Shown one piece after another: positions 1 through 64,000 of a stretch of DNA of 64,000 nt (position 1 is its first letter; each line of letters begins with the position of its first letter). The notes under the pieces were generated by a model. That model was given only the letters and a program-made list of their open reading frames with translations. It made no database searches and was not told the DNA's origin. Origin of the DNA: Candidatus Latescibacterota bacterium (GTDB taxonomy: Bacteria > Latescibacterota > UBA2968 > GCA-2709665); NCBI GenBank assembly GCA_965222075.1, contig OZ244937.1, positions 896,001 to 960,000 on the forward strand. The letters run 5' to 3'. Both the position numbers and the translations under genes were made by a program.

Positions 1-37
1 AAGGCGGTTTAATCGTTTTCGCGCATTTTTGGAGGGG

Positions 38-66
38 TTGACAAGGTCTGTTGGGGTGTGTATTTT
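38..66 (+). promoter_or_regulatory. sigma70-type promoter
   Basis: TTGACA-N17-TATTTT upstream of the AAGGAG RBS of the 107 ORF. Confidence 0.6.
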
Positions 67-106
67 GACGGAATTGGATCAGATCCTGTCGCCATAAGAA
101 AAGGAG

Positions 107-1678
107 TTGAAGGTGCGGAAATTTCTTCTGTTCGCCTTATTGACCTGCTCGACAGTCTTGACAGTGCTGGCGCAGGAGAGCCGGGAGGCCGTGCCGGACG
201 GATTTAACACTTCTGTGTCGGCGATGATGGTGGGCCAAAACGGGTGGAGCGTGGAGCCGCTGTTTACCGTGGGCGAAGCGATCAAGGGGTACCGCCCGCC
301 CGGCATTCTGGACGGGATCGGCGCCCTGGAGATCCGGCCGGGTGTGGTTCGCGTTCTGGTCAACCATGAGTTGGACGCAGAAGATGGATACGCGTACAGG
401 CTTGGAAACGGCACGGAGCTGACCGGCGCGCGTGTGAGCTACTTCGACCTGGACAGGAACACCCGAAGGCTGCTGGATGCGGGTGCGGCCTACCACGGGG
501 CGGTGGACAAGGCCGGCCGGGTGGTCACCGACGCTTCTCAGATCCACGAGGGGGATATCGTGGGGAGTGAAAGGGACGGTTTTGACCGCCTCTGCTCCAG
601 TACCCTGTTCACCGCGGGTGAGTATAGCCTCGTGGACGACGTCTACTTTTGCGGCGAAGAGGTCACCGATGGTTTGGCACAGGCGCTCGACATTCGTGGG
701 TGGACCATCTACGCGCTGCCCTGGCTGGGACGCGGCACCTGGGAGAGCATGACCTTGATGGAGACGGGCGACCCCAATACGGTGGCCGTGCTGATGGGTG
801 ACGACAGGCAGGGGGCGCCGCTGTATCTCTACGTTGGCCGGAAAGGCGAAGGCGGCTTTCTCAAGCGCAATGGGCTGACGGGGGGCGACCTCTACGTTTG
901 GGTTGCGGATAAGGGGGAGAAAACCCCGGAGGATTGGAACGGGACGAACACGAGCCGCGCGGGAAAGTTTGTCAAGATCGACATCTATTCTCCCGGCAAG
1001 GCGGGTATGGCCGGATACGACGAGATGGGCTTTGCGACTCAGGCCACGCAGGACGATCTGATTGACGCGGTGGGCGGCTTTCGTTTCTCGCGCCCGGAGG
1101 ATGTGTCGACGAATCCGGAGGATGGCACGCAGGCGGTGATGGCCTCAACCGGGCGGGGAAGCCTGTATCCCTCCGATGACTGGGGTACGGTCTACCTCAT
1201 TGACGCGGACTTCAGCAAGATGACGGCCACGATCCGCATCCCCTACGATGGCGACGATGCGGGCGGCGGGCAATTCACGCACCCGGACTTTGGCCTGCGC
1301 AGCCCGGACAACCTGGACTGGGCGGGTAACAGGATGATCTACATTCAGGAGGACCGGTCCACGGAGAATGCGACTTTCGGCGGGGTCAGCGGCATTGAGG
1401 CGTCCCTGTGGGAACTGAACCCTGTCACGGGGAAGCTGAAGCGGGTTGCTGTGATGAACCGCTCGGTGCTGCCTCCCGGGCAGACGGATTCGGACCCGGG
1501 CGACCTGGGCGACTGGGAGTCGTCGGGGGTGCTGGATGTGACGCGTTTTTTCACCACTGCGCCCGGCGAGGTTCTGCTGATTGGCAATGTGCAGGCGCAC
1601 AGCGTGCGGGATGGGGCTATTGAGACGTATAATCTCGTTCAGGGCGGGCAGATGGTTTTCTACTCCTTAAAGCGATAA
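107..1678 (+). CDS. Secreted PhoX/DUF839-family alkaline phosphatase-like beta-propeller protein
   Basis: Signal peptide (..VLA/QE); motifs VNHE, RLCS, GEE, RPED, PDNL, IQED, WESSG, VQAH typical of PhoX/DUF839. Confidence 0.75.
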   Translation: MKVRKFLLFALLTCSTVLTVLAQESREAVPDGFNTSVSAMMVGQNGWSVEPLFTVGEAIKGYRPPGILDGIGALEIRPGVVRVLVNHELDAEDGYAYRLGNGTELTGARVSYFDLDRNTRRLLDAGAAYHGAVDKAGRVVTDASQIHEGDIVGSERDGFDRLCSSTLFTAGEYSLVDDVYFCGEEVTDGLAQALDIRGWTIYALPWLGRGTWESMTLMETGDPNTVAVLMGDDRQGAPLYLYVGRKGEGGFLKRNGLTGGDLYVWVADKGEKTPEDWNGTNTSRAGKFVKIDIYSPGKAGMAGYDEMGFATQATQDDLIDAVGGFRFSRPEDVSTNPEDGTQAVMASTGRGSLYPSDDWGTVYLIDADFSKMTATIRIPYDGDDAGGGQFTHPDFGLRSPDNLDWAGNRMIYIQEDRSTENATFGGVSGIEASLWELNPVTGKLKRVAVMNRSVLPPGQTDSDPGDLGDWESSGVLDVTRFFTTAPGEVLLIGNVQAHSVRDGAIETYNLVQGGQMVFYSLKR

Positions 1679-1692
1679 TTTCCGAAGCGGTT

Positions 1693-4425
1693 ATGGTAGA
1701 CACAAGATTGAATCGAAGGTCAAAAAACGGGATACGCAGGACGCTGGTGGTGCATAACCGCTACGCGCGGCGATGGTATCAGACGCAAGCCGCAATTGAA
1801 GGTGAACAGGGGCTGCTGATTGTAACGATCGAAGAGCTTGCCGCCCGGCTTGCGGGCGGTTTCCTCCGGTCCATCCGCGCCGATACCCTCAAGGCCACGG
1901 TAGGGGAGGCCGCTGCCGCCAGGTCGCTTGGAGAACTTGACAAGATCAAGGAACTGCCGGGGTTTCAACGTGCGGCGGCGGCCAGTTTGTCAAAGGCATG
2001 GAGCGCCGGTTTGACGCTGGATGAGAAAACGAAGGCTCGGAAAGAAGAGACGGGGACAGCGCGCATTGGCTCACTGGTGACTCTTGAACGAGAAGTGCGG
2101 CTGCGGTTGCCGAAAAATCAGATCCCGCCAGGCGAACTGGTGGAGGCGGCGCTCAAACGTGTGGGTCATGCCCCTTCAATCTTCGGCCGCATTGAGATCC
2201 ACGGCCGAACCGAGATGTCGCCGGTGTGGAGGGAGTTGTTATCACGGATTAGCCGGCAAACGGACGTGGTCTGGGTGGCTGAAGCCCGGCAGACGCCGGA
2301 TTGGCTGCCGAGATCGGGTATCGCGGTGGAGACGACGCCAGCGTCGGATCCCGGGATCCGGGCCGTGTCGTGTGCCAGTCCGCGTCACGAAATTCTGGAA
2401 GCCCTGCGGTGGGCCCGGCAGCATCTTGCAGAAGGAGCGGCCTCCTACCAGATTGCGATCACGGCGGCATCACCCGCGTTGTGGGATGACCACATGCTGG
2501 CCCTGGCCGACGCCGCGAATCTGCCGCTCCACTTCATTCATGGCCGGCCGGCGCTTTCCACGGCGGAGGGGCAGCTTGCCGCGGCGCTCGCCGAAATCCT
2601 CCTGCGCGGCTTTTCCCGCTCGCGCATGGTCCGTTTCGTGGCGCTCCTTCGCTCGTGCGGCAAGCGCTTCAGCCCATTGGAGGGCGACTGGTGGGAGGCC
2701 TTGCCGGACGACGCCCCATTGCTTACCGCGGACCGTTGGGAAAAGGCCATAGCCGCATTGGCGCCGAAGGATTTCGCCGACGGTAACGACCACCGGCCAC
2801 TGCTGCAAGAAATTATCGAGACACTGCGCCACGGCCTGGAGAAAGCGGCAGAGATAGGCGAGGGCCTTCTGGAAGGAAAGGAGGCGCTTGCGATTTGGCA
2901 TAAGGCGCTGTCGGAGGGACCACCGGCCGCGCTGGACGTGACCCTTTCCGAGCTGCGAGTTCCTGACGGGGTCGAGCCCGGCGCCGCCATCGTCTGGGGG
3001 CCCGCATCGGCGATCGCTGCCGTCCCCCGCCCTCTTTGCTGGCTCGTCGGCCTCACCTCGCGCTCCTGGCCCCGGCGCGCCAGTGAGGACCCGCTTCTTC
3101 CCAACCACGTCATTGCGGCGGAGCGTCTGGATCCCCTGCCGGTTCACGAAGCGGACCGCCGCGACTTCAGCACCATCCGCAAGATGACGGACCGCCAGGT
3201 CGTCTGTTCGCGGGCGCGGCGCGATAGCGAAGGACGGCTCAACGGTGTTTCGCCCCTTTATCCGCAAGATATCGACGAAGCTTACCTCGCCCAAAGCCGG
3301 GAGCCGGAGCATGCCGCAAGCGCGGGCGACCGCCTGATGGCAAGACCCGACGAATTCGCCGTGCTGCCACGCGCCAGGTCCGCCATTGAGACCTGGATGG
3401 ATTGGCGCAAGAACAAGCTTACCATCCACGACGGCCGGGTAAGGGCCCATCACCCCCTGTTGCTTCGGGCCCTCGACCGTCGGCAATCCGCGAGTTCGCT
3501 GGTCAGGCTGCTCTGTGATCCCCTGGGATATCTGTGGACTTATGGTTTCGGATGGAAGGCGCCCGACGAAACGGATGAGCCGCTGACGCTTGATGCACTC
3601 GCGTTCGGCAACCTGTTGCACGACATTCTCGAAGAAGCCGTAACCCAAATGGAAGGCGCCGAAGCCAGCGGGTTTGCCAGCGCTTCGAATGACGCGATCA
3701 AACACGCCGTAACAGAGGCTGTGAATACCGTTGCAAACCGATGGGTGGATACGCGGCCCGTGCCGCCTCCCGTGGTCTGGGATTGTAAGTGCAGCGAGGC
3801 GATGGAACTGGCCACGACCGCGTTGACGCGTGCCGAAACGCCCCTGCCGGGGCAGCGCAGCTGGGCCGAAATCCCGTTCGGCGCCGACAGGCGTGCTGAA
3901 GCCCTCAGCGAAGGCGCCCGCGCCCGGCTGCCGTGGGACCCTATGGCGCCAGTCCGCATTGCAGGCACGGCAGTGCGGATCGGTGGGTCCATCGATCGGC
4001 TTGACCTTGCAGGTGACCGAAGCCGCGCTCGCGTCACGGATTACAAGTCGGGCAAGCAGCCGAAATCACCGCCTCAGATCAAGGGCGGCGCGGAATTGCA
4101 ACGGTGCTTTTACGCGTTCGCGGTTAAGTCGCTTATCGCCACGCAGCCCAAGGTGGAGGCGCGCCTGCTCTATCCGCGCAGCGGCGATCAGGCGCTGGCC
4201 CTTGATGACACGGAAGGGACACTGGCAAGGCTGGCGGAATATCTGGATGCGGCCACGGCCTTATTTGCCCAGGGGAAAGTGTTACCCGGTCCTTCCGCGG
4301 ATGAGAGTTGGTACGATTTGGTCTTCGCGCTTCCGGGGGGCGCGATGGAAAGATACCTCGAGAGAAAACGGCCATTGGTGGATGCGGCTCTCGCCCCGCT
4401 CTCAGACCTGTGGGAGGAGCCCTGA
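1693..4425 (+). CDS. AddB/RexB-like protein: degenerate helicase scaffold plus C-terminal PD-(D/E)XK nuclease
   Basis: 910 aa, no Walker A; C-terminal FGNLLHDILE, GSIDRLD, VTDYKSG, ELQRCFY (RecB-family nuclease motifs). Confidence 0.8.
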   Translation: MVDTRLNRRSKNGIRRTLVVHNRYARRWYQTQAAIEGEQGLLIVTIEELAARLAGGFLRSIRADTLKATVGEAAAARSLGELDKIKELPGFQRAAAASLSKAWSAGLTLDEKTKARKEETGTARIGSLVTLEREVRLRLPKNQIPPGELVEAALKRVGHAPSIFGRIEIHGRTEMSPVWRELLSRISRQTDVVWVAEARQTPDWLPRSGIAVETTPASDPGIRAVSCASPRHEILEALRWARQHLAEGAASYQIAITAASPALWDDHMLALADAANLPLHFIHGRPALSTAEGQLAAALAEILLRGFSRSRMVRFVALLRSCGKRFSPLEGDWWEALPDDAPLLTADRWEKAIAALAPKDFADGNDHRPLLQEIIETLRHGLEKAAEIGEGLLEGKEALAIWHKALSEGPPAALDVTLSELRVPDGVEPGAAIVWGPASAIAAVPRPLCWLVGLTSRSWPRRASEDPLLPNHVIAAERLDPLPVHEADRRDFSTIRKMTDRQVVCSRARRDSEGRLNGVSPLYPQDIDEAYLAQSREPEHAASAGDRLMARPDEFAVLPRARSAIETWMDWRKNKLTIHDGRVRAHHPLLLRALDRRQSASSLVRLLCDPLGYLWTYGFGWKAPDETDEPLTLDALAFGNLLHDILEEAVTQMEGAEASGFASASNDAIKHAVTEAVNTVANRWVDTRPVPPPVVWDCKCSEAMELATTALTRAETPLPGQRSWAEIPFGADRRAEALSEGARARLPWDPMAPVRIAGTAVRIGGSIDRLDLAGDRSRARVTDYKSGKQPKSPPQIKGGAELQRCFYAFAVKSLIATQPKVEARLLYPRSGDQALALDDTEGTLARLAEYLDAATALFAQGKVLPGPSADESWYDLVFALPGGAMERYLERKRPLVDAALAPLSDLWEEP

Positions 4426-4426
4426 G

Positions 4427-7400
4427 ATGGCATGTGATCGCCTACATGCCCCACGCGCCGATGTCAGGGCGCGTATCGAGGCGCTGACGCATCACGAGCG
4501 CACCCTCCTCGTCGAGGCGGGCGCCGGCAGCGGAAAGACGACGCTCATGGCCGGCCGCGTGGCGCTGCTCGTCGCTGCCGGCATCGCTCCGAAGCACATT
4601 GCCGCCATTACGTTCACCGAGGCGGCGGCCGCTGAGCTTCTGGAACGCATAGAGAGCATAGTAAAGGATTTTCGATCCGGCACCGTGCCTGCCGAGCTTA
4701 AAACGGCGCTGCCGACCGGTCTGAGCGATGCGCAGCGTGCCAATCTTAAGATAGGCGCCAATGCTCTCGACGAATTGACCTGCACCACCATCCATGGCTT
4801 TTGCCAGAAACTGATCGCGCCCTATCCCGTGGAGACGGGCCACGATCCCGGCGCCGCAATTATCGACCCGGCCAATGCGGAACTCGCCTATCACGACCTG
4901 ATGGAGGCGTGGCTTTCAGCGCGGTTCGGACGGGACCGGAGCAAAGATGGCCTGGGACGCATACCACCGATTAAGAATGCCGGCACCACAGAGGAGGATT
5001 TCTTCACCGCACTCTTACTGAAGCGGACCGATGACACGCTGGACTTGATAAAGGGCACGGCACAATTTCTCAAGGAACACCGGACAGCGGGGGCGGCCGA
5101 TTCCGAAATCGATCATGGGGGATTTGGCAAATTCGTTAACGCCGTCTCCGCGTTTGCCGCCTGGTATGACAACTGTGGCATTGAAGAACCGGACACTGCC
5201 GCCCTGATTGAGGATCTCCGGTCTGTCGCAGAAAACGTGGGCAAGCTGACTGCGCATCCTATCTCGGGAAAATGCCTCGCGGAACTGCTCTTCCATCCGC
5301 CGCCGTCAGCCTGCAAGAAAGGACAAAGGCAGTTCAAGCAGTGGCAGGCCAAGACAAAGTGGAAAGAAGCGGTGAGAGCCGCGGGTGGGGGCGTTGCGCA
5401 GGGCGAGCAACTCTACGCTGCCGGTCAAGCGCTTTATGGCGAGTGCGCCCAGGTATATAGCGACTTTTGCGACGCTCTCGGCGCGCTCGCGTTTGAACGA
5501 TTTATTGTCGAGTTTGATGTGCTCCGAGAACTGTACCGGGACTACAAGCGCAACGCCGCTCTTCTCGATTTCGACGACCTGTTGTATAAGGCCTGTGATC
5601 TCCTCCGAAATAACGAAGCGGTACGCAAGGCCCTGGCAGGCCGCTATTCACACATCCTGGTTGATGAATTTCAGGACACCGATCCCCTGCAGGCCGAGAT
5701 CATTTGGCGGCTGGCCGGCGAGGGCCGCTCGCAAACACCCTGGCAGGATCGCGCCATTCGTCCGGGCGCGCTGTTTCTTGTCGGCGACCCGAAGCAGGCG
5801 ATCTATCGGTTCCGCGGCGCGGACGTGAAAATCTACCTTATGGCCAAGGATGCGCTTTCAAAAAGGGACCCGGCATCCATTCTGAGTATCACGGCCAACT
5901 TCCGGTCGCGGGAACCCATCCTGAGTTACGTCAACGAGCATTTCGAGGGGATGCTTGATGAGACGCGGGGGCAGCCCGGTTTCACGGCGCTGACCGCAAC
6001 ACGCTCAGCAGGCGATGAAACCAGTGTTGCGGCCCTTGATATTACACTGGACGACGGGCATAAGAACGCCAAAGGGAACCTGCTCACGAATAAAGTCCGC
6101 GAGGAGGAAGCCAGGGTCGTCGCCGATACCGTGAAGAAGCTGATCGGATCTTATCCTGTCTATGACAAGGATGAGAAGAAATCACGGTGCGCGCAGCCCA
6201 GCGATATCGCCCTGCTCGCCCCGACCGGGACCAGCCTGTGGATCTACGAGCAGGCCCTGGAGAGCAGCGACATTCCTATCGCCACGCAGGCGGGCAAGGG
6301 CTTCTTTCGACGGCAGGAAGTTCAGGATCTGATCGCGGTCGCCAGGACAGTCGCGGATGCCCGCGACACGCTGGCGTTCGGCGCCTTAATCCGGGGGCCG
6401 CTGGTCGGTCTCTCCGAAGAGCAGATCGCCGATGAGGTGGAGGCGCTGCATGGCGAAGCGGACGGCGCCGGCTATCTCAACGTGAGGACCGATCCCCGGC
6501 TGGTCCGCAGCGACGTGCTGCGGCATACGCTGACGGTGCTGCAAAATCTGGTACGGAAAGGCCGCCGGACAACGCCCTACCACCTGCTCGCAGAAGCGAT
6601 CGAAGCGCTTCACGTGCGTCCGATCTTGAAAGCGCGTCATCCGCGGGGCGCCGAGCGCGCGCTCGCCAACGTTGAACTCGTGCTGGAGATGGCGCGGGCT
6701 TATGCCGGGCGGGGCATCGGGGACTTTGCCCGTGCGCTTTGGCAGCGCTGGAACGACGGCGACACCCAGGTGGAAGGCCGCCCCGACGCCGCGGCGGATG
6801 CCGTTTCGATCATCACCATACATTCGGCCAAGGGCCTGGAATGGCCCATCGTGATTCCCATCAATTCAACCACCAGGCCTACGACACAAACAAAGTTCCT
6901 TTATCGGCGGCGGGACGACAGTGTCCACTTTAAGATATTCGACTTTCCAGGCCCTGAATATGAAAGGGTCAAGCTGGAAGAAAACGCGGAACTCAGATAC
7001 GAACGCGTCCGCCTCTGGTACGTCGCGCTGACCCGCGCACGGGACCTGCTGCTGCTGCCCAGGCAGAACGAACGCATCAAAGGCGACTGGCTGAGCCTCA
7101 TCAACATCGATATCGAGTCGCTGTCACGTTTCGATACCCAGGGGTTTGACGGAACGCCGGTGTCCCCGGATGTCACCAGTCCGAATGTTCAGGACGCGGC
7201 GGCCTGGAAGCGCGAGGCAACGGTCATCGCCGCCAACCAGCGGCGGATATCCTGGCACCGGCCCAGCCGGCATGATGACGCGTTGGAGCCCGAAGAAGAG
7301 CCGGTGGCCGTGTTTGCAAATATTGACGCAAGCCTCGAAGCCACCGCTGAAGCGGCCGACGCGCCCCCTGTCCGGGGCGGACTGAGCCGCGGCCTGATTC

Positions 7401-7867
7401 TGCACAAGCTGATGGAGGAAGTGCTCACCGGAGAGACGGCGGGGGACGCAGGCCCCTTACAAGCGCGTGCCGCCGAGCTCATCGTCCAACAGCAACTTGA
7501 GGATTCCCAGGATGAGTCGGCGGGGCCGTCCAGCGCCGAAATGGCCGCCACGGTCGTGCGTACGCTGCAACTCCCGGAGATTGCGGCCCTGCGTCCGCGG
7601 CTGGTTCCTGAGTTCTATGTCTACGCAAGCGCCATCAAAGGCCCGACGATGTCAATTACAGCGGGCATCGCCGACGCCGTCGCCATCGATGAAGATGGCC
7701 AAATCGACGTGGTGGTGGACTGGAAGAGCGACGTGAACCGCAGGGCGAGTCAGATCGCAATGTACCGCAAACAGGTTCGCGACTACCTGAAGGCAACCGC
7801 AGCGGAAACCGGGCTCATCGTGTTCCTCGGTTCGGATCACATCGAAACGGTCGTGCCGGGAGATTAG
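4427..7867 (+). CDS. AddA/UvrD-like SF1 helicase with C-terminal RecB-family nuclease
   Basis: ATG 4427 after GGAGGAG, so the ORF-track start at 3830 is spurious; EAGAGSGKTT, LVDEFQDT, VGDPKQAIYRFRGA, TIHSAKGLE, YVALTRAR; nuclease GIADAV..VDWKS. Confidence 0.88.
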   Translation: MACDRLHAPRADVRARIEALTHHERTLLVEAGAGSGKTTLMAGRVALLVAAGIAPKHIAAITFTEAAAAELLERIESIVKDFRSGTVPAELKTALPTGLSDAQRANLKIGANALDELTCTTIHGFCQKLIAPYPVETGHDPGAAIIDPANAELAYHDLMEAWLSARFGRDRSKDGLGRIPPIKNAGTTEEDFFTALLLKRTDDTLDLIKGTAQFLKEHRTAGAADSEIDHGGFGKFVNAVSAFAAWYDNCGIEEPDTAALIEDLRSVAENVGKLTAHPISGKCLAELLFHPPPSACKKGQRQFKQWQAKTKWKEAVRAAGGGVAQGEQLYAAGQALYGECAQVYSDFCDALGALAFERFIVEFDVLRELYRDYKRNAALLDFDDLLYKACDLLRNNEAVRKALAGRYSHILVDEFQDTDPLQAEIIWRLAGEGRSQTPWQDRAIRPGALFLVGDPKQAIYRFRGADVKIYLMAKDALSKRDPASILSITANFRSREPILSYVNEHFEGMLDETRGQPGFTALTATRSAGDETSVAALDITLDDGHKNAKGNLLTNKVREEEARVVADTVKKLIGSYPVYDKDEKKSRCAQPSDIALLAPTGTSLWIYEQALESSDIPIATQAGKGFFRRQEVQDLIAVARTVADARDTLAFGALIRGPLVGLSEEQIADEVEALHGEADGAGYLNVRTDPRLVRSDVLRHTLTVLQNLVRKGRRTTPYHLLAEAIEALHVRPILKARHPRGAERALANVELVLEMARAYAGRGIGDFARALWQRWNDGDTQVEGRPDAAADAVSIITIHSAKGLEWPIVIPINSTTRPTTQTKFLYRRRDDSVHFKIFDFPGPEYERVKLEENAELRYERVRLWYVALTRARDLLLLPRQNERIKGDWLSLINIDIESLSRFDTQGFDGTPVSPDVTSPNVQDAAAWKREATVIAANQRRISWHRPSRHDDALEPEEEPVAVFANIDASLEATAEAADAPPVRGGLSRGLILHKLMEEVLTGETAGDAGPLQARAAELIVQQQLEDSQDESAGPSSAEMAATVVRTLQLPEIAALRPRLVPEFYVYASAIKGPTMSITAGIADAVAIDEDGQIDVVVDWKSDVNRRASQIAMYRKQVRDYLKATAAETGLIVFLGSDHIETVVPGD

Positions 7868-8259
7868 ACGGCCAATCCGGATGAGGTTCGACCGGAAGTC
7901 GCGCTGGCCGAGGGACGGCGCTATGAGGAAGAGGTTGCGCAGGGTCTTTCGCCGGAAAGATTTCCCTTAAAAGCCAAAGTATCGCAGGAGCGTGGATAGA
8001 GCCCCCTTGCCGACTCGGAAGATAGTTTTTCCACGCCTGCGAGAGCGATATGCAAGAAAATTTAGAGAAGGCGTCCGCTATGCAACGCATCCATGGAGAC
8101 ACGCCGCGATGGGCGGCAGATACAAGATGATCTGGCAAAACGGCGAAAGACCGTGAGAATTGTAGAATGGGAGTTCGTCTCCAACACCATCAATATGTGG
8201 GATCGCTGGCCGCCCGCTGACTTTCTAATCGCGTGTCGCCCGCGTAGGAGAACTTAGCT

Positions 8260-9795
8260 ATGACTACGACATCCAGCGCAAAGCCCCTTGGGCTAACGGT
8301 TTCCAACTTCGGCCCGATCTCCGAGGCGAGCATTGAGTTGCGTCCAATGTCCGTGTTTGTGGGGCCGAGTAACACCGGCAAATCCTATATGGCTGCCCTG
8401 ATTTACGCACTGCATCAGTTTTTCAGCGAGTACTCTCGCAGACTATTTTGGAACAGGGGGCTTAGGACGATTCCGCCACAGGGCCTTAATTTGTCGAAAG
8501 ACGACATAGCAGATCTTTCTGTTTGGGCCAGGGAAACGCTTCCAGGCCTGGAAACTGCCGAACATCAGGGGCTCTTCCCATACGAGTTACCGAAATCTAT
8601 TGCGGCACTGGTACATCCTGTTCTCAACAGTGTCGCACATTTGAGCGAAGATTTGGATAGTGAAATCGTAAGATGTTTTGGGGTAGATAAAGCCAAAAAT
8701 TTGGTTCGATATCCGGATGGTGCCGGAACCGGTTTTTCCCTGTGCGGCAATACCTCAACGGAAACCGGACACAATGATCCTTTCGAGTACAATGTTACGG
8801 TGACAGAGCAAGGGGCTAAAATAGATGCTTCGATTCCGAGCACGATGCCCTTGCAAATCGGTCAGGCTATCAGTTCAAACAGGCGTTTACCCTGGCACTG
8901 GATGGTCGATGAGACAAAGCTGGGAGATGAGGAAAAAGAAATAGTCGCGATTGAATTACTTGGGGTTCTTGCCAGCGACATTGTTTCTGACATCGTCGGG
9001 CCCCTAACTTGTCCCGCTCATTACCTTCCCGCCGACCGAGCCGGCGTCATGCACGCACATCAAGTGGTAGTGCGGTCCTTGATAGCCAGTGCATCGCGGG
9101 CCGCGCTACGACCGGAGTCTCCCATGCCGGTACTTTCCGGGGTTCTTGGCGACTTTTTGGAACAGCTTGTTGCGTTGGCCGATTCACCGCGACGGGCACA
9201 TAAAGAGTACGGTGAGCTCGCCCTGCGTTTGGAACAGGCACTACTGCGCGGAGCCGTGCATGTTGAACAGTCGCCAATCGACTACCCTTCGTTTGTCTAT
9301 CGGCCGAATGGCTGGAAGCAGGATCTGCCATTGATGAATGCGTCATCGATGGTGTCGGAGTTGGCACCTGTAGTGCTGTACCTGCGTCATGTTGTTCAGC
9401 CGGGCGATCTGCTCATCATTGAAGAACCTGAGTCCCACCTGCACCCGGCAATGCAGGTAGAGTTTACCCGCCAACTCGCGGCGGTGGTGCAGTCTGGTAT
9501 CCGAATCATCATTACCACCCATAGCGAATGGGTACTGGAAGAGTTGGCTAATCTGGTTCGCTTAGCGGAAGTTCCCAAGGAGCGGCGCATGGGAATTGGT
9601 GATGAGGATGTCGTGCTCAGTCCCGACCAATTAGGAGCGTGGTTTTTCGAGCCGAGTCCAGAAGGAAGTGGTTCAGTGGTGCGGGAAATTTCGCTCGATA
9701 TCGAGTCGGCGACCTTCCCGGCTGGCTTCGGGTTGGTCACTGAATCCCTCTATAACCGATGGGCGGAAATTTCCGCCCGCATTCAGGAGGGATAA
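8260..9795 (+). CDS. AAA_15/AAA_21 (AbiEii/OLD-like ABC) ATPase
   Basis: NFGPI, GPSNTGKS Walker A, SSMVSEL signature, IIEEPESHLHP Walker B/D-loop, TTHS. Confidence 0.85.
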   Translation: MTTTSSAKPLGLTVSNFGPISEASIELRPMSVFVGPSNTGKSYMAALIYALHQFFSEYSRRLFWNRGLRTIPPQGLNLSKDDIADLSVWARETLPGLETAEHQGLFPYELPKSIAALVHPVLNSVAHLSEDLDSEIVRCFGVDKAKNLVRYPDGAGTGFSLCGNTSTETGHNDPFEYNVTVTEQGAKIDASIPSTMPLQIGQAISSNRRLPWHWMVDETKLGDEEKEIVAIELLGVLASDIVSDIVGPLTCPAHYLPADRAGVMHAHQVVVRSLIASASRAALRPESPMPVLSGVLGDFLEQLVALADSPRRAHKEYGELALRLEQALLRGAVHVEQSPIDYPSFVYRPNGWKQDLPLMNASSMVSELAPVVLYLRHVVQPGDLLIIEEPESHLHPAMQVEFTRQLAAVVQSGIRIIITTHSEWVLEELANLVRLAEVPKERRMGIGDEDVVLSPDQLGAWFFEPSPEGSGSVVREISLDIESATFPAGFGLVTESLYNRWAEISARIQEG

Positions 9796-9970
9796 TGTCA
9801 GTGACGGCAGTAGAAATAGTCAAGAAAAGAACCAACGCGCTGTGCCACGCAACAGTATGCCGTGACGGACGCTGCTCCCTATCGCTGGAGGACGTGCCGG
9901 AGCCGTCTGTTCTAATCAGCCTGGAACACGAGGCAGCGCCGGTTAAAGCCGACCAGGCACGTTGTGACTA
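9795..9970 (+). pseudogene. Truncated small partner gene of the AAA ATPase (likely nuclease-like)
   Basis: TAATG overlap with the ATPase stop; reads MSVTAVE...ARCDY, then unrelated sequence begins. Confidence 0.55.
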
Positions 9971-10381
9971 TGCAAGCCGGATCGGTATTCGTACCTGGAT
10001 ACGCTTTCAACGCCGCATTTCAAGGTAACCAATCGGTGGTTGATTACCTATCGGTTGCTGGATTTTGGGGATTGGTTTGCTTATGATGAGATTGAGGGGG
10101 TTACAGGGCGTCCAACGTCCGGCTTGCTGGGGTTTCTTTTTCGGATTATCGGCGAGGGACGTATTAAACAGTCTCGCATGGCAATTTCAAAGGACGGCGT
10201 CCAGGTGTCTCGAGCGACGGCACAAAAGGGGTTTATGGAAAGGACGACCACAGTGACGGTGTATCCGGATGGGAAGATGGTGAAGGATGTACCGGCAGGC
10301 AGGCCGGATCTGCTGGAACTGGAGAAGCGGATCAAGCAGCCACTGGAGATTGACTATGTGAAGTTACCGGGCGATAGATAG
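9971..10381 (+). pseudogene. 5'-truncated hypothetical gene
   Basis: Frame of ORF 10040-10381 stays open back to ~9971 (DRYSYLDTLSTPHFKVTNRW...) with no proper start, and abuts the previous truncation. Confidence 0.5.
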
Positions 10382-10389
10382 GGAATAAG

Positions 10390-10710
10390 ATGCGCATTGT
10401 CCACGTCAACCAGTTCTTTATACCCGGACTGAGCTATCAGGAAAATATCCTGCCTCACGAACAGGCAAAATTGGGACACGAGGTGTGGATCCTGACGAGC
10501 GACCGCCTGCCAAACCCGAACAAGTACCCTGGTTCTCAAGGCCGGCTTCCCCAGGGTATAGTGAGAGAAAATTCCGCGTTAAAGGCTCCGGAACCCGCCT
10601 GCCTGAGTGTCGACCGCGTAGGGGCCGAGGCAGCGTGCCCTGGGGTGTTTGCCAGGGCGGGTGGGCACACTTCTTACTTATTCTACCACCCTGTGGTTGG
10701 GATTGCATAA
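10390..10710 (+). pseudogene. GT4 glycosyltransferase N-terminal fragment
   Basis: MRIVHVNQFF..YQEN...KLGHEVWILTSDR GT-B start, then degenerate. Confidence 0.6.
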
Positions 10711-11931
10711 ATGGATACGGATAATGTAAAAAAACGGATGAAGCGGCCGGTCACGATCATTCAGAGATTTATTCCTCACTATCGAGTTCCCTTCTTTCAC
10801 GCCTTATCCAAACGGCTCGATGTGGACCTGGTCGTGGTGCACGGAGGCCGCTCCCGGGCTCCGGGCCATCCGGCCTACACAGGCAGGTTTCCTTTCAAAA
10901 CTGCGGTCGCCCCCTACTACGAATTTTCGCTGTTCGGATTTAATCTGGTCCTGCAACCGGGCAGTCTCAAGGCAGTCAGGTCGCATCCCGGCCGGGTCGT
11001 CGTTGCCGAAGGCTCGTTCAACAACATCTCCAGCCTCCTTGTTGCACTTTACTGCCGACTCACAGGCAGAAAGTTTATGTTATGGGTAGGTGGCTGGGAA
11101 CGTCCAGGATTAAGTCGCTGGAAACAAGCGGTCATACATACCTATATTCGCCTGGCATTGAAAATGGCCGATGGGTTTATTGCTTATGGTACCGTGGCAA
11201 AAGGCTATTTGACCCGATTTGGTGCACCGCCAGAATGGGTCTATATAGCACACAATTCCGTCGATACGGAAGATATATTCGCCAATTCCACTTACTATGA
11301 TCAAGAGGGAGATAGGCTGCGGCAGGTGCTGAAGCTGGAGGACAAGAAGATCGTGCTGAGCGTGGGGGCGTTGCGGCCGGAGAAACGCGTTGATACACTG
11401 ATACACGCTTATGCCCGGGTCCGGCGCAGGTCTCCAGAGGTCGCGCTGGTCATCGTCGGCGACGGGCCTCACAGGGAGGAACTGGAAGGGACCGTCGAAA
11501 CCTTCTCTGTGGAGAATGTCACATTTGCCGGCAGGGTCGTTGAAGAGGTCAATGCCTACTTTGCCATGGCCGATCTCTTCGTGCTGCCGGGCCTGGGAGG
11601 GCTGGCGCTCAACCAGGCCATGGCGTTTGGACTCCCGGTGATCTGTTCGGAGGCCGACGGAACCGAACGCGACCTTGTTGTTGAAGGGGTCAACGGGCAC
11701 ATCGTCAAAACAGGAGACGTGGGTGGACTCGCAGCAGTAATAGAGAACACGATCACCCACGACGAGCGGCTCAGGGAAATGGGCAGGCAGTCTCTGAAAA
11801 TCGTCAAAGAAAGAATCAACCTTCAAAACATGGTCCATGAATTCTCACGCGCGATCCATTCGGTCGCCTGCCTGCCGAGTCGCCTGCCTGCCGGCGAGGC
11901 AGGGCGCAGGCAGGCCTGCCGGAAAGCCTGA
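10711..11931 (+). CDS. GT4 glycosyltransferase
   Basis: VGALRPEKRV, IVGDGP, DLFVLPGLGGLALNQAMAFGLPVI; the C-terminal tail is encoded by palindromic repeats; start may be 10738. Confidence 0.85.
   Translation: MDTDNVKKRMKRPVTIIQRFIPHYRVPFFHALSKRLDVDLVVVHGGRSRAPGHPAYTGRFPFKTAVAPYYEFSLFGFNLVLQPGSLKAVRSHPGRVVVAEGSFNNISSLLVALYCRLTGRKFMLWVGGWERPGLSRWKQAVIHTYIRLALKMADGFIAYGTVAKGYLTRFGAPPEWVYIAHNSVDTEDIFANSTYYDQEGDRLRQVLKLEDKKIVLSVGALRPEKRVDTLIHAYARVRRRSPEVALVIVGDGPHREELEGTVETFSVENVTFAGRVVEEVNAYFAMADLFVLPGLGGLALNQAMAFGLPVICSEADGTERDLVVEGVNGHIVKTGDVGGLAAVIENTITHDERLREMGRQSLKIVKERINLQNMVHEFSRAIHSVACLPSRLPAGEAGRRQACRKA
11867..11914. repeat. Nested CCTGCCTG...CAGGCAGG palindromic elements
   Basis: Inner CCTGCCTGCCGGCGAGGCAGG (11883-11903) lies inside an outer CCTGCCTG-CCGA-G-TCGG-CG-CAGGCAGG. 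Confidence 0.7.
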
Positions 11932-12040
11932 GACTCCCTTCGGTTGATCCGCTTTCCCCTTCCGGCTTTCCCGTCCGTACAGTGCCTGAACACCTGTGCG
12001 ACCTTCTCGACTTGATTCCTTCTATGTTGGGAGTCATTTT

Positions 12041-12748
12041 ATGAAAGAAAACCTATCCGAATCGTACAACGCAATTTACCAGGATGAAGTTGTCGAACTC
12101 GAAAGCCTCCATTTCCGCTGGCCCAGACACCGGGAAGAGGCCCTGATCAAGTGGACAGCTCCAGGAAGGCGCTTGCTCGAAATTGGATTCGGGAGAGGAA
12201 CCGTCCTTTACAATTTGCACAAACGCTTTGATCAATTATACGGCGTCGAGTTATCCCCGGTTCGGGTGCGGAAGGCACAAGAGGCGTTTAAAAAAGCCGA
12301 TATACCTAATGTAAATTTGTTGGTTGGAAATATAGAAAAGGGGCTCCCCTTCAAAGACGAGCAATTTGATTGTATTATTTGGGCCGATGTTATTGAGCAC
12401 GTTGTGGATCTATGGGCGACTATGGAGGAAATTCGTCGGCTGTTACATCCTGGAGGTAGACTCATAACGGTTACACCAAATATTGCCAAGTTGCGACGAC
12501 GGGTGTTATTATTGATGGGAACCTTTCCGTCGACCTCCGCTAAGAATGAGGGGTTAAACGTCCGCGAAGGCGAGCTGTTTGACGGCGGACATATGCACTA
12601 CTTTACGTTCTCGAGCATTGAAAAGCTCTATCGGAAATATTGGATACAACCTGTAGAAAAATATGGATTTGGAGAGGCCGGATGGGTGCATAATATATAC
12701 CCTTCTCTGTTGAGTGGGAGTGTTTTTGTTTTAGGTAAAAAAGAATAA
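12041..12748 (+). CDS. Class I SAM-dependent methyltransferase
   Basis: LLEIGFGRG, GVELS, FDCIIWADVIEHV, LHPGGRL, TPN motifs. Confidence 0.85.
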   Translation: MKENLSESYNAIYQDEVVELESLHFRWPRHREEALIKWTAPGRRLLEIGFGRGTVLYNLHKRFDQLYGVELSPVRVRKAQEAFKKADIPNVNLLVGNIEKGLPFKDEQFDCIIWADVIEHVVDLWATMEEIRRLLHPGGRLITVTPNIAKLRRRVLLLMGTFPSTSAKNEGLNVREGELFDGGHMHYFTFSSIEKLYRKYWIQPVEKYGFGEAGWVHNIYPSLLSGSVFVLGKKE

Positions 12749-12799
12749 CACCAACCTGTACATTGCCAGGAACGCATACACCTTTGAAAGGGTTCGGAC

Positions 12800-13951
12800 T
12801 TGTCTTTGCCAGAGACGGTTTTGGTCGGATCATTACCTCCCCCCATTACGGGGCAGACCATAGCGTTTCAGATGGTCTGCGAGGGTTTTCAGGAAAAAAA
12901 GCTGCCATTTAGAGTAATCAACCTCAGTGGGGGAGAACATATAAGAGCGGAGGGCGGTTTCTCTTTAAGGCGATTGAGGCAGCTTCTCAAACCTTTCTAC
13001 AAGGCCTCGTTTTTCTTTTTATCCGGCCAAAGAAATCTATATATGAGCGCCACTCAAAATTGGATCGGGTTTCTCAGAGATAGCGTATTCATACTTCTGG
13101 CTACTTTGAGTGGAGGTCGTGTTGTGATTCACATCCATGGAGGAAACTATGACGGGTTCTACGCCTCTCTCTCACCCCTCCGTCGGTATGTGGTTCGTTC
13201 TGTAATCAAACAAGTGGATAGGATACTGATTCTGGGAAAAAGTCTATCCGGAATGTTCGATTTTGAACCCCATCTGCGGCATAAGATACGGGTCGTCTTT
13301 AACGGACTGCCATACAATGTCCGGGAAACTGCTGTTGAACCAAAACGTCTGCCGCTGGATGGGGAAGGTCGTCCCAAGCTCCTTTTCCTTTCTAACCTGA
13401 TTGTAAGCAAAGGCTACCTCCAGGTGCTTGAGGCGCTGCGTATCCTGGTCTGCGACCGGGGCATCGATGTTGAATGTCACTTCTGTGGAAGCTTCGTCCT
13501 CGCCTCCGATATATGCCCGTATTCAACCCCCGAAGAGGCAAAAGCTGATTTTCTGAGCCGGATTGAAAAGTTGGGACTTGGCGCGCACGCGTTCTGGCAT
13601 GGCTCCGTTGACGGAGACGAGAAGCTCGGCTTTCTGAACAACAGCCACTTTTTTGTGCTTCCCACAAATTATACCTACGAAGGACAACCGATATCGATCA
13701 TTGAAGCGCTCGCATTTGGGTTGGTGGTGATCACGACACCTCACCGTACGATACCCGAAATGTTAGAGGGAGGTAAGGCCGGAGAGTTGATCCCCTTCGA
13801 CCGGCCCGAAGAAATTGCACGGGTGATCGCGTCTTATATTCAAGACCCGCGAAAGTTCGAATCGATGAGTCGAGCATCCATCGATCGGTACCGTGAGGCG
13901 TTTACCCGGGAAGTCCACCTCGACAGACTGATCTCTTATATTCTGAACTAA
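12800..13951 (+). CDS. GT4 glycosyltransferase
   Basis: LPPPITGQ, IHIHGG, FLSNLIVSKG, EGQPISIIEALAFG. Confidence 0.85.
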   Translation: MSLPETVLVGSLPPPITGQTIAFQMVCEGFQEKKLPFRVINLSGGEHIRAEGGFSLRRLRQLLKPFYKASFFFLSGQRNLYMSATQNWIGFLRDSVFILLATLSGGRVVIHIHGGNYDGFYASLSPLRRYVVRSVIKQVDRILILGKSLSGMFDFEPHLRHKIRVVFNGLPYNVRETAVEPKRLPLDGEGRPKLLFLSNLIVSKGYLQVLEALRILVCDRGIDVECHFCGSFVLASDICPYSTPEEAKADFLSRIEKLGLGAHAFWHGSVDGDEKLGFLNNSHFFVLPTNYTYEGQPISIIEALAFGLVVITTPHRTIPEMLEGGKAGELIPFDRPEEIARVIASYIQDPRKFESMSRASIDRYREAFTREVHLDRLISYILN

Positions 13952-14053
13952 AGCTGCCCACCCCCAAACCCATCTCATAGCGCAGCAATTGGCGTCTCCC
14001 ATCCCGCCGGAGTGATGAAACAACGCACGACTATATCCGGATAAACAATTACG

Positions 14054-14165
14054 ATGAAAGAAAACCTGTCCGAATCGTACAACGCAATTTACCAGGATGA
14101 AGTTGTCGAACTCGAAAGCCTCCATTTCCGCTGGCCCAGACACCGGGAAGAGGTCCTGATCAAGT
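14054..14165 (+). repeat. 112-bp duplicate of the methyltransferase 5' end (12041-12152)
   Basis: Direct repeat with 2 mismatches, beginning exactly at the ATG. Confidence 0.92.
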
Positions 14166-14418
14166 TGGATCCGATTCTGGAGCTATCCCTGAAGTAATCG
14201 CAGATGCGGGGCTTGTCTTTCCGGAGGGAAATGCTCGGGCGCTTGCAAAACACCTTCAGAAACTGGTAGAAAATCCCGAATTAGGTCTCGAATTAGGCGA
14301 ACGAGGCAGGACGCGCTGTCTTGAAAACTACACCCACAATCAGATTGTGAAAAAGACCTGTGACATCTATCGATCAACGCTGGGTCCCAGATTCGTTCAA
14401 CCTCCTCAAGGCCCGTAG
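14164..14418 (+). pseudogene. GT4 glycosyltransferase C-terminal fragment
   Basis: Reads VGSDSGAIPEVIADAGLVFPEGNARALAKHLQKLVENPE...GERGRTRCLENYT...*; no N-terminus. Confidence 0.7.
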
Positions 14419-14519
14419 AGTCCTCCCAAAATGTATCCTATGTGGGGAAATCTGTTGAAGTAAAAACGGTGCAACTGAGAAGAAAGCAATCAGCTAAGTG
14501 TTGTACAGGAGGATATTGT

Positions 14520-15197
14520 ATGAATCAAACATCCGGAGGTCACCAGGCTCGGTATACAGACGGAAAAGCGGCCGAGAAGGATATGCTTGCTGTCCTGAAG
14601 AATACCGAAGATGTAAGCCTCGACTCCGAGGAATTGATGCAGAAGGTGAAGGATCTGCCCTCATACCATCACCTGGGAGTAGGCCGGTCAGCGATCTTGA
14701 GGTGCCTCGATCTGCCGGCCGAAAGCAGGGTGCTGGAATTGGGCGCGGGATGCGGGGCCATCACCCGGTACCTGGGTGAAACCTTTGCCTGCGTGGAGGC
14801 GATAGAGGAAAGTCCTATTCGCGCCGAGATCGCCCGGGAGCGGTGTCGGGACCTTGAGAATGTGTCGGTTCTATGTGAGAATCTGAGATATGAGAGTTTT
14901 GCTCCCAACTACGATATCGCCGTAATCATTGGCGTTTTGGAGTACGCTCCGGTCTTTACCCATCCGGAAGAGGCTCCCCGGGATGCCTGTTTGAGGCTTT
15001 TGGAACTGGCCAAAAGCGCATTGGACTCCAATGGATACCTGGTCCTGGCAATAGAGAACAGGATCGGTCTGAACTACTGGGCCGGCGCTCCGGAAAACCA
15101 CACCGGAAGGTTATCCTCTCCTGAAACCCGATTCTTTAGATGCCGTTTTCACGAATATCATCCAGAACGAGGCGGGAGAGTGGCATTTTATCGATGA
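14520..15197 (+). pseudogene. Truncated class I methyltransferase
   Basis: AGGAGG RBS, ATG 14520; VLELGAGCGAITRYLGE, IGVLEYA, AIENRIGL..WAGAPENHTG, then homology stops near 15113. Confidence 0.65.
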
Positions 15198-15234
15198 GGA
15201 GTGGTATGCCGATTCTAAAATCTCCATCGACTTC

Positions 15235-15528
15235 ATGCTCTACAGATGCCTTCGGTCTTGCCTGTATCGCCACGGAATCCGCGATCATCAGGCGAGAAAG
15301 ATGATCCAGTCCCTGTATCCATCGTATAACCGCAGCAGACATAAGAAAAATCGGGCGCTCGCAGATGCCTTTCTACGCGAAAGATTCCCGAAGCTCATAA
15401 ATCCCAAGCTGCTCAAAAGGAGTCTGTTGTGGCGTATCGCCAGAAACGACATTGTCCGGTTTTACTTAGAGAAAGTTTGGTTCAGAACACCCCATCGTAT
15501 TCGGTCATTTATAAGGGATCGCCTCTGA
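15235..15528 (+). pseudogene. Probable C-terminal gene fragment of unknown function
   Basis: Basic helical ORF between truncation junctions; no recognisable motif. Confidence 0.3.
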
Positions 15529-15687
15529 TAACTCGACAACACGTGATGTCCGTTGATCATGATCAATCGGGGTCGTAAGGCCGGGATAAGGACGATGTTT
15601 CAATTGGCGTACCCCGCCGTTTTTTTGGAATATGGCATCATTGCTGTCTAAAAACCGTTTACAGGGCTGGAAAAGGAAAGCCTGATT

Positions 15688-16767
15688 ATGAAAATCGCCA
15701 TTACCGTTGAAGCGCTAAAAAACGAATATTTCGCTGGAGTTGAGCAGTATATCTCCAATCTCACCTGCCAACTTGTAAATCGCGGCGAACTCGATCTGAC
15801 TCTTATTGCACCGTCAGATTTTCCTCGTCCCCTTTTTCCCGATAATACCAATGTGATTTACCATACTCCGGCTCTGGTGTTAGGGAGCGGTTTTTTTTCG
15901 GCTGTTTTTTCCCCGCCCAAAAATCTTTCAAATTTCGATCTGATTCATTGCCCTACCGTGACTGCCCCATTTTTTTTTCGGCCAAGCGCCAAGGTTGTTA
16001 TGACCGTTCACGACCTGATCCCCCTTCTTTTTCCGAAGTGGCAGACCATGAGACGGGTTCTCTACTTCAAATATTTCTTGAAGCATCGATTCCGATTTGT
16101 GGACAGGTTTATTGCCGTTAGCAACAGCACCAAACAGGACCTCATTGATCTTTTCCATATACCTGATCATAAAATCGATGTCGTCCACGAAGGGGTTTCC
16201 GAGCAGTTCAAACCAAGCATGGAAGCAAGAGAAGACTTCATCCTGGCTGTAAGCACTCTGGAGCCGAGAAAAAACTTCAAGAGAATCATTGAAGCCTACA
16301 TCCTTCTTCGACAGAAAAAAGAGACCAGCGATAGGCTGGTTATTGTAGGAAAAGAGGGATGGTTTTTTGATGATATCTTGAACGTTCCACGAGAATTTCA
16401 AGATGACATTATCTTCAAGGGCTACGTATCTGAAGCGGAGTTGATTCGCCTATTTCAGACCGCACGTTTTTTTGTTTATCCTTCAATGTACGAAGGCTTC
16501 GGCCTTCCCGTTCTTGAGGCCATGGCTTGTGGATGCCCTGTCATAACGAGTAATACATCAAGTATGCCTGAAGTCGCTGGCGAAGCGGCCCTTTTTGTAG
16601 ATCCTTACCAGATAGAAGAGATAAAAAATGCCATCTACACTCTGACAAACGATGCAGCATTGTGCGCTGCTATGGGCGCTGAAGGCATTCTCAGAGCCTC
16701 ACAATTTTCATGGCAGCGCACAGCCGAACAAACCTCTCAAGTGTATGAAAGAGAACTGGCCCGTTGA
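15688..16767 (+). CDS. GT4 (WbaZ/MtfB-like) glycosyltransferase
   Basis: TVHDLIP, STLEPRKN, YPSMYEGFGLPVLEAMACG. Confidence 0.88.
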   Translation: MKIAITVEALKNEYFAGVEQYISNLTCQLVNRGELDLTLIAPSDFPRPLFPDNTNVIYHTPALVLGSGFFSAVFSPPKNLSNFDLIHCPTVTAPFFFRPSAKVVMTVHDLIPLLFPKWQTMRRVLYFKYFLKHRFRFVDRFIAVSNSTKQDLIDLFHIPDHKIDVVHEGVSEQFKPSMEAREDFILAVSTLEPRKNFKRIIEAYILLRQKKETSDRLVIVGKEGWFFDDILNVPREFQDDIIFKGYVSEAELIRLFQTARFFVYPSMYEGFGLPVLEAMACGCPVITSNTSSMPEVAGEAALFVDPYQIEEIKNAIYTLTNDAALCAAMGAEGILRASQFSWQRTAEQTSQVYERELAR

Positions 16768-17093
16768 AAGCCACCCATATTTTCAAAACTTGTATTCGCT
16801 TACAGCCAAGTATCCGCGCCGTGTTAACTGAACCTGGGGATGCGCAGAGATTACCTTTATCCGACGATTGTGTCGATTTGATGCGCGGGCGCGATACCGA
16901 AACGGGTCATTGTTTAGCCGACATCGGACGCGCGATAGGGTTTGAGGTTCCCGCTATCGGGATCAGAAATTTGGATAGAAACCGTCGCATGCTCCCGGCT
17001 GGCGCTACGCTCAATCAGTCTTCTCAGATTCAACAGCGCATGCATCAAGAGTATGTCATCGGCTACATCAAACCCACAAAGGTTGAAATCTGA
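16764..17093 (+). pseudogene. Fragment resembling the C-terminus of a site-specific DNA methyltransferase
   Basis: GDAQRLPLSDDCVDL and LADIGRAIGF..IGIRNLDRNRRMLP...QRMHQEYVI; catalytic motifs missing. Confidence 0.4.
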
Positions 17094-17156
17094 TGGCTGA
17101 AATCGTAAAATTTTTATGCCCAATCAGAGTTTTTGTGAGATAAGGAGAGGCCATCA

Positions 17157-19589
17157 GTGAATCCAACGGTCCATCGGGTCGGGGCGGCCACTGTGTTGTT
17201 GATTTCGTTCGGGGGGTTTCTCAAGACGGTTGCTCCGACGGTTTCGTTCTGGGACTGCGGGGAGTTCATCGCCTGTTCCTACACCCTGGGGGTGCCGCAC
17301 CCGCCGGGGGCGCCGCTCTACCTGCTGTTGGGGCGGCTTTTTACGTTTCTGCCCTTTGGAGAAGACCCGGCGTTTCCCATGAATTTGATGTCGGTGATCA
17401 CCAGCGCTTTGGCAGCGATGTTCGTCTATCTGATTACGGTTCGGCTGATTCTGCTGACGCGGGAGGGAGACGCAGAGGGAGAGGGCCTGTGGCGGGACCT
17501 GCCGGTGGTTGTGGGCGGGATGACGGCCGCGCTGATGCTGGCCTTTTCGGATACGTTCTGGTTTAACGCGGTGGAGACGGAGGTCTACGGATTTTCGATT
17601 ATGCTGATGACGATGGCGGTGTGGCTGGGGATGCGCTGGATGGTCCGTCCGGGGCAGCCGGGCAGCCGCCGGTTGCTGTTTTTTGTCGCCTATCTGATGG
17701 GGCTGGCCGGTGGGATCCATCTGCTTTGCTTGCTGACGGTGCCGACGCTCCTGATTCTGATCTGGTTTGAAGACCGCGATCTGCTGAAGGATCCCAAAAT
17801 CTGGGCGATTGCCCCGATGCTCGTGGTGCTGGGGTATTCGACCTATGCGGCCCTCTACATCCGGTCCGGACTGAATCCGATGATCGATGAGAACAACCCG
17901 GAGAACTGGACGAATTTGATGGGCTTTCTCAAGCGGGAGCAGTACGGGGCGGAGAGCATGGTTTTGGGGATTTTTAACCGGAAGGCGCCGTTCTGGGACT
18001 ACCAGCTTGGGTCCATGTATTTGAAATATTTTTTCGACCAGTTCCCGGTTCCGGGCTTTCGGTTTGTATCGGAGGCGTTCCGGAAGGCGACCGGACCGGA
18101 GGTGCTGCCGGTCCGGGTCTCGGTGCTTCCTTATCTTCTGGGTTTTGGGGGGATGGCGATCCACCTGCTTCGGGATTCCAGGCGGTTCCTGGCGCTGTTT
18201 GCGCTGTTTCTGCTGACGGGGGTGGGACTTGTGGTCTATCTCAATATGCCCGATCCCCAGCCCAGGGAGCGGGACTACGTGTTTGTGGGGTCGTTCGCCG
18301 TGTTTGCGATCTGGATCGGGATGGCCGGAGAAACTACCGTGCGGTGGCTGCGGCAATGGAGGTTGAGCGCCCTGTCGGTGCTGGCTTCGGCCGCGCTGTT
18401 GCTGATGCCGGCCGGGATGGCGGGAGGCCTTTACAAGACCCACGACCGGACCGGAAACCATATCGCCTACGACTATGCATACAACATTTTGGCGTCGTGC
18501 GAACCGGAGGGGATTCTATTTACAAACGGGGACAACGACACCTTTCCCCTCTGGTTTTTGCAGGAGGTGATGGGCCTGCGGAAGGACGTGCGGGTGGTCA
18601 ACCTGAGCCTGCTGAATACAGGCTGGTACATCAAGCAGCTCCGGGATCTGCATCCCGGGGTGCTTATTCAGTATACCGATGCGTATATCGATGGGGTGTT
18701 GACACGGCACACCAGGGCAGCGCTGATGCGGGCGGGCCGTTTCTGGCCCCGGGACCGCGAGGTCACCGCAGCGGGGATGACCTGGACGGTTCCGGCCTTT
18801 CCCTGGCGGGTGCTCCGGATTCAGGATGTGATGGTTTTGAAGATTATCGATTGGAATGCCTGGGGACGGCCGATCTATTTTGCAACAACCGTTCCGGATG
18901 AAAACCTGCTGGGGTTGGAGGGGCACCTGGAGATGGAGGGGATGGTCTTCCGCCTGGTCAGGGAGAAGGCCAGACCGATCCACCCGGAACGGGCCCGGCG
19001 CAACCTCTTTGAGGTCTACCGCTACCGGGGGGTGACCGACCCGGCGGTCCACCGGGGCGAAACCGCGCTGAATTTGATGGTGAACTACCAGGCGGCGTTT
19101 TTGCATTTGGCCGAGGCGCGCCGCCTGGAGGGACAGGTGGAGGAGGCGCACAGGGTGCTGAAGTGGTGTGAGGATTTCGCGGTTGCGCCGGAGTCGTGGA
19201 CGGGATACCTGCTGCTGGCGGGGGGGATGCACCAGCTTGGGCGGGCGGATGAATTTCGGAGATTGCTGGACCGGGCCTTAGCCACAGAGGCGGCCGATGA
19301 GACGGCAAAGCAGGGGGCCGTGGCAGAGATGCTGATGGGGTTCAAACGGTTCGAGGAAGCAGTTGCGCTTTATACGGATATGGTCGACCGGGGGATGAAC
19401 GTTCCTCTGGCGCTGTTTAACCGGGCGGTCGCCAGGCAGAGGCTGGGGCAGCTGGAGGGGGCATTGGAGGATTTGCAGATGCTGGCAAGGCTGACGCCGC
19501 ACGATGGTGACGTGGCCAGGGCCATCCGGATGATCCGGGGTGAACTGGAGCAGAAGCGACAGCAGGATGTCGGAGGGGAACAGGAGTAG
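17157..19589 (+). CDS. DUF2723 (TMEM260-like GT-C) membrane protein with C-terminal TPRs
   Basis: FWDCGEFI, GVPHPPG, TFWFNAVETEVY, RERDY, FTNGDNDTFPLW, VVNLSLLNT; many TM helices. Confidence 0.85.
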   Translation: MNPTVHRVGAATVLLISFGGFLKTVAPTVSFWDCGEFIACSYTLGVPHPPGAPLYLLLGRLFTFLPFGEDPAFPMNLMSVITSALAAMFVYLITVRLILLTREGDAEGEGLWRDLPVVVGGMTAALMLAFSDTFWFNAVETEVYGFSIMLMTMAVWLGMRWMVRPGQPGSRRLLFFVAYLMGLAGGIHLLCLLTVPTLLILIWFEDRDLLKDPKIWAIAPMLVVLGYSTYAALYIRSGLNPMIDENNPENWTNLMGFLKREQYGAESMVLGIFNRKAPFWDYQLGSMYLKYFFDQFPVPGFRFVSEAFRKATGPEVLPVRVSVLPYLLGFGGMAIHLLRDSRRFLALFALFLLTGVGLVVYLNMPDPQPRERDYVFVGSFAVFAIWIGMAGETTVRWLRQWRLSALSVLASAALLLMPAGMAGGLYKTHDRTGNHIAYDYAYNILASCEPEGILFTNGDNDTFPLWFLQEVMGLRKDVRVVNLSLLNTGWYIKQLRDLHPGVLIQYTDAYIDGVLTRHTRAALMRAGRFWPRDREVTAAGMTWTVPAFPWRVLRIQDVMVLKIIDWNAWGRPIYFATTVPDENLLGLEGHLEMEGMVFRLVREKARPIHPERARRNLFEVYRYRGVTDPAVHRGETALNLMVNYQAAFLHLAEARRLEGQVEEAHRVLKWCEDFAVAPESWTGYLLLAGGMHQLGRADEFRRLLDRALATEAADETAKQGAVAEMLMGFKRFEEAVALYTDMVDRGMNVPLALFNRAVARQRLGQLEGALEDLQMLARLTPHDGDVARAIRMIRGELEQKRQQDVGGEQE

Positions 19590-19594
19590 AGGGG

Positions 19595-20692
19595 ATGGAA
19601 GAAGGCCCGATGGTGTCCATCATTGTTGCGCACTATTTGGACGATATCCTCTCCGGGTGTCTTCGAGCCATTTACGAGCGCACACAGGGGGTTTCCTTTG
19701 AAGTGATTGTGGCGGACGACCAGCCCTATGACGATGGGAGCCTGGGGCGCGCCCTGCAGAGGTTCCCGGATATCCGGGTGGTGAAGACGGGCGGTGGGAA
19801 CGGCACGCCCACCAGGGGGATGGCGGCAGGCTACAACCGGGGGTTGGAGGTCGCCCGCGGGCGGTATGCGATGCTGATGAACAACGATGTGGAGGTGTCC
19901 ACCGGATGGCTTGAGGCCCTGGTGGCGGCAGCAGAGGCGGATGAGGGGATCGGCGCCTGTCAGCCGAAGGTGCTTTCCGCCCGCGAACCGAAGCGGTTCG
20001 ACGATGGTGGCGCGGCGGGGGGGATGATGGATGTGCTGGGATATCCTTTTTGTCTGGGACGGGTTTTCGATACGGTGGAAGAGGATGAGGGGCAGTACGA
20101 TTCCTCACGGGATCTTTTCTGGGCGCTGGGCGGGGCGGTCTTCATCCGGATGTCCTGTCTGGAAAAGACGGGACGGATGGACGAGGCCTTTTACATGCAT
20201 ATGGAAGAGATCGATCTGTGCTGGCGGCTGCACCTGGCCGGGTTCCGGGTTGTCTCGGTGCCCCGGTCGGTCGTTTACCATTACGGGGGATGGTCGCTTG
20301 GAACGGAGCGATTTGTGCGGGTGTATTTGAAGCAGCGAAACAATCTGGTGATGGTCCTGAAAAACTGGTCGGCCGGGCGGTTGCTCTGGATTTTTCCCCT
20401 GCGGGTGTGTCTGGAGTTGTGCACCCTGCTGGCGATTTTCAAAGGGGATTGGAAGCATCCCGCAGCGGCACTGGGGGGGCTGCTGTGGGTGTTCACCCAT
20501 CCGCTGAATATCCTGCGCAGACGGCGAGAGGCACAGCGTTTCCGGACCGTTTCGGACGGGGAGGTTGCCGCGAAGATGTACAGGGGATCGGTGGTCTTTC
20601 AATATTTCGTGAAGGGGGTTCGGTCGGCTGTAAAACTGCTGGGCGATTCTTCCATAGAGGGAAACGATGGACCGGGTAAGGCTGGGAAATGA
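19595..20692 (+). CDS. GT2 glycosyltransferase
   Basis: VSIIVA, GYNRGL, LMNNDVEV, HMEEIDLCWR, VYHYGG. Confidence 0.88.
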   Translation: MEEGPMVSIIVAHYLDDILSGCLRAIYERTQGVSFEVIVADDQPYDDGSLGRALQRFPDIRVVKTGGGNGTPTRGMAAGYNRGLEVARGRYAMLMNNDVEVSTGWLEALVAAAEADEGIGACQPKVLSAREPKRFDDGGAAGGMMDVLGYPFCLGRVFDTVEEDEGQYDSSRDLFWALGGAVFIRMSCLEKTGRMDEAFYMHMEEIDLCWRLHLAGFRVVSVPRSVVYHYGGWSLGTERFVRVYLKQRNNLVMVLKNWSAGRLLWIFPLRVCLELCTLLAIFKGDWKHPAAALGGLLWVFTHPLNILRRRREAQRFRTVSDGEVAAKMYRGSVVFQYFVKGVRSAVKLLGDSSIEGNDGPGKAGK

Positions 20693-21821
20693 GGCGCTCT
20701 TCCAGGATCGGTTGGACCTTGTGCAGGGAAAACGGGTGGGGTTGATTACGAATCCGTCCGGGGTCGATTCTTCCCTGGTGCTCACGGCGGACCGCCTTGG
20801 AGAAGCGGACGGGGTTGTGCTGGCGGCCCTGTTCGGACCGGAGCACGGGGTGGGGGGAGAGATGCCCGCTGGGGCGGAGGTGTCCTCCTTTCCGGAGCGG
20901 GAGACGCCGGTATACAGCTTGTATGGGGACACCCGGCGGCCGACGGAAGCGATGCTTGCCCCCCTGGATGTGGTGCTCTTCGACCTTCAGGATGTGGGCG
21001 CCCGGTTCTACACGTTTATCTCCACTTTGGGCTATGCCCTGGAGGCCTGCGCAGCGGGAGGGGTGCCCTGTGTTGTTCTGGACCGCCCGAATCCGATTGG
21101 GGGAGAGGCGCTGGAGGGCAACCTTCCGGACCCGGCGTTCCGGTCTTTTGTGGGGGCTTATCCGATTCTGCTGCGCCACGGGATGACGGTGGGAGAGTTG
21201 GCCCGGTTTTTGAACGGAGAATTCAATCTGGGCGCAGACCTGAGCGTGGTTCCGATGGCGGGCTGGCAACGGTGCATGGGGTTTTCGGAGACCGGCCTTT
21301 TCTGGGTGCCTCCATCGCCCAATATGCCCACACCGGAGACGGCCTGGGTCTATCCGGGGACATGTCTGGTGGAGGCAACCAATGTGTCGGAGGGCCGGGG
21401 GACTGCCAGGCCCTTCGAGCAGGTGGGGGCGCCCTTTATCGCGTCTCCAGGGTTGGCTGCTGCGTTGAACGGCCGGGGGTTGCCCGGTGTGAGGTTCCGG
21501 GCAACCACGTTTGTTCCGGTTGCCGGCAAGTATCGGGGTGAACGCTGCGGCGGGGTTCAGCTCCACCTCACGGATTCGAAGCGTTTTCAGGCCGTGCGAA
21601 CGGGACTGGAGGTGATTGCCACGATCCGGACGCTTTATCCACACGGTTTTGCGTGGCGTACGCCGCCCAGCAGGCGGGTCTACCCTTTTGACCGCCTGAT
21701 GGGTACGGATGCCGTGCGCAAGGCGATAGAGGGGGGGACGTCTGTGGGGGAGATTGTGGATGGGTGGGAAGAGGAGATCGAGGGGTTTGGGGAGAGGCGT
21801 CGGGCGTATTTGCTTTATTAA
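20667..21821 (+). CDS. namZ: Exo-beta-N-acetylmuramidase NamZ (DUF1343)
   Basis: GLITNPSG, FGPEHG, YSLYG, DLQDVGARFYT, LDRPNP, PPSPNMP, SEGRGT. Confidence 0.88.
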   Translation: MDRVRLGNEALFQDRLDLVQGKRVGLITNPSGVDSSLVLTADRLGEADGVVLAALFGPEHGVGGEMPAGAEVSSFPERETPVYSLYGDTRRPTEAMLAPLDVVLFDLQDVGARFYTFISTLGYALEACAAGGVPCVVLDRPNPIGGEALEGNLPDPAFRSFVGAYPILLRHGMTVGELARFLNGEFNLGADLSVVPMAGWQRCMGFSETGLFWVPPSPNMPTPETAWVYPGTCLVEATNVSEGRGTARPFEQVGAPFIASPGLAAALNGRGLPGVRFRATTFVPVAGKYRGERCGGVQLHLTDSKRFQAVRTGLEVIATIRTLYPHGFAWRTPPSRRVYPFDRLMGTDAVRKAIEGGTSVGEIVDGWEEEIEGFGERRRAYLLY

Positions 21822-21843
21822 TCAGGTGCTACAGGCGGTTGTT

Positions 21844-23052
21844 TTGGCGCAAACGGTTCGAAAGATTATCGGGCTGATGTCGGGTACGTCGGCCGACGGG
21901 GTCGATGCGGCCCTGGTGGAGGTGCGCGGGACGGGCACCGATACGGAGGTGGGGTTGCTGGGGTTCGTTTTTACGCCCTACCCGGCCGGTCTGAGGCAGG
22001 AGATTCTGGATCTGTGCGATCCGGATAAGGGACGTGTGGACCGGATATGCCGGATGCATGGTGTGATGGGAGAGTGGTTTGCACGGGGAGCTTTGGCAGT
22101 GTGCCGGGAGGCTGGCGTGTCGGTATCGGAGGTGGATCTGATCGGGTCCCACGGGCAGACGGTACACCACCTCCCCGACCCGGCCGATGCGTTTGGGGTG
22201 CGGGTGCGCGCAACGTTGCAGATCGGAGATCCATCGGTGATTGCGGAGCGGACCGGTGTGACCACCGTGGCCGATTTCCGCACCCGGGATATGGCTGCGG
22301 GGGGGCAGGGGGCCCCGCTGGTGCCGCTGGTCGATTACCTCCTGTTCCGGTCCGATGGGGTAGGGCGGGCGATGCTGAACATCGGGGGGATTGCCAATGT
22401 GACGCTGCTGCCGGCCGGCTGCGGACCGGATGAGGTGCTTGCGTTTGACACCGGCCCGGGAAATATGCTTGTCGACGCTCTGGTCGGCGTTTTTACCAAC
22501 GGCGCCCGGTCGTACGACGCGGATGGGGCGCTGGCGGCGTCCGGACAGGTTTCCGAGGCGCTGCTGGAACAGTTGATGCAGCATCCCTTTCTGGCAATGC
22601 CTCCGCCGAAATCGACTGGCCGCGAGGCATTCGGCAGGACCCTGGTTGACGAGATTCTGGCGTGGAAGGATCGCCTCTCGGGGCCGGATTTGATTCGAAC
22701 GGCAACCGCGTTTACTGCAAGGAGTGTTGGGGAGGCCCTGGGGCGGTTCGTTTTTCCGCTCAGCCGGGTTGAGGAGGTGGTTGTCAGCGGGGGGGGAGCG
22801 GAGAATGCCGTGTTGATGGCGATGCTGGAAGAGGTTTTGGGTGGGAGAAAGGTGGTCCGGATTGAGACACTGGGTGTGCCTGCTGAGGCGAAGGAGGCGG
22901 TCGCTTTCGCGGTTTTGGCCAATGAGACGCTGGCCGGGCATCCGGGCAACCTGCCCCAGGTGACGGGCGCTTCGCGCCCTGCGGTGCTGGGGGTGGTCGC
23001 TCCGGGGGGCCGGTGCAGGATTTCGGTTGATTCGGAGGGCCGGTTTAGGTAA
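21844..23052 (+). CDS. anmK: Anhydro-N-acetylmuramic acid kinase
   Basis: IGLMSGTSADGVD, GSHGQT, GGQGAPLVP, NIGGIAN, FDTGPGN, KSTGRE, KEAVAFA; start uncertain. Confidence 0.93.
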   Translation: MAQTVRKIIGLMSGTSADGVDAALVEVRGTGTDTEVGLLGFVFTPYPAGLRQEILDLCDPDKGRVDRICRMHGVMGEWFARGALAVCREAGVSVSEVDLIGSHGQTVHHLPDPADAFGVRVRATLQIGDPSVIAERTGVTTVADFRTRDMAAGGQGAPLVPLVDYLLFRSDGVGRAMLNIGGIANVTLLPAGCGPDEVLAFDTGPGNMLVDALVGVFTNGARSYDADGALAASGQVSEALLEQLMQHPFLAMPPPKSTGREAFGRTLVDEILAWKDRLSGPDLIRTATAFTARSVGEALGRFVFPLSRVEEVVVSGGGAENAVLMAMLEEVLGGRKVVRIETLGVPAEAKEAVAFAVLANETLAGHPGNLPQVTGASRPAVLGVVAPGGRCRISVDSEGRFR

Positions 23053-23055
23053 TTT
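23011..23055 (+). repeat. 45-bp promoter-containing repeat, copy 1 (overlaps the anmK 3' end)
   Basis: CGGTGCAGGATTTCGGTTGATTCGGAGGGCCGGTTTAGGTAATTT; TTGATT-N17-TAATTT. Confidence 0.8.
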
Positions 23056-23094
23056 TCATGCATACTGTATAATTTGCAAGATACGGGGAGAACC

Positions 23095-24642
23095 GTGACC
23101 AGGCGCAGGTTGCCCATCGGCATTCAGACCTTCCGCAAGATTCGGGAGCAGAACTACTACTATGTGGACAAGACGGCCTATATCCGGGGGCTGCTCGACG
23201 AGGGTACGCACTATTTCCTGTCGCGGCCGCGTCGTTTTGGCAAGAGCCTGTTTCTGGACACGCTGAAGGAACTGTTTGAGGGGAACGAGCCGCTGTTTGA
23301 GGGGTTGGACATCCACAACCGCTGGGATTGGCGAGTACGCTATCCCGTCCTGCGCCTCAGTTTCGGCAGCGGCAACTTTAGCGAGCCGGGGATTTTGCAC
23401 AAGGAAGTGATGGCGCAACTGGACGCCATTGAGGAAGAAACGGGCGTGCAAAGCCGTTACGACACCGCGTCGGCACGCTTTCGCCATGTCATACAGATGC
23501 TGCACCGCCAGGCGGGACAGCGCGTGGCCGTTCTTGTTGATGAATACGACAAACCGATCCTGGACACGCTGGAAGTGCCGGAGCTCGCCCGCGCCAACCG
23601 CGACTTTTTGCGCGGCCTGTACGCCACCATCAAGGACTGCGACGCGCACGTCCGCTTCACCTTCCTCACCGGCGTCAGCAAATTCTCCAGGGTTCACCTG
23701 TTCTCCGGCCTCAACAACCTCACCGACATCACCATCGACCCGCGTTATTCCGCCATCTGCGGCTACACCGAGGCGGACCTCGACACGGTGTTCGCGCCGG
23801 AACTGCCGGGCCTGGACCGAGACAAGATTCGCGACTGGTACAACGGTTATTGCTGGCTTGGCGACGAGAAGGTGTACAACCCTTTCGACATTCTCCTGCT
23901 GTTCGACAAGCGCACCTTTGGCATCTATTGGTTCGAGACAGGCACGCCCACGTTCCTCATCGAAACACTGTTCAAACGCCACGTCAGTTCCCTCGAACTC
24001 GATGACATGATCGGCAGCGACGAGTTGTTGTCCGCCTTCGATGTCGATGCCATAGAGACGGAGGCACTCTTGTTCCAGACCGGCTACCTCACGATAACGG
24101 GGGAAGAGAGCCTGGGCGGCGAGTCTCTCTATCGCCTGAGCTATCCCAATCGGGAGGTGCGCCAGAGCCTCAACCGAAGCCTGTTGCGCTATCTGGTGAA
24201 AGACTCGACGCGCCAGATGGCGAACAGCGTGCGCCTGTACCGCCTGCTGGAAGCCAATGACTTCGCCGGCCTCGAGACATTATTCCACGCCTTCTTCGCC
24301 AGCATACCCTACGAGTGGTACACCAACAACGACATCGCCAATTTTGAGGGCTACTATGCCAGCGTGTTCTACTCCTATTTTGCGGGACTGGGGCTTGACA
24401 TCACTGTGGAGGACAGCAGCAGCCATGGTCGCCTGGACATGGCCGTTCATTTCAACAGCAACGTCTATCTGTTCGAGTTCAAGGTGGTCGAGATGGCGTC
24501 TGAGGGCGGAGCGATGGCGCAATTGAAGGAAAAGCGGTACGCGGACAAATATCGCGGCCTGAACCAGCCGATTTACCTGATTGCCGTGGAGTTCAGCAAG
24601 GCCACCCGCAACCTGACAGCCTTCGAGGTCGCGCGCGCCTGA
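23095..24642 (+). CDS. AAA-ATPase-like plus PD-(D/E)XK_9 (DUF1703) protein
   Basis: LPIGIQTF, YYVDKT, SRPRRFGKSL, VDEYDKP, TGVSKFS, GRLDM..LFEFK. Confidence 0.9.
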   Translation: MTRRRLPIGIQTFRKIREQNYYYVDKTAYIRGLLDEGTHYFLSRPRRFGKSLFLDTLKELFEGNEPLFEGLDIHNRWDWRVRYPVLRLSFGSGNFSEPGILHKEVMAQLDAIEEETGVQSRYDTASARFRHVIQMLHRQAGQRVAVLVDEYDKPILDTLEVPELARANRDFLRGLYATIKDCDAHVRFTFLTGVSKFSRVHLFSGLNNLTDITIDPRYSAICGYTEADLDTVFAPELPGLDRDKIRDWYNGYCWLGDEKVYNPFDILLLFDKRTFGIYWFETGTPTFLIETLFKRHVSSLELDDMIGSDELLSAFDVDAIETEALLFQTGYLTITGEESLGGESLYRLSYPNREVRQSLNRSLLRYLVKDSTRQMANSVRLYRLLEANDFAGLETLFHAFFASIPYEWYTNNDIANFEGYYASVFYSYFAGLGLDITVEDSSSHGRLDMAVHFNSNVYLFEFKVVEMASEGGAMAQLKEKRYADKYRGLNQPIYLIAVEFSKATRNLTAFEVARA

Positions 24643-24811
24643 GTGAAGGGGGCTCTATCAGATCGTCTCGCCCGGTGGCCTCTTTTCCGGTTTCAAAGAC
24701 GCACAAGTCTGGGCACACATTGCAAAGCTACGCAAAGACGACAATGACCGTGCGGGTCGAAGAAGCGCAATTTAAGCGATAAGCACCACACGTATTTCCG
24801 GGAGAATTGCC

Positions 24812-25333
24812 ATGGAACACTCTGACGGAAACTCCGGGAGCGGGCAATCAGCCACCAGGCCGCGGCGCTCGTGGCGGCATTACTGGAAGACGCCGGTCTG
24901 CTTCGGCTTCGGATTCTGTATCCTGCAAATTCTGGTCGCGATTGTACGCTTCGGCACGATGGATTCCGGGAATCCAACGAACTTGCTGTTTGCGATTCCA
25001 AGCATAGTGTCGGGCCTGATCCTGTTCTTTCTGGCCGGGTTGCTGGTCGGGTTGCTGGCGCAATACCTCTTGAAGGGCGTTGTCGGACCCTGGCGCACAT
25101 GGATACTGGTCGGGTTTGCGGTGGCCACTCCGTTTGCCGTCCTGTTCAGTCTTGTCGGAGGATTGCTCGGCCCCCATATGGTGGTCATCGGCGCTCTTGT
25201 ACCCTATCTGCTCCTGGCCGGAATCCCGTTGTTGATCCGCAGATGCCTGCGGCGTTTCCACAGCCCGCCGACCCGGGAGAAGGACCCGACGGCGGGATGT
25301 GATGGAGATGGCGAGGCTGCACGGCCGGTGTGA
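24812..25333 (+). CDS. Hypothetical membrane protein (about 4 TM)
   Basis: GGAG RBS; four hydrophobic segments. Confidence 0.6.
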   Translation: MEHSDGNSGSGQSATRPRRSWRHYWKTPVCFGFGFCILQILVAIVRFGTMDSGNPTNLLFAIPSIVSGLILFFLAGLLVGLLAQYLLKGVVGPWRTWILVGFAVATPFAVLFSLVGGLLGPHMVVIGALVPYLLLAGIPLLIRRCLRRFHSPPTREKDPTAGCDGDGEAARPV

Positions 25334-25364
25334 GGCGACGGCCGTGGGAGCGCCCGGCGGCCTG

Positions 25365-25472
25365 ATCAGGAAGGGTTACCCGACTCCTGGGGCGTTGAAA
25401 TGCATTGCCTGCATTGGGAGCATTGGGAGCATTGGGTCGGGAAGAACTACCTGCCTCCTGGGGCGTTGAAAC
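25365..25472 (+). CRISPR. Degenerate CRISPR-like repeat-spacer-repeat (37/34/37 nt)
   Basis: ATCAGGAAGGGTTACCCGACTCCTGGGGCGTTGAAAT and GTCGGGAAGAACTACCTGCCTCCTGGGGCGTTGAAAC (29/37 identical); no cas genes in the window. Confidence 0.4.
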
Positions 25473-25474
25473 GG

Positions 25475-25500
25475 GTAGGGGCGATCCTTGTGGTCGCCCC
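25475..25500. repeat. GTAG-type REP palindrome (copies at 26795-26820 and 27866-27891)
   Basis: GTAGGGGCGATCCTTGTGGTCGCCCC with a GGGCGA/TCGCCC stem. Confidence 0.7.
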
Positions 25501-25543
25501 TTTGGCCTTTGTGGACTTCGCGCGGGGGGCCGCTCCGGGAGGT

Positions 25544-25588
25544 CGGTGCAGGATTTGGGTTGATTCGGAGGGCCGGTTTTCGTAAATT
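25544..25588 (+). repeat. 45-bp promoter-containing repeat, copy 2
   Basis: TTGATT-N17-TAAATT; similarity extends upstream into anmK-like sequence (CGCTCCGGG). Confidence 0.8.
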
Positions 25589-25653
25589 ATATAGTATACA
25601 GCTGGTGTCGGCCTCGTGGATACGATGGTCATTCCCAAACAAGGGGGTTCGCT

Positions 25654-26699
25654 ATGTTTGGCAGTATTCGCAGTGTGTTTGTGTTGGTGCTTGCCGGAGG
25701 TGTGACGTGGAGCTGCAGCGGCGAACGTGTGATGACGCCACAGGTAACGGATGCAGGCCTGCCTGTCGGGCAGACAGGCGAACAGATTGGAGGGCCGCTG
25801 AGTAAACCGGCTGTAAGCAGGGACTTGACGCAGGCTGTGGTGGTGGTGACGGTGCAGCAAGATCAGGCGCCTGTAAGTGGTGCAACCGTGGCGCTCTCGC
25901 GTTCTGTTTCGGGACGGGCAGCGGATTATCGGTGGTCGGGCACAACCGATGAGAATGGTCAGGCGAAGGTGTATATTTGGGCGGATGATGTGAGTGGTTA
26001 TTATCAGGCGCGCGCCTTGCAGGATGGGAGCCCGCTGGGGATGTGGTCGAGTATTCCGATTAATGGTGGATATGAGTCGATGGTTGATTTGCCCGTTGGC
26101 GGGAAGGCACGCGTGACGGGTTCGTCCATTCTGGTATTAGAAAGTATCGTGGGATCCTGGGGGTACGTGGGAACGGATATAGGTCAAACGGTAAGTAAGA
26201 AACTGGAGAATGCTCTGGTCGATTTACTAGACATTTTTTCGAGTTTGCTTGGCCTGGATCTGGATCCAGCGGCTGTCGCCATGATCGTCCAGGAGTTCAC
26301 GAGCGAGATGGAGACCAGCATCAGCGATACCCTGTCATCCATCCGGCGCTTTAACGCTGACGGCTCTTTTGAAGACGACGACGGCAATACGGGGGCTGGT
26401 ATTAGAAAGTATCGTGGGATCCTGGGGGTACGTGGGAACGGATATAGGTCAAACGTTAAGTAAGGTGCTGGTTCGTGAGTGGCAACCTCCTGACGATGGT
26501 AGACGCAGACGGGTTTACCATTGAGGGCACGTATTTCGTGGACGGCGACAACTTGACGCTCTTCTTCACCAGGGACCAGTACTTTCAGATCATCGGACAG
26601 GAGGTTGAGGACGTGGACGAGGAGGCCCAGGTCAAGGCGTTCTTAGATGCCATTATCGAGGAGGGAGACACGATCCGGTTCTTCTTTGGAGCCGGATAG
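25654..26699 (+). pseudogene. Lipoprotein, tandem copy A, interrupted
   Basis: Lipobox-like VTWSC; disrupted by a 69-bp copy (26396-26464) of 26131-26199; C-terminus continues in ORF 26475-26699. Confidence 0.75.
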
Positions 26700-26755
26700 C
26701 GGTCCGATGTGGGGCAATCCTCCTGGGAGCGCGGGCGCCTGCCCGCGTGTTGGGA

Positions 26756-26792
26756 GTCAGGAAGGATTATCCGCCTCCTGGGGTATTGAAAC
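26756..26792 (+). CRISPR. Solitary CRISPR-like 37-nt repeat
   Basis: GTCAGGAAGGATTATCCGCCTCCTGGGGTATTGAAAC, 30/37 identical to each copy at 25365 and 25436. Confidence 0.35.
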
Positions 26793-26847
26793 GGATAGGG
26801 GCGATCCTTGTGATCGCCCCTTTAATTTGCCGACGAGTATCCCTGGC

Positions 26848-26892
26848 CGGTGCAGGATTTGGGTTGATTCGGAGGGCCGATTTTCGTAACTT
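26848..26892 (+). repeat. 45-bp promoter-containing repeat, copy 3
   Basis: TTGATT-N17-TAACTT. Confidence 0.8.
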
Positions 26893-26945
26893 TCATACAG
26901 CTGGTGTCGGCTCGCTGGTAGTTTCCAAGATTAAGGAGGTTCGCT

Positions 26946-27856
26946 ATGTTTAGCAGTATTCGCAGTGTGTTTGTGTTACTGCTTGCGGGAGGCGTGACGT
27001 GGAGCTGCAGCGGCGAACGTGTGACGACGCCACAGGTAACGGGCATGCAGGCCCGCCTGTCCAGGGGGCGCTGAGTAAGCCGGCTGTAAGCAGGGACTTG
27101 ACGCAGGCTGTGGTGGTGGCTGAGGTGCAGCAAGGTCAAAGTGGTGTAACCGTGGCGTTCTCGCGTTCTGTTTCAGGACGGGCAGCGGATTATCGGTGGT
27201 CGGGCACAACCGATGAGAATGGTCAGGCGAAGGTGTATATTTGGGCGGATGATGTGAGTGGTTATTATCAGGCGCGCGCCTGGCAGGACGGGAGCCTGCT
27301 GGGTTCGTGGTCGAGTATTCCGATTAACGGTGGAAATGAATTGATGGTTGATTTGCCCGTTGGTGGAAAGGCACGCGTGACGGGTTCGTCCATTCTGGTA
27401 TTAGAAAGTATCGTCGGATCCTGGGGGTACCTGGGAACGGATATGGTTCAAGTGGTCAGTAAGAACCTGGAGAATGCTCTGGTGGGCCAGGGCGTGGATC
27501 CAGCGGCTGCTGTTGTTATCATCCAGGAGTTCACAAGCGATATGGAGGCCAGCATCAGCGGTAATTGGACATCAATCCGGCACTTTAGCGCTGACGGCTC
27601 TTATGAAGACGAAGACACTACGGGGAACTGGTCCGTGAGCGGCAACCGCCTGACGATGGTGGACGCAGACGGGTTTACCGTTGAGAGCGCGTATTTCGTG
27701 GACGGCGACAACTTGACGCTCTTCTTCACCAGGGACCAACTCCTGGGGATCATCGGTCAGTTGGTTGGTGAGGGCTGGGACGCGGAGTCCCAGGAGTTAT
27801 TCGATGTCATGATTCAGGAGGGAGATACGATCCGGTTCTTCTTTGGAGCCGGATAG
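26946..27856 (+). pseudogene. Lipoprotein, tandem copy B, frameshifted
   Basis: AAGGAGG plus ATG 26946 (MFSSIRSVF..VTWSC) is out of frame with ORF 26999-27856; shift at about 27040-27065; paralogous to copy A. Confidence 0.75.
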
Positions 27857-27928
27857 CGGTCCGATGCAGGGGCGATCCTTGTGATCGCCCTGTACCAGTC
27901 GGGGGCGTTTGCCCGAGGGGTTTTGAGG

Positions 27929-28756
27929 ATGGGCGTTCAAGATCTGCTTGTGGTGCTCATCGCGGTGGCGTATGCGGTTAGCGCCATCGGCTATGCCGCA
28001 AATTTCCAGCGCAGGGGAGAAACCCGGGGGCAGACCGGGTCCTGGGGCCTGATCCTGGGTTGGGGGATGCACAGTGTGCTGCTGGGGACCTTGACGGTTG
28101 CGACCGGCAAGGTGCCTCTGAACAGTCAGGTTCTGCCGTCGCTCTGCGCCTGGCTGGTGGTGGTTGTCTATCTTTACTTAGAGTTGACAACGAAGGACCG
28201 TTCCCTGGGGGCGCTGGTTGTGCCGATTGTGACCCTGTTGCACCTCCTGGCCGCCTTTAACCTGGCCGGCCTGGAGGAGGCCCCCCAGGTTGTCCACAGC
28301 GGCGGGTGGTTCAAACTCCACGTTCTGGCGTATATTCTCGCCTATGCGGCGTTTGCGATTTCCTGCGTCAGTTCGATTATGTATGTGCTGCTGCTGGGGG
28401 AGATTCAGAAAAAACATCTGGGATTTTTTTACGCACGGCTCCCATCACTGGAGACCCTGAATCAGATCAACAACCGAGCGGCCACGTTCGGTTTTGTTTT
28501 TCTGACGGGTGGAGTGATTGCGAGTTCGGTCTGGGCCTACCAGGAACTGAGCCAGTTGTGGGTTTGGGGGAAACCCGCATTTGCCCCTCTGCTGATGACC
28601 TGGGTCATCTACGCGGGACACCTGGCCGCACGGTGGATCGCCGGCTGGCGGGGGAAGCGGGCCGCGATGCTCTCGATTGTCGGATTTGCGGTGGTTGTTT
28701 TTGCCTTTCCGGTGGTGGGGGTGCTGTTTTCGGGGAAGCACCCGTTGATCCGGTGA
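27929..28756 (+). CDS. Cytochrome c assembly CcsA/HemX-like membrane protein
   Basis: Multi-TM; LHV..ILAYAAF, RLPSLETL, SSVWA, WVIY; heads the hem operon. Confidence 0.8.
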   Translation: MGVQDLLVVLIAVAYAVSAIGYAANFQRRGETRGQTGSWGLILGWGMHSVLLGTLTVATGKVPLNSQVLPSLCAWLVVVVYLYLELTTKDRSLGALVVPIVTLLHLLAAFNLAGLEEAPQVVHSGGWFKLHVLAYILAYAAFAISCVSSIMYVLLLGEIQKKHLGFFYARLPSLETLNQINNRAATFGFVFLTGGVIASSVWAYQELSQLWVWGKPAFAPLLMTWVIYAGHLAARWIAGWRGKRAAMLSIVGFAVVVFAFPVVGVLFSGKHPLIR

Positions 28757-28811
28757 AGGGCGTCGTGAGGGGTGGGGGTGGGCACTCGTACCTCGCTGGG
28801 GGAGAAAGGCG

Positions 28812-29453
28812 ATGAGCGATAGCCGGACCTACTATCCGATTTTCCTGGACCTGAGCGGCCGGACGTGCGTGGTGGTGGGAGGGGGAACGGTTGGGGAACA
28901 GAAGGTGAGGGGGCTGCTGGATGCGGGCGCGCGCGTGGTCCTGATCAGCCCGAAGGTGACCGAGGGGCTGGCCGATCTGGCCGGATCGGGACGAATTGAG
29001 CTGGTGCTACGGGCCTTTCAAAGGGGCGATCTGAAAGGAGCGGCGCTGGCGTTTGCAGCGACGGATTGTGCGGATGCGAACCGGGCAGTCGCTGGTGAGG
29101 CCGAGGCAGGCGGCGTGTTGCTCAATGCGGCGGCGGATCCGGTCGCGGGAGATTTTATTCTGCCTTCGGTCTTCCGGCGGGGCCCGCTTCGGGTGGCGCT
29201 GTCCACCGGCGGGGGCAGTCCGGCCTATGCGAAGATGGTGCGAGAGCGGCTGGAGGAGATATTTGGCCCCGAACACGGTGAACTGGTGGATTTCCTGGAG
29301 CGGCTGAGGCCCCACGTGGTAGCCCGGTTTCCAAACAGCGCCGGGCGCCGCCGGGCCGTCTGGGACTGGCTGGTGACGTGGGAGACGGTCGAGCTGGTTC
29401 GACAGCGCCGGTGGGATCAGATTGAGGAGATGGTTGCCGAATGTCTATCGTAG
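28812..29453 (+). CDS. Precorrin-2 dehydrogenase/sirohydrochlorin ferrochelatase (SirC/CysG N-terminal type)
   Basis: YPIFLDL, VVGGGTVG..K, AATD, DFILP, STGGGSP. Confidence 0.9.
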   Translation: MSDSRTYYPIFLDLSGRTCVVVGGGTVGEQKVRGLLDAGARVVLISPKVTEGLADLAGSGRIELVLRAFQRGDLKGAALAFAATDCADANRAVAGEAEAGGVLLNAAADPVAGDFILPSVFRRGPLRVALSTGGGSPAYAKMVRERLEEIFGPEHGELVDFLERLRPHVVARFPNSAGRRRAVWDWLVTWETVELVRQRRWDQIEEMVAECLS

Positions 29454-30772
29454 TCGTGGGGCTGAGCCACCATACGGCGCCGGTCGAGATCCGGGATGGC
29501 GTGGCCGTTCCGGAGCATGCGCTTCGGTCTGTGCTGAAAACCGCGCACCGGCTGCCGGGGGTGGCCGAGTGTGCGATGGTTTCCACGTGCAACCGCTCGG
29601 AGACCTACGCCGTCACAGATACGCCCGAGGCGGTCCGCGAGGGTGTGGTGGAGACGCTGTGCGGCCTGGGCGGTTTGGATCCCGGCCGGCTCCGAAAGTA
29701 CCTCTTCACGTATTACGATGCAGACGCGGTGCGGCACCTGTTTGAGGTGGCTTCCGGCCTGGATTCGATGATTGTGGGGGAGCCCCAGATTGGGGGGCAG
29801 GTGAAGGCTGCCGGGGCGGCGGCGATGGGGGCCGGAACCAGCGGGACGGTGCTCAGCCGGCTGTTTCGTTCGGCCGGTGAGGCCTCCAAGCGGGCCCGTA
29901 CGGAGACAGAGATCGGCGTTGGGGCCGTGTCGGTGAGTTTCGCGGCGGTGGAACTGGCCAAGAAGATTTTCGGGGACCTGGACGGGCGTTCGGCGCTGGT
30001 GATCGGCGCTGGTGAGATGAGCGAGTTGACGGCCAGGTACCTGGTGGAGAATGGGGTGCGCGCACCGATGGTGGCAAGCCGCACCCGGGCGAGAGCGCAG
30101 GCGCTGGCCGAGCGGGTGGGCGGGGAGGCGATGGGCTGGCAGGATGCGATGGAGGGCCTGCATCGGGCCGATATTGTGATCAGTTCGACAAGCGCGCCCA
30201 CCTATATTCTTCAAAAGGATGCGGTGGCGGCCGCGATGCAGCGGCGGCGCAACCGGCAGATGTTTCTGATCGATATTGCGATTCCCCGGGATATCGAACC
30301 GGAGGTCGGGGAACTCTACAATGTGCTCCTTTACAATATCGATGACCTCCAGCTGGTGGTTGGGGCCAACCTGAAGAAGCGCTGGCAGGAGGCCGAGAAG
30401 GTCCGTGTGATCCTGGAAGAAGAGGTCGCCGCTTTTCTGTCGTGGCTGAATTCCCTGGATGTGGTGCCGGCGATTATGGCCCTCCGGCGGCATTTTCAGG
30501 AGGTGATGGAAGCAGAACTGGAGCGGGCCAGACTGTCCGATTTGACGGACGAACAGAAGGCGAATGTGGCCGATGTGGTCCGCCGCTATATGAACAAGCT
30601 TTTGCACGAACCGGTGACCCGGCTCAAAGGCGCATCGGATACGGGCAATGGTCTGGTCTATGTGGATGCGCTGATGCATCTGTTCGGTCTCCGGACGGAG
30701 GCGGAAGCGGAAGCGGAACCCGATGGGGCGCTGGAGGAACGGAAGCGGCGGGTGGAGAGGATTCGGTCTTAG
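29441..30772 (+). CDS. hemA: Glutamyl-tRNA reductase
   Basis: GLSHHTAPVE, STCNRSE, SGLDSMIVGEPQI, IGAGEM, DIAIPRDIE. Confidence 0.97.
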   Translation: MSIVVVGLSHHTAPVEIRDGVAVPEHALRSVLKTAHRLPGVAECAMVSTCNRSETYAVTDTPEAVREGVVETLCGLGGLDPGRLRKYLFTYYDADAVRHLFEVASGLDSMIVGEPQIGGQVKAAGAAAMGAGTSGTVLSRLFRSAGEASKRARTETEIGVGAVSVSFAAVELAKKIFGDLDGRSALVIGAGEMSELTARYLVENGVRAPMVASRTRARAQALAERVGGEAMGWQDAMEGLHRADIVISSTSAPTYILQKDAVAAAMQRRRNRQMFLIDIAIPRDIEPEVGELYNVLLYNIDDLQLVVGANLKKRWQEAEKVRVILEEEVAAFLSWLNSLDVVPAIMALRRHFQEVMEAELERARLSDLTDEQKANVADVVRRYMNKLLHEPVTRLKGASDTGNGLVYVDALMHLFGLRTEAEAEAEPDGALEERKRRVERIRS

Positions 30773-31696
30773 ATGGATACGCGTGTGGTTATCGGGAGCC
30801 GGGGGAGCCGTCTGGCCCTCTGGCAGGCGGAGTGGGCCCGGAAGGCGCTCCTGAGATACCGGCCGGACCTTCGGATCGAGATTGAGGTGATCAGGACCAG
30901 AGGGGATCGGATTCTGAATGCCCCCTTTTCCGAGATTGGAGGGAAGGGGGTTTTTACCAAAGAGATCGAGGAGGCGCTTCTGGACGGGCGGATCGACCTG
31001 GCCGTGCACAGTCTGAAAGATCTGCCGACCGAGCTTCCCAAAGGGCTGGAGATCGGGGCGGTGAGCCCCCGGGCAGATGTGCGCGATGCCCTGTTGAGCC
31101 AAAACGGGGAGGGGCTGGACGGGCTGAAGCAGGGGGCCCGCGTGGGGACCGGCAGCCTGCGCCGGCAGGCGCAGTTGCGCCACCTGCGGCCGGACCTGGT
31201 ACTGGAAGGGATTCGGGGCAATGTGGATACCCGGCTGAAGAAGCTGGCGCTGGAGGGGTTGGATGCGGTGGTGCTGGCAGCAGCGGGGCTGGAGCGTTTG
31301 GGGTGGAGGGACCGCGTTTCGGAATTCCTTCCGCCAGACCGGGTTTTGCCCGCACCGGGACAGGGGGCGATGGCTGTGGAAGTGCGGTGTGGAGACGAGC
31401 GGGTGATGGGTCTGGTTGCCGGTGTGGAGGATGGGACGGCCCGCCGTATGGTGACTGCGGAACGGGCTATGCTGCGGGTGCTGGGGGGGGGGTGCCGGGT
31501 GCCGATCGGCGCCTGGGCACGGATGGAGGGGGGGCGTCTGGTGGCCGAGGGCATGGTGGCCCTGCCCGATGGGAGCCGGTTGGTGCGGGGGCGCACCGCC
31601 GGAGAGGCTGACCGGGCAGAGGAGGTCGGGAGGAGGCTTGCGGATGCGCTGCTGGCGCAGGGAGCAGGGGAGATTTTGAAGGAGATCGACGCATAG
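30773..31696 (+). CDS. hemC: Hydroxymethylbilane synthase
   Basis: GSRGSRLALWQ, GKGVFTKEIE, AVHSLKD, RGNVDTRL, GGCRVPIG. Confidence 0.97.
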   Translation: MDTRVVIGSRGSRLALWQAEWARKALLRYRPDLRIEIEVIRTRGDRILNAPFSEIGGKGVFTKEIEEALLDGRIDLAVHSLKDLPTELPKGLEIGAVSPRADVRDALLSQNGEGLDGLKQGARVGTGSLRRQAQLRHLRPDLVLEGIRGNVDTRLKKLALEGLDAVVLAAAGLERLGWRDRVSEFLPPDRVLPAPGQGAMAVEVRCGDERVMGLVAGVEDGTARRMVTAERAMLRVLGGGCRVPIGAWARMEGGRLVAEGMVALPDGSRLVRGRTAGEADRAEEVGRRLADALLAQGAGEILKEIDA

Positions 31697-31771
31697 GACC
31701 TGCCCCCCCCTTCCCGATTGTATGGTGCTTATCGAGAGAACCGCGTAACCATTTCAACCGTGAATCAACAC

Positions 31772-33307
31772 ATGGCCGAAGGGAAGGTCTACTTAGTCGG
31801 AGCGGGGCCTGGAGATCCTGAGTTGTTGACGATAAAGGGGCTGCGCTGTGTCCGGCAGGCCGATGTGATCCTCTACGACGGGCTGGCCAACCCCGATTTG
31901 CTTGAGGAGGCCCCTGAAGGGTGCGAGGTGATCGATGTGGGAAAGCACATCGATGGACACAGGCGCGACAGGGATCGGCAACAGGCAAAGATCGATGCGA
32001 CGATGCTGGAGAAGGCCAGGGCCGGTCTCAATGTTGTACGCCTGAAGGGGGGCGACCCGTTCGTGTTCGGACGGGGCGGGGAGGAGGCCGAGGCCCTTCA
32101 AAGCGCAGGTGTGCCTTTCGAGGTGGTGCCGGGCATTACCAGCGCAATCGCAGCGCCGGCCTACGCCGGTATACCGGTGACTCACCGGACGCTTTCCCCT
32201 TATGTGACGTTTGTGACCGGCCACCGGGCGTCTTTGGAAGGGGCGCAGGATGTAGACTGGGAGGGTCTTGCGCGGCTGGGAGGGACGCTGGTGGTTCTGA
32301 TGGGGGTACGCAACCGGGCGGAAGTGGCCGCCAGGCTGATGGCGGGAGGATACGCGGCCGATACGCCGGTTGCGGTTGTGCAGCGGGGTACCCTGCCGTC
32401 TCAGAAGACGGTGCGGACCGCGCTGGAGGGGCTTGGGGGCGTGGATGTGACAAACCCGGCAGCCATTGTGGTGGGTCAGGTGGCCGGGCTTGACTTTTCC
32501 TGGTTTGAGTCCCGGCCGCTGTTTGGGGTGCGGGTCGCCGTGACCCGCACGCGGAAACAGGCGGGCGAGCTGGTCGGCCTGCTTCAGGCTCTGGGGGCGG
32601 AGGTGCTGGAGGCGCCCACGGTCCGGATCGAGGGGCCGGCCGACTGGGGGCCGGTGGACCGGGCGATCGGTGAGATCGAAGCATACGACTGGGTGGTGTT
32701 TTCCAGCGCAAACGGGGTGGAACGCTTTTTCGGCCGAATGCTGGATCTGGAGGGGGACCTGCGGGCTTTGAAAGGGGTCAGGATCGCAGCCGTAGGCCCT
32801 GCTACGGCCGAAAAGGTCGCTGCTTATTACCTGGGCGTTGACCTCTGCCCGTCGCACCACGTCGCAGAGGGGCTGGTCGAAGCGTTCAAACAGGAGGGCG
32901 GGGTTGCCGGAAAACGGATTTTGATCCCCCGTGCCGAGCAGGCCCGGGAGGTACTGCCCGGAGCGCTCCGGGAAATGGGGGGTGACGTGCGGGAGGTGGT
33001 GGTTTACAGGACGGTAAGGCCAGGGGCGTTTCCGGCGGGTGTGGTTTCACGGCTGGTGCGGGGAGAGCTTGATCTGGTGACGTTTACGAGTTCTTCCACG
33101 GCAGGGCATTTTGCCGATTTGCTTGGCCCTCACCGGCTGGAACGGGTGCGCGCCCGGATTCCGGCTGCCAGTATCGGTCCGAGTACTTCGCAGACGGCGC
33201 GGGACCTGGGATTCCGGGTGGTTGCCGAACCCCCCGAGGGTGATATTTCGATCCCGGGCCTGGTCAGGGCTATTCTGGCCTATTATCAGGATCAAATCCA
33301 GGTGTGA
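31772..33307 (+). CDS. cobA: Uroporphyrinogen-III C-methyltransferase/synthase fusion (CobA-HemD)
   Basis: LVGAGPGDP, RLKGGDPFVFGRGGEE; HemD part VTR, FSSANGV, FTSSST. Confidence 0.93.
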   Translation: MAEGKVYLVGAGPGDPELLTIKGLRCVRQADVILYDGLANPDLLEEAPEGCEVIDVGKHIDGHRRDRDRQQAKIDATMLEKARAGLNVVRLKGGDPFVFGRGGEEAEALQSAGVPFEVVPGITSAIAAPAYAGIPVTHRTLSPYVTFVTGHRASLEGAQDVDWEGLARLGGTLVVLMGVRNRAEVAARLMAGGYAADTPVAVVQRGTLPSQKTVRTALEGLGGVDVTNPAAIVVGQVAGLDFSWFESRPLFGVRVAVTRTRKQAGELVGLLQALGAEVLEAPTVRIEGPADWGPVDRAIGEIEAYDWVVFSSANGVERFFGRMLDLEGDLRALKGVRIAAVGPATAEKVAAYYLGVDLCPSHHVAEGLVEAFKQEGGVAGKRILIPRAEQAREVLPGALREMGGDVREVVVYRTVRPGAFPAGVVSRLVRGELDLVTFTSSSTAGHFADLLGPHRLERVRARIPAASIGPSTSQTARDLGFRVVAEPPEGDISIPGLVRAILAYYQDQIQV

Positions 33308-34077
33308 TTCGATGGCCAGGCTGTTGTTTTACCCCCCCCGGTTTTGCCGGGGGTCTCAGGCTGGACGCGGCAACGGGATTCGAGGCGCGACAGGCCCGGC
33401 CGGGACGAATTAGGCCGTTTCGGGCAAAATGTCACAGAAAAAGCGGACCTTCCTGCGGCCCCACGTGGGTTTCAAGAACGCCTCTCAACCGCCCCCCCGG
33501 ACCGGGGTCGCAGTTGCCACAATTGTTGCAAAATGCGCCACTCGTTGCAGATTGCAACACATCCACCCTCGCCCTCTTATTTCTTCCTGTAAGTTATTGT
33601 AAAAAATACGGAAAAACGGATATTAACGCGGATTTTGAGGTTGCATTGGTGGAAAATAATGATTACTTTTAATAATGGATATACCTTGAAAAAATTATAG
33701 GTCGCATCAATACGAATTGTAATTCAAAGTTCAGCCCGAAGCGATAGAAAAAACCGTCGGTTCCCTGACCTGCCAAAGTCGAAAACCGACGGTCCTGAAA
33801 GAAGGTCCACAGCCTGTGTGTCCCCCAGCGCTTTTGTGCTGCGAGACGGGATGCGGCCTTCATTAAAACATATAAAAAAACCCCTGAAATGTCAATGACA
33901 CCCATCCGGAATCGAAAGCGTATCAACTGACCATCGAACTGGTCGCTTCCGATCCGGACGGGGATGACCTGACCTACCGTCAACCTGTACGGTAGTGTTA
34001 TCACCGGAACAGCGCGGTGGGCGGATATTTTTACAACAACACAAGTCCAGCAGGGGTTCCTTAACCGGGATAAACCC

Positions 34078-35328
34078 GTGGCGATCAAGGAATATCTTCC
34101 GGAAGTTATCGCCACACGCACAGCTGAAAACTGCCGACGGCATCCATTCTTTAAGGGAAGTTGGAAGTGGCGGATCGGGGCGATATGCCTGTGTGCCATC
34201 CTTCTTGGGGTCATTTACCACCCTGAGTATGTACCCGGACAACGTGGTCAGCAGCAAGCGGCGCGTCAGCCCTCCGTATTGAAGTCCGGGGCAGGTGTGG
34301 ACGTGGCGTCGGGTCGTCTGCCGAGGTGGCTCGGCAACGAAGGGTGGGAGACGTCTCGTGCGGTCCCGGAACCGGCGGCGGATGATGAGATGGTGGCACA
34401 GGGTAGGGATGGCATCGTCGGGCGCTTTCACGCGATGTTGAAGGCCATTTTGAGTCGCAGGGTGAACGACAAGCCCGGTGAGTATGGGTCCCGGAACCGG
34501 GGGATACGGGCCGATGCGCCGCTTCTGTCGGTACTGTCCACGGCGCGATCGCAGGCCGAGGCATCTGAGGTTAAGCGTCAACGCTCCGCAGGTACGGTTT
34601 TCAGGGACTGTGAGGAATGTCCTCAGATGGTGGTGTTGCCGTCGGGTTCGTTCATGATGGGGTCGCCCGATGGAGAGGAGGGACGGGATGAAGATGAGAG
34701 TCCACGGCATCTTGTAAAGATAGAGTACCGGTTTGCGGTGGGTGTGTATGAGGTGACGTTCGATGAGTGGGAGGCGTGCGTGGCTGCCGGGGGTTGCGGG
34801 GGATACGTCCCGAACGATAAGAACTGGGGACGGGGTGAACGGCCGGTGATCAACGTGAGTTGGGACGATGCGCAGTCGTACGTATCGTGGTTGTCGAAAC
34901 GAACGGGTGTATCGTATCGTCTGTTGAGTGAGTCGGAATGGGAGTATGCGGCGCGTGCGGGTACGACGACGAGGTACAGCTGGGGGGATGACATCGGCCG
35001 CAACCTGGCCAATTGCCGTAGTTGCGGCAGCCGGTGGGACGCCCAGGGCACAGCGCCGGTGGGTTGGTTCCCCGCAAATGCGTGGGGTCTGCACGATATG
35101 CGCGGGAACGTGTGGGAGTGGGTGCAGGATTGCTGGAACGACCACTATCTTCGTGCACCGGCGGACGGGTCGGCCTGGGAGCGGGGAAATTGTTCGCGTC
35201 GCGTGTTGCGCGGGGGCTCGTGGGTCAGCATACCGAGGAATCTGCGTTCGGCGAACCGGCTCAGGTTTACCTCCGTCGGACGGCTCAACGACTTCGGGTT
35301 TCGTGTTGCCCGGACGGTTACCCCTTGA
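34078..35328 (+). CDS. Membrane-anchored FGE-sulfatase/CLec-fold protein, DGR target-like
   Basis: TM near the N-terminus; FRDCEECPQM, FMMGS, SWDDA, RLLSESEWEYAAR, GNVWEW, RVLRGGSW...GFRVAR. Confidence 0.85.
   Translation: MAIKEYLPEVIATRTAENCRRHPFFKGSWKWRIGAICLCAILLGVIYHPEYVPGQRGQQQAARQPSVLKSGAGVDVASGRLPRWLGNEGWETSRAVPEPAADDEMVAQGRDGIVGRFHAMLKAILSRRVNDKPGEYGSRNRGIRADAPLLSVLSTARSQAEASEVKRQRSAGTVFRDCEECPQMVVLPSGSFMMGSPDGEEGRDEDESPRHLVKIEYRFAVGVYEVTFDEWEACVAAGGCGGYVPNDKNWGRGERPVINVSWDDAQSYVSWLSKRTGVSYRLLSESEWEYAARAGTTTRYSWGDDIGRNLANCRSCGSRWDAQGTAPVGWFPANAWGLHDMRGNVWEWVQDCWNDHYLRAPADGSAWERGNCSRRVLRGGSWVSIPRNLRSANRLRFTSVGRLNDFGFRVARTVTP
35197..35328 (+). other. Putative DGR variable region (VR) and IMH
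   Basis: Variable codons after RGGSW mostly end in C (GTC AGC ... CTC ... TCC GTC ... CTC AAC GAC TTC), as expected from AAC-rich template codons. Confidence 0.6.
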
Positions 35329-35361
35329 ATCTTTTCTTCTTTACCTCTTTGGAGATCAATC

Positions 35362-35556
35362 TTGAGCGAAGCGTCCCCTCTACAACCTCGTGTACGCGGC
35401 GGTGGCCGCTCGCGCGAAACCGGCCCGGCGCTGGAGTCGCACTTTCGTTTTCTCGCCTGGTTGGTCCCGACCGTGGAGCGTTTCCCGCGCAGTCAGAAGT
35501 TTCTGCTGGGCGGCCACGACAGCCAAGACGCCATTTGGGTTTGGGCAGTAGCCTGA
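35362..35556 (+). pseudogene. avd: Truncated DGR accessory variability determinant
   Basis: RETGPALESHFRFLAWLVPTVERFPRSQKFLLG matches the Avd N-terminal helix pattern (W..P....FPR..KF.LG); similarity ends near 35512. Confidence 0.7.
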
Positions 35557-35619
35557 GGAGAAGTTGCCATTGCGTTTCGGTCAAATTTGTTGGATATTGC
35601 CTCTGCGTTCTTTATCCTT

Positions 35620-35652
35620 CCTGCCTGCCGCGCCCAACGCGGCGCAGGCAGG
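35620..35652. repeat. CCTGCCTG...CAGGCAGG palindromic element
   Basis: CCTGCCTG-CCGCG-CCCAA-CGCGG-CG-CAGGCAGG. Confidence 0.7.
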
Positions 35653-35692
35653 TCGTTTCAGGTGGTTTGGGACAACCTGAATTTGGATACCG

Positions 35693-35757
35693 GTGGGCGG
35701 GTCCAAAGAGGTTGCGGTGGATGTGCGGGTGGTCTCGGCCACGAACGAGAACCTTAT
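35693..35757 (+). pseudogene. Scrap of a sigma54-dependent activator AAA+ domain
   Basis: VGGSKEVAVDVRVVSATNENL, the conserved DVRVIAATN segment. Confidence 0.55.
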
Positions 35758-35923
35758 GCACTGTCCATTAAATCGATGCTGTTGCCGAATTCCGAATTCT
35801 GTATCGATGCAACTAAACATAGGGCTTACAGAGCCTGAATTCAGGCCACAAACAGCCGTTTATCAACCGCAAGCTCCCTCTTGACCAATTCGGCAACAGC
35901 ATCTAAATCGGGGTAACTCCAGT

Positions 35924-37165
35924 ATGATGAACATGCGCTCGCTCCATGTGCAAATCCCCATCGCGTTGCTCCTCGGCACAATGAGTGGCATGCTGTTAGG
36001 TGAATCCGTTCTCCACTTCGCCTTTTTGGGGACCCTTTTTCTCAAGGGCCTTAAAATGATTATCGTCCCCTTGATCGCCACCTCCATTGTTTCCGGAGTG
36101 GTCGGCATAGGCAAGGTCGGTTATTTTGGACGCTTGAGTGCTCAGACCTTTACCTACTACCTGGGCACCAGCCTGTTGTCCATTATTACCGGCCTGGTAT
36201 TGGTCAATGCCATAAGTCCAGGCAAGGGGGCGCAGTTGCGTCTGCAAGCTCCTCCTGAACAACTGGCCCATTCCATAGCTCAATTCGGCGACGGTCCCAA
36301 AGCCGCTCTTGAGCGGCTGCTGTTGGATATGGTGCCGGATAATGTATTCAAGGCGATGGCTGAGGGACAGATCTTGCCCGTGATCGTCTTTTGCTTCCTT
36401 CTCGGATTTGCCATCATCCGCTTGTCAGATCCGCACCAGAAGCGCCTGCGTAGTTTTTTTCAATCGGCCTTCGAAGCCATGATGCAAATAACCCATTTTA
36501 TTATTCGTCTGGCACCCATCGGCATTTTTGCCCTGGTCGCCAAAGTCGTTGGCACCACCGGCCTGTCGATTTTCGTCGATTTGGGTCTGTACGCCCTTAC
36601 TGTCTTAGTTGGTCTGATCGTCCACGCGGCGATTATTCTACCGCTCGTGCTCTATTTTTTGGGTGGCATATCGCCTTTGGCCCTCCTTCGTGCTCTGATG
36701 CCGGCTCTCCTCACCGCCTTTTCTACCAGTTCCTCTTCGGCGACCTTGCCCATTACCATTGAATCTTTGGAACAACGCGCTGGCGTTTCCAACCGCACCA
36801 CCAGTTTTGTTGCGCCGCTGGGTGCCACCATCAATATGGATGGTACAGCCCTGTTCGAATGCGTCGCCGCCCTATTTATTGCTCAAGCCTATGGGATTGA
36901 GTTAGGCTTTATCCAGCAATTCCTGGTCGTTCTTACCGCTTTGTTGGCCTCCATCGGCGCGGCCGGCATTCCTATGACGGGCCTGGTGATGCTTTCTATT
37001 GTCCTATCCTCTGTGGGTCTGCCCCTGGAGGGGATCGGCCTAATTTTGGCTGTAGATCGCATTTTGGACATGTTTCGCACCACTGTCAATGTCTGGGGCG
37101 ATTCGTGTGGCACTGCCCTGATAGCCCGCTGCCAAGGTGAAAACCCGCTCGTGGCAAAAAATTAG
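35924..37165 (+). CDS. Dicarboxylate/amino acid:cation symporter (DAACS/GltP family)
   Basis: FLKGLKMIIVPL, AFSTSSSSATLP, GATINMDGTAL, DRILDMFRT. Confidence 0.93.
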   Translation: MMNMRSLHVQIPIALLLGTMSGMLLGESVLHFAFLGTLFLKGLKMIIVPLIATSIVSGVVGIGKVGYFGRLSAQTFTYYLGTSLLSIITGLVLVNAISPGKGAQLRLQAPPEQLAHSIAQFGDGPKAALERLLLDMVPDNVFKAMAEGQILPVIVFCFLLGFAIIRLSDPHQKRLRSFFQSAFEAMMQITHFIIRLAPIGIFALVAKVVGTTGLSIFVDLGLYALTVLVGLIVHAAIILPLVLYFLGGISPLALLRALMPALLTAFSTSSSSATLPITIESLEQRAGVSNRTTSFVAPLGATINMDGTALFECVAALFIAQAYGIELGFIQQFLVVLTALLASIGAAGIPMTGLVMLSIVLSSVGLPLEGIGLILAVDRILDMFRTTVNVWGDSCGTALIARCQGENPLVAKN

Positions 37166-37418
37166 GGAATTATGCGAGCAAGGAAGTTGAAGGCGGTTTC
37201 TACTTCAGAAATCCCAATACGCGAAGTGGCGTATTCTCGACTTTGTCCAATTTGGGGTTTAAGCAGCATGTGGAAACTCGCCCGCAGATGAAAGACTCGT
37301 TACATCGAAAGATTTCTCCGGGAGGACCCATTTACGGGTTGCCAAACTGAGGCGTTTTGTTTTAATTTTGTCTGTTCTGAGAAACCCATTTTCACACCCT
37401 TATCACAGGAGGTACAAA

Positions 37419-39944
37419 ATGCAACACAAATGTCGTTTTTTGTCTCTCGTACTCGGCATGGCTGCCATGCTCATTCTGTATGGACCTGCCGTGTCGCAGG
37501 AAACGCCGCGTTCCGAAAGCACAGATACGACATCTGTCTTTAGCGAAGTGATCATCCTCGAAGAATTGGTGGTCATTGGTTCCCGGGCAAAACCGCGTTC
37601 CGTCGTCGAATCGGCCGTGCCCGTTGATGTGGTCAGTAGCGCAGAGATCGCCAGACAGGGCGAAGCCGATCTGCAAAATCTGGTGAGAACGGTTGTGCCT
37701 TCCTTCAGTGTCAACACCCAACCCATCAGTGATGCCTCCACGCTTGTCCGTCCGGCTAATCTGCGCGGCCTGGCCCCCGACCACACGCTGGTACTCATCA
37801 ACGGCAAACGCCGCCATCGCAGCTCTCTCGTCGTTTGGCATGGCAATGGCGTATCAGATGGCGCGCAAGGGGCCGACATATCGGTCATTCCAGCGATCGC
37901 CCTGAAACAGGTGGAAGTCCTGCGCGATGGCGCCTCCGCACAATATGGTTCTGACGCCATTGCCGGCGTGATGAGCTTCCAACTCAAAGACCACTACCGG
38001 GGCGGCTCAATTGAAATCAAACCCGGTATCTATCAGGCAGGCGATGGTTTTAAGTACAATGTTGCTGGCAATATCGGTCTGGGAAGCGAAACTGCGTGGG
38101 CCAACCTCAGTTTGGAATATGGCAACACAGATGATACTGATCGATCTGCACAACGCGATGACGCCAAAGCACTCATTGCCGCCGGCAATACCGATGTGGC
38201 CGATCCCGCCCAAATTTGGGGTTCGCCCATCATTAGAAATGACCTTAAATTCTTTGCCAACTACGGCGGAAACCTGTCGGAAAACACCAGATTCCATGGC
38301 TATGCCAACTATGCGAGCAAAGAAGTGGAAGGCGGATTTTTCTTCCGAAATCCCAATACACGCGGGGGCGTCTTCAGTGCCGATGGTGGTAAGACATTGC
38401 TCGTGGGCAAATTGAACCCCAATGCGCCCGATCCTCCCGCTGTCAACATAACCAACAACGTGGCAGACCCGAACGCGCTACAACAGGTTTTAAATAATAA
38501 AAACGACTATTTCACATTTCGCGAACTCTTTCCGGGTGGTTTTACTCCCCGATTTGGTGGCACCACCGCCGATTATGCCCTTCTCGCGGGTGTTAAAGGC
38601 ACAAATTTTGACCCGCTCTGGACATGGGATCTCAGTGCTTATTACGGAAGTCACGAAGCCGATTTCGTGATTAAAAACACGGTAAATGCCTCTTTGGGAC
38701 GCGATACTCCCACGGAATTTGATCCCGGAGCCTATATCCAAAAAGACTTCAATTTAAATCTCGACTTTACATTTCCGGTAAGCGATCAGGTTTTTTTGGC
38801 CGCGGGTCTCGAATACAGAAATGAAAAATACGAAGTTGTGCAGGGACAACCCGAGTCCTTTCAAATAGGTCCTTTGGCCCCTCAGGGATTCAGTGCTGCG
38901 TCCAATGGATTTTCCGGCTTTAGCGATATTGCTGCTGGCGACTGGAGTCGGTCCAATTATGCGGCTTATGGGGATGCCGAATTAACCCCGTCGGACAATT
39001 GGTTGCTCGGTCTCGCGCTGCGCTATGAAAACTTCAGTGACTTTGGTTCGACCCTCAACTACAAGGCAGCTACCAACTTCAGCATCACGGAAGAACTGAA
39101 ATTGCGCGGCAGTTTCAGCACCTGTTTCAGAGCGCCCACACCCGGTCAACAGAATTCTTTTAACGTATCAACTCGATTCGATCCTGCGTTAAATGATCTG
39201 GTCAACAGAGGTACCATTCCATCAACCCACGCCGCGGCAGAGCTGGTGGGTGGCAAGCCTCTCAACCCTGAAAAGTCGAACAACCTCACGGCCGGCTTTA
39301 TTGTGGACAGGGCAAACTTCAGTTTAACCGTTGATTATTTTCAAATTGACCTGAAGGACCGCCTGGGTATTTCAAAGAACTACTCTCTGAGCGATGCCCA
39401 GCGCGACCAATTGATCGCTTCGGGCATAACCAGCGCGAAAAATATCCAGACCTTTCGTTTCTTCATCAATGACTTCGAAACCAGAACCCGTGGCGTCGAC
39501 ATCGTTTTTGTCACACCTGTGGGCAATGGCGATTTCAGCTTTGTTTACAACCTCACAGACACAGAAGTAACCAAACTCACGGAAACATTGAGCGAGACAC
39601 GCGTTCGGCAACTGGAGGAAGCACTTCCCAAAAGCCGCGTCAACGCGACCCTGGCGCAATCTTTTAACGATATGTGGGATGTCTTGATTCGCATGAGCTA
39701 TTACGATTCCTGGTGGGACAGAGACAACGATCAAACATATCCCGGCGTATGGCCGTTGTTCGATATTGAAACCAGTATCGCACTGAACGAAAAAATGCGG
39801 ATCACGCTTGGCTCCCGCAATGTCCTCAATACCTTTCCAGAAGAAAATAAGAACAAAGGTTCTGTGGGTGAAAAGTACAGCGAGTACACCCCATTTGGTT
39901 TTAATGGGGCATTTTGGTACTCAAAAGTCAGTTATAACTTTTAG
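37419..39944 (+). CDS. TonB-dependent receptor
   Basis: AGGAGG RBS; TonB box EELVVIGSR, LRGLAPDHTLVLINGKRRH, VEVLRDGASAQYGSDAIAGV, terminal SYNF. Confidence 0.93.
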   Translation: MQHKCRFLSLVLGMAAMLILYGPAVSQETPRSESTDTTSVFSEVIILEELVVIGSRAKPRSVVESAVPVDVVSSAEIARQGEADLQNLVRTVVPSFSVNTQPISDASTLVRPANLRGLAPDHTLVLINGKRRHRSSLVVWHGNGVSDGAQGADISVIPAIALKQVEVLRDGASAQYGSDAIAGVMSFQLKDHYRGGSIEIKPGIYQAGDGFKYNVAGNIGLGSETAWANLSLEYGNTDDTDRSAQRDDAKALIAAGNTDVADPAQIWGSPIIRNDLKFFANYGGNLSENTRFHGYANYASKEVEGGFFFRNPNTRGGVFSADGGKTLLVGKLNPNAPDPPAVNITNNVADPNALQQVLNNKNDYFTFRELFPGGFTPRFGGTTADYALLAGVKGTNFDPLWTWDLSAYYGSHEADFVIKNTVNASLGRDTPTEFDPGAYIQKDFNLNLDFTFPVSDQVFLAAGLEYRNEKYEVVQGQPESFQIGPLAPQGFSAASNGFSGFSDIAAGDWSRSNYAAYGDAELTPSDNWLLGLALRYENFSDFGSTLNYKAATNFSITEELKLRGSFSTCFRAPTPGQQNSFNVSTRFDPALNDLVNRGTIPSTHAAAELVGGKPLNPEKSNNLTAGFIVDRANFSLTVDYFQIDLKDRLGISKNYSLSDAQRDQLIASGITSAKNIQTFRFFINDFETRTRGVDIVFVTPVGNGDFSFVYNLTDTEVTKLTETLSETRVRQLEEALPKSRVNATLAQSFNDMWDVLIRMSYYDSWWDRDNDQTYPGVWPLFDIETSIALNEKMRITLGSRNVLNTFPEENKNKGSVGEKYSEYTPFGFNGAFWYSKVSYNF

Positions 39945-39991
39945 CCATTGCCAGAACCACACCCTTAAGCGGCAGGGGTCAAAAAAACCTG

Positions 39992-40020
39992 TTGACACGC
40001 GTGCATTTTAAGGGTAAATT
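39992..40020 (+). promoter_or_regulatory. sigma70-type promoter
   Basis: TTGACA-N17-TAAATT. Confidence 0.6.
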
Positions 40021-40074
40021 TTAAGCGGTGTTTTGTTTTTCAGCATACAATCGGTGGCATAGGAGGCAAGCGTT

Positions 40075-40884
40075 ATGAAACATGTTGTTGTATTTTCTCT
40101 GTGTTTGGGTCTCGCCGCGGCAGGGTCGGTCACTGCGGGTGAGATGACCAGCGGGCTGGAGATTAACGGCGGCCAGAATGCGTTTGCAGGTTTGAAGCTG
40201 GAACGGGTTCAGGATGGGCCGCAGGAAGAGGGCGTGTTAAAGCTTCAGGTGACGATGGACCAGATCAAGGACCTGAAGGGCTACGGATTTGTGCTCCAGT
40301 TCGACCCGGCCAAGTACGAGTTTATAAAGGCCGAAGAGGCTACCGATAACCTTCTGAATATGGGCAGCGGGCAGCCGACCCTGTTTCTCTCCGCCAGCCA
40401 ATCGCCCGGCCAGGTGGCGGTGGGGGCGATGAAGGTGGACGGTCAGGCCGTAACCGGTGAAGGCAGGCTGCTGGAGGTGACGTTTAAGACCGTAGACGTG
40501 CCCCAGCCCACCGATTTTCAGATTGCCGAGGGGGTGCTGATCGATGTGGAGGGGAACATCGATCCGATCCACCACCTTGAGGTTGGCAACCTGAAGCCGC
40601 TGCCGGACAGCTTTGGCCTGAATCAGAATATGCCCAATCCGTTCAACCCTTCCACGACCATCGGATATCAGTTGCCAGAGTCGGGGCAGGTCCATCTGGG
40701 GGTTTACAACCTGCTGGGGCAGGAGGTTCGGACCATGGTCAGTGGAACCCTGGAGGCGGGATATTACACGCTGGATTGGGACGGGAGGGACAATTTCGGG
40801 CGTCAGTTGGCCAGTGGGATCTACCTGTACCGGATGCGGGTCAACGATTTTAGTCAGACGCGCCGGATGATGCTTTTAAAGTAA
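40075..40884 (+). CDS. Secreted cohesin-like protein with FlgD-Ig/secretion-tail domain
   Basis: Signal peptide; GYGFVLQFDP cohesin-like; LNQNMPNPFNPSTTI..YNLLGQEVR..WDGRD..ASGIYLY..RMMLLK. Confidence 0.8.
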   Translation: MKHVVVFSLCLGLAAAGSVTAGEMTSGLEINGGQNAFAGLKLERVQDGPQEEGVLKLQVTMDQIKDLKGYGFVLQFDPAKYEFIKAEEATDNLLNMGSGQPTLFLSASQSPGQVAVGAMKVDGQAVTGEGRLLEVTFKTVDVPQPTDFQIAEGVLIDVEGNIDPIHHLEVGNLKPLPDSFGLNQNMPNPFNPSTTIGYQLPESGQVHLGVYNLLGQEVRTMVSGTLEAGYYTLDWDGRDNFGRQLASGIYLYRMRVNDFSQTRRMMLLK

Positions 40885-40904
40885 TGGCTGGAGGGTTATA
40901 TTCG

Positions 40905-40936
40905 GGGCCGTCTCTGAGGAGGCGGCCCTTTTTTTT
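40905..40936 (+). terminator. Rho-independent terminator
   Basis: GGGCCGTCTC-TGAG-GAGGCGGCCC followed by T8. Confidence 0.85.
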
Positions 40937-40993
40937 CAATTTGATCCTTTTTTCGCTCGCGCTCGGGAACTCACCGGGAATTTTATTTTAAGA

Positions 40994-41393
40994 CAGTTGT
41001 CATGCTCCCTTTGGAGCACCCATAATGATGAAAATGAGTGCGTTGACAGACTTGTGTGGTAACCGTACACGCCCGCGCACACATTTCGCCTCTGCGATCC
41101 CCCCACCGCCCCTAACTTGCCGACTCCCCCGGGTTGGTGCGGGGTGAAGGGGCTTTTCCGCGCAGATCCCCCCACACCATCGCCCAAAAACGCCCCAAAG
41201 GTCCGCAGGGCAGAAACGCCTGCTTCCACCACAGGGGCAGTTCGCGGAAAAAAGCGGCGCCCTTCTTTTTCGGCCTTTTTCTTGGGCGATCAAGAAAAAG
41301 GCCAAGAGTAAAATAAAGCCTATTTTCTAAGCAGTTGTCATGCGCCCTTCGGGGCACCCATTAGGATGAAAATAAAGCCTATTTTCTAAGCAG
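40994..41393. repeat. Composite MITE/REP-like intergenic element
   Basis: Two copies of CAGTTGTCATGCnCCCTTyGGrGCACCCAT...GATGAAAAT (40994, 41332); exact 25-bp DR at 41310 and 41369; hairpin GGCCTTTTTCTTG..CAAGAAAAAGGCC. Confidence 0.55.
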
Positions 41394-41428
41394 CAGCTTC
41401 TTACTGTCACAGGTGATTTGAGACCACC

Positions 41429-43043
41429 ATGAAAATGATGTGCGGTTGGAAAGGCCTCTGCCTGCTCTGGGCCGTGTGTAGCCTGTACAGCGGCGCGCAG
41501 GCGCAGGGTGGACAGGCAGGCCTGCCTGGGGCACCGGGTACGGGTTGAACTGTTCGTGATGCCGCACTGTCCCTACGGCGTGCGGGCAGAGACGGCCCTG
41601 GCGCCGGTGCTGAAGGATTTTGGAGACCAGATCGATTTCCAGCTCTATTTTATCGCGAAAGAGGCCGGAAAAGAAGACGCACAGGCGCCGGTTGCCCGGG
41701 TATCGACGCCGCGGAACCAGCCTGCCTGTGAAGCGAGCACTGTTGGCGGAACGGGGCGCTTTCGCAGTTTGCACGGAGATGCGGAGGTGGAAGAGGGCAT
41801 CCGTCAGACAGCGATGATGGCCCTCTATCCTGACCGGTATTACGAGTATATTCTTTGCAGGAACAAGGCGGTGCATGCCGATAACTGGGAGACGTGTGCG
41901 ACGGCGGCCGGAATGCACCCGGCACGGGTTGTAGCGACGGCCTCGGGGCCGGAGGGCGAAGCGCTTTACCTTCAAAACATCCGGAGGGGCAACCTGCTGG
42001 GGATCAATTCCTCGCCCACGTTGCGGGTCAACGGGGCGGAGGTCAAGGATTTTCTTACTCCCCATGCTCTGGCGCGCCGCATCTGCCGGGGAAAGCGCGG
42101 CCCGGGTGCGTGTGAAGCAGTACCCGTCTGTGGAAGTGACCCGGATTGTTCGAGGCCGGGCAAGGTGGGCGTGTGCGTCAAACCGAATCGGCCGGATGCC
42201 CGGTGCAGGTTCAGCGATCCGGTTGTTTTTCAGATCACGGGGCTGAACGACCCCGAATGTAAGGTCTGTGAGACCGGGCCCTTCATCCGGTCTACGCTGG
42301 CGCTTTTTCCCGGCGCCCGGATTCGTACGCTGACCATCGGTTCGGCGGAGGGGCAGGCGCTGGTTGAGCGCTACGGCATCGATCGGGTGCCGGCCTTTGT
42401 TCTGGACGAGGGCTTTGACCGGACCGCCCGGTTTGCGCGGTTTGCGCGCCTGGTGCGCCGGGTTTCGGGGAAGTATCTGGTCGATCCGAGAATGATTCCG
42501 GTGACGCGGTTCCTGGACCGGGCGGCGCAGCCCGGGCGGCTGGACCTCTTTTTGGGGACAGCATCGTCCTTTGCAATGGGAACAGCAGGGGAATTGATCG
42601 TTTGGCTGAGGAAGGAGAATGCCCTGGATCGGCTGTACGTGCACTACCTGGGGGGGGGTGAGGATACCTGGCACCTCTGCGTTCAAAAGGCCCTGCCGGA
42701 GGGCCACCTGAATTATCTTGTATGCCGGGTGCGCGGGGTGGTGGAGGGGCAGCGGGCCCCCTCTCGGGAGGCCTGTATCAAAACGCTCGGATTGGATCCC
42801 GAACGGATCGGGCGGTGTGCAACAGGGGCCGAGGGGGCGCGCCTGCTTGAGAAATCGCTGGGCCTGGCTGCCGATCTGGGCCTCCAGAGGAGAGTGAATC
42901 CCACAGTAATGATGGATAACCGGATTGTGGTAACGGGCGGTATGGTCCGGCGGGTACGCGATCTTTTCCACCGGATACATCCGGGGCAAAGAGAAGGTGA
43001 ACACGATGCAGAGATGGGGGAGGGACAAGCTCAGAGGAGGTGA
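41429..43043 (+). CDS. Exported Cys-rich thioredoxin/DsbA/GILT-like protein, frameshifted after the signal peptide
   Basis: ATG 41429 encodes a signal peptide (..AQA) out of frame with ORF 41508-43043; VELFVMPHCPYG, SLHG..E, GINSSPT, CKVC. Confidence 0.6.
41513..41528. repeat. Perfect 16-bp palindrome CAGGCAGGCCTGCCTG at the frameshift site
   Basis: Self-complementary; removing it restores the reading frame. Confidence 0.65.
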
Positions 43044-43049
43044 TCGCTT

Positions 43050-43793
43050 GTGTACCGCTGGCAGAGCTGGGCTGTGGGGCTGGGGGTGTTGGTTATTGTG
43101 GGAGCGGGGTGTGATGGCGGCACGTCTGAAAGAGAGGGACTCGGTCCGGACGACGAGACACGGTACCGCCTTATGCGCAAAAAGATGGTAAAGTCGCAGA
43201 TTGAGGGACGGGGCATTGTAGATCAGCGGGTGCTGGCCGCCCTTCGGAAGGTGCCCCGGCACCGATTTGTCCCATCCCACTTACAGGAACGCGCGTACGA
43301 TGACAATGCGCTGCCCATTGGTGAAGGGCAGACGATTTCCCAGCCCTATATTGTAGGTATTATGACCGAACTCCTGGGATTGGAGGGAGATGAGCGGGTG
43401 CTGGAGATCGGAACGGGGTCGGGCTATCAGGCCGCTGTGCTGGCGGAGCTTGTCAAACACGTCTATACGATTGAGATCCTGGAGCCGCTGGCAGCGCAGG
43501 CAGAGCGCCGGCTGAAAGAGATGGGGTATACCAATGTGACGGTGCGTTGTGCAGACGGATATCAAGGGTGGCCGCAGATGGCCCCCTTTGATGCGATCAT
43601 TGTAACGGCGGCACCTGAGGAAGTGCCCCAGCCCCTGGTCGATCAGCTGCGCGTGGGCGGCCGGATGGCGATTCCGGTGGGCCGTTTCGATCAGGAGCTC
43701 ATGCTGCTGGTCAAGGAGGCCGACGAGGTTCGAGAGGAGCGGGTGATTCCGGTCCGATTTGTGCCGATGACCGGAGAGGCCGGTCGGCGGTAG
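43050..43793 (+). CDS. pcm: Protein-L-isoaspartate O-methyltransferase
   Basis: VPRHRFVP, GQTISQPY, VLEIGTGSGYQAA, APFDAIIVTAA, VRFVPM. Confidence 0.95.
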   Translation: MYRWQSWAVGLGVLVIVGAGCDGGTSEREGLGPDDETRYRLMRKKMVKSQIEGRGIVDQRVLAALRKVPRHRFVPSHLQERAYDDNALPIGEGQTISQPYIVGIMTELLGLEGDERVLEIGTGSGYQAAVLAELVKHVYTIEILEPLAAQAERRLKEMGYTNVTVRCADGYQGWPQMAPFDAIIVTAAPEEVPQPLVDQLRVGGRMAIPVGRFDQELMLLVKEADEVREERVIPVRFVPMTGEAGRR

Positions 43794-43811
43794 AGAAGAG
43801 GAGGTGTTGTG

Positions 43812-43985
43812 ATGACGTTTTGGGGGGTTCTGATTTCTCTGATTTTTTTGGTGTGCTACCTGGGACAGTCGATTTCATCGGGGTTGGAAGGACGAAAGGC
43901 CAGGATCCTTCAGTGGTTCTGCTGGATATTGGCCACCGTGGCCATGCTGCTTTGCTATCTGTTGACCGAAACGTCGGCGGGATGA
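43812..43985 (+). CDS. Small 57-aa two-TM membrane protein (absent from the ORF track)
   Basis: GAGGAGGTG RBS; MTFWGVLISLIFLVCYLG...ILQWFCWILATVAMLLCYLL; ATGA overlap with the next gene. Confidence 0.55.
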   Translation: MTFWGVLISLIFLVCYLGQSISSGLEGRKARILQWFCWILATVAMLLCYLLTETSAG

Positions 43986-44464
43986 CGGTCTTAGAGGTCA
44001 AACGGCACCTGAACAAGCCGGATGCGTCTTATGGCTGCGACCTGCTGGTTCGGGGGCCGGGGTATGTGGTGCTCAAGTATGTGAGCGACCGGCCAGGACG
44101 GGTGGGAGATGTCCCCATAGAGATTGGATGCACGACGTTTGCCTATTACCGGGATGGCGCCGGATATGTGCTTTGGAAGATGTGCGGGGCAGACGGTCGG
44201 CTGAAAGGACACCTGTTTCACATCTGCCGGGATCTGAAGGTGGGGGATGGTCGGGTGGAGTACCTCGACTTGCTGCTGGACCTCTGGTACGATGCCACCG
44301 GCCGGTTGACGGTGCTGGATCGAGACGAACTGGAGGCCTGCCGTATATCGGGCGTTGTTGGAGAGGCGGATCTGGAGTGGATCGGCCAACAGGAACAGAG
44401 GATTGTGCGCCATGTCGGACAGATGCTCGGCGAACTGGACGCCCGGTTAGGAACCGGAGGCTGA
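43982..44464 (+). CDS. DUF402 domain protein
   Basis: YLDLLLDLW...VLDRDEL motif. Confidence 0.7.
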   Translation: MTVLEVKRHLNKPDASYGCDLLVRGPGYVVLKYVSDRPGRVGDVPIEIGCTTFAYYRDGAGYVLWKMCGADGRLKGHLFHICRDLKVGDGRVEYLDLLLDLWYDATGRLTVLDRDELEACRISGVVGEADLEWIGQQEQRIVRHVGQMLGELDARLGTGG

Positions 44465-45328
44465 TTGCCGCCAGTCGTTGGAGAGGAGGAACTCGCGAAA
44501 GGCGGCCTGGATGGCCGGGTGTTTGAGCGAGAAGGCAACGGTGGTTTTGAGGTAGGAGAGGAGGTCGCCCACGGTGTGCCACTCGCCCTGGATCGCACAA
44601 GCGTAGATCGCCCGGGACTTGACCATCATCTGGATGGCGTCGGTCAGCTGATATTCTCCATCGGGGGACGGGGGGATGCGTTCCAGGAACTCGAAGATTT
44701 CCGGTTCAAAGATGTAACGGCCCAGGATCGCCAGATTGGACGGTGCAGCCTCCGGGTGCGGTTTTTCAACCAGCCCTTCCACCAGGTAGATGTCGTTGAC
44801 CTGTTTTGCCTGAATCACGCCGTAGTGGCCGATGCGCTCTGTGGGGATCTCTTTGACGGCCAGGATGGAGGCGCTGTATTTTTCGTACTGGTCGATCAGC
44901 TGGCCGATACAGGGGCGCTTTGAGAAGACCAGGTCGTCTCCATAAAGGACGGCAAAGGGCTCCTCTCCAATGTGTTTGCGGGCCTTGAGAATGGCATGGC
45001 CGGTGCCCAGCATTTCTTTTTGGCGGACATAGTGTATGTCGGCCAGCTTCTCAATGCGTTCCAAGGTTTCGAGCATGGGCAGGTCTTCCCGCTCTTTCAG
45101 GGCATGGTGGATTTCCACATTGCGGTCAAAATGGTCTTCGATTGCCCGTTTGCCGCGTCCTGTGATGATCAGGATATCCTCGATGCCCGCATCCACGAGT
45201 TCTTCGATGATGTACTGAATGGCGGGTTTATCGACGATGGGCATCATCTCTTTTGGCAGGGCCTTGGTCGCCGGGAGCATCCGGCTGCCGTGACCTGCGG
45301 CGGGAATGACAGCTTTGCGTATTTTCAA
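44447..45328 (-). CDS. galU: UTP--glucose-1-phosphate uridylyltransferase
   Basis: KAVIPAAGHGSRMLPATKALPKEM, GKRAIEDHFD, VEKP, QLTDAI. Confidence 0.95.
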   Translation of the reverse strand: MKIRKAVIPAAGHGSRMLPATKALPKEMMPIVDKPAIQYIIEELVDAGIEDILIITGRGKRAIEDHFDRNVEIHHALKEREDLPMLETLERIEKLADIHYVRQKEMLGTGHAILKARKHIGEEPFAVLYGDDLVFSKRPCIGQLIDQYEKYSASILAVKEIPTERIGHYGVIQAKQVNDIYLVEGLVEKPHPEAAPSNLAILGRYIFEPEIFEFLERIPPSPDGEYQLTDAIQMMVKSRAIYACAIQGEWHTVGDLLSYLKTTVAFSLKHPAIQAAFREFLLSNDWRQSASGS

Positions 45329-45467
45329 AAAAGGCCTCCAGGTTATAGAGTGGAGCGTGAAAGAATGGTGAATGCTTCACGCTATGTACTAAATTAGCCG
45401 CCTTTGAAAAGCGTTGTCAAGTGGATTTCCGACGTGGGGAGGCATAGGTTGTTGGAATTTAAACTAC

Positions 45468-45496
45468 TTGACTTTGCTTCTCTAATGATTTATTTT
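45468..45496 (+). promoter_or_regulatory. sigma70-type promoter for purN (divergent galU -35 TTGACA at 45415-45420, minus strand)
   Basis: TTGACT-N17-TATTTT. Confidence 0.5.
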
Positions 45497-45646
45497 TATC
45501 TCGCCGGTGTATGTAAAGCCGCTTTGGTGGGCTGTTGTTCACATCGGGTTTTCTCTCCCCAGAATTTCCTTTCCCTGTTTTAGCCCTCGATTTTTCAGGC
45601 CCTTGCGGCATCGGACCCTCAGGGCCCCTTCAAGGGGTTTCCCTCT

Positions 45647-46297
45647 ATGCCTGCCTCAGAAAAGACGGGGGTCTTTCGCCTGGGGGCGCTGGCCTCCGGA
45701 GGCGGTACGAATCTCCAGGCCATCATGGACCGATGTGCATCTGGTGACCTTCCGGCGCGCATGGCCGTTGTGATTAGCAATAACAGCGGCTCGGGGGCAC
45801 TGGAACGGGCCCGGCGCGCAGGCGTGCCGGCCTGTCATTTAAGCGGCCGGACCCACCCCGATCCCCAGGCGTTGGACCGGGCGATTGCGGATGTGTTTCA
45901 ATCTTACGGGGTAGACCTGGTGGTGCTTGGGGGCTATATGAAAAAGCTCGGTTCCGTTACCCTCCAGGCCTATCCCAACCGGATTCTCAACATCCATCCC
46001 GCCCTGCTGCCGGCATTTGGAGGCAAAGGGATGTACGGGCTGAGGGTGCACCATGCGGTTATCGAAAGCGGGGCCTGGATTTCGGGGGTTACGGCGCACC
46101 TGGCGGATGAGGACTACGACCACGGGCCGATTGTGGCCCAGGAGGCCGTGCGGGTAGATCCGGACGATACGCCGGAATCTCTGGCTGCGCGGGTGCTGGA
46201 GGTGGAACATCGGCTCTATTCGGAGGTTATCCGGCTGTTCGCAGAAGGGAGGGTGGCCGTGCAGGGGCGGCGGGTCCGGATTTTGGAGCGTACCTGA
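45647..46297 (+). CDS. purN: Phosphoribosylglycinamide formyltransferase
   Basis: SGGGTNLQA, NIHPALLP, GVTAH..DYDHGPI. Confidence 0.95.
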   Translation: MPASEKTGVFRLGALASGGGTNLQAIMDRCASGDLPARMAVVISNNSGSGALERARRAGVPACHLSGRTHPDPQALDRAIADVFQSYGVDLVVLGGYMKKLGSVTLQAYPNRILNIHPALLPAFGGKGMYGLRVHHAVIESGAWISGVTAHLADEDYDHGPIVAQEAVRVDPDDTPESLAARVLEVEHRLYSEVIRLFAEGRVAVQGRRVRILERT

Positions 46298-46309
46298 TAT
46301 TCTGAAAGG

Positions 46310-47194
46310 GTGGGTATGGAAGAGGCCCTGCTGGAGACGCGGTTAGAGGGTGTGCCCCTGTTTGCCCGCGGAAAAGTGCGGGATGTCTACGATTTGGACG
46401 ACCGGCTGTTGATCGTGGCGACGGATCGGATTTCGGCGCACGACGTGGTGGTGCCGAACGGGATTCCGGGCAAGGGGAAGATCTTGACGGAGATGTCGCT
46501 GTTCTGGTTCGACAGGCTGGCGGGTCTGGTGCGCGACCATCTGATTACTGACAATGTGGACGAATACCCGGAGGAGGTGCAGCCCTACAAAGACCAGCTG
46601 GAGGGGCGGTCGATGCTGGTGGTAAAGGCGGAGCGGATCGATGTGGAGTGCGTTGCCCGTGGCTATCTGGCCGGGTCGGGCTGGCGCGAATACCAGCAGA
46701 GCGGGATGGTCTGCGGTATTCCCCTGCCGGCGGGCCTGCAGGAGTCCAGCCGGCTGTCCGAACCGATTTTCACGCCCGCCACGAAGGCCGAAACAGGACA
46801 CGATGAAAATATCTCGTTCGATCAGATGTGCGAGATTGTGGACCCCGAACTGGCCGGAAGGCTGAGGGATTTGACGCTGAAGGTTTACGCTGCGGCGCGC
46901 GACTACGCAGAGGGACGGGGGATTATTATTGCGGATACGAAATTCGAGTTTGGGCTGCACGATGGCGGGATTGTCCTGATTGACGAGATTCTTTCTCCGG
47001 ATTCTTCCAGGTTTTGGGACCAGGAGGTTTATGGGCCCGGACGTTCTCAGGACAGTTTTGACAAGCAGTTTGTGAGGGACTATCTGGATACGCTGGACTG
47101 GGACAAGACCCCTCCGGCGCCGGCGTTGCCGGAAGAGATTGTGCGCAAGACCCTGGAGAAGTACCGGGAAGCGCGGGACCGATTGCTGGGGTAG
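46310..47194 (+). CDS. purC: SAICAR synthase
   Basis: GKVRDVY, TDRISAHD, IIADTKFEFG, DEILSPDSSRFW, SFDKQFVR. Confidence 0.96.
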   Translation: MGMEEALLETRLEGVPLFARGKVRDVYDLDDRLLIVATDRISAHDVVVPNGIPGKGKILTEMSLFWFDRLAGLVRDHLITDNVDEYPEEVQPYKDQLEGRSMLVVKAERIDVECVARGYLAGSGWREYQQSGMVCGIPLPAGLQESSRLSEPIFTPATKAETGHDENISFDQMCEIVDPELAGRLRDLTLKVYAAARDYAEGRGIIIADTKFEFGLHDGGIVLIDEILSPDSSRFWDQEVYGPGRSQDSFDKQFVRDYLDTLDWDKTPPAPALPEEIVRKTLEKYREARDRLLG

Positions 47195-47301
47195 GGGCGT
47201 GGGTTGTCGTAGTCTCCGGATAAGGGGTATTTTTGACCTGGTGGTTTTAAGGCAGCTTCTTAAAAACTGTTCACAGTATTGTTGTAGGGGATGCGAATAT
47301 T

Positions 47302-48321
47302 ATGCGATTTTCCCTTTCAAATCTGCTGTCAAACGATATCGGAATTGATCTGGGCACGGCCAATACCCTGGTCTACGTCAAGGGCCAGCGTATTGTGGTG
47401 AATGAACCCTCGATTGTGGCTCTGGATCGCAAGACAAACAAACCGCTGGCCATTGGCTCAGAGGCCAAGAAGATGATGGGGCGCGAGAATCCCGACATCC
47501 AGGTCGTCCGCCCACTGCGGGATGGGGTGATCGCCGATTTTGACGTGACGGAGGAGATGCTCCGGTTCTTTATCAAGAAGGTGCAAAAGAACAAGCTGCT
47601 GGTGCGTCCCCGTATTGTTATTTGCGTGCCTTCGGGGGTTACGCCGGTGGAGATGCGGGCCGTGCGGGAGTCGGCCGAACGCGCCGGCGCGAGAGAGGTT
47701 TTCCTGATCAAAGAGCCGATGGCAGCGGCGATTGGCATCGGGCTGCCCGTGGAGGAGCCTGTGGGGTCGATGGTGATCGACATCGGAGGGGGGACCACGG
47801 AGATTGCCGTGATTGCCTTAGCCGGAATTGTGACCTCCAAGTCGATCAAAGTGGCGGGGGACGAACTGGACGAAGCCATCGTTCAGTTCCTCAAGCGCAA
47901 TCACAATCTGATGGTGGGGGAACGAAGTGCGGAGGAGATCAAGTGTGCGATCGGGTCGGCGGGATACCTCGAAAGCGAGGACCAGCATCTCTGCAAGGGG
48001 GTGGATCTGGTTTCTGCCACTCCCAAGACCATTATTGTCGATTCTTCCGAAATCCGGGAGGCCCTGAAGGAAGCCATCGATGTCATTATCGATTCGGTGC
48101 GGCAGACCCTGGAGAAGACGCCCCCGGAATTGGCGGCGGATATTCTGGACCGGGGGATTATTATGACCGGTGGAGGCTCCCTGCTGCGGGGGCTGGACCG
48201 GCAGCTGGTTGAGGAGACGAGCCTCCCGGTGATTGTGGCCGACGATCCCTTAACGTGCGTGGTGCGCGGGACCGGCAAGGTACTGGAGAATATCGGCGCG
48301 TTTCAAAAGATGCTGATGTAG
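47302..48321 (+). CDS. mreB: Rod shape-determining protein MreB
   Basis: GIDLGTANT, EPMAAAIG, DIGGGTTE, TGGGSLL. Confidence 0.97.
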   Translation: MRFSLSNLLSNDIGIDLGTANTLVYVKGQRIVVNEPSIVALDRKTNKPLAIGSEAKKMMGRENPDIQVVRPLRDGVIADFDVTEEMLRFFIKKVQKNKLLVRPRIVICVPSGVTPVEMRAVRESAERAGAREVFLIKEPMAAAIGIGLPVEEPVGSMVIDIGGGTTEIAVIALAGIVTSKSIKVAGDELDEAIVQFLKRNHNLMVGERSAEEIKCAIGSAGYLESEDQHLCKGVDLVSATPKTIIVDSSEIREALKEAIDVIIDSVRQTLEKTPPELAADILDRGIIMTGGGSLLRGLDRQLVEETSLPVIVADDPLTCVVRGTGKVLENIGAFQKMLM

Positions 48322-48329
48322 GTCTGCTT

Positions 48330-49151
48330 ATGCACCGGCTTTACCAGGTTCTAAAGGACAACCGGGCCTATGTGGTGCTGGGGGTGGCGGTGCTGCTGTC
48401 GCTGATTCTGATGGCTCTGGGGCCGTCGGAGAAAATCGGACTGGCGCGTGGGGTGGCCACCGGCCTTTTAAAGGCGGGGCACTGGTTGTTTGCGTGGCCG
48501 ATGGATATTGCCGGGTTGCGGTATGAAAACCGGGTACTGAGGGAGCAAAACCTGCGCCTTTCCCTGGAGTTGATGAAACTCCGGGAGGCGCGTTTGGAGA
48601 ACAGGCGTTTGCGCAGCCTCCTCCAGTTTCGGGCCGAAGCGGAGGGGGTCGGCTCTTACCTGGCCGCGAAAGTGATCGCCCGGGATCCCGATCGCATTCC
48701 CAACACCATTCTGATTGATGTGGGGCGCAGCGATGGGGTTGAGAAACGGATGCCGGTGGTGACGGCGGACGGGCTGGTCGGGCGGGTGCTGGAGGCCCAG
48801 CGATGGACCTCTGTGGTGGTGCTGCTGCTGGATCAGAACTGCCGGGTAAGTGCGGTTGTACAACGGGAGGGCCGCATACAGGGTATTGTGCATTGTGAAA
48901 ACGGGACGCTTTATTTGAAGAATGTCAAGATGCGGACCGAGATTGACGTGGGCGATGTGGTGGTCTCTTCCGGGCTGGGAGGGATCTTCCCCAAAGGTCT
49001 GCTGGCTGGGCGGGTGGCCAGCGTGGGCCAGGAGGATCGCGGCCTCTTCCAGGAGGTCGTTCTGACGCCTGGCGTCAATTTTCTCAGCTTAGAGGAGGTC
49101 TTTGTGTTGAAGCGAACCCCGGCGCGTGGTCGCAGCACCGAGGTTCCTTGA
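48330..49151 (+). CDS. mreC: Rod shape-determining protein MreC
   Basis: TM plus coiled coil ENRRLRSLL, GLVGRV, SSGLGGIFPKG. Confidence 0.92.
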   Translation: MHRLYQVLKDNRAYVVLGVAVLLSLILMALGPSEKIGLARGVATGLLKAGHWLFAWPMDIAGLRYENRVLREQNLRLSLELMKLREARLENRRLRSLLQFRAEAEGVGSYLAAKVIARDPDRIPNTILIDVGRSDGVEKRMPVVTADGLVGRVLEAQRWTSVVVLLLDQNCRVSAVVQREGRIQGIVHCENGTLYLKNVKMRTEIDVGDVVVSSGLGGIFPKGLLAGRVASVGQEDRGLFQEVVLTPGVNFLSLEEVFVLKRTPARGRSTEVP

Positions 49152-49153
49152 TA

Positions 49154-50638
49154 TTACTTTGTCAATTCTGTCTGAATGGCCTTTTTGATCTCCCTGAGGC
49201 GTGTGCCTTCAGGGGATCTTTTGTAAAAAGCATCCAGAGGAAAACACCCGGAGATGAGGCCGTTGCGGGGGGCAGTGGTGCAGTCGCTGAAGGTCCGGCA
49301 GACCTTGCGGGTGTTGAGGGTGCCCTTTGTGAGCACATCGTGCGGGAGGTCGGGATAAGAGAGGACCATCCGGCCAAGGCCGATGAAGTCGGCTTTGCCG
49401 TCGCGGACAATCTGCTGGGCCACGTGGGGAAGGTAGTCCTGCAGGTAGGAGTAAGCCGATCCGACAGTGAGAAAATCGGGATACCGTTTTTTGATTCGGC
49501 TCACAATCTCAATCTGCCGTGCAACGCCTACTAAGGGGTCCTCGGGAGGCTGATAGCCGTCGGAGGGGGGATAGTAGGCGGGTCGCTGGATGTGGGGGGT
49601 GTAGTAGGGGCTGCCGGCCGAGAGGTTGAGCAGGCGGATGTTGAGGTCCTGGAGGAGGTCTAAGAACCGGAAGGTCTCGGTGAGATCCGGACGGGTGGGC
49701 TGGGTCTGGTCCACGCCAAAGGCGTAGCGATAAGGAAGGCAGCCGGTGTGATCGTCCGGAATACCGGGGCCGAGCTTTCGGCCTTCGGACCTGGCGGGGT
49801 CGGGTCTGAAGGAGACAAAATCGAAGGCGCTGAGGCGGACGCCGATGAGGAGGCCCGGGGCGGTGGCGCGGATGCCTTCGACAATTTCGCGCAGAAAGCG
49901 CGTCCGGTTTTCAAAAGGCCCCCCATAGGGTCCTGGGCGGGTGGTGGCGCTGAGGAATTCGTGGCCCAGATAGCCGTGGCAGTGCTTGACGTCGACAAAG
50001 TGGTAGCCCAGTTCACAGGCCATCCGGGCGGCCCTGTGGTAGTCTTCAACGATGCTTCGAATTTCGCCGTCGGTCAGGACGGGGAGTGCGGGATCGATGT
50101 TGAATTTGCGGTCCAGGATGGGGTGGTGATAGACGATCTTCGGCTCCATCCTGATTTTGTCGTTGGGGCGGCAGAAACGGCCGGAGTGCGTAAGCTGCAG
50201 GCCTATGAAGAGGTCGTCCGCTGCGCCTGCGTGTTCTTTGTGCGCTTTGAGGAGTTCTTCACGCAATCGCCCCAGGCCGCTTCGGGTATGGTCTGCCGCG
50301 TAGAGCTGGTTGGGGTTGGCGCGGCCCTCAGGGCGCACCGCAATCGCCTCTCCACCCCAGATTAGCCGGGCGCCGCTTTTGCCAAAATTGCGCCATCGCC
50401 GGAAGACGTGTTCCGATGGATTGCCGTCGGTCTCTCCGTCCCAGCCTTCCATAGGCTGGATTGCAAAGCGGTTGCCGATGGTGAATGCTCCAAACCGGTA
50501 GGGCCGGGCCAGGGGGGAGTCGGGGGCGGTCAGGATCGCGTCGTCGCAGGGCAGGTCGATACCGAGGGTCTTGACGTGGGCCCGAAAGTCGTCTACGGTT
50601 TTGAGGTGTCCGATGCGGGCGATGGGGTCTGGGGGCAT
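49154..50638 (-). CDS. NADH:flavin oxidoreductase (OYE-like)
   Basis: [42 protein letters not shown]. Confidence 0.88.
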
Positions 50639-50803
50639 GGGGGCTCCGTTGGGGCTGACAAGTGCATGCGTGTGGGAAAATGATATCAATGCACGCCGCA
50701 CTTGTTTTTTATTTGCCGATTTTCCGTTTTGGGTTGTTATTGGATGTTGAATATACCAAACGGCCGGGTGTTGCGCAATTTCCCGTTGTCGAGGAGAGGT
50801 GTT

Positions 50804-52723
50804 ATGCAGAAGGCGGAAGGGTCGAAGGTTTGGGATTCCAGGGCGTCTTTTTTTCGCTGTACGGGGAAGGGGATTTCGGTGCGAGAGGCGGGCGTGCAGC
50901 TCCAGCGGGGGGTGACGGTGGCCGACGAGATGGGGCGAAACGCCCGCTGGGATCAGGAGAGGGTGGTGGGGCTGCGCCAGGCGAAGAAGATCTTTGTGCT
51001 TCCGGCGCTGGGCGCCAGGCGGGCGCTGCTGTGTCCCTACCTGGCCTGCGACCGGGAGGGCGGCGAACTGGACGTTTTGGTGAACGGGCAGCCGATCCGT
51101 GTGCGCCCGGACAAGGACCGTTCCTACTGGCAGGACCGCTGGACACCGGTGGAAGTGCCGGTCGCATATTTGAACGAGGGCGAGAACGAGGTCATTTTCA
51201 AGGCCGTGGGGGATGCGCAGTGGACGCTGCTGATCGAGAACGGGCGCTGGCCCGACCGGAGTGAGGTGAGCGAAGACGGGGGGCAGACGTGGCGTTCCGA
51301 GGATCTGGGCGAGAACAACCGGGCGGACGGAGAGTATATGGTGCGGCTCTGGCTGGACCAGTACGTCGCGTCGGGAGAGGTTGGCTCAGAGCCGATCGAT
51401 CTGCCTGGCCTGGCGACGGAGGGGGAGGTCGCACCCTGTGGAAGGGTGGAGTCGGTGCGGTTTGAAGCGGAGGGGAAGACGACCGGGGGGACGGCGTTGA
51501 CGCTGGAATGGCGCGCGGGATCAACACCGGCCTACGACCCGGAGCGCTGGTCGGCCTGGCGGGCGGTGGACTCAGAGGTTGTACCTGACGAGGACGTGCG
51601 GTTTGCCCAATGGCGCGCACTGCTGTATTCTGAGGCGCCGGACCGGACGCCCGTGTTGAAGCGGGTGCAGGTGGCTGTACAGGTGGAAGTCGCCCGGACG
51701 GTAGCGGCGCGTGTGGTGGCAAGCGACAACGCCGACCTGGTGAGGAGTTCGTACCGGTTTGCTTATCTGCCGGCGGATGCCCAGCGGGGGAAACGCCTGC
51801 GGGATCGGTGGAGATTGGACGAGGTCGTACGCGGCGCCAGGTCGGAATTCGACGTGTTTCTCCATCTGCGGCAATGGGTGCGGGAGCAGTGGGAGGATGG
51901 GTGGGATATGGGAGAGATCGATTTTTGCCCCCCCTGGGACGCTATGGTCATCCTGGAGCTGGCCAGCCGAAAGCTGAGCCTGGGCATGTGCACGCATTAC
52001 GCGACGGTGATGTCGCACTGCAGCGCGGCCCTCGGGCTGGTCGCCCGGACGCAGATTATGCGGGCGCACTGCATCAACGAGGTCTGGTCGAGCGAATACG
52101 GGAAGTGGGTTGCAATGGATGTGGGCGGAGACTCGAACGACGAGACGAAGTTTGCTTACCATTTTGAGCGCAACGAGGTGCCGTTGAGCGCCTTAGAGGC
52201 GCACCGGGCGTGGGTGGAAAAGGACTACGACGATGTGGTGATCGTGCCCCAGCCGCCGCCGGCGACCGGGGATCGGTTCGAGGTGGCCAAACGGCTCCAG
52301 CTCTTCGAGCGGTTTATGATTTCGCTGCGCAACGACGAGATGGTCACCATGGCGCCGGGGGAGCCGGAGCACGGGAAGGTCTCCTACCAGTACGACGGCT
52401 ACCTTTTCTGGCAGGACGGTGAGACCGAACCGCTGCCCTGGTTTTCGAAACACACGGACCGGATCGGAGACCTCTACTGGACGGTGAACCGGGCGAAGGT
52501 CCACCTGCGGCAGGGGACGCAGCCGGGGGTTCTGGAGGTCGTACTGGATACGGAGACACCGAATCTGAAGGGGTTTGAGGCGCGGGTGGACGGGGGAGAC
52601 TGGGAAGAGCGGGAGGCGCGCTTTGGCTGGACGCTGAAGGCGGGGAAGAACCGGCTGGAGGCACGCCCGGTGAACGCCTTTGACAGAAAGGGAGCGGTGA
52701 GTTGGGTGGAGATACGGTATTGA
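50804..52723 (+). CDS. Transglutaminase-like domain protein
   Basis: GMCTHYA (Cys), HCINEVWS...WVAMD (His, Asp) triad pattern. Confidence 0.7.
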
Positions 52724-52752
52724 AGGAGTAAGGATTGCGGCATGCAGATTGA

Positions 52753-53694
52753 ATGAAAAGAGGGTCTATGGACAGGATATCGATTGAGACGTACGGCACC
52801 AGCATGGTGCGGCCCGATGACTTCGACGCGTTCTGGGACGATGTGCTGACGCAGGCGGACCGGATTCCGCTGAACGCTTCGGTTGAGCGGGTGGCGCTGC
52901 GTTCGACGCCTGAGGTGGACGTGTACGAGGTGCATTACGACAGTTTGGACGGGGTGCGCATCGCGGGGTGGTACTGCCTGCCGGTGGACCGGCAGGGAAA
53001 GCTGCCGGCGATTTTGCAGGTGCCGGGTTACATCGGCGAGCCTGCGCTGCCCAGGGGGCGGACCAGGGCGGGCTATGCGGCCTTCGGCGCGGCGCCAAGA
53101 GGGAAGCTGCGGAGCAACGCGCAGTTCAATCCGGGTTATCCGGGTCTGCTGGCGCACAATATCGTGGACCGGAATACCTATTCCTACCGGGGCTTCTACA
53201 TCGACGCGGTGCGGGCGTTCGATTTCCTGCAAAGCCGCGAGGAGGTCGATCCGGATCGGATCGGTGTGACGGGCAGCAGCCAGGGTGGGGGGCTGACGCT
53301 GGTGGTGGCGGGGCTGCGCCGGGGCGTTCGGGCTGCGGCGGCCGGAGCGCCTTATCTGTGCGGGTTTATGGATGCGATCGAACTGACGCACACCTATCCC
53401 TACCAGGAAATCCGGGACTACCTGCGGCTCTATCCGGATCGGGAGGCGGCCGTGCGCGAGACCCTGTCCTATTTCGATGGGATCCATTTCGGGCTGCGTA
53501 TTACCTGCCCGATCATTGTCAATATCGGGCTGCAGGACAATGTGTGCCCGCCGGAGACGGGGTTTGCGGCATTCAATACCATCGCTTCGGAAGACAAGAC
53601 GCTCTATCCCTACGATGGACACGGGCACGATGCGGGGCGCGCGGAGCACAGCGCAATTATTGAGACATTTTTTAAAAAGCATCTGAATCCTTGA
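52753..53694 (+). CDS. Acetylxylan esterase/cephalosporin-C deacetylase (CE7/AXE1)
   Basis: RPDDFDAFW, GSSQGG nucleophile, GLQDNVCPP, GHGH. Confidence 0.9.
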   Translation: MKRGSMDRISIETYGTSMVRPDDFDAFWDDVLTQADRIPLNASVERVALRSTPEVDVYEVHYDSLDGVRIAGWYCLPVDRQGKLPAILQVPGYIGEPALPRGRTRAGYAAFGAAPRGKLRSNAQFNPGYPGLLAHNIVDRNTYSYRGFYIDAVRAFDFLQSREEVDPDRIGVTGSSQGGGLTLVVAGLRRGVRAAAAGAPYLCGFMDAIELTHTYPYQEIRDYLRLYPDREAAVRETLSYFDGIHFGLRITCPIIVNIGLQDNVCPPETGFAAFNTIASEDKTLYPYDGHGHDAGRAEHSAIIETFFKKHLNP

Positions 53695-53707
53695 CCTGGA
53701 GCAGAAG

Positions 53708-54613
53708 ATGGCGAATGTATTTCAACCCACAACCGTGCGTCCGGACGATTTCGACGCCTATTGGGAGCGGGTGCTTTGGGAATTGGACGGGACGCCGGTT
53801 GCCGCTGAAGAGGAGGAGAACCCGCTCCGTTCAACGGAATTCTGTACAGCCTATCAGGTGCGCCTGACCAGCATCGGCCCCTACCGGATCTTCGGACACC
53901 TGAGCATCCCGAACGGAGAGGGACCGTTTCCGGTTCTGATTTTTCTGGCGCGCTATCAAAGTGTGATGGATGTTATTCCACAGGGCGATGCCAACGAGAA
54001 GCGGAGCCGGTTTGTGACCTTCGGACTTTCGGCGCGCGGACAGCGCAATGCAGACAAGCCCTACGCGGCCGCATATCCGGGGGTCTTTACGGACGGGATC
54101 GAGGATACCGAATCTTATGTGTTTCGAGGTGTTGTGGCGGACTGTTGCCGGGCGGTGGATTACGTGCTTTCCCGCTCGGAAGTGGACCGCAGCCGGGTTG
54201 CGGGCATAGGCATAAACGAAATGCCGCTACTGACGGCTGCGCTGCGGTCGGGGTTGACGCACGCGATTGCCTCGCCTTCGTTCTTTTACGCAACGATGGA
54301 CCGGGCGGCGAGGACGGAGGGCTATCCCCTTGAAGAAGTCAATGATTACCTGCGGCTCTACCCCGACCGCCGGGAGGCCGTGGCCCAAACGGTGGCCTAT
54401 TTCGATCCGCTGTTTTTCGCGCCTTCTGTGCGTATTCCAACGCTGATGTGGTCCGGCGCATCGCTTGCAGCGCCTCTGGTGGGGGCGATGGGTGGAGAGG
54501 TGGAGGTCAAGGAGAGCGAAGGTTCGAGGTACAAAGACGGGGTTTACCAGGAGGAGTGGGTGGCGCGGCAGTTCGGATTTGAGGGTGCAATTCTGCCCGC
54601 GCACTGGCAGTGA
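53708..54613 (+). CDS. CE7/AXE1 paralogue lacking the catalytic triad
   Basis: RPDDFDAYW, ARGQ, YPLEEVNDYLR and YFD are kept; GxSQGG is replaced by GIGINEM. Confidence 0.75.
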   Translation: MANVFQPTTVRPDDFDAYWERVLWELDGTPVAAEEEENPLRSTEFCTAYQVRLTSIGPYRIFGHLSIPNGEGPFPVLIFLARYQSVMDVIPQGDANEKRSRFVTFGLSARGQRNADKPYAAAYPGVFTDGIEDTESYVFRGVVADCCRAVDYVLSRSEVDRSRVAGIGINEMPLLTAALRSGLTHAIASPSFFYATMDRAARTEGYPLEEVNDYLRLYPDRREAVAQTVAYFDPLFFAPSVRIPTLMWSGASLAAPLVGAMGGEVEVKESEGSRYKDGVYQEEWVARQFGFEGAILPAHWQ

Positions 54614-54655
54614 GAGAGATATTTTGTAGGGGCCGCAGGGGATTAAGGAGGATCG

Positions 54656-55651
54656 ATGTCTGATTGCGGAGGGGAGAAGCAGATGCCTGACCGAGAACGC
54701 GTCGAGATTGTGGTGCCGGGTGATGATCCGTTGATGATTGACGGTTCGCCTCATCTGGAGCGGCTGGAGCCTTACGGGGATGTGGTGCTCCACCGGGACC
54801 GTCCGAAGTCCGTGGCAGAGAAGGTCGAGCGGGCAAAGAATGCTGATATTTTGATGAATACCCGGGGGGCGGTGACATGGGGGTATGAGGAGTTCGAGCA
54901 GCTTCCGAAGCTGCGGATGATTACGAGCTGTTCTATCGGGACCGATATGTTCGATCTGGAGGCCGCCGGAGCGCGCGGGATTGTGATCTGCAACCAGCCG
55001 GGGCGGACCGCATCGGTGGTAGCTGAACATATGTTCGGGCTGATGTTCGCCGCGGCCAGGCGGGCGGCCTATTTAACCGCCGAGATGAAGGCGGGACGCT
55101 GGCCCCGGATTGACATTATCATGTTGCAGAAGAAGGTGCTGGGTATTGTGGGCGCGGGGAACATCGCCGCGGAAATGGCGCGGCTGGGCCGGGCGGTCGG
55201 GATGGAGGTGATCGCGTGGACCTACAACCCGTCTCCCCAACGGGCCGAGGCGCTGGGGGTGCGTTTTGTGGCGTTGGACGAGCTTCTGCAGACGGCCGAC
55301 GTGGTGAGCATCCATGTGCGGTTGACCGGGGAGAGCCGGGGGCTGATCGGTAAGCGCGAGTTCGGGCTGATGAAGCAGGGAGCGCTTTTGCTCAACGGAG
55401 CAAGGGGGCCGATCGTGGATTCGGGTGCTCTGGTTGAGGCCCTGAATTCGGGACATTTAGGCGGGGCCGGGATCGATGTGTACGACGAGGAACCCATACC
55501 GACAGACCATCCACTCCTTTCCTGCGAACAGGTGGTGCTCACACCCCACTGCGCGGATATGACGCCGGAAGGGGTGGACCTGCTGAACGGTGGGGCGGTG
55601 GACAATGTGATCGCGTTTCTGGAAGGAAGACCGCAGCATGTGGTGACCTGA
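54656..55651 (+). CDS. D-isomer-specific 2-hydroxyacid dehydrogenase
   Basis: VAEH, GIVGAGNI, NGARGPIVD, GIDVYDEEP, LTPH. Confidence 0.9.
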   Translation: MSDCGGEKQMPDRERVEIVVPGDDPLMIDGSPHLERLEPYGDVVLHRDRPKSVAEKVERAKNADILMNTRGAVTWGYEEFEQLPKLRMITSCSIGTDMFDLEAAGARGIVICNQPGRTASVVAEHMFGLMFAAARRAAYLTAEMKAGRWPRIDIIMLQKKVLGIVGAGNIAAEMARLGRAVGMEVIAWTYNPSPQRAEALGVRFVALDELLQTADVVSIHVRLTGESRGLIGKREFGLMKQGALLLNGARGPIVDSGALVEALNSGHLGGAGIDVYDEEPIPTDHPLLSCEQVVLTPHCADMTPEGVDLLNGGAVDNVIAFLEGRPQHVVT

Positions 55652-55659
55652 CCAGGAGG

Positions 55660-58161
55660 TTGCTTATGGATGCGTACGAACCGTTGGATCTGTCTGCGTT
55701 TTGCAACGCAGGGCTGGAGGCGCTGGGTGGGGCTGGGGAGACGCCGGTGGGCGCGCAGTCGTTTCAGGGGCTGCCGTTCCGGATCGGCACGGCCGACGGG
55801 GCGGGTGAGCGCTGTTTTGTGGGGTTTGGAGAGGGGTTGCGGGGAGAGGCTTTGAAAATTCCGATCGGGAAGGGGGCGCGGCAGGTGATTGTGGCGCACC
55901 GGCTGCTGGAATCGAAGCTCTTGGAAGGCGGTCCGATCGGGTTGCCGGTGGCTGACTACATCTTTCACCTGGAAGGAAGGGAGACGGTTCGGGTGCCGAT
56001 CCGGGAGCGGTTCGAGATTTCTACCGTGCCGGATGCAGGGGGGGCGCCTTTTGTGGCTTTTCCGGAACGGACGGACAGCCTGCAACCCCGCTGGGAGGGC
56101 CCCTGGGATGCTGCGGGCCGGCGGCAGACGGAATCGAACCGGGGCGGGTCACGGGGGTATGTGCTCTGGGCGTGGGAGAATCCGCAGCCGGACCGGCAGG
56201 TTGAGGCGCTGGAGGTGGTCCCGGCAGGGCCCGGGTTCCTGATCGGGGCGATCACGCTGGGATATGCGGACGAGTACCCCTTCTCCCGGGAGGCGCCCCG
56301 GCCGGTGGTGATTACCCTGCCGCAGGAGAGGGACGCGGAAAAGCGGTTCGACCTTGAGGTCGAGGTGGACCGGGGGATCGCCACCTACCCCTACCCGCTG
56401 CCGGAGCAGCCGGAGGCGTTCCTGGAAGATGCCCGGAAGGGATGGGGAGAGCCGCAGAATTCGAAGAACAGCCCGGCCTGCGTGGAGGTGGCTGCGGTGC
56501 CGTCGGCGACGGTGACCGTGAAAGGGGGGGGCGAGGCGCTGGGGAAGGTGAACTGGGGAGCGTTGGAGGAGAAGGGCAAGGTGGAGACGTCCAGGCTGCG
56601 GGTTTCGGTGGTGAAAGGGGGGCGCAACTGGGTGCATACGCGGGTGGTGGACGACGAGACGGGAAGGCCGGTGCCCTGCCGGGTGCACTTCCGCTCGCCC
56701 GAGGGGATTCCTTATGCGCCGCACGGGCACCACGCGCATGTCAACTCCAACATGGGGACCTGGCATATCGATGTGGGCGGGGATGTGCGGCTGGGACAGA
56801 TTTCGTACGCGTACATCGACGGGACGTGCCAGGGGTGGCTGCCCCGGGGAGAGGTGATGGTGGACGTTGCCCGGGGCTATGAGTACGAGCCGCTGCGCGC
56901 AAAGGTGGAGGTCAAACCCGGGCAGCGGGAGCTGGAGCTCAGGTTGAAGCGGTGGTGTCATATGAACCGGGACCGCTGGTTCAGTGGGGATTCGCACGTT
57001 CACTTCCTGTCCACGCAGGGCAGCCACACAGAGGCGCAGGGGGAGGACCTGAACGTGGTGAACCTGCTGCCGTCACAGTGGGGCAGCCTGTTTACGAACA
57101 CCGAGGAGTTTACGGGGCGGGCGAGTGTGTCGCCCGACGGGAACAGCATTGTTTATGTGGGGTCGGAGAACCGGCAGCACTTTTTGGGGCACCTGATCCT
57201 GCTGGGGCTGAAGGAGACGGTGATGCCCTGGTGCTCCGACGGACCGGGCGAGGCGGAGTTGGGGGGAACGCTGGAGGTGACGATGTCGGACTGGGCGGAT
57301 CGGTGCCACGCGCAGGGGGGGACGGTGATCATCCCGCACCTGCCCAACCCGAATGGGGAGCCGGCCACGCTGATTGCCACGGGGCGCGCGGATGCGGTGG
57401 AGATGCTCAGGCACGGGACGTATAACCATCTGGAGTACTACCGCTATCTGAACTGCGGGTACAGGCTGCCGCTGGTGGGCGGCACGGATAAGATGAGCAG
57501 CGACGTTCCGGTGGGGATCTACAGAACGTACGTCCACATCCCGGCGGATGAGCCGTTTACTTATGAGAGCTGGTGCAGGAATCTGACCGCCGGGCGGACA
57601 TTCCACAGCGGCGGGCCGATCGTCCGCTTTACCGTGGACGGTCACCAGATCGGAGATACGATCAATCTGCCGGGCAATGGAGGGACGGTGGAGGTCACCG
57701 CCGAGGCGGAGTCGATCCTGCCGATCCATACGCTGGAGGTGGTGCAGGAGGGCCGCGTGGTGGCCTCGGCGGATGAGCCGAAGGGGACGCGGAAGTTAAG
57801 CCTGAAGGCAAAGGTGAAGGTGGAGGGGCACTCCTGGCTGGCCGCCCGATGCGGGGGGCCGGGCTATACGGCAGTGCCGCACTTAGACGGCTGGGGACGG
57901 GGCCTGATGGCGCATACGTCTCCGATCTATGTCGCCTGCGGCGGAGCGTGGTGGATGTTCAACCAGGAGGCGGCGCAGTATATGCTCACGCTGGTGGAGG
58001 GCTGCATTTCCTACATCCGGCAGACGAGCCGCCAGGACCGGCCGGGAGAGGTCACGCACCACCACGGGGAGGAGGACCACCTGGCCTATCTGGAGAGGCC
58101 GTTTGCAGAGGCCCGGGCGGCGATCCACAAACGGATGCACCAGCTGGGTATTCCACACTGA
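55660..58161 (+). CDS. CehA/McbA-family PHP-fold metallohydrolase
   Basis: SGDSHVHF, ENRQHFLGH, IPH, GGTD, AHTSPIYV. Confidence 0.75.
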   Translation: MLMDAYEPLDLSAFCNAGLEALGGAGETPVGAQSFQGLPFRIGTADGAGERCFVGFGEGLRGEALKIPIGKGARQVIVAHRLLESKLLEGGPIGLPVADYIFHLEGRETVRVPIRERFEISTVPDAGGAPFVAFPERTDSLQPRWEGPWDAAGRRQTESNRGGSRGYVLWAWENPQPDRQVEALEVVPAGPGFLIGAITLGYADEYPFSREAPRPVVITLPQERDAEKRFDLEVEVDRGIATYPYPLPEQPEAFLEDARKGWGEPQNSKNSPACVEVAAVPSATVTVKGGGEALGKVNWGALEEKGKVETSRLRVSVVKGGRNWVHTRVVDDETGRPVPCRVHFRSPEGIPYAPHGHHAHVNSNMGTWHIDVGGDVRLGQISYAYIDGTCQGWLPRGEVMVDVARGYEYEPLRAKVEVKPGQRELELRLKRWCHMNRDRWFSGDSHVHFLSTQGSHTEAQGEDLNVVNLLPSQWGSLFTNTEEFTGRASVSPDGNSIVYVGSENRQHFLGHLILLGLKETVMPWCSDGPGEAELGGTLEVTMSDWADRCHAQGGTVIIPHLPNPNGEPATLIATGRADAVEMLRHGTYNHLEYYRYLNCGYRLPLVGGTDKMSSDVPVGIYRTYVHIPADEPFTYESWCRNLTAGRTFHSGGPIVRFTVDGHQIGDTINLPGNGGTVEVTAEAESILPIHTLEVVQEGRVVASADEPKGTRKLSLKAKVKVEGHSWLAARCGGPGYTAVPHLDGWGRGLMAHTSPIYVACGGAWWMFNQEAAQYMLTLVEGCISYIRQTSRQDRPGEVTHHHGEEDHLAYLERPFAEARAAIHKRMHQLGIPH

Positions 58162-58219
58162 GAGAATTGATTCAAAGCGCATTGGAGATCTAACTCCCCC
58201 CGCGATTCTGATCTCCCCA

Positions 58220-58262
58220 ACAGAAGGGCCTTCGGCAGTTTGTTCGCTGAGGGCCCTTCTGT
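58220..58262. terminator. Strong hairpin between convergent genes
   Basis: ACAGAAGGGCCTTCGGC...GCTGAGGGCCCTTCTGT. Confidence 0.6.
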
Positions 58263-58342
58263 GTTCGGGACGGCAGACGCATCCGGACGGCGTACTCACC
58301 CACCGGATGCTCCTGCTCAAATAGCGTCCAGCGAATGATCGC

Positions 58343-58546
58343 CTACTTCGCTTCCAATGCCTCATAAATACTCGCAAACTGCTCCAACGCCGCCTCCAGG
58401 TTTTCGGTAATCTCAGCGGCGATCACATCCGGTTTGGGAAGAGTCTCAGACGCATTGAGGCTTTCATCTCGCAGGACATTGCAGTAATTCCACAATTTTT
58501 GGACAATAGTTGATGAATCGTTTAATCCTGAGAATCCTGATGGCAT
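58343..58546 (-). pseudogene. hsdM: Type I R-M HsdM with nearly the whole interior deleted in frame
   Basis: N-terminal IVQKLWNYCNVLRD fused directly to C-terminal ESL...LPKPDVIAAEITENLEAALEQF. Confidence 0.8.
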
Positions 58547-58586
58547 TTTTGTGATTATTCTCCTGTAGTTGGATGTGATAGCAAAT

Positions 58587-58970
58587 TCATGCTATCGGCA
58601 TGATTACCAATTTACTGGCAAGAGCCAGTTTTCTTGCGATGCTCTGACGCTCGCTCTTGTCTGCTGGGAATGGCGTGATATTGGCATGTAGTTCATGAGG
58701 TTGCGTGTCTGGAATGACTTTAAGGTTATAATTATAGACTTGCTCCGCTGAAAGATCTGCCCTTGCTCTCAATGTTCTTTTTCCTTGGACGTATTCCAGC
58801 CCAATCGCCCAAACCTCGCTTTCAGTGAGTGATGAGGTACGATACACAGATATATCCTTGCTATTTGAAGGAGGAATAAACGCCCAAAATTTGACTTCCC
58901 TTTTCATGGCGGAAAATTGACTTTTGGAAAAAATAAAACGGGCGAGTTTCTCACCCGGCAGAACATCCAT
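58587..58970 (-). CDS. Hypothetical 127-aa protein, ART/RES/Tse2-like toxin candidate
   Basis: E.LAR..., AF, ISVYR, HANI pattern; AGGA RBS. Confidence 0.55.
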   Translation of the reverse strand: MDVLPGEKLARFIFSKSQFSAMKREVKFWAFIPPSNSKDISVYRTSSLTESEVWAIGLEYVQGKRTLRARADLSAEQVYNYNLKVIPDTQPHELHANITPFPADKSERQSIARKLALASKLVIMPIA

Positions 58971-58983
58971 ATCAAATCCTTAA

Positions 58984-59535
58984 TTAAAGGAGGAGGTTTA
59001 ACAACGTTAGAAAACCTCGCAACATGGCAGTATCTGATAATGCACAGACTCCTTCGACTTGACGTTTGTCATTAAAAAAAGCACCGTAGATGACATGATT
59101 ATCTCCATATAGGCCCATCGTCGCTATGCCGTTCTCTGGTCGCCACTCAAATCCAAGGCTACCATCTTCTGCCCAGCCGATGTCCGGCATGGGGACATTG
59201 CACTGAGAGAGCATCTTTAGTAAAGAATGCGCGTCATCGTATGCCGAATCCGAGATAGGATCAATTTCGTTATCCAACGCTGATGCTTCCATAGCCTCTT
59301 GGCGTATCTCCTCTAATTGTTGTTGTGCATAGTCTAGCCAAGAGAAATACTGCTCAAATGCTGAAACCCACCCAATCACATCCTTATCATCTGGCTGGTA
59401 CGCCTGAGTTTGTAGATTTTGTGGTTCCGGATAGTAAGGCCTTGATAGAGGAGCCTGGGGGTTGCTCATGAATTCTATTCCCACTTGATTCTGAAGCCCT
59501 GAGTGGTATTCGGCTTGACGACTGGGGGTGGTCAT
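58984..59535 (-). CDS. Hypothetical protein with a low-complexity N-terminus and folded C-terminal domain
   Basis: TAATG overlap with the upstream gene; P.IGWAEDGSLGFEW motif. Confidence 0.65.
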   Translation of the reverse strand: MTTPSRQAEYHSGLQNQVGIEFMSNPQAPLSRPYYPEPQNLQTQAYQPDDKDVIGWVSAFEQYFSWLDYAQQQLEEIRQEAMEASALDNEIDPISDSAYDDAHSLLKMLSQCNVPMPDIGWAEDGSLGFEWRPENGIATMGLYGDNHVIYGAFFNDKRQVEGVCALSDTAMLRGFLTLLNLLL

Positions 59536-60353
59536 TATTTTCTCTCCCATACTTGTGTTTGGATGTGTTCCGTAAACATACTGGTGAATTTTTCGCGAAT
59601 TTCACCATGCGCCGACTTAAACCACGTTATCATCGCGTCGTATTCCGCGTTCTGTGGAAAGCCACGTATTGTAAAATCGGTTTGCAGTGTTTGCCTTTGA
59701 TCAGATACCCTGACCCGATTACCTATGGTCAAGTGTAACCGTCCGTTTAAGTCCTGAATGGGAAATGAGGTCCGCAAAATCATAGATTCGGCACCAGACC
59801 AAAATGAATCCGATGGTTGAGAATTAATAAATAGGTTGTAAATTTTTCCAATGTCAACAAGAGTATTCCAGCCATCCCCATGCATAAGTTGATCGATATA
59901 GGTCAGTTCATATTGCAATGGAGTTACTGCGCCAATTTCCATGTTTCCGATAATTTTGTTAAAGCGGTTATAGAGTTCTTTAAACTTTTCAAAAATGGCT
60001 GAGAATCCGGGATATCTCTGATTTGGCTCGGTTTTACGCCAGTTGAACGTAAATCGATCGCGTTGCACCTGTATGATTTGGTTATTATCTTTGTGAATGA
60101 ACCAAATTCGCGCGAGGTTAGGGAAATTCCCAAAATGCAACTCAGTTTCTTGGTTTGGATTAGGAAAATTTTCCCTTGTGGGCATAACCGGTGGCTGTTC
60201 CGCGATTTCCAAAAACCCCTCTTTTTTTAATTCCTGCCATATTTCGCCAAAATGGGGAGCCAGGAACCTATCGAGAGACTTGAAAAGCACACTCAACACC
60301 ACCTCATCTACGGGTGGTCGCACGAAATCGAGCTTCTTGCGCAGGGTTTCCAT
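59535..60353 (-). CDS. TIGR04255-family-like protein
   Basis: PPVDEVVLSVLF, RIWF, IQVQRDRFTFNWRK, RYPGF, ELTYID; GGAGGTG RBS. Confidence 0.7.
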   Translation of the reverse strand: METLRKKLDFVRPPVDEVVLSVLFKSLDRFLAPHFGEIWQELKKEGFLEIAEQPPVMPTRENFPNPNQETELHFGNFPNLARIWFIHKDNNQIIQVQRDRFTFNWRKTEPNQRYPGFSAIFEKFKELYNRFNKIIGNMEIGAVTPLQYELTYIDQLMHGDGWNTLVDIGKIYNLFINSQPSDSFWSGAESMILRTSFPIQDLNGRLHLTIGNRVRVSDQRQTLQTDFTIRGFPQNAEYDAMITWFKSAHGEIREKFTSMFTEHIQTQVWERK

Positions 60354-60484
60354 AATGTGTCACCTCCCGGATTTGAGATACGTTTCCTTATTAAGTTGTA
60401 ACGCCTGATTTTAACGTAAGGTTTCACCAAATGCACCGCTAATGCTCTGCCAGTACTGATGGCCCCTTGTTGGGCACCGCATCT

Positions 60485-60850
60485 TCAACGTTCAAATAAC
60501 GCCAATTGCTTTTTGGTTTTCCTTTTGGTCTTCTGCTCGGCTTCCCGTTTAGCCTTCTCTTCTTTGATACGCTCAAGCAGCTTTTCTGCTGGCTCGTCAT
60601 TGGGATCTTGCGGAACCAATTTTCCAGAGAGAGCTTCTTTGAGAATAGATTGGCGGAGAGTTTCAGCGCGTTTGAGTTCGGCGTCAAGGGTCGCTTCGAC
60701 TTCATTGGCGACGGAGAGGCGGCGTTCGACTTCGGGGACGATGCGGCGTTGTTCGGCCAGAGGTGGAAGGGGAATTTCAAAGGTTTCGAGTTGGTTTCCC
60801 GTTACCGCATTAAAGGTTGTTCCTGTGCCTTTGCCCGCGATTTTACTCAT
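60485..60850 (-). pseudogene. hsdS: Type I R-M HsdS C-terminal fragment
   Basis: GTTF..., IPLPPLAEQRRIV, LRQSILKEALSGKLVPQDPNDEPAEKLLERIK. Confidence 0.85.
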
Positions 60851-61329
60851 CGAATGTTCCCCCTGCGCGGTGACCGGCCCATCGGTCAATGCGAAATCTC
60901 ACTGCTCGTCCGGGCTGAGTGAGCGGACTTCGCGGACTTCCCGGGCATCCTGCTCAATCACCCTCGGTCCAGGTTCGACGGGCGGCCTCTTGCGGAACTT
61001 CGATGGGCAACTGTGGCCAATCCGCCGCGATGCTCGAGAACCGCTTGCAGCGGGAAGGCCATTGCCTCTGCGAGGATGGTGATGGTAAAAAACAGCTAAA
61101 GCTTTACCGGCTTTCAGGCCGGGAGAGAGATGAGAGGGTCGTTATGGGAAACCCTGGTAACACGGTCCGGCGAAAATTCTCAATTCGAGAATCGCTCTAA
61201 GTGGTACGTTCACCCTCAAACGCAAAAGCGTTTTGAGAAGCCCGAGTGGGTCATGCTGTCTCAAACAATCAGCGCGTCTTCGAATGCAGACGGTGGAGCG
61301 CGCGTAGCAGGACACGGACCTGTACGATC

Positions 61330-61358
61330 TTGACATCCCCAATCATATTCCGTATATT
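61330..61358 (+). promoter_or_regulatory. sigma70-type promoter
   Basis: TTGACA-N17-TATATT. Confidence 0.7.
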
Positions 61359-61405
61359 TCTGCCGTACACCTTGATGCGGTCTACCCTCTCTTGAGGTTG
61401 ATAGG

Positions 61406-61681
61406 GTGCTTTATTCTTCCAAACGGCTACATCCTGCTGCCTTTCTCGTTCTGTTGATTTTCGTGGCCTGCCTGGCGGTCTTCGTACTTACCGCTTTCCC
61501 CGGTCACGATCACCAACAACAATGTGCTATTTGCGTATGGTTCAATAACCTGACCATTTGTTTGCCGGTCGTATTGCTATTCCAGCTTTGCTTCCTGCGT
61601 TTCCGGCAATGTTTTTCCTCATGCCAATTCCTTCGCATTTCCCTCCTTCTTCCTGATGGACGTGCCCCTCCTGTGTTCTGA
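61406..61681 (+). CDS. DUF2946/CruR-like leader peptide (HxH..CxxC...RAPP)
   Basis: Hydrophobic N-terminus, HDHQQQCAIC, terminal DGRAPPVF; upstream of a lipoprotein/TonB receptor. Confidence 0.65.
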   Translation: MLYSSKRLHPAAFLVLLIFVACLAVFVLTAFPGHDHQQQCAICVWFNNLTICLPVVLLFQLCFLRFRQCFSSCQFLRISLLLPDGRAPPVF

Positions 61682-61992
61682 ACCATCCTCCCGTGTTCTG
61701 AAGACACATCCTTCATATTTTCCCCAGCATTTACAATCCGTTATACCAGGCCAACGCTATGCCTGTGTTTACGCCCAAAGGTATTTTCGGTACCTGTGAG
61801 CGTCAGACGGTTTTGAATTTCCCGCGATTGTTTTTCAGCAATTCTATCTGTTTCCGGTAGAACCTGCTCTTGTAAATGCCGGTAAACTATCCACGAAATC
61901 GGCATAATCCCGGTATCGCATCTGACCAACGACAGATGTCCCGGCTGGATCCCGGCGTAGGTTCAATCCCATCCATTCAGGAGACCCTTAAA

Positions 61993-63233
61993 ATGAAAAC
62001 GTTTCATCACCCCATTGCCGCAGCGGCGGTTTTGGCCCTGTTCGTGGCCGGCTGTGGCAAAGACGATCCCATATCCCCAGAGGAAGACCATTACGAAGCC
62101 GAAGGCCTCGTGCTTATTGACTCGGGCAACCGATTTTTCCGGTATTTCCGGGGCGAAATCGACTCCGCGACGGCCGGGCGGACATCCTCGAGGTCCCTCA
62201 CGGGCAACTCACCCCCCACTGGAGCATCCGGTTCCTGGATGCGGACGGCAACGAAATGGCGCCCCCCAGCGGTGAAGGCACCAGCTTCACGTGGGTCATC
62301 GCCGACCCGTCGGTCGTGGAAGTTTTCCAGGATGAGGGCGATGAGGGCAAGTTTGACTTCCACCTGCGGGGCCTCGAAGAGGGGGAGACCACCATTGTGC
62401 TGCAGATCGCGCACGAAGGCCACGTGGACTTCCGCACGCAGCCCATTCCCGTGCATGTGGTAGAAGAGTTTGAGGCCGAGGGGCTCGTGCTTATCGACTC
62501 GGGCAACCGATTTTTCCGGTATTTCCGGGGCGAAATCGACTCCGACGACGGTCGGGCGGAGTACCTTGAAGCGCCGATTGGGCTGACCGCTCACTGGAGT
62601 GTCAAATTCCTGGACAGCCACGGTGATGAAATAGACCCACCCGACGATCCCGAATTCACCTTCGGCTGGACCATTGACGATCCGTCGGTCGTGGAAGTTT
62701 TCCAGGATGAGGGCGACGAGGGCAAGTTTGACTTCCACCTGCGGGGCCTCAAAGAGGGCGAAACCACCATCATGTTACAGGTCGACCACGAAGGCCACGT
62801 GGACTTCCGCACGCTGCCCATTCCCGTACATGTGGTGTCACAGGCCGGCCAACACGGCGAACCCGTGGGTCTGCGCCTCAAAGACGAAGACAGCGGTCAG
62901 GTGCTCGTCCAGGCATCCCGTGAGGGGAAGGGCGACTCCACTGGTGTTCTGGCGGTCGCCGTGGGCGATACCACCGACCATATCGCGACCGTTTTTTTCG
63001 ACGATCAAGACGTGGAATTCCAGCCTGAAGCACCGGACGAGACCCTGGGCATTGCAGTGGCGGACACATCGTTGCTCGGCATCGATCCGCCGGTGGCGCC
63101 CGACTACTGGGCTTTCAAACTCATCGGCAAAAAGGCCGGGACCACGACGATTACCCTGTCCATCGTGCACGATGGACAGGCCGAACACACATTCGTGCCG
63201 ATTTCGGTGGTGATCAGCGCGCAGTCGCAATAA
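61993..63233 (+). CDS. Acidic, His-containing lipoprotein with a duplicated ~126-aa domain; 1-nt frameshift at about 62167
   Basis: Lipobox FVAGC; repeats start at 62095 and 62472 (377 nt apart, one short of 378); GACTCCGCGACGG versus GACTCCGACGACGG. Confidence 0.75.
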
Positions 63234-63238
63234 ACACA

Positions 63239-63266
63239 GGGGAGAAGGCTGGGCTGCCTTCTCCCC
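63239..63266 (+). other. Intergenic stem-loop
   Basis: GGGGAGAAGGC-TGGGCT-GCCTTCTCCCC, no U tail. Confidence 0.55.
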
Positions 63267-63291
63267 GTTCACAACGTTGGGGGTTCATACA

Positions 63292-64000
63292 ATGCTCGAT
63301 ACACTCAGGATAAAGCGTCTCCTGTCGACCGGAGATGTCAGCGCCCTGTTCCCCGGAAGGTTGGGCTTGAAATGGACGGCATCTGTGCTTTTCTGCCTGT
63401 TCTTCGTTCCCGCGATCAGTGCGGCGGGCAAAACCGTGTTGATCGAAGGGTATGTTTTCGACAGCGAAACCCGGCACCCCATCGAAAACGTCAACATCCA
63501 GCCTGGTGATCATGCAGTGGGCACAACCACCGATGAACGAGGCCGCTTTGTCCTGCACCTGTCGCAGGATGTCTATCGCCTGTCTTTTACTCACGTCGGA
63601 TATCAAAAAAAGCACCATGAAGTGACCGTCTCAGGCACAAAACATCCCATCCTCTATGTCGAAATGGCCCCGCTGGCCCTTCAAATGGACCTCATTGACG
63701 TTGTGGCAGAATCCGCCGAAACCCGCTTTGAGGAACTCCACGAGACCACCGGCGTGCTCTCCGGCGACGAGCTCCGGCAGAAATACGCGCTCACGCTTGC
63801 CGAAACCATGAAAAACGAAATCGGCGTTGCCATCCGCAGTATGGGGCCTGCGCCTGCCCGCCCGGTCATACGCGGCCTCAGCGGCGACCGCATACAGATC
63901 AATGTAGACGGCATGCAGACTCAAGATCTGTCCGCCACCTCGGCCGATCACGCCGTCACCCTTGAATCCTTCAACGCGAAACGCCTCGAAATCATCCGGG
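63292..64000 (+). CDS. TonB-dependent receptor (CarboxypepD_reg N-terminus, ZnuD-like plug), partial
   Basis: EGYVFDSET..PIENVN, GTTTDERGRF, SFTHVGY, RPVIRGLSGDRI, DHAV; runs off the window end. Confidence 0.85.
   Translation, partial: MLDTLRIKRLLSTGDVSALFPGRLGLKWTASVLFCLFFVPAISAAGKTVLIEGYVFDSETRHPIENVNIQPGDHAVGTTTDERGRFVLHLSQDVYRLSFTHVGYQKKHHEVTVSGTKHPILYVEMAPLALQMDLIDVVAESAETRFEELHETTGVLSGDELRQKYALTLAETMKNEIGVAIRSMGPAPARPVIRGLSGDRIQINVDGMQTQDLSATSADHAVTLESFNAKRLEIIR

Follow-up and report, generated by a model that had tools for sequence, protein, structure and literature searches.

A gene on the Candidatus Latescibacterota contig OZ244937.1, within a stretch of 64,000 nucleotides that we call the window, is a DGR target, past or present: its C-terminal VR is held in a CLec domain, differs from a TR of its family with a bias toward adenines, and leads into an IMH-like end. 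We consider it probable that this gene is now a frozen former target carrying one fixed variant. The locus displays an adenine-mutagenesis footprint, an Avd stub, a missing hairpin, the remnant of a kinase, and a contrast in selection between linker and CLec domain (Table 1). It is not a complete DGR, as RT, a TR in cis, and a full-length avd are all missing in the window. The gene is flanked by a haem-synthesis operon and a dicarboxylate symporter.

Table 1. Features of the target gene and its surroundings, in window coordinates
Feature	Positions	Strand	Basis
Ser/Thr kinase N-lobe remnant with VAIKEYLP motif	34063..34131	+	74% in a 23-aa alignment by tblastn (queries P0071 and P0083, kinase-CLec relatives; E ~1e-4)
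Probable former DGR target gene, 416 aa	34078..35328	+	Built from a kinase remnant, a hydrophobic anchor, a relaxed linker, and an FGE-type CLec domain that holds the VR
Residues 33-47, hydrophobic, probably the single membrane anchor	34174..34218	+	Kyte-Doolittle peak 1.6; aligns with the hydrophobic segment of intact relatives
Linker repeat of 73 residues, relaxed selection	34312..34530	+	Identity and dN/dS versus intact relatives
FGE-subclass C-type lectin fold domain, cysteine-free VR, still constrained	34600..35325	+	PF03781, dN/dS, fold matches
VR with adenine-mutagenesis footprint	35197..35316	+	18/33 TR adenines versus 8/87 other bases differ from the L002 TR
Gene 3' end, stop codon, and pyrimidine tract (IMH-like; putative IMH function)	35317..35349	+	Conserved in six close loci aligned
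Deletion junction, GC-rich hairpin of ~42-45 nt missing	35347..35350	.	Alignment, spacing, P0124
avd 5' stub, 50/132 codons; from there to the stop at 35556 the sequence is unrelated	35362..35511	+	NF033474, PF22296 homologues, P0122
Palindromic element of 33 nt past the avd break	35620..35652	.	z = -4.4; similar copy at 11883-11914
Sigma-54 AAA+ activator gene fragment (debris)	35693..35761	+	PF00158 positions 125-147, E 0.008, under the curated cut-off
MITE-like element	35775..35903	.	17-bp perfect terminal inverted repeats, flanking 6-bp direct repeat TAAATC

The VR carries the mark of adenine mutagenesis. A first-pass annotation, made from the letters of the DNA, had pointed to NNC codons at the positions that are normally rich in Asn, and both the peptide and the listed codons are present as described. 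The footprint that it proposed exceeds chance when the VR is compared with the TR of L002 (Ca. Latescibacterota, OZ244744.1), the locus nearest in DNA, whose avd is 90% identical at the nucleotide level (Fisher p = 4.3e-7; counts in Table 1), whereas the non-VR part of the gene, set as a control against the L002 target, gave 34/109 differences at adenines and 111/475 at other bases (p = 0.06). Against 45 of 57 TRs of equal length, which are related to one another and not independent, the adenine bias of the VR reached p < 1e-3. The VR codons that are not of the NNC type (ATA, TTT, and GGA) face the TR codons AAA, AAT, and AAA and so also fit adenine mutagenesis. Among the eight non-adenine differences, five are synonymous third-position changes, two fall in the first codon, and one is at position 35276, where 21 of the 57 TRs have an A. 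On a slightly shorter span, the window has six non-adenine mismatches to the L002 TR, versus a median of one between hairpin-bearing targets and their own TR; because of this excess, we regard the L002 TR as a relative of the true template and not the template itself.

The domain that holds the VR has the FGE fold, as first described. Pfam places PF03781 (FGE-sulfatase) at residues 180-412 of the product (E 4.8e-56), and an AlphaFold model of the CLec domain (pLDDT 87.7, from a 50-sequence alignment) aligned structurally to PvdO (Z 33.6, rmsd 1.7, 237 residues), to FGE (Z 28.2), and to the DGR target TvpA (2y3c; Z 27.9, rmsd 2.2, 223 residues). TvpA is also a match at the level of sequence (E 1.3e-12).

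The avd stub starts 33 nt past the target stop. Its part 35389-35511 is 98% identical to the PF22296 Avd proteins P0121 and P0122, and over the full stub 47 of 49 residues are identical to the intact P0122, which has 132 amino acids and 27 member sequences. Pfam alone missed the stub; it was found by NCBIfam, in which the sole match of 35389-35511 is NF033474 Avd (E 0.001-0.002), and by homologue search. The alignment ends near 35512, in agreement with the Avd N-terminus and the break that had been predicted there, and no full-length avd is found here. The absence of a TR and an RT, also claimed at first, is borne out within the window. No TR was detected in the 64 kb by repeat search, short-word BLAST, or an adenine-aware scan, the best non-self candidate having 34 non-adenine mismatches in 117 nt, and none of 45 ORFs matched an RT family, with a best E of 4.7 for tblastn of the L002 RT. 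The region from VR to avd had no blastn match in plasmids or phages.

Between target and avd, the locus has lost a structure that its closest relatives keep. The conserved 3' end is common to related targets and unlike the end of the L002 TR, and the expected pyrimidine tract is in place at 35330-35349. In all six close loci aligned, a GC-rich inverted repeat lies between this tract and avd, and the window skips across it at about 35348; the hairpin of L004 is imperfect, and the VR of L004 is broken as well. The distance from target stop to avd, taken by the same measure throughout, is 79-82 in L001, L003, and L008 versus 37 in the window. Read-through protein P0124 has 15 extra codons at the junction, which corresponds to a gap of 44 nt, and both P0123 and P0124, the read-through proteins with the Avd parts nearest to the stub, have extra sequence there. 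The first-pass annotation had taken GCGAAGC (35366-35372) for the DGR hairpin. We reject this candidate: the letters are codons 2-4 of avd (TTG AGC GAA GCG, M-S-E-A, shared with P0121 and P0122), this region does not fold better than shuffled sequence (z = 0.12), its best perfect stem is 5 bp, a length reached or exceeded in 124 of 300 shuffles, and the real hairpin is deleted here.

The meaning of this deletion depends on how far targeting needs the hairpin. In BPP-1, deleting or shortening the equivalent element made homing undetectable or strongly reduced, according to PMC3240598; Wu 2018 (PMC5758913) calls the repeat "not essential." Stems of at least 7 bp stand behind 43 of 57 avd-adjacent targets, and 14 of the 57 are without one. 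Within loci that use hairpins, targets without one have drifted further from their own TR: six of them have 1, 1, 3, 10, 10, and 14 non-adenine mismatches, versus a median of 1 for hairpin-bearing targets (n = 39; Mann-Whitney p = 0.02, after three rows with more than 25 mismatches were dropped as non-cognate); two of the six, with a single mismatch, show no drift. Eight related TR-bearing loci have no stem of at least 7 bp behind any target, and their VRs differ from the TR almost only at adenines. L075 is one of these eight, and its targeting is suggested to be hairpin-independent; a missing hairpin or an avd stub is thus no proof of inactivity.

The 5' end of the gene tells of a second loss. 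The called GTG start is a Val codon within the kinase remnant, and the remaining kinase is deleted; Pfam found no intact kinase domain (PF00069) in the target product, which keeps a 23-residue remnant. P0005, 96% identical to the window protein, retains a longer but still defective kinase piece, which indicates that the kinase was lost stepwise. Intact relatives are kinase-TM-CLec receptors, a class with N-in topology. The first reading, correct on the fold, had missed that the gene is a receptor stripped of its kinase, and its description of the product as membrane-anchored is not confirmed, since the signs of an anchor are homology and a borderline Kyte-Doolittle peak.

Selection has treated the remaining parts of the protein differently. 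In the linker, the window is 33-37% identical to six intact relatives, which are 76% identical among themselves; in the CLec domain the corresponding values are 68-74% and 75%. By a simple counting method with two comparators, dN/dS of the linker is 0.55-0.71 for the window versus 0.11 for intact relatives and that of the CLec domain 0.20 versus 0.16, values that, with relatives about 75% identical, mirror mostly old history and not present function. The linker has accumulated a dN of about 0.55 yet contains no stop or indel across 73 codons, and the CLec domain has been spared such drift, which suggests that the truncated form was long under selection on its binding domain. We also considered the drifted linker as a long adenine-mutagenized retrocopy and rejected this on the distribution of mismatches (A 19/38, C 15/37, T 13/30, G 15/68).

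Relatives were drawn from the best 80 of 251 GTDB Avd-like loci, searched with P0122; 69 of these 80 carry an RT, and none of them is syntenic with the window flanks. Tetranucleotide composition of the window, set against that of 51 long loci, gave a best r of 0.64, with L002 outside the top 10. No avd among the best 80 of 251 exceeds 90% identity to P0122, in a collection that does not necessarily contain the host species; short avd stubs rank low, and the host's own stub, if in the GTDB collection, would probably lie outside these 80. Of 57 loci whose TR is on the + strand, 52 have it 0.9-1.3 kb past avd, and in L002 Pfam places RT between avd and TR. The family order is thus target-avd-RT-TR, the avd-RT-TR part being architecture B2 in the scheme given in PMC5758913, and not the target-avd-TR-RT first assumed. 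The intact DGR at L002 2715-12787 comprises two kinase-TM-CLec targets, avd, RT, and TR, with a PP2C-like phosphatase following the TR; codon 650 of the target next to avd is an internal stop. By prediction, L002 is a hypervariable receptor-kinase signalling module in Latescibacterota.

Stubs like that of the window recur in this family. The 5' end of avd stands behind 9 of 30 non-adjacent targets, in L012, L017, L039, L051, and L075, with scores of 49-172, whereas 200 random flank windows scored no higher than 38; a hit in L006 (score 45), not at the avd 5' end, was left out of the count. We take this to mean that "target plus avd stub" arises repeatedly by duplication of a target with its 3' flank and that some copies are still diversified. 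L075 (Latescibacteria, 4140-20358) contains a tandem array of at least five kinase-CLec targets; their VRs all differ, none has a GC hairpin, and degenerate avd stubs follow four of them.

The Avd lineage (62-90% identity to P0122 in L001-L080, the best 80 of 251 loci) was observed in Acidobacteriota, Latescibacterota, Binatia, Proteobacteria, Dehalococcoidia, Nitrospira, and Spirochaetia, a distribution consistent with wide horizontal spread. P0123, P0124, P0133, and P0188 join target and Avd, or Avd and RT, in one frame; these fusions are probably frameshift errors or mis-calls. P0001 and P0182 perhaps share a contig, which hints at a near-identical allele beside another broken Avd, and P0121 and P0242 may do so as well, hinting at the nearest Avd beside a different target paralog.

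The alleles available for comparison agree in their VR. The VR of the window recurs unchanged in P0001 (99% identical, with three differences outside the VR) and in P0003, which also differs from the window elsewhere; these are two of the two near-identical database proteins with a readable VR, nine members of the P0001 cluster lying outside the comparison. Among the shorter proteins there was no near-identical allele with a different VR, the best of the 120 listed being 76% identical. The near-identical P0005 stops ahead of the VR, right after a short insertion; an identical short in-frame CLec insertion occurs in P0124, and both might, at a guess, be related to the palindrome at 35620. Consensus assemblies conceal minority VR variants, and purifying selection is able to mask DGR activity, as stated in PMC8144416.

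Taken as a frozen former target, the locus would have the following history. Its ancestor would have been a receptor with a cytoplasmic Ser/Thr kinase, one membrane helix, a helical linker, and an outward-facing CLec domain, encoded in a target-hairpin-avd-RT-TR cassette like that of L002. Avd and RT act in cDNA synthesis, and in such a cassette they would have turned TR RNA into cDNA mutagenized at adenines, which then took the place of the VR. In the order we propose, the kinase would have eroded stepwise long ago while the linker drifted and the CLec domain stayed constrained. Separation from RT and TR would have followed, probably recently because the avd stub is still 96% identical to intact Avd, either by a copying-out of the target with its 3' flank, as in the nine related cases, or by deletion in place. 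The first-pass annotation had the cassette losing TR and RT; loss in place is one possible route only, given the stubs that copied-out targets carry, and RT and TR may never have been present here. The data fit both origins, a copied-out target and a cassette remnant. A deletion of about 44 nt would finally have removed the hairpin needed for efficient retrohoming, so that the VR would rarely be rewritten even if RT and TR existed elsewhere. The product is most likely, by prediction, an anchored, non-signalling binding protein with a single fixed binding surface. We also counted the surrounding debris (activator fragment, palindrome, and MITE) in favor of a frozen locus.

The choice offered at first was between a frozen variant and one diversified in trans; DGR ancestry, the stub, and the absence of TR and RT hold, and the deletion of the real hairpin tilts the choice toward frozen. 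That an intact avd-RT-TR cassette elsewhere rewrites the VR in trans, through the retained 3' end and without the hairpin, strikes us as unlikely, even though an intact Avd as close to the stub as P0122 exists, the VR and conserved 3' end are intact and in frame, and L075, a locus lacking the hairpin, has varied VRs and avd stubs; PMC5758913 also documents remote targets and action in trans. The lineage had the hairpin and then lost it, the VR is the same in both alleles, and the search of the best 80 of 251 GTDB loci, where the host species is not necessarily included, gave no avd above 90% identity to P0122. Moreover, targets tied to the nearest Avds read LRAA where the window VR reads LRSA, which may hint at a different TR, the LRAA motif being read in an alternative frame of P0124 and in P0242 through its presumed link to P0121. 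As an active remote target, then, the locus is deficient in its hairpin, a feature that is not universal in the family. Somewhat doubtful, in our view, is a variant of the frozen reading in which the gene is a dead pseudogene whose ORF is open because decay is recent and from which no protein is made. A start at a Val codon inside the kinase remnant, debris on both sides, an R for the consensus H168 of the HGNVWEW motif (H in at least 90% of alignment rows), and the end of P0005 before its VR would all suit a pseudogene, as would a promoter scan that found no + strand sigma-70-like site for the target gene (two sites, both on the - strand, with 1.1 expected). Recent decay does not account for a linker that drifted so far with no stop or indel while the CLec domain was spared, which needs long selection on the truncated form, and the same ORF of 416-417 aa is called across the nine-member P0001 database cluster.

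The two remaining alternatives have far less weight. A chimera, with target and avd taken from two different DGRs and fused at the pyrimidine tract either in vivo or through misassembly, is very unlikely. Of the TRs compared, that of L002 comes closest to the VR, while the bases immediately preceding the avd start are more like L003, and strong GC hairpins can be lost from assemblies; P0124, however, agrees with the window sequence on either side of the junction, which fits a single deletion, and a chimera formed in vivo would still be hairpin-less and leave the main conclusion the same. Hardly credible is a plain FGE- or PvdO-like enzyme that was never a DGR target, its NNC codons due to chance. 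PvdO and FGE are indeed the best matches in sequence and fold, but the product scores 233 bits for PvdO, below the NCBIfam equivalog cut-off of 500, and in the alignment the VR is cysteine-free where FGE has its catalytic pair, a role in line with the PDB titles naming C336S and C341S. Such an enzyme would also leave unexplained an adenine bias against a real TR (p = 4e-7, with a nonsignificant control) and an Avd stub so close behind the stop.

The preferred reading, a frozen former target, makes the locus a relic of a type already known, and it behaves as a switched-off DGR target. With the L002 cassette it shares an FGE-type CLec target with a C-terminal VR and conserved 3' end, an avd directly behind, and kinase-TM-linker-CLec ancestry; unlike L002, it has no hairpin, RT, TR, or PP2C-like gene, its avd is cut after 50 codons, its kinase is deleted, and its flanks are non-syntenic. 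The closest published parallel in kind is all3226 of Nostoc PCC 7120 (Vallota-Eastman et al. 2020, PMC7517822), described there as a dispersed paralog in which a remnant of TR-VR homology survives but no RT is close by; both this RT-less paralog and kinase-CLec targets, the commonest multidomain form there, are thus on record. Its authors propose that diversification parts are removed after a good variant has been selected. The window differs from those cyanobacterial VPs, most of which are predicted to be cytosolic, in lineage and in its predicted membrane anchor, and the hairpin deletion and avd stub mapped here are not reported in the Results section on all3226.

Treponema denticola TvpA and its remote targets (2y3c; PMC6602519 and PMC5758913) resemble the locus in having an FGE-subclass CLec domain and targets far from RT, but those remote targets match a TR of the same genome and some keep hairpins, whereas no cognate TR lies within the window. 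Remote targets were counted in 45 of 372 DGRs in the latter source. The order of VR and conserved end recalls BPP-1 (Guo et al. 2011, PMC3240598), as does the GC-rich stem of 7-11 bp in relatives; the differences are the absent stem in the window, family loops that are often not GRNA, and a cellular, not phage, context. DGR loci broken by MITEs have been published (bioRxiv 2023.09.22.558884). Our literature search found no description of this DGR lineage for Latescibacterota or sponge microbiomes, although the supplementary tables of PMC5758913 and PMC8144416 may list it, and no DGR paper on a truncated, partial, or remnant avd.

The locus leaves the DGR mechanism itself unchanged. It offers a clean example of a DGR target leaving its machine, in which hairpin deletion, avd break, and stepwise kinase loss can each be mapped, and the fixation of favorable variants by shedding diversification parts, so far a hypothesis (PMC7517822), becomes testable within one species. 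The avd stubs behind non-adjacent targets suggest that satellite targets can arise when a target is duplicated together with its 3' flank, and they provide a marker for such targets. A further conjecture, to which we give little credence, is a lock-in: target, 3' flank, and avd stub would have been copied out, the hairpin deletion would have fixed a selected variant, and, with the kinase gone, what had been a hypervariable sensor would have become a permanent adhesin or decoy. If true, the locus would record, as a dated snapshot, the domestication of a DGR variant, in a DGR lineage common to many phyla.

The surrounding DNA contains other remnants and repeats. The MITE-like element is a single copy in the window and has no match in the best 80 of 251 loci. 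Upstream of the target, 33918-33989 encodes a 24-aa frame fragment (…DPDGDDLTY…) with no Pfam match, reminiscent of cadherin-like or Ig repeats and probably further gene debris. Two sub-threshold CRISPR-repeat matches from Rfam on 33300-36000 were taken as chance. Long ORFs at 41508-43043, 55660-58161, and 58984-61082, the last of these an ORF group in a low-GC stretch, have no Pfam match at E 0.001. Tandemly duplicated uncharacterized genes occupy 24812-27856; their repeats reach 300 nt and are 80-95% identical (families D1, D3-D5, D8, and D9), and there is one weak lipocalin-like match. At 37168-37236, a 69-nt fragment is 83% identical to part (38307-38375) of the downstream TonB-dependent receptor gene.
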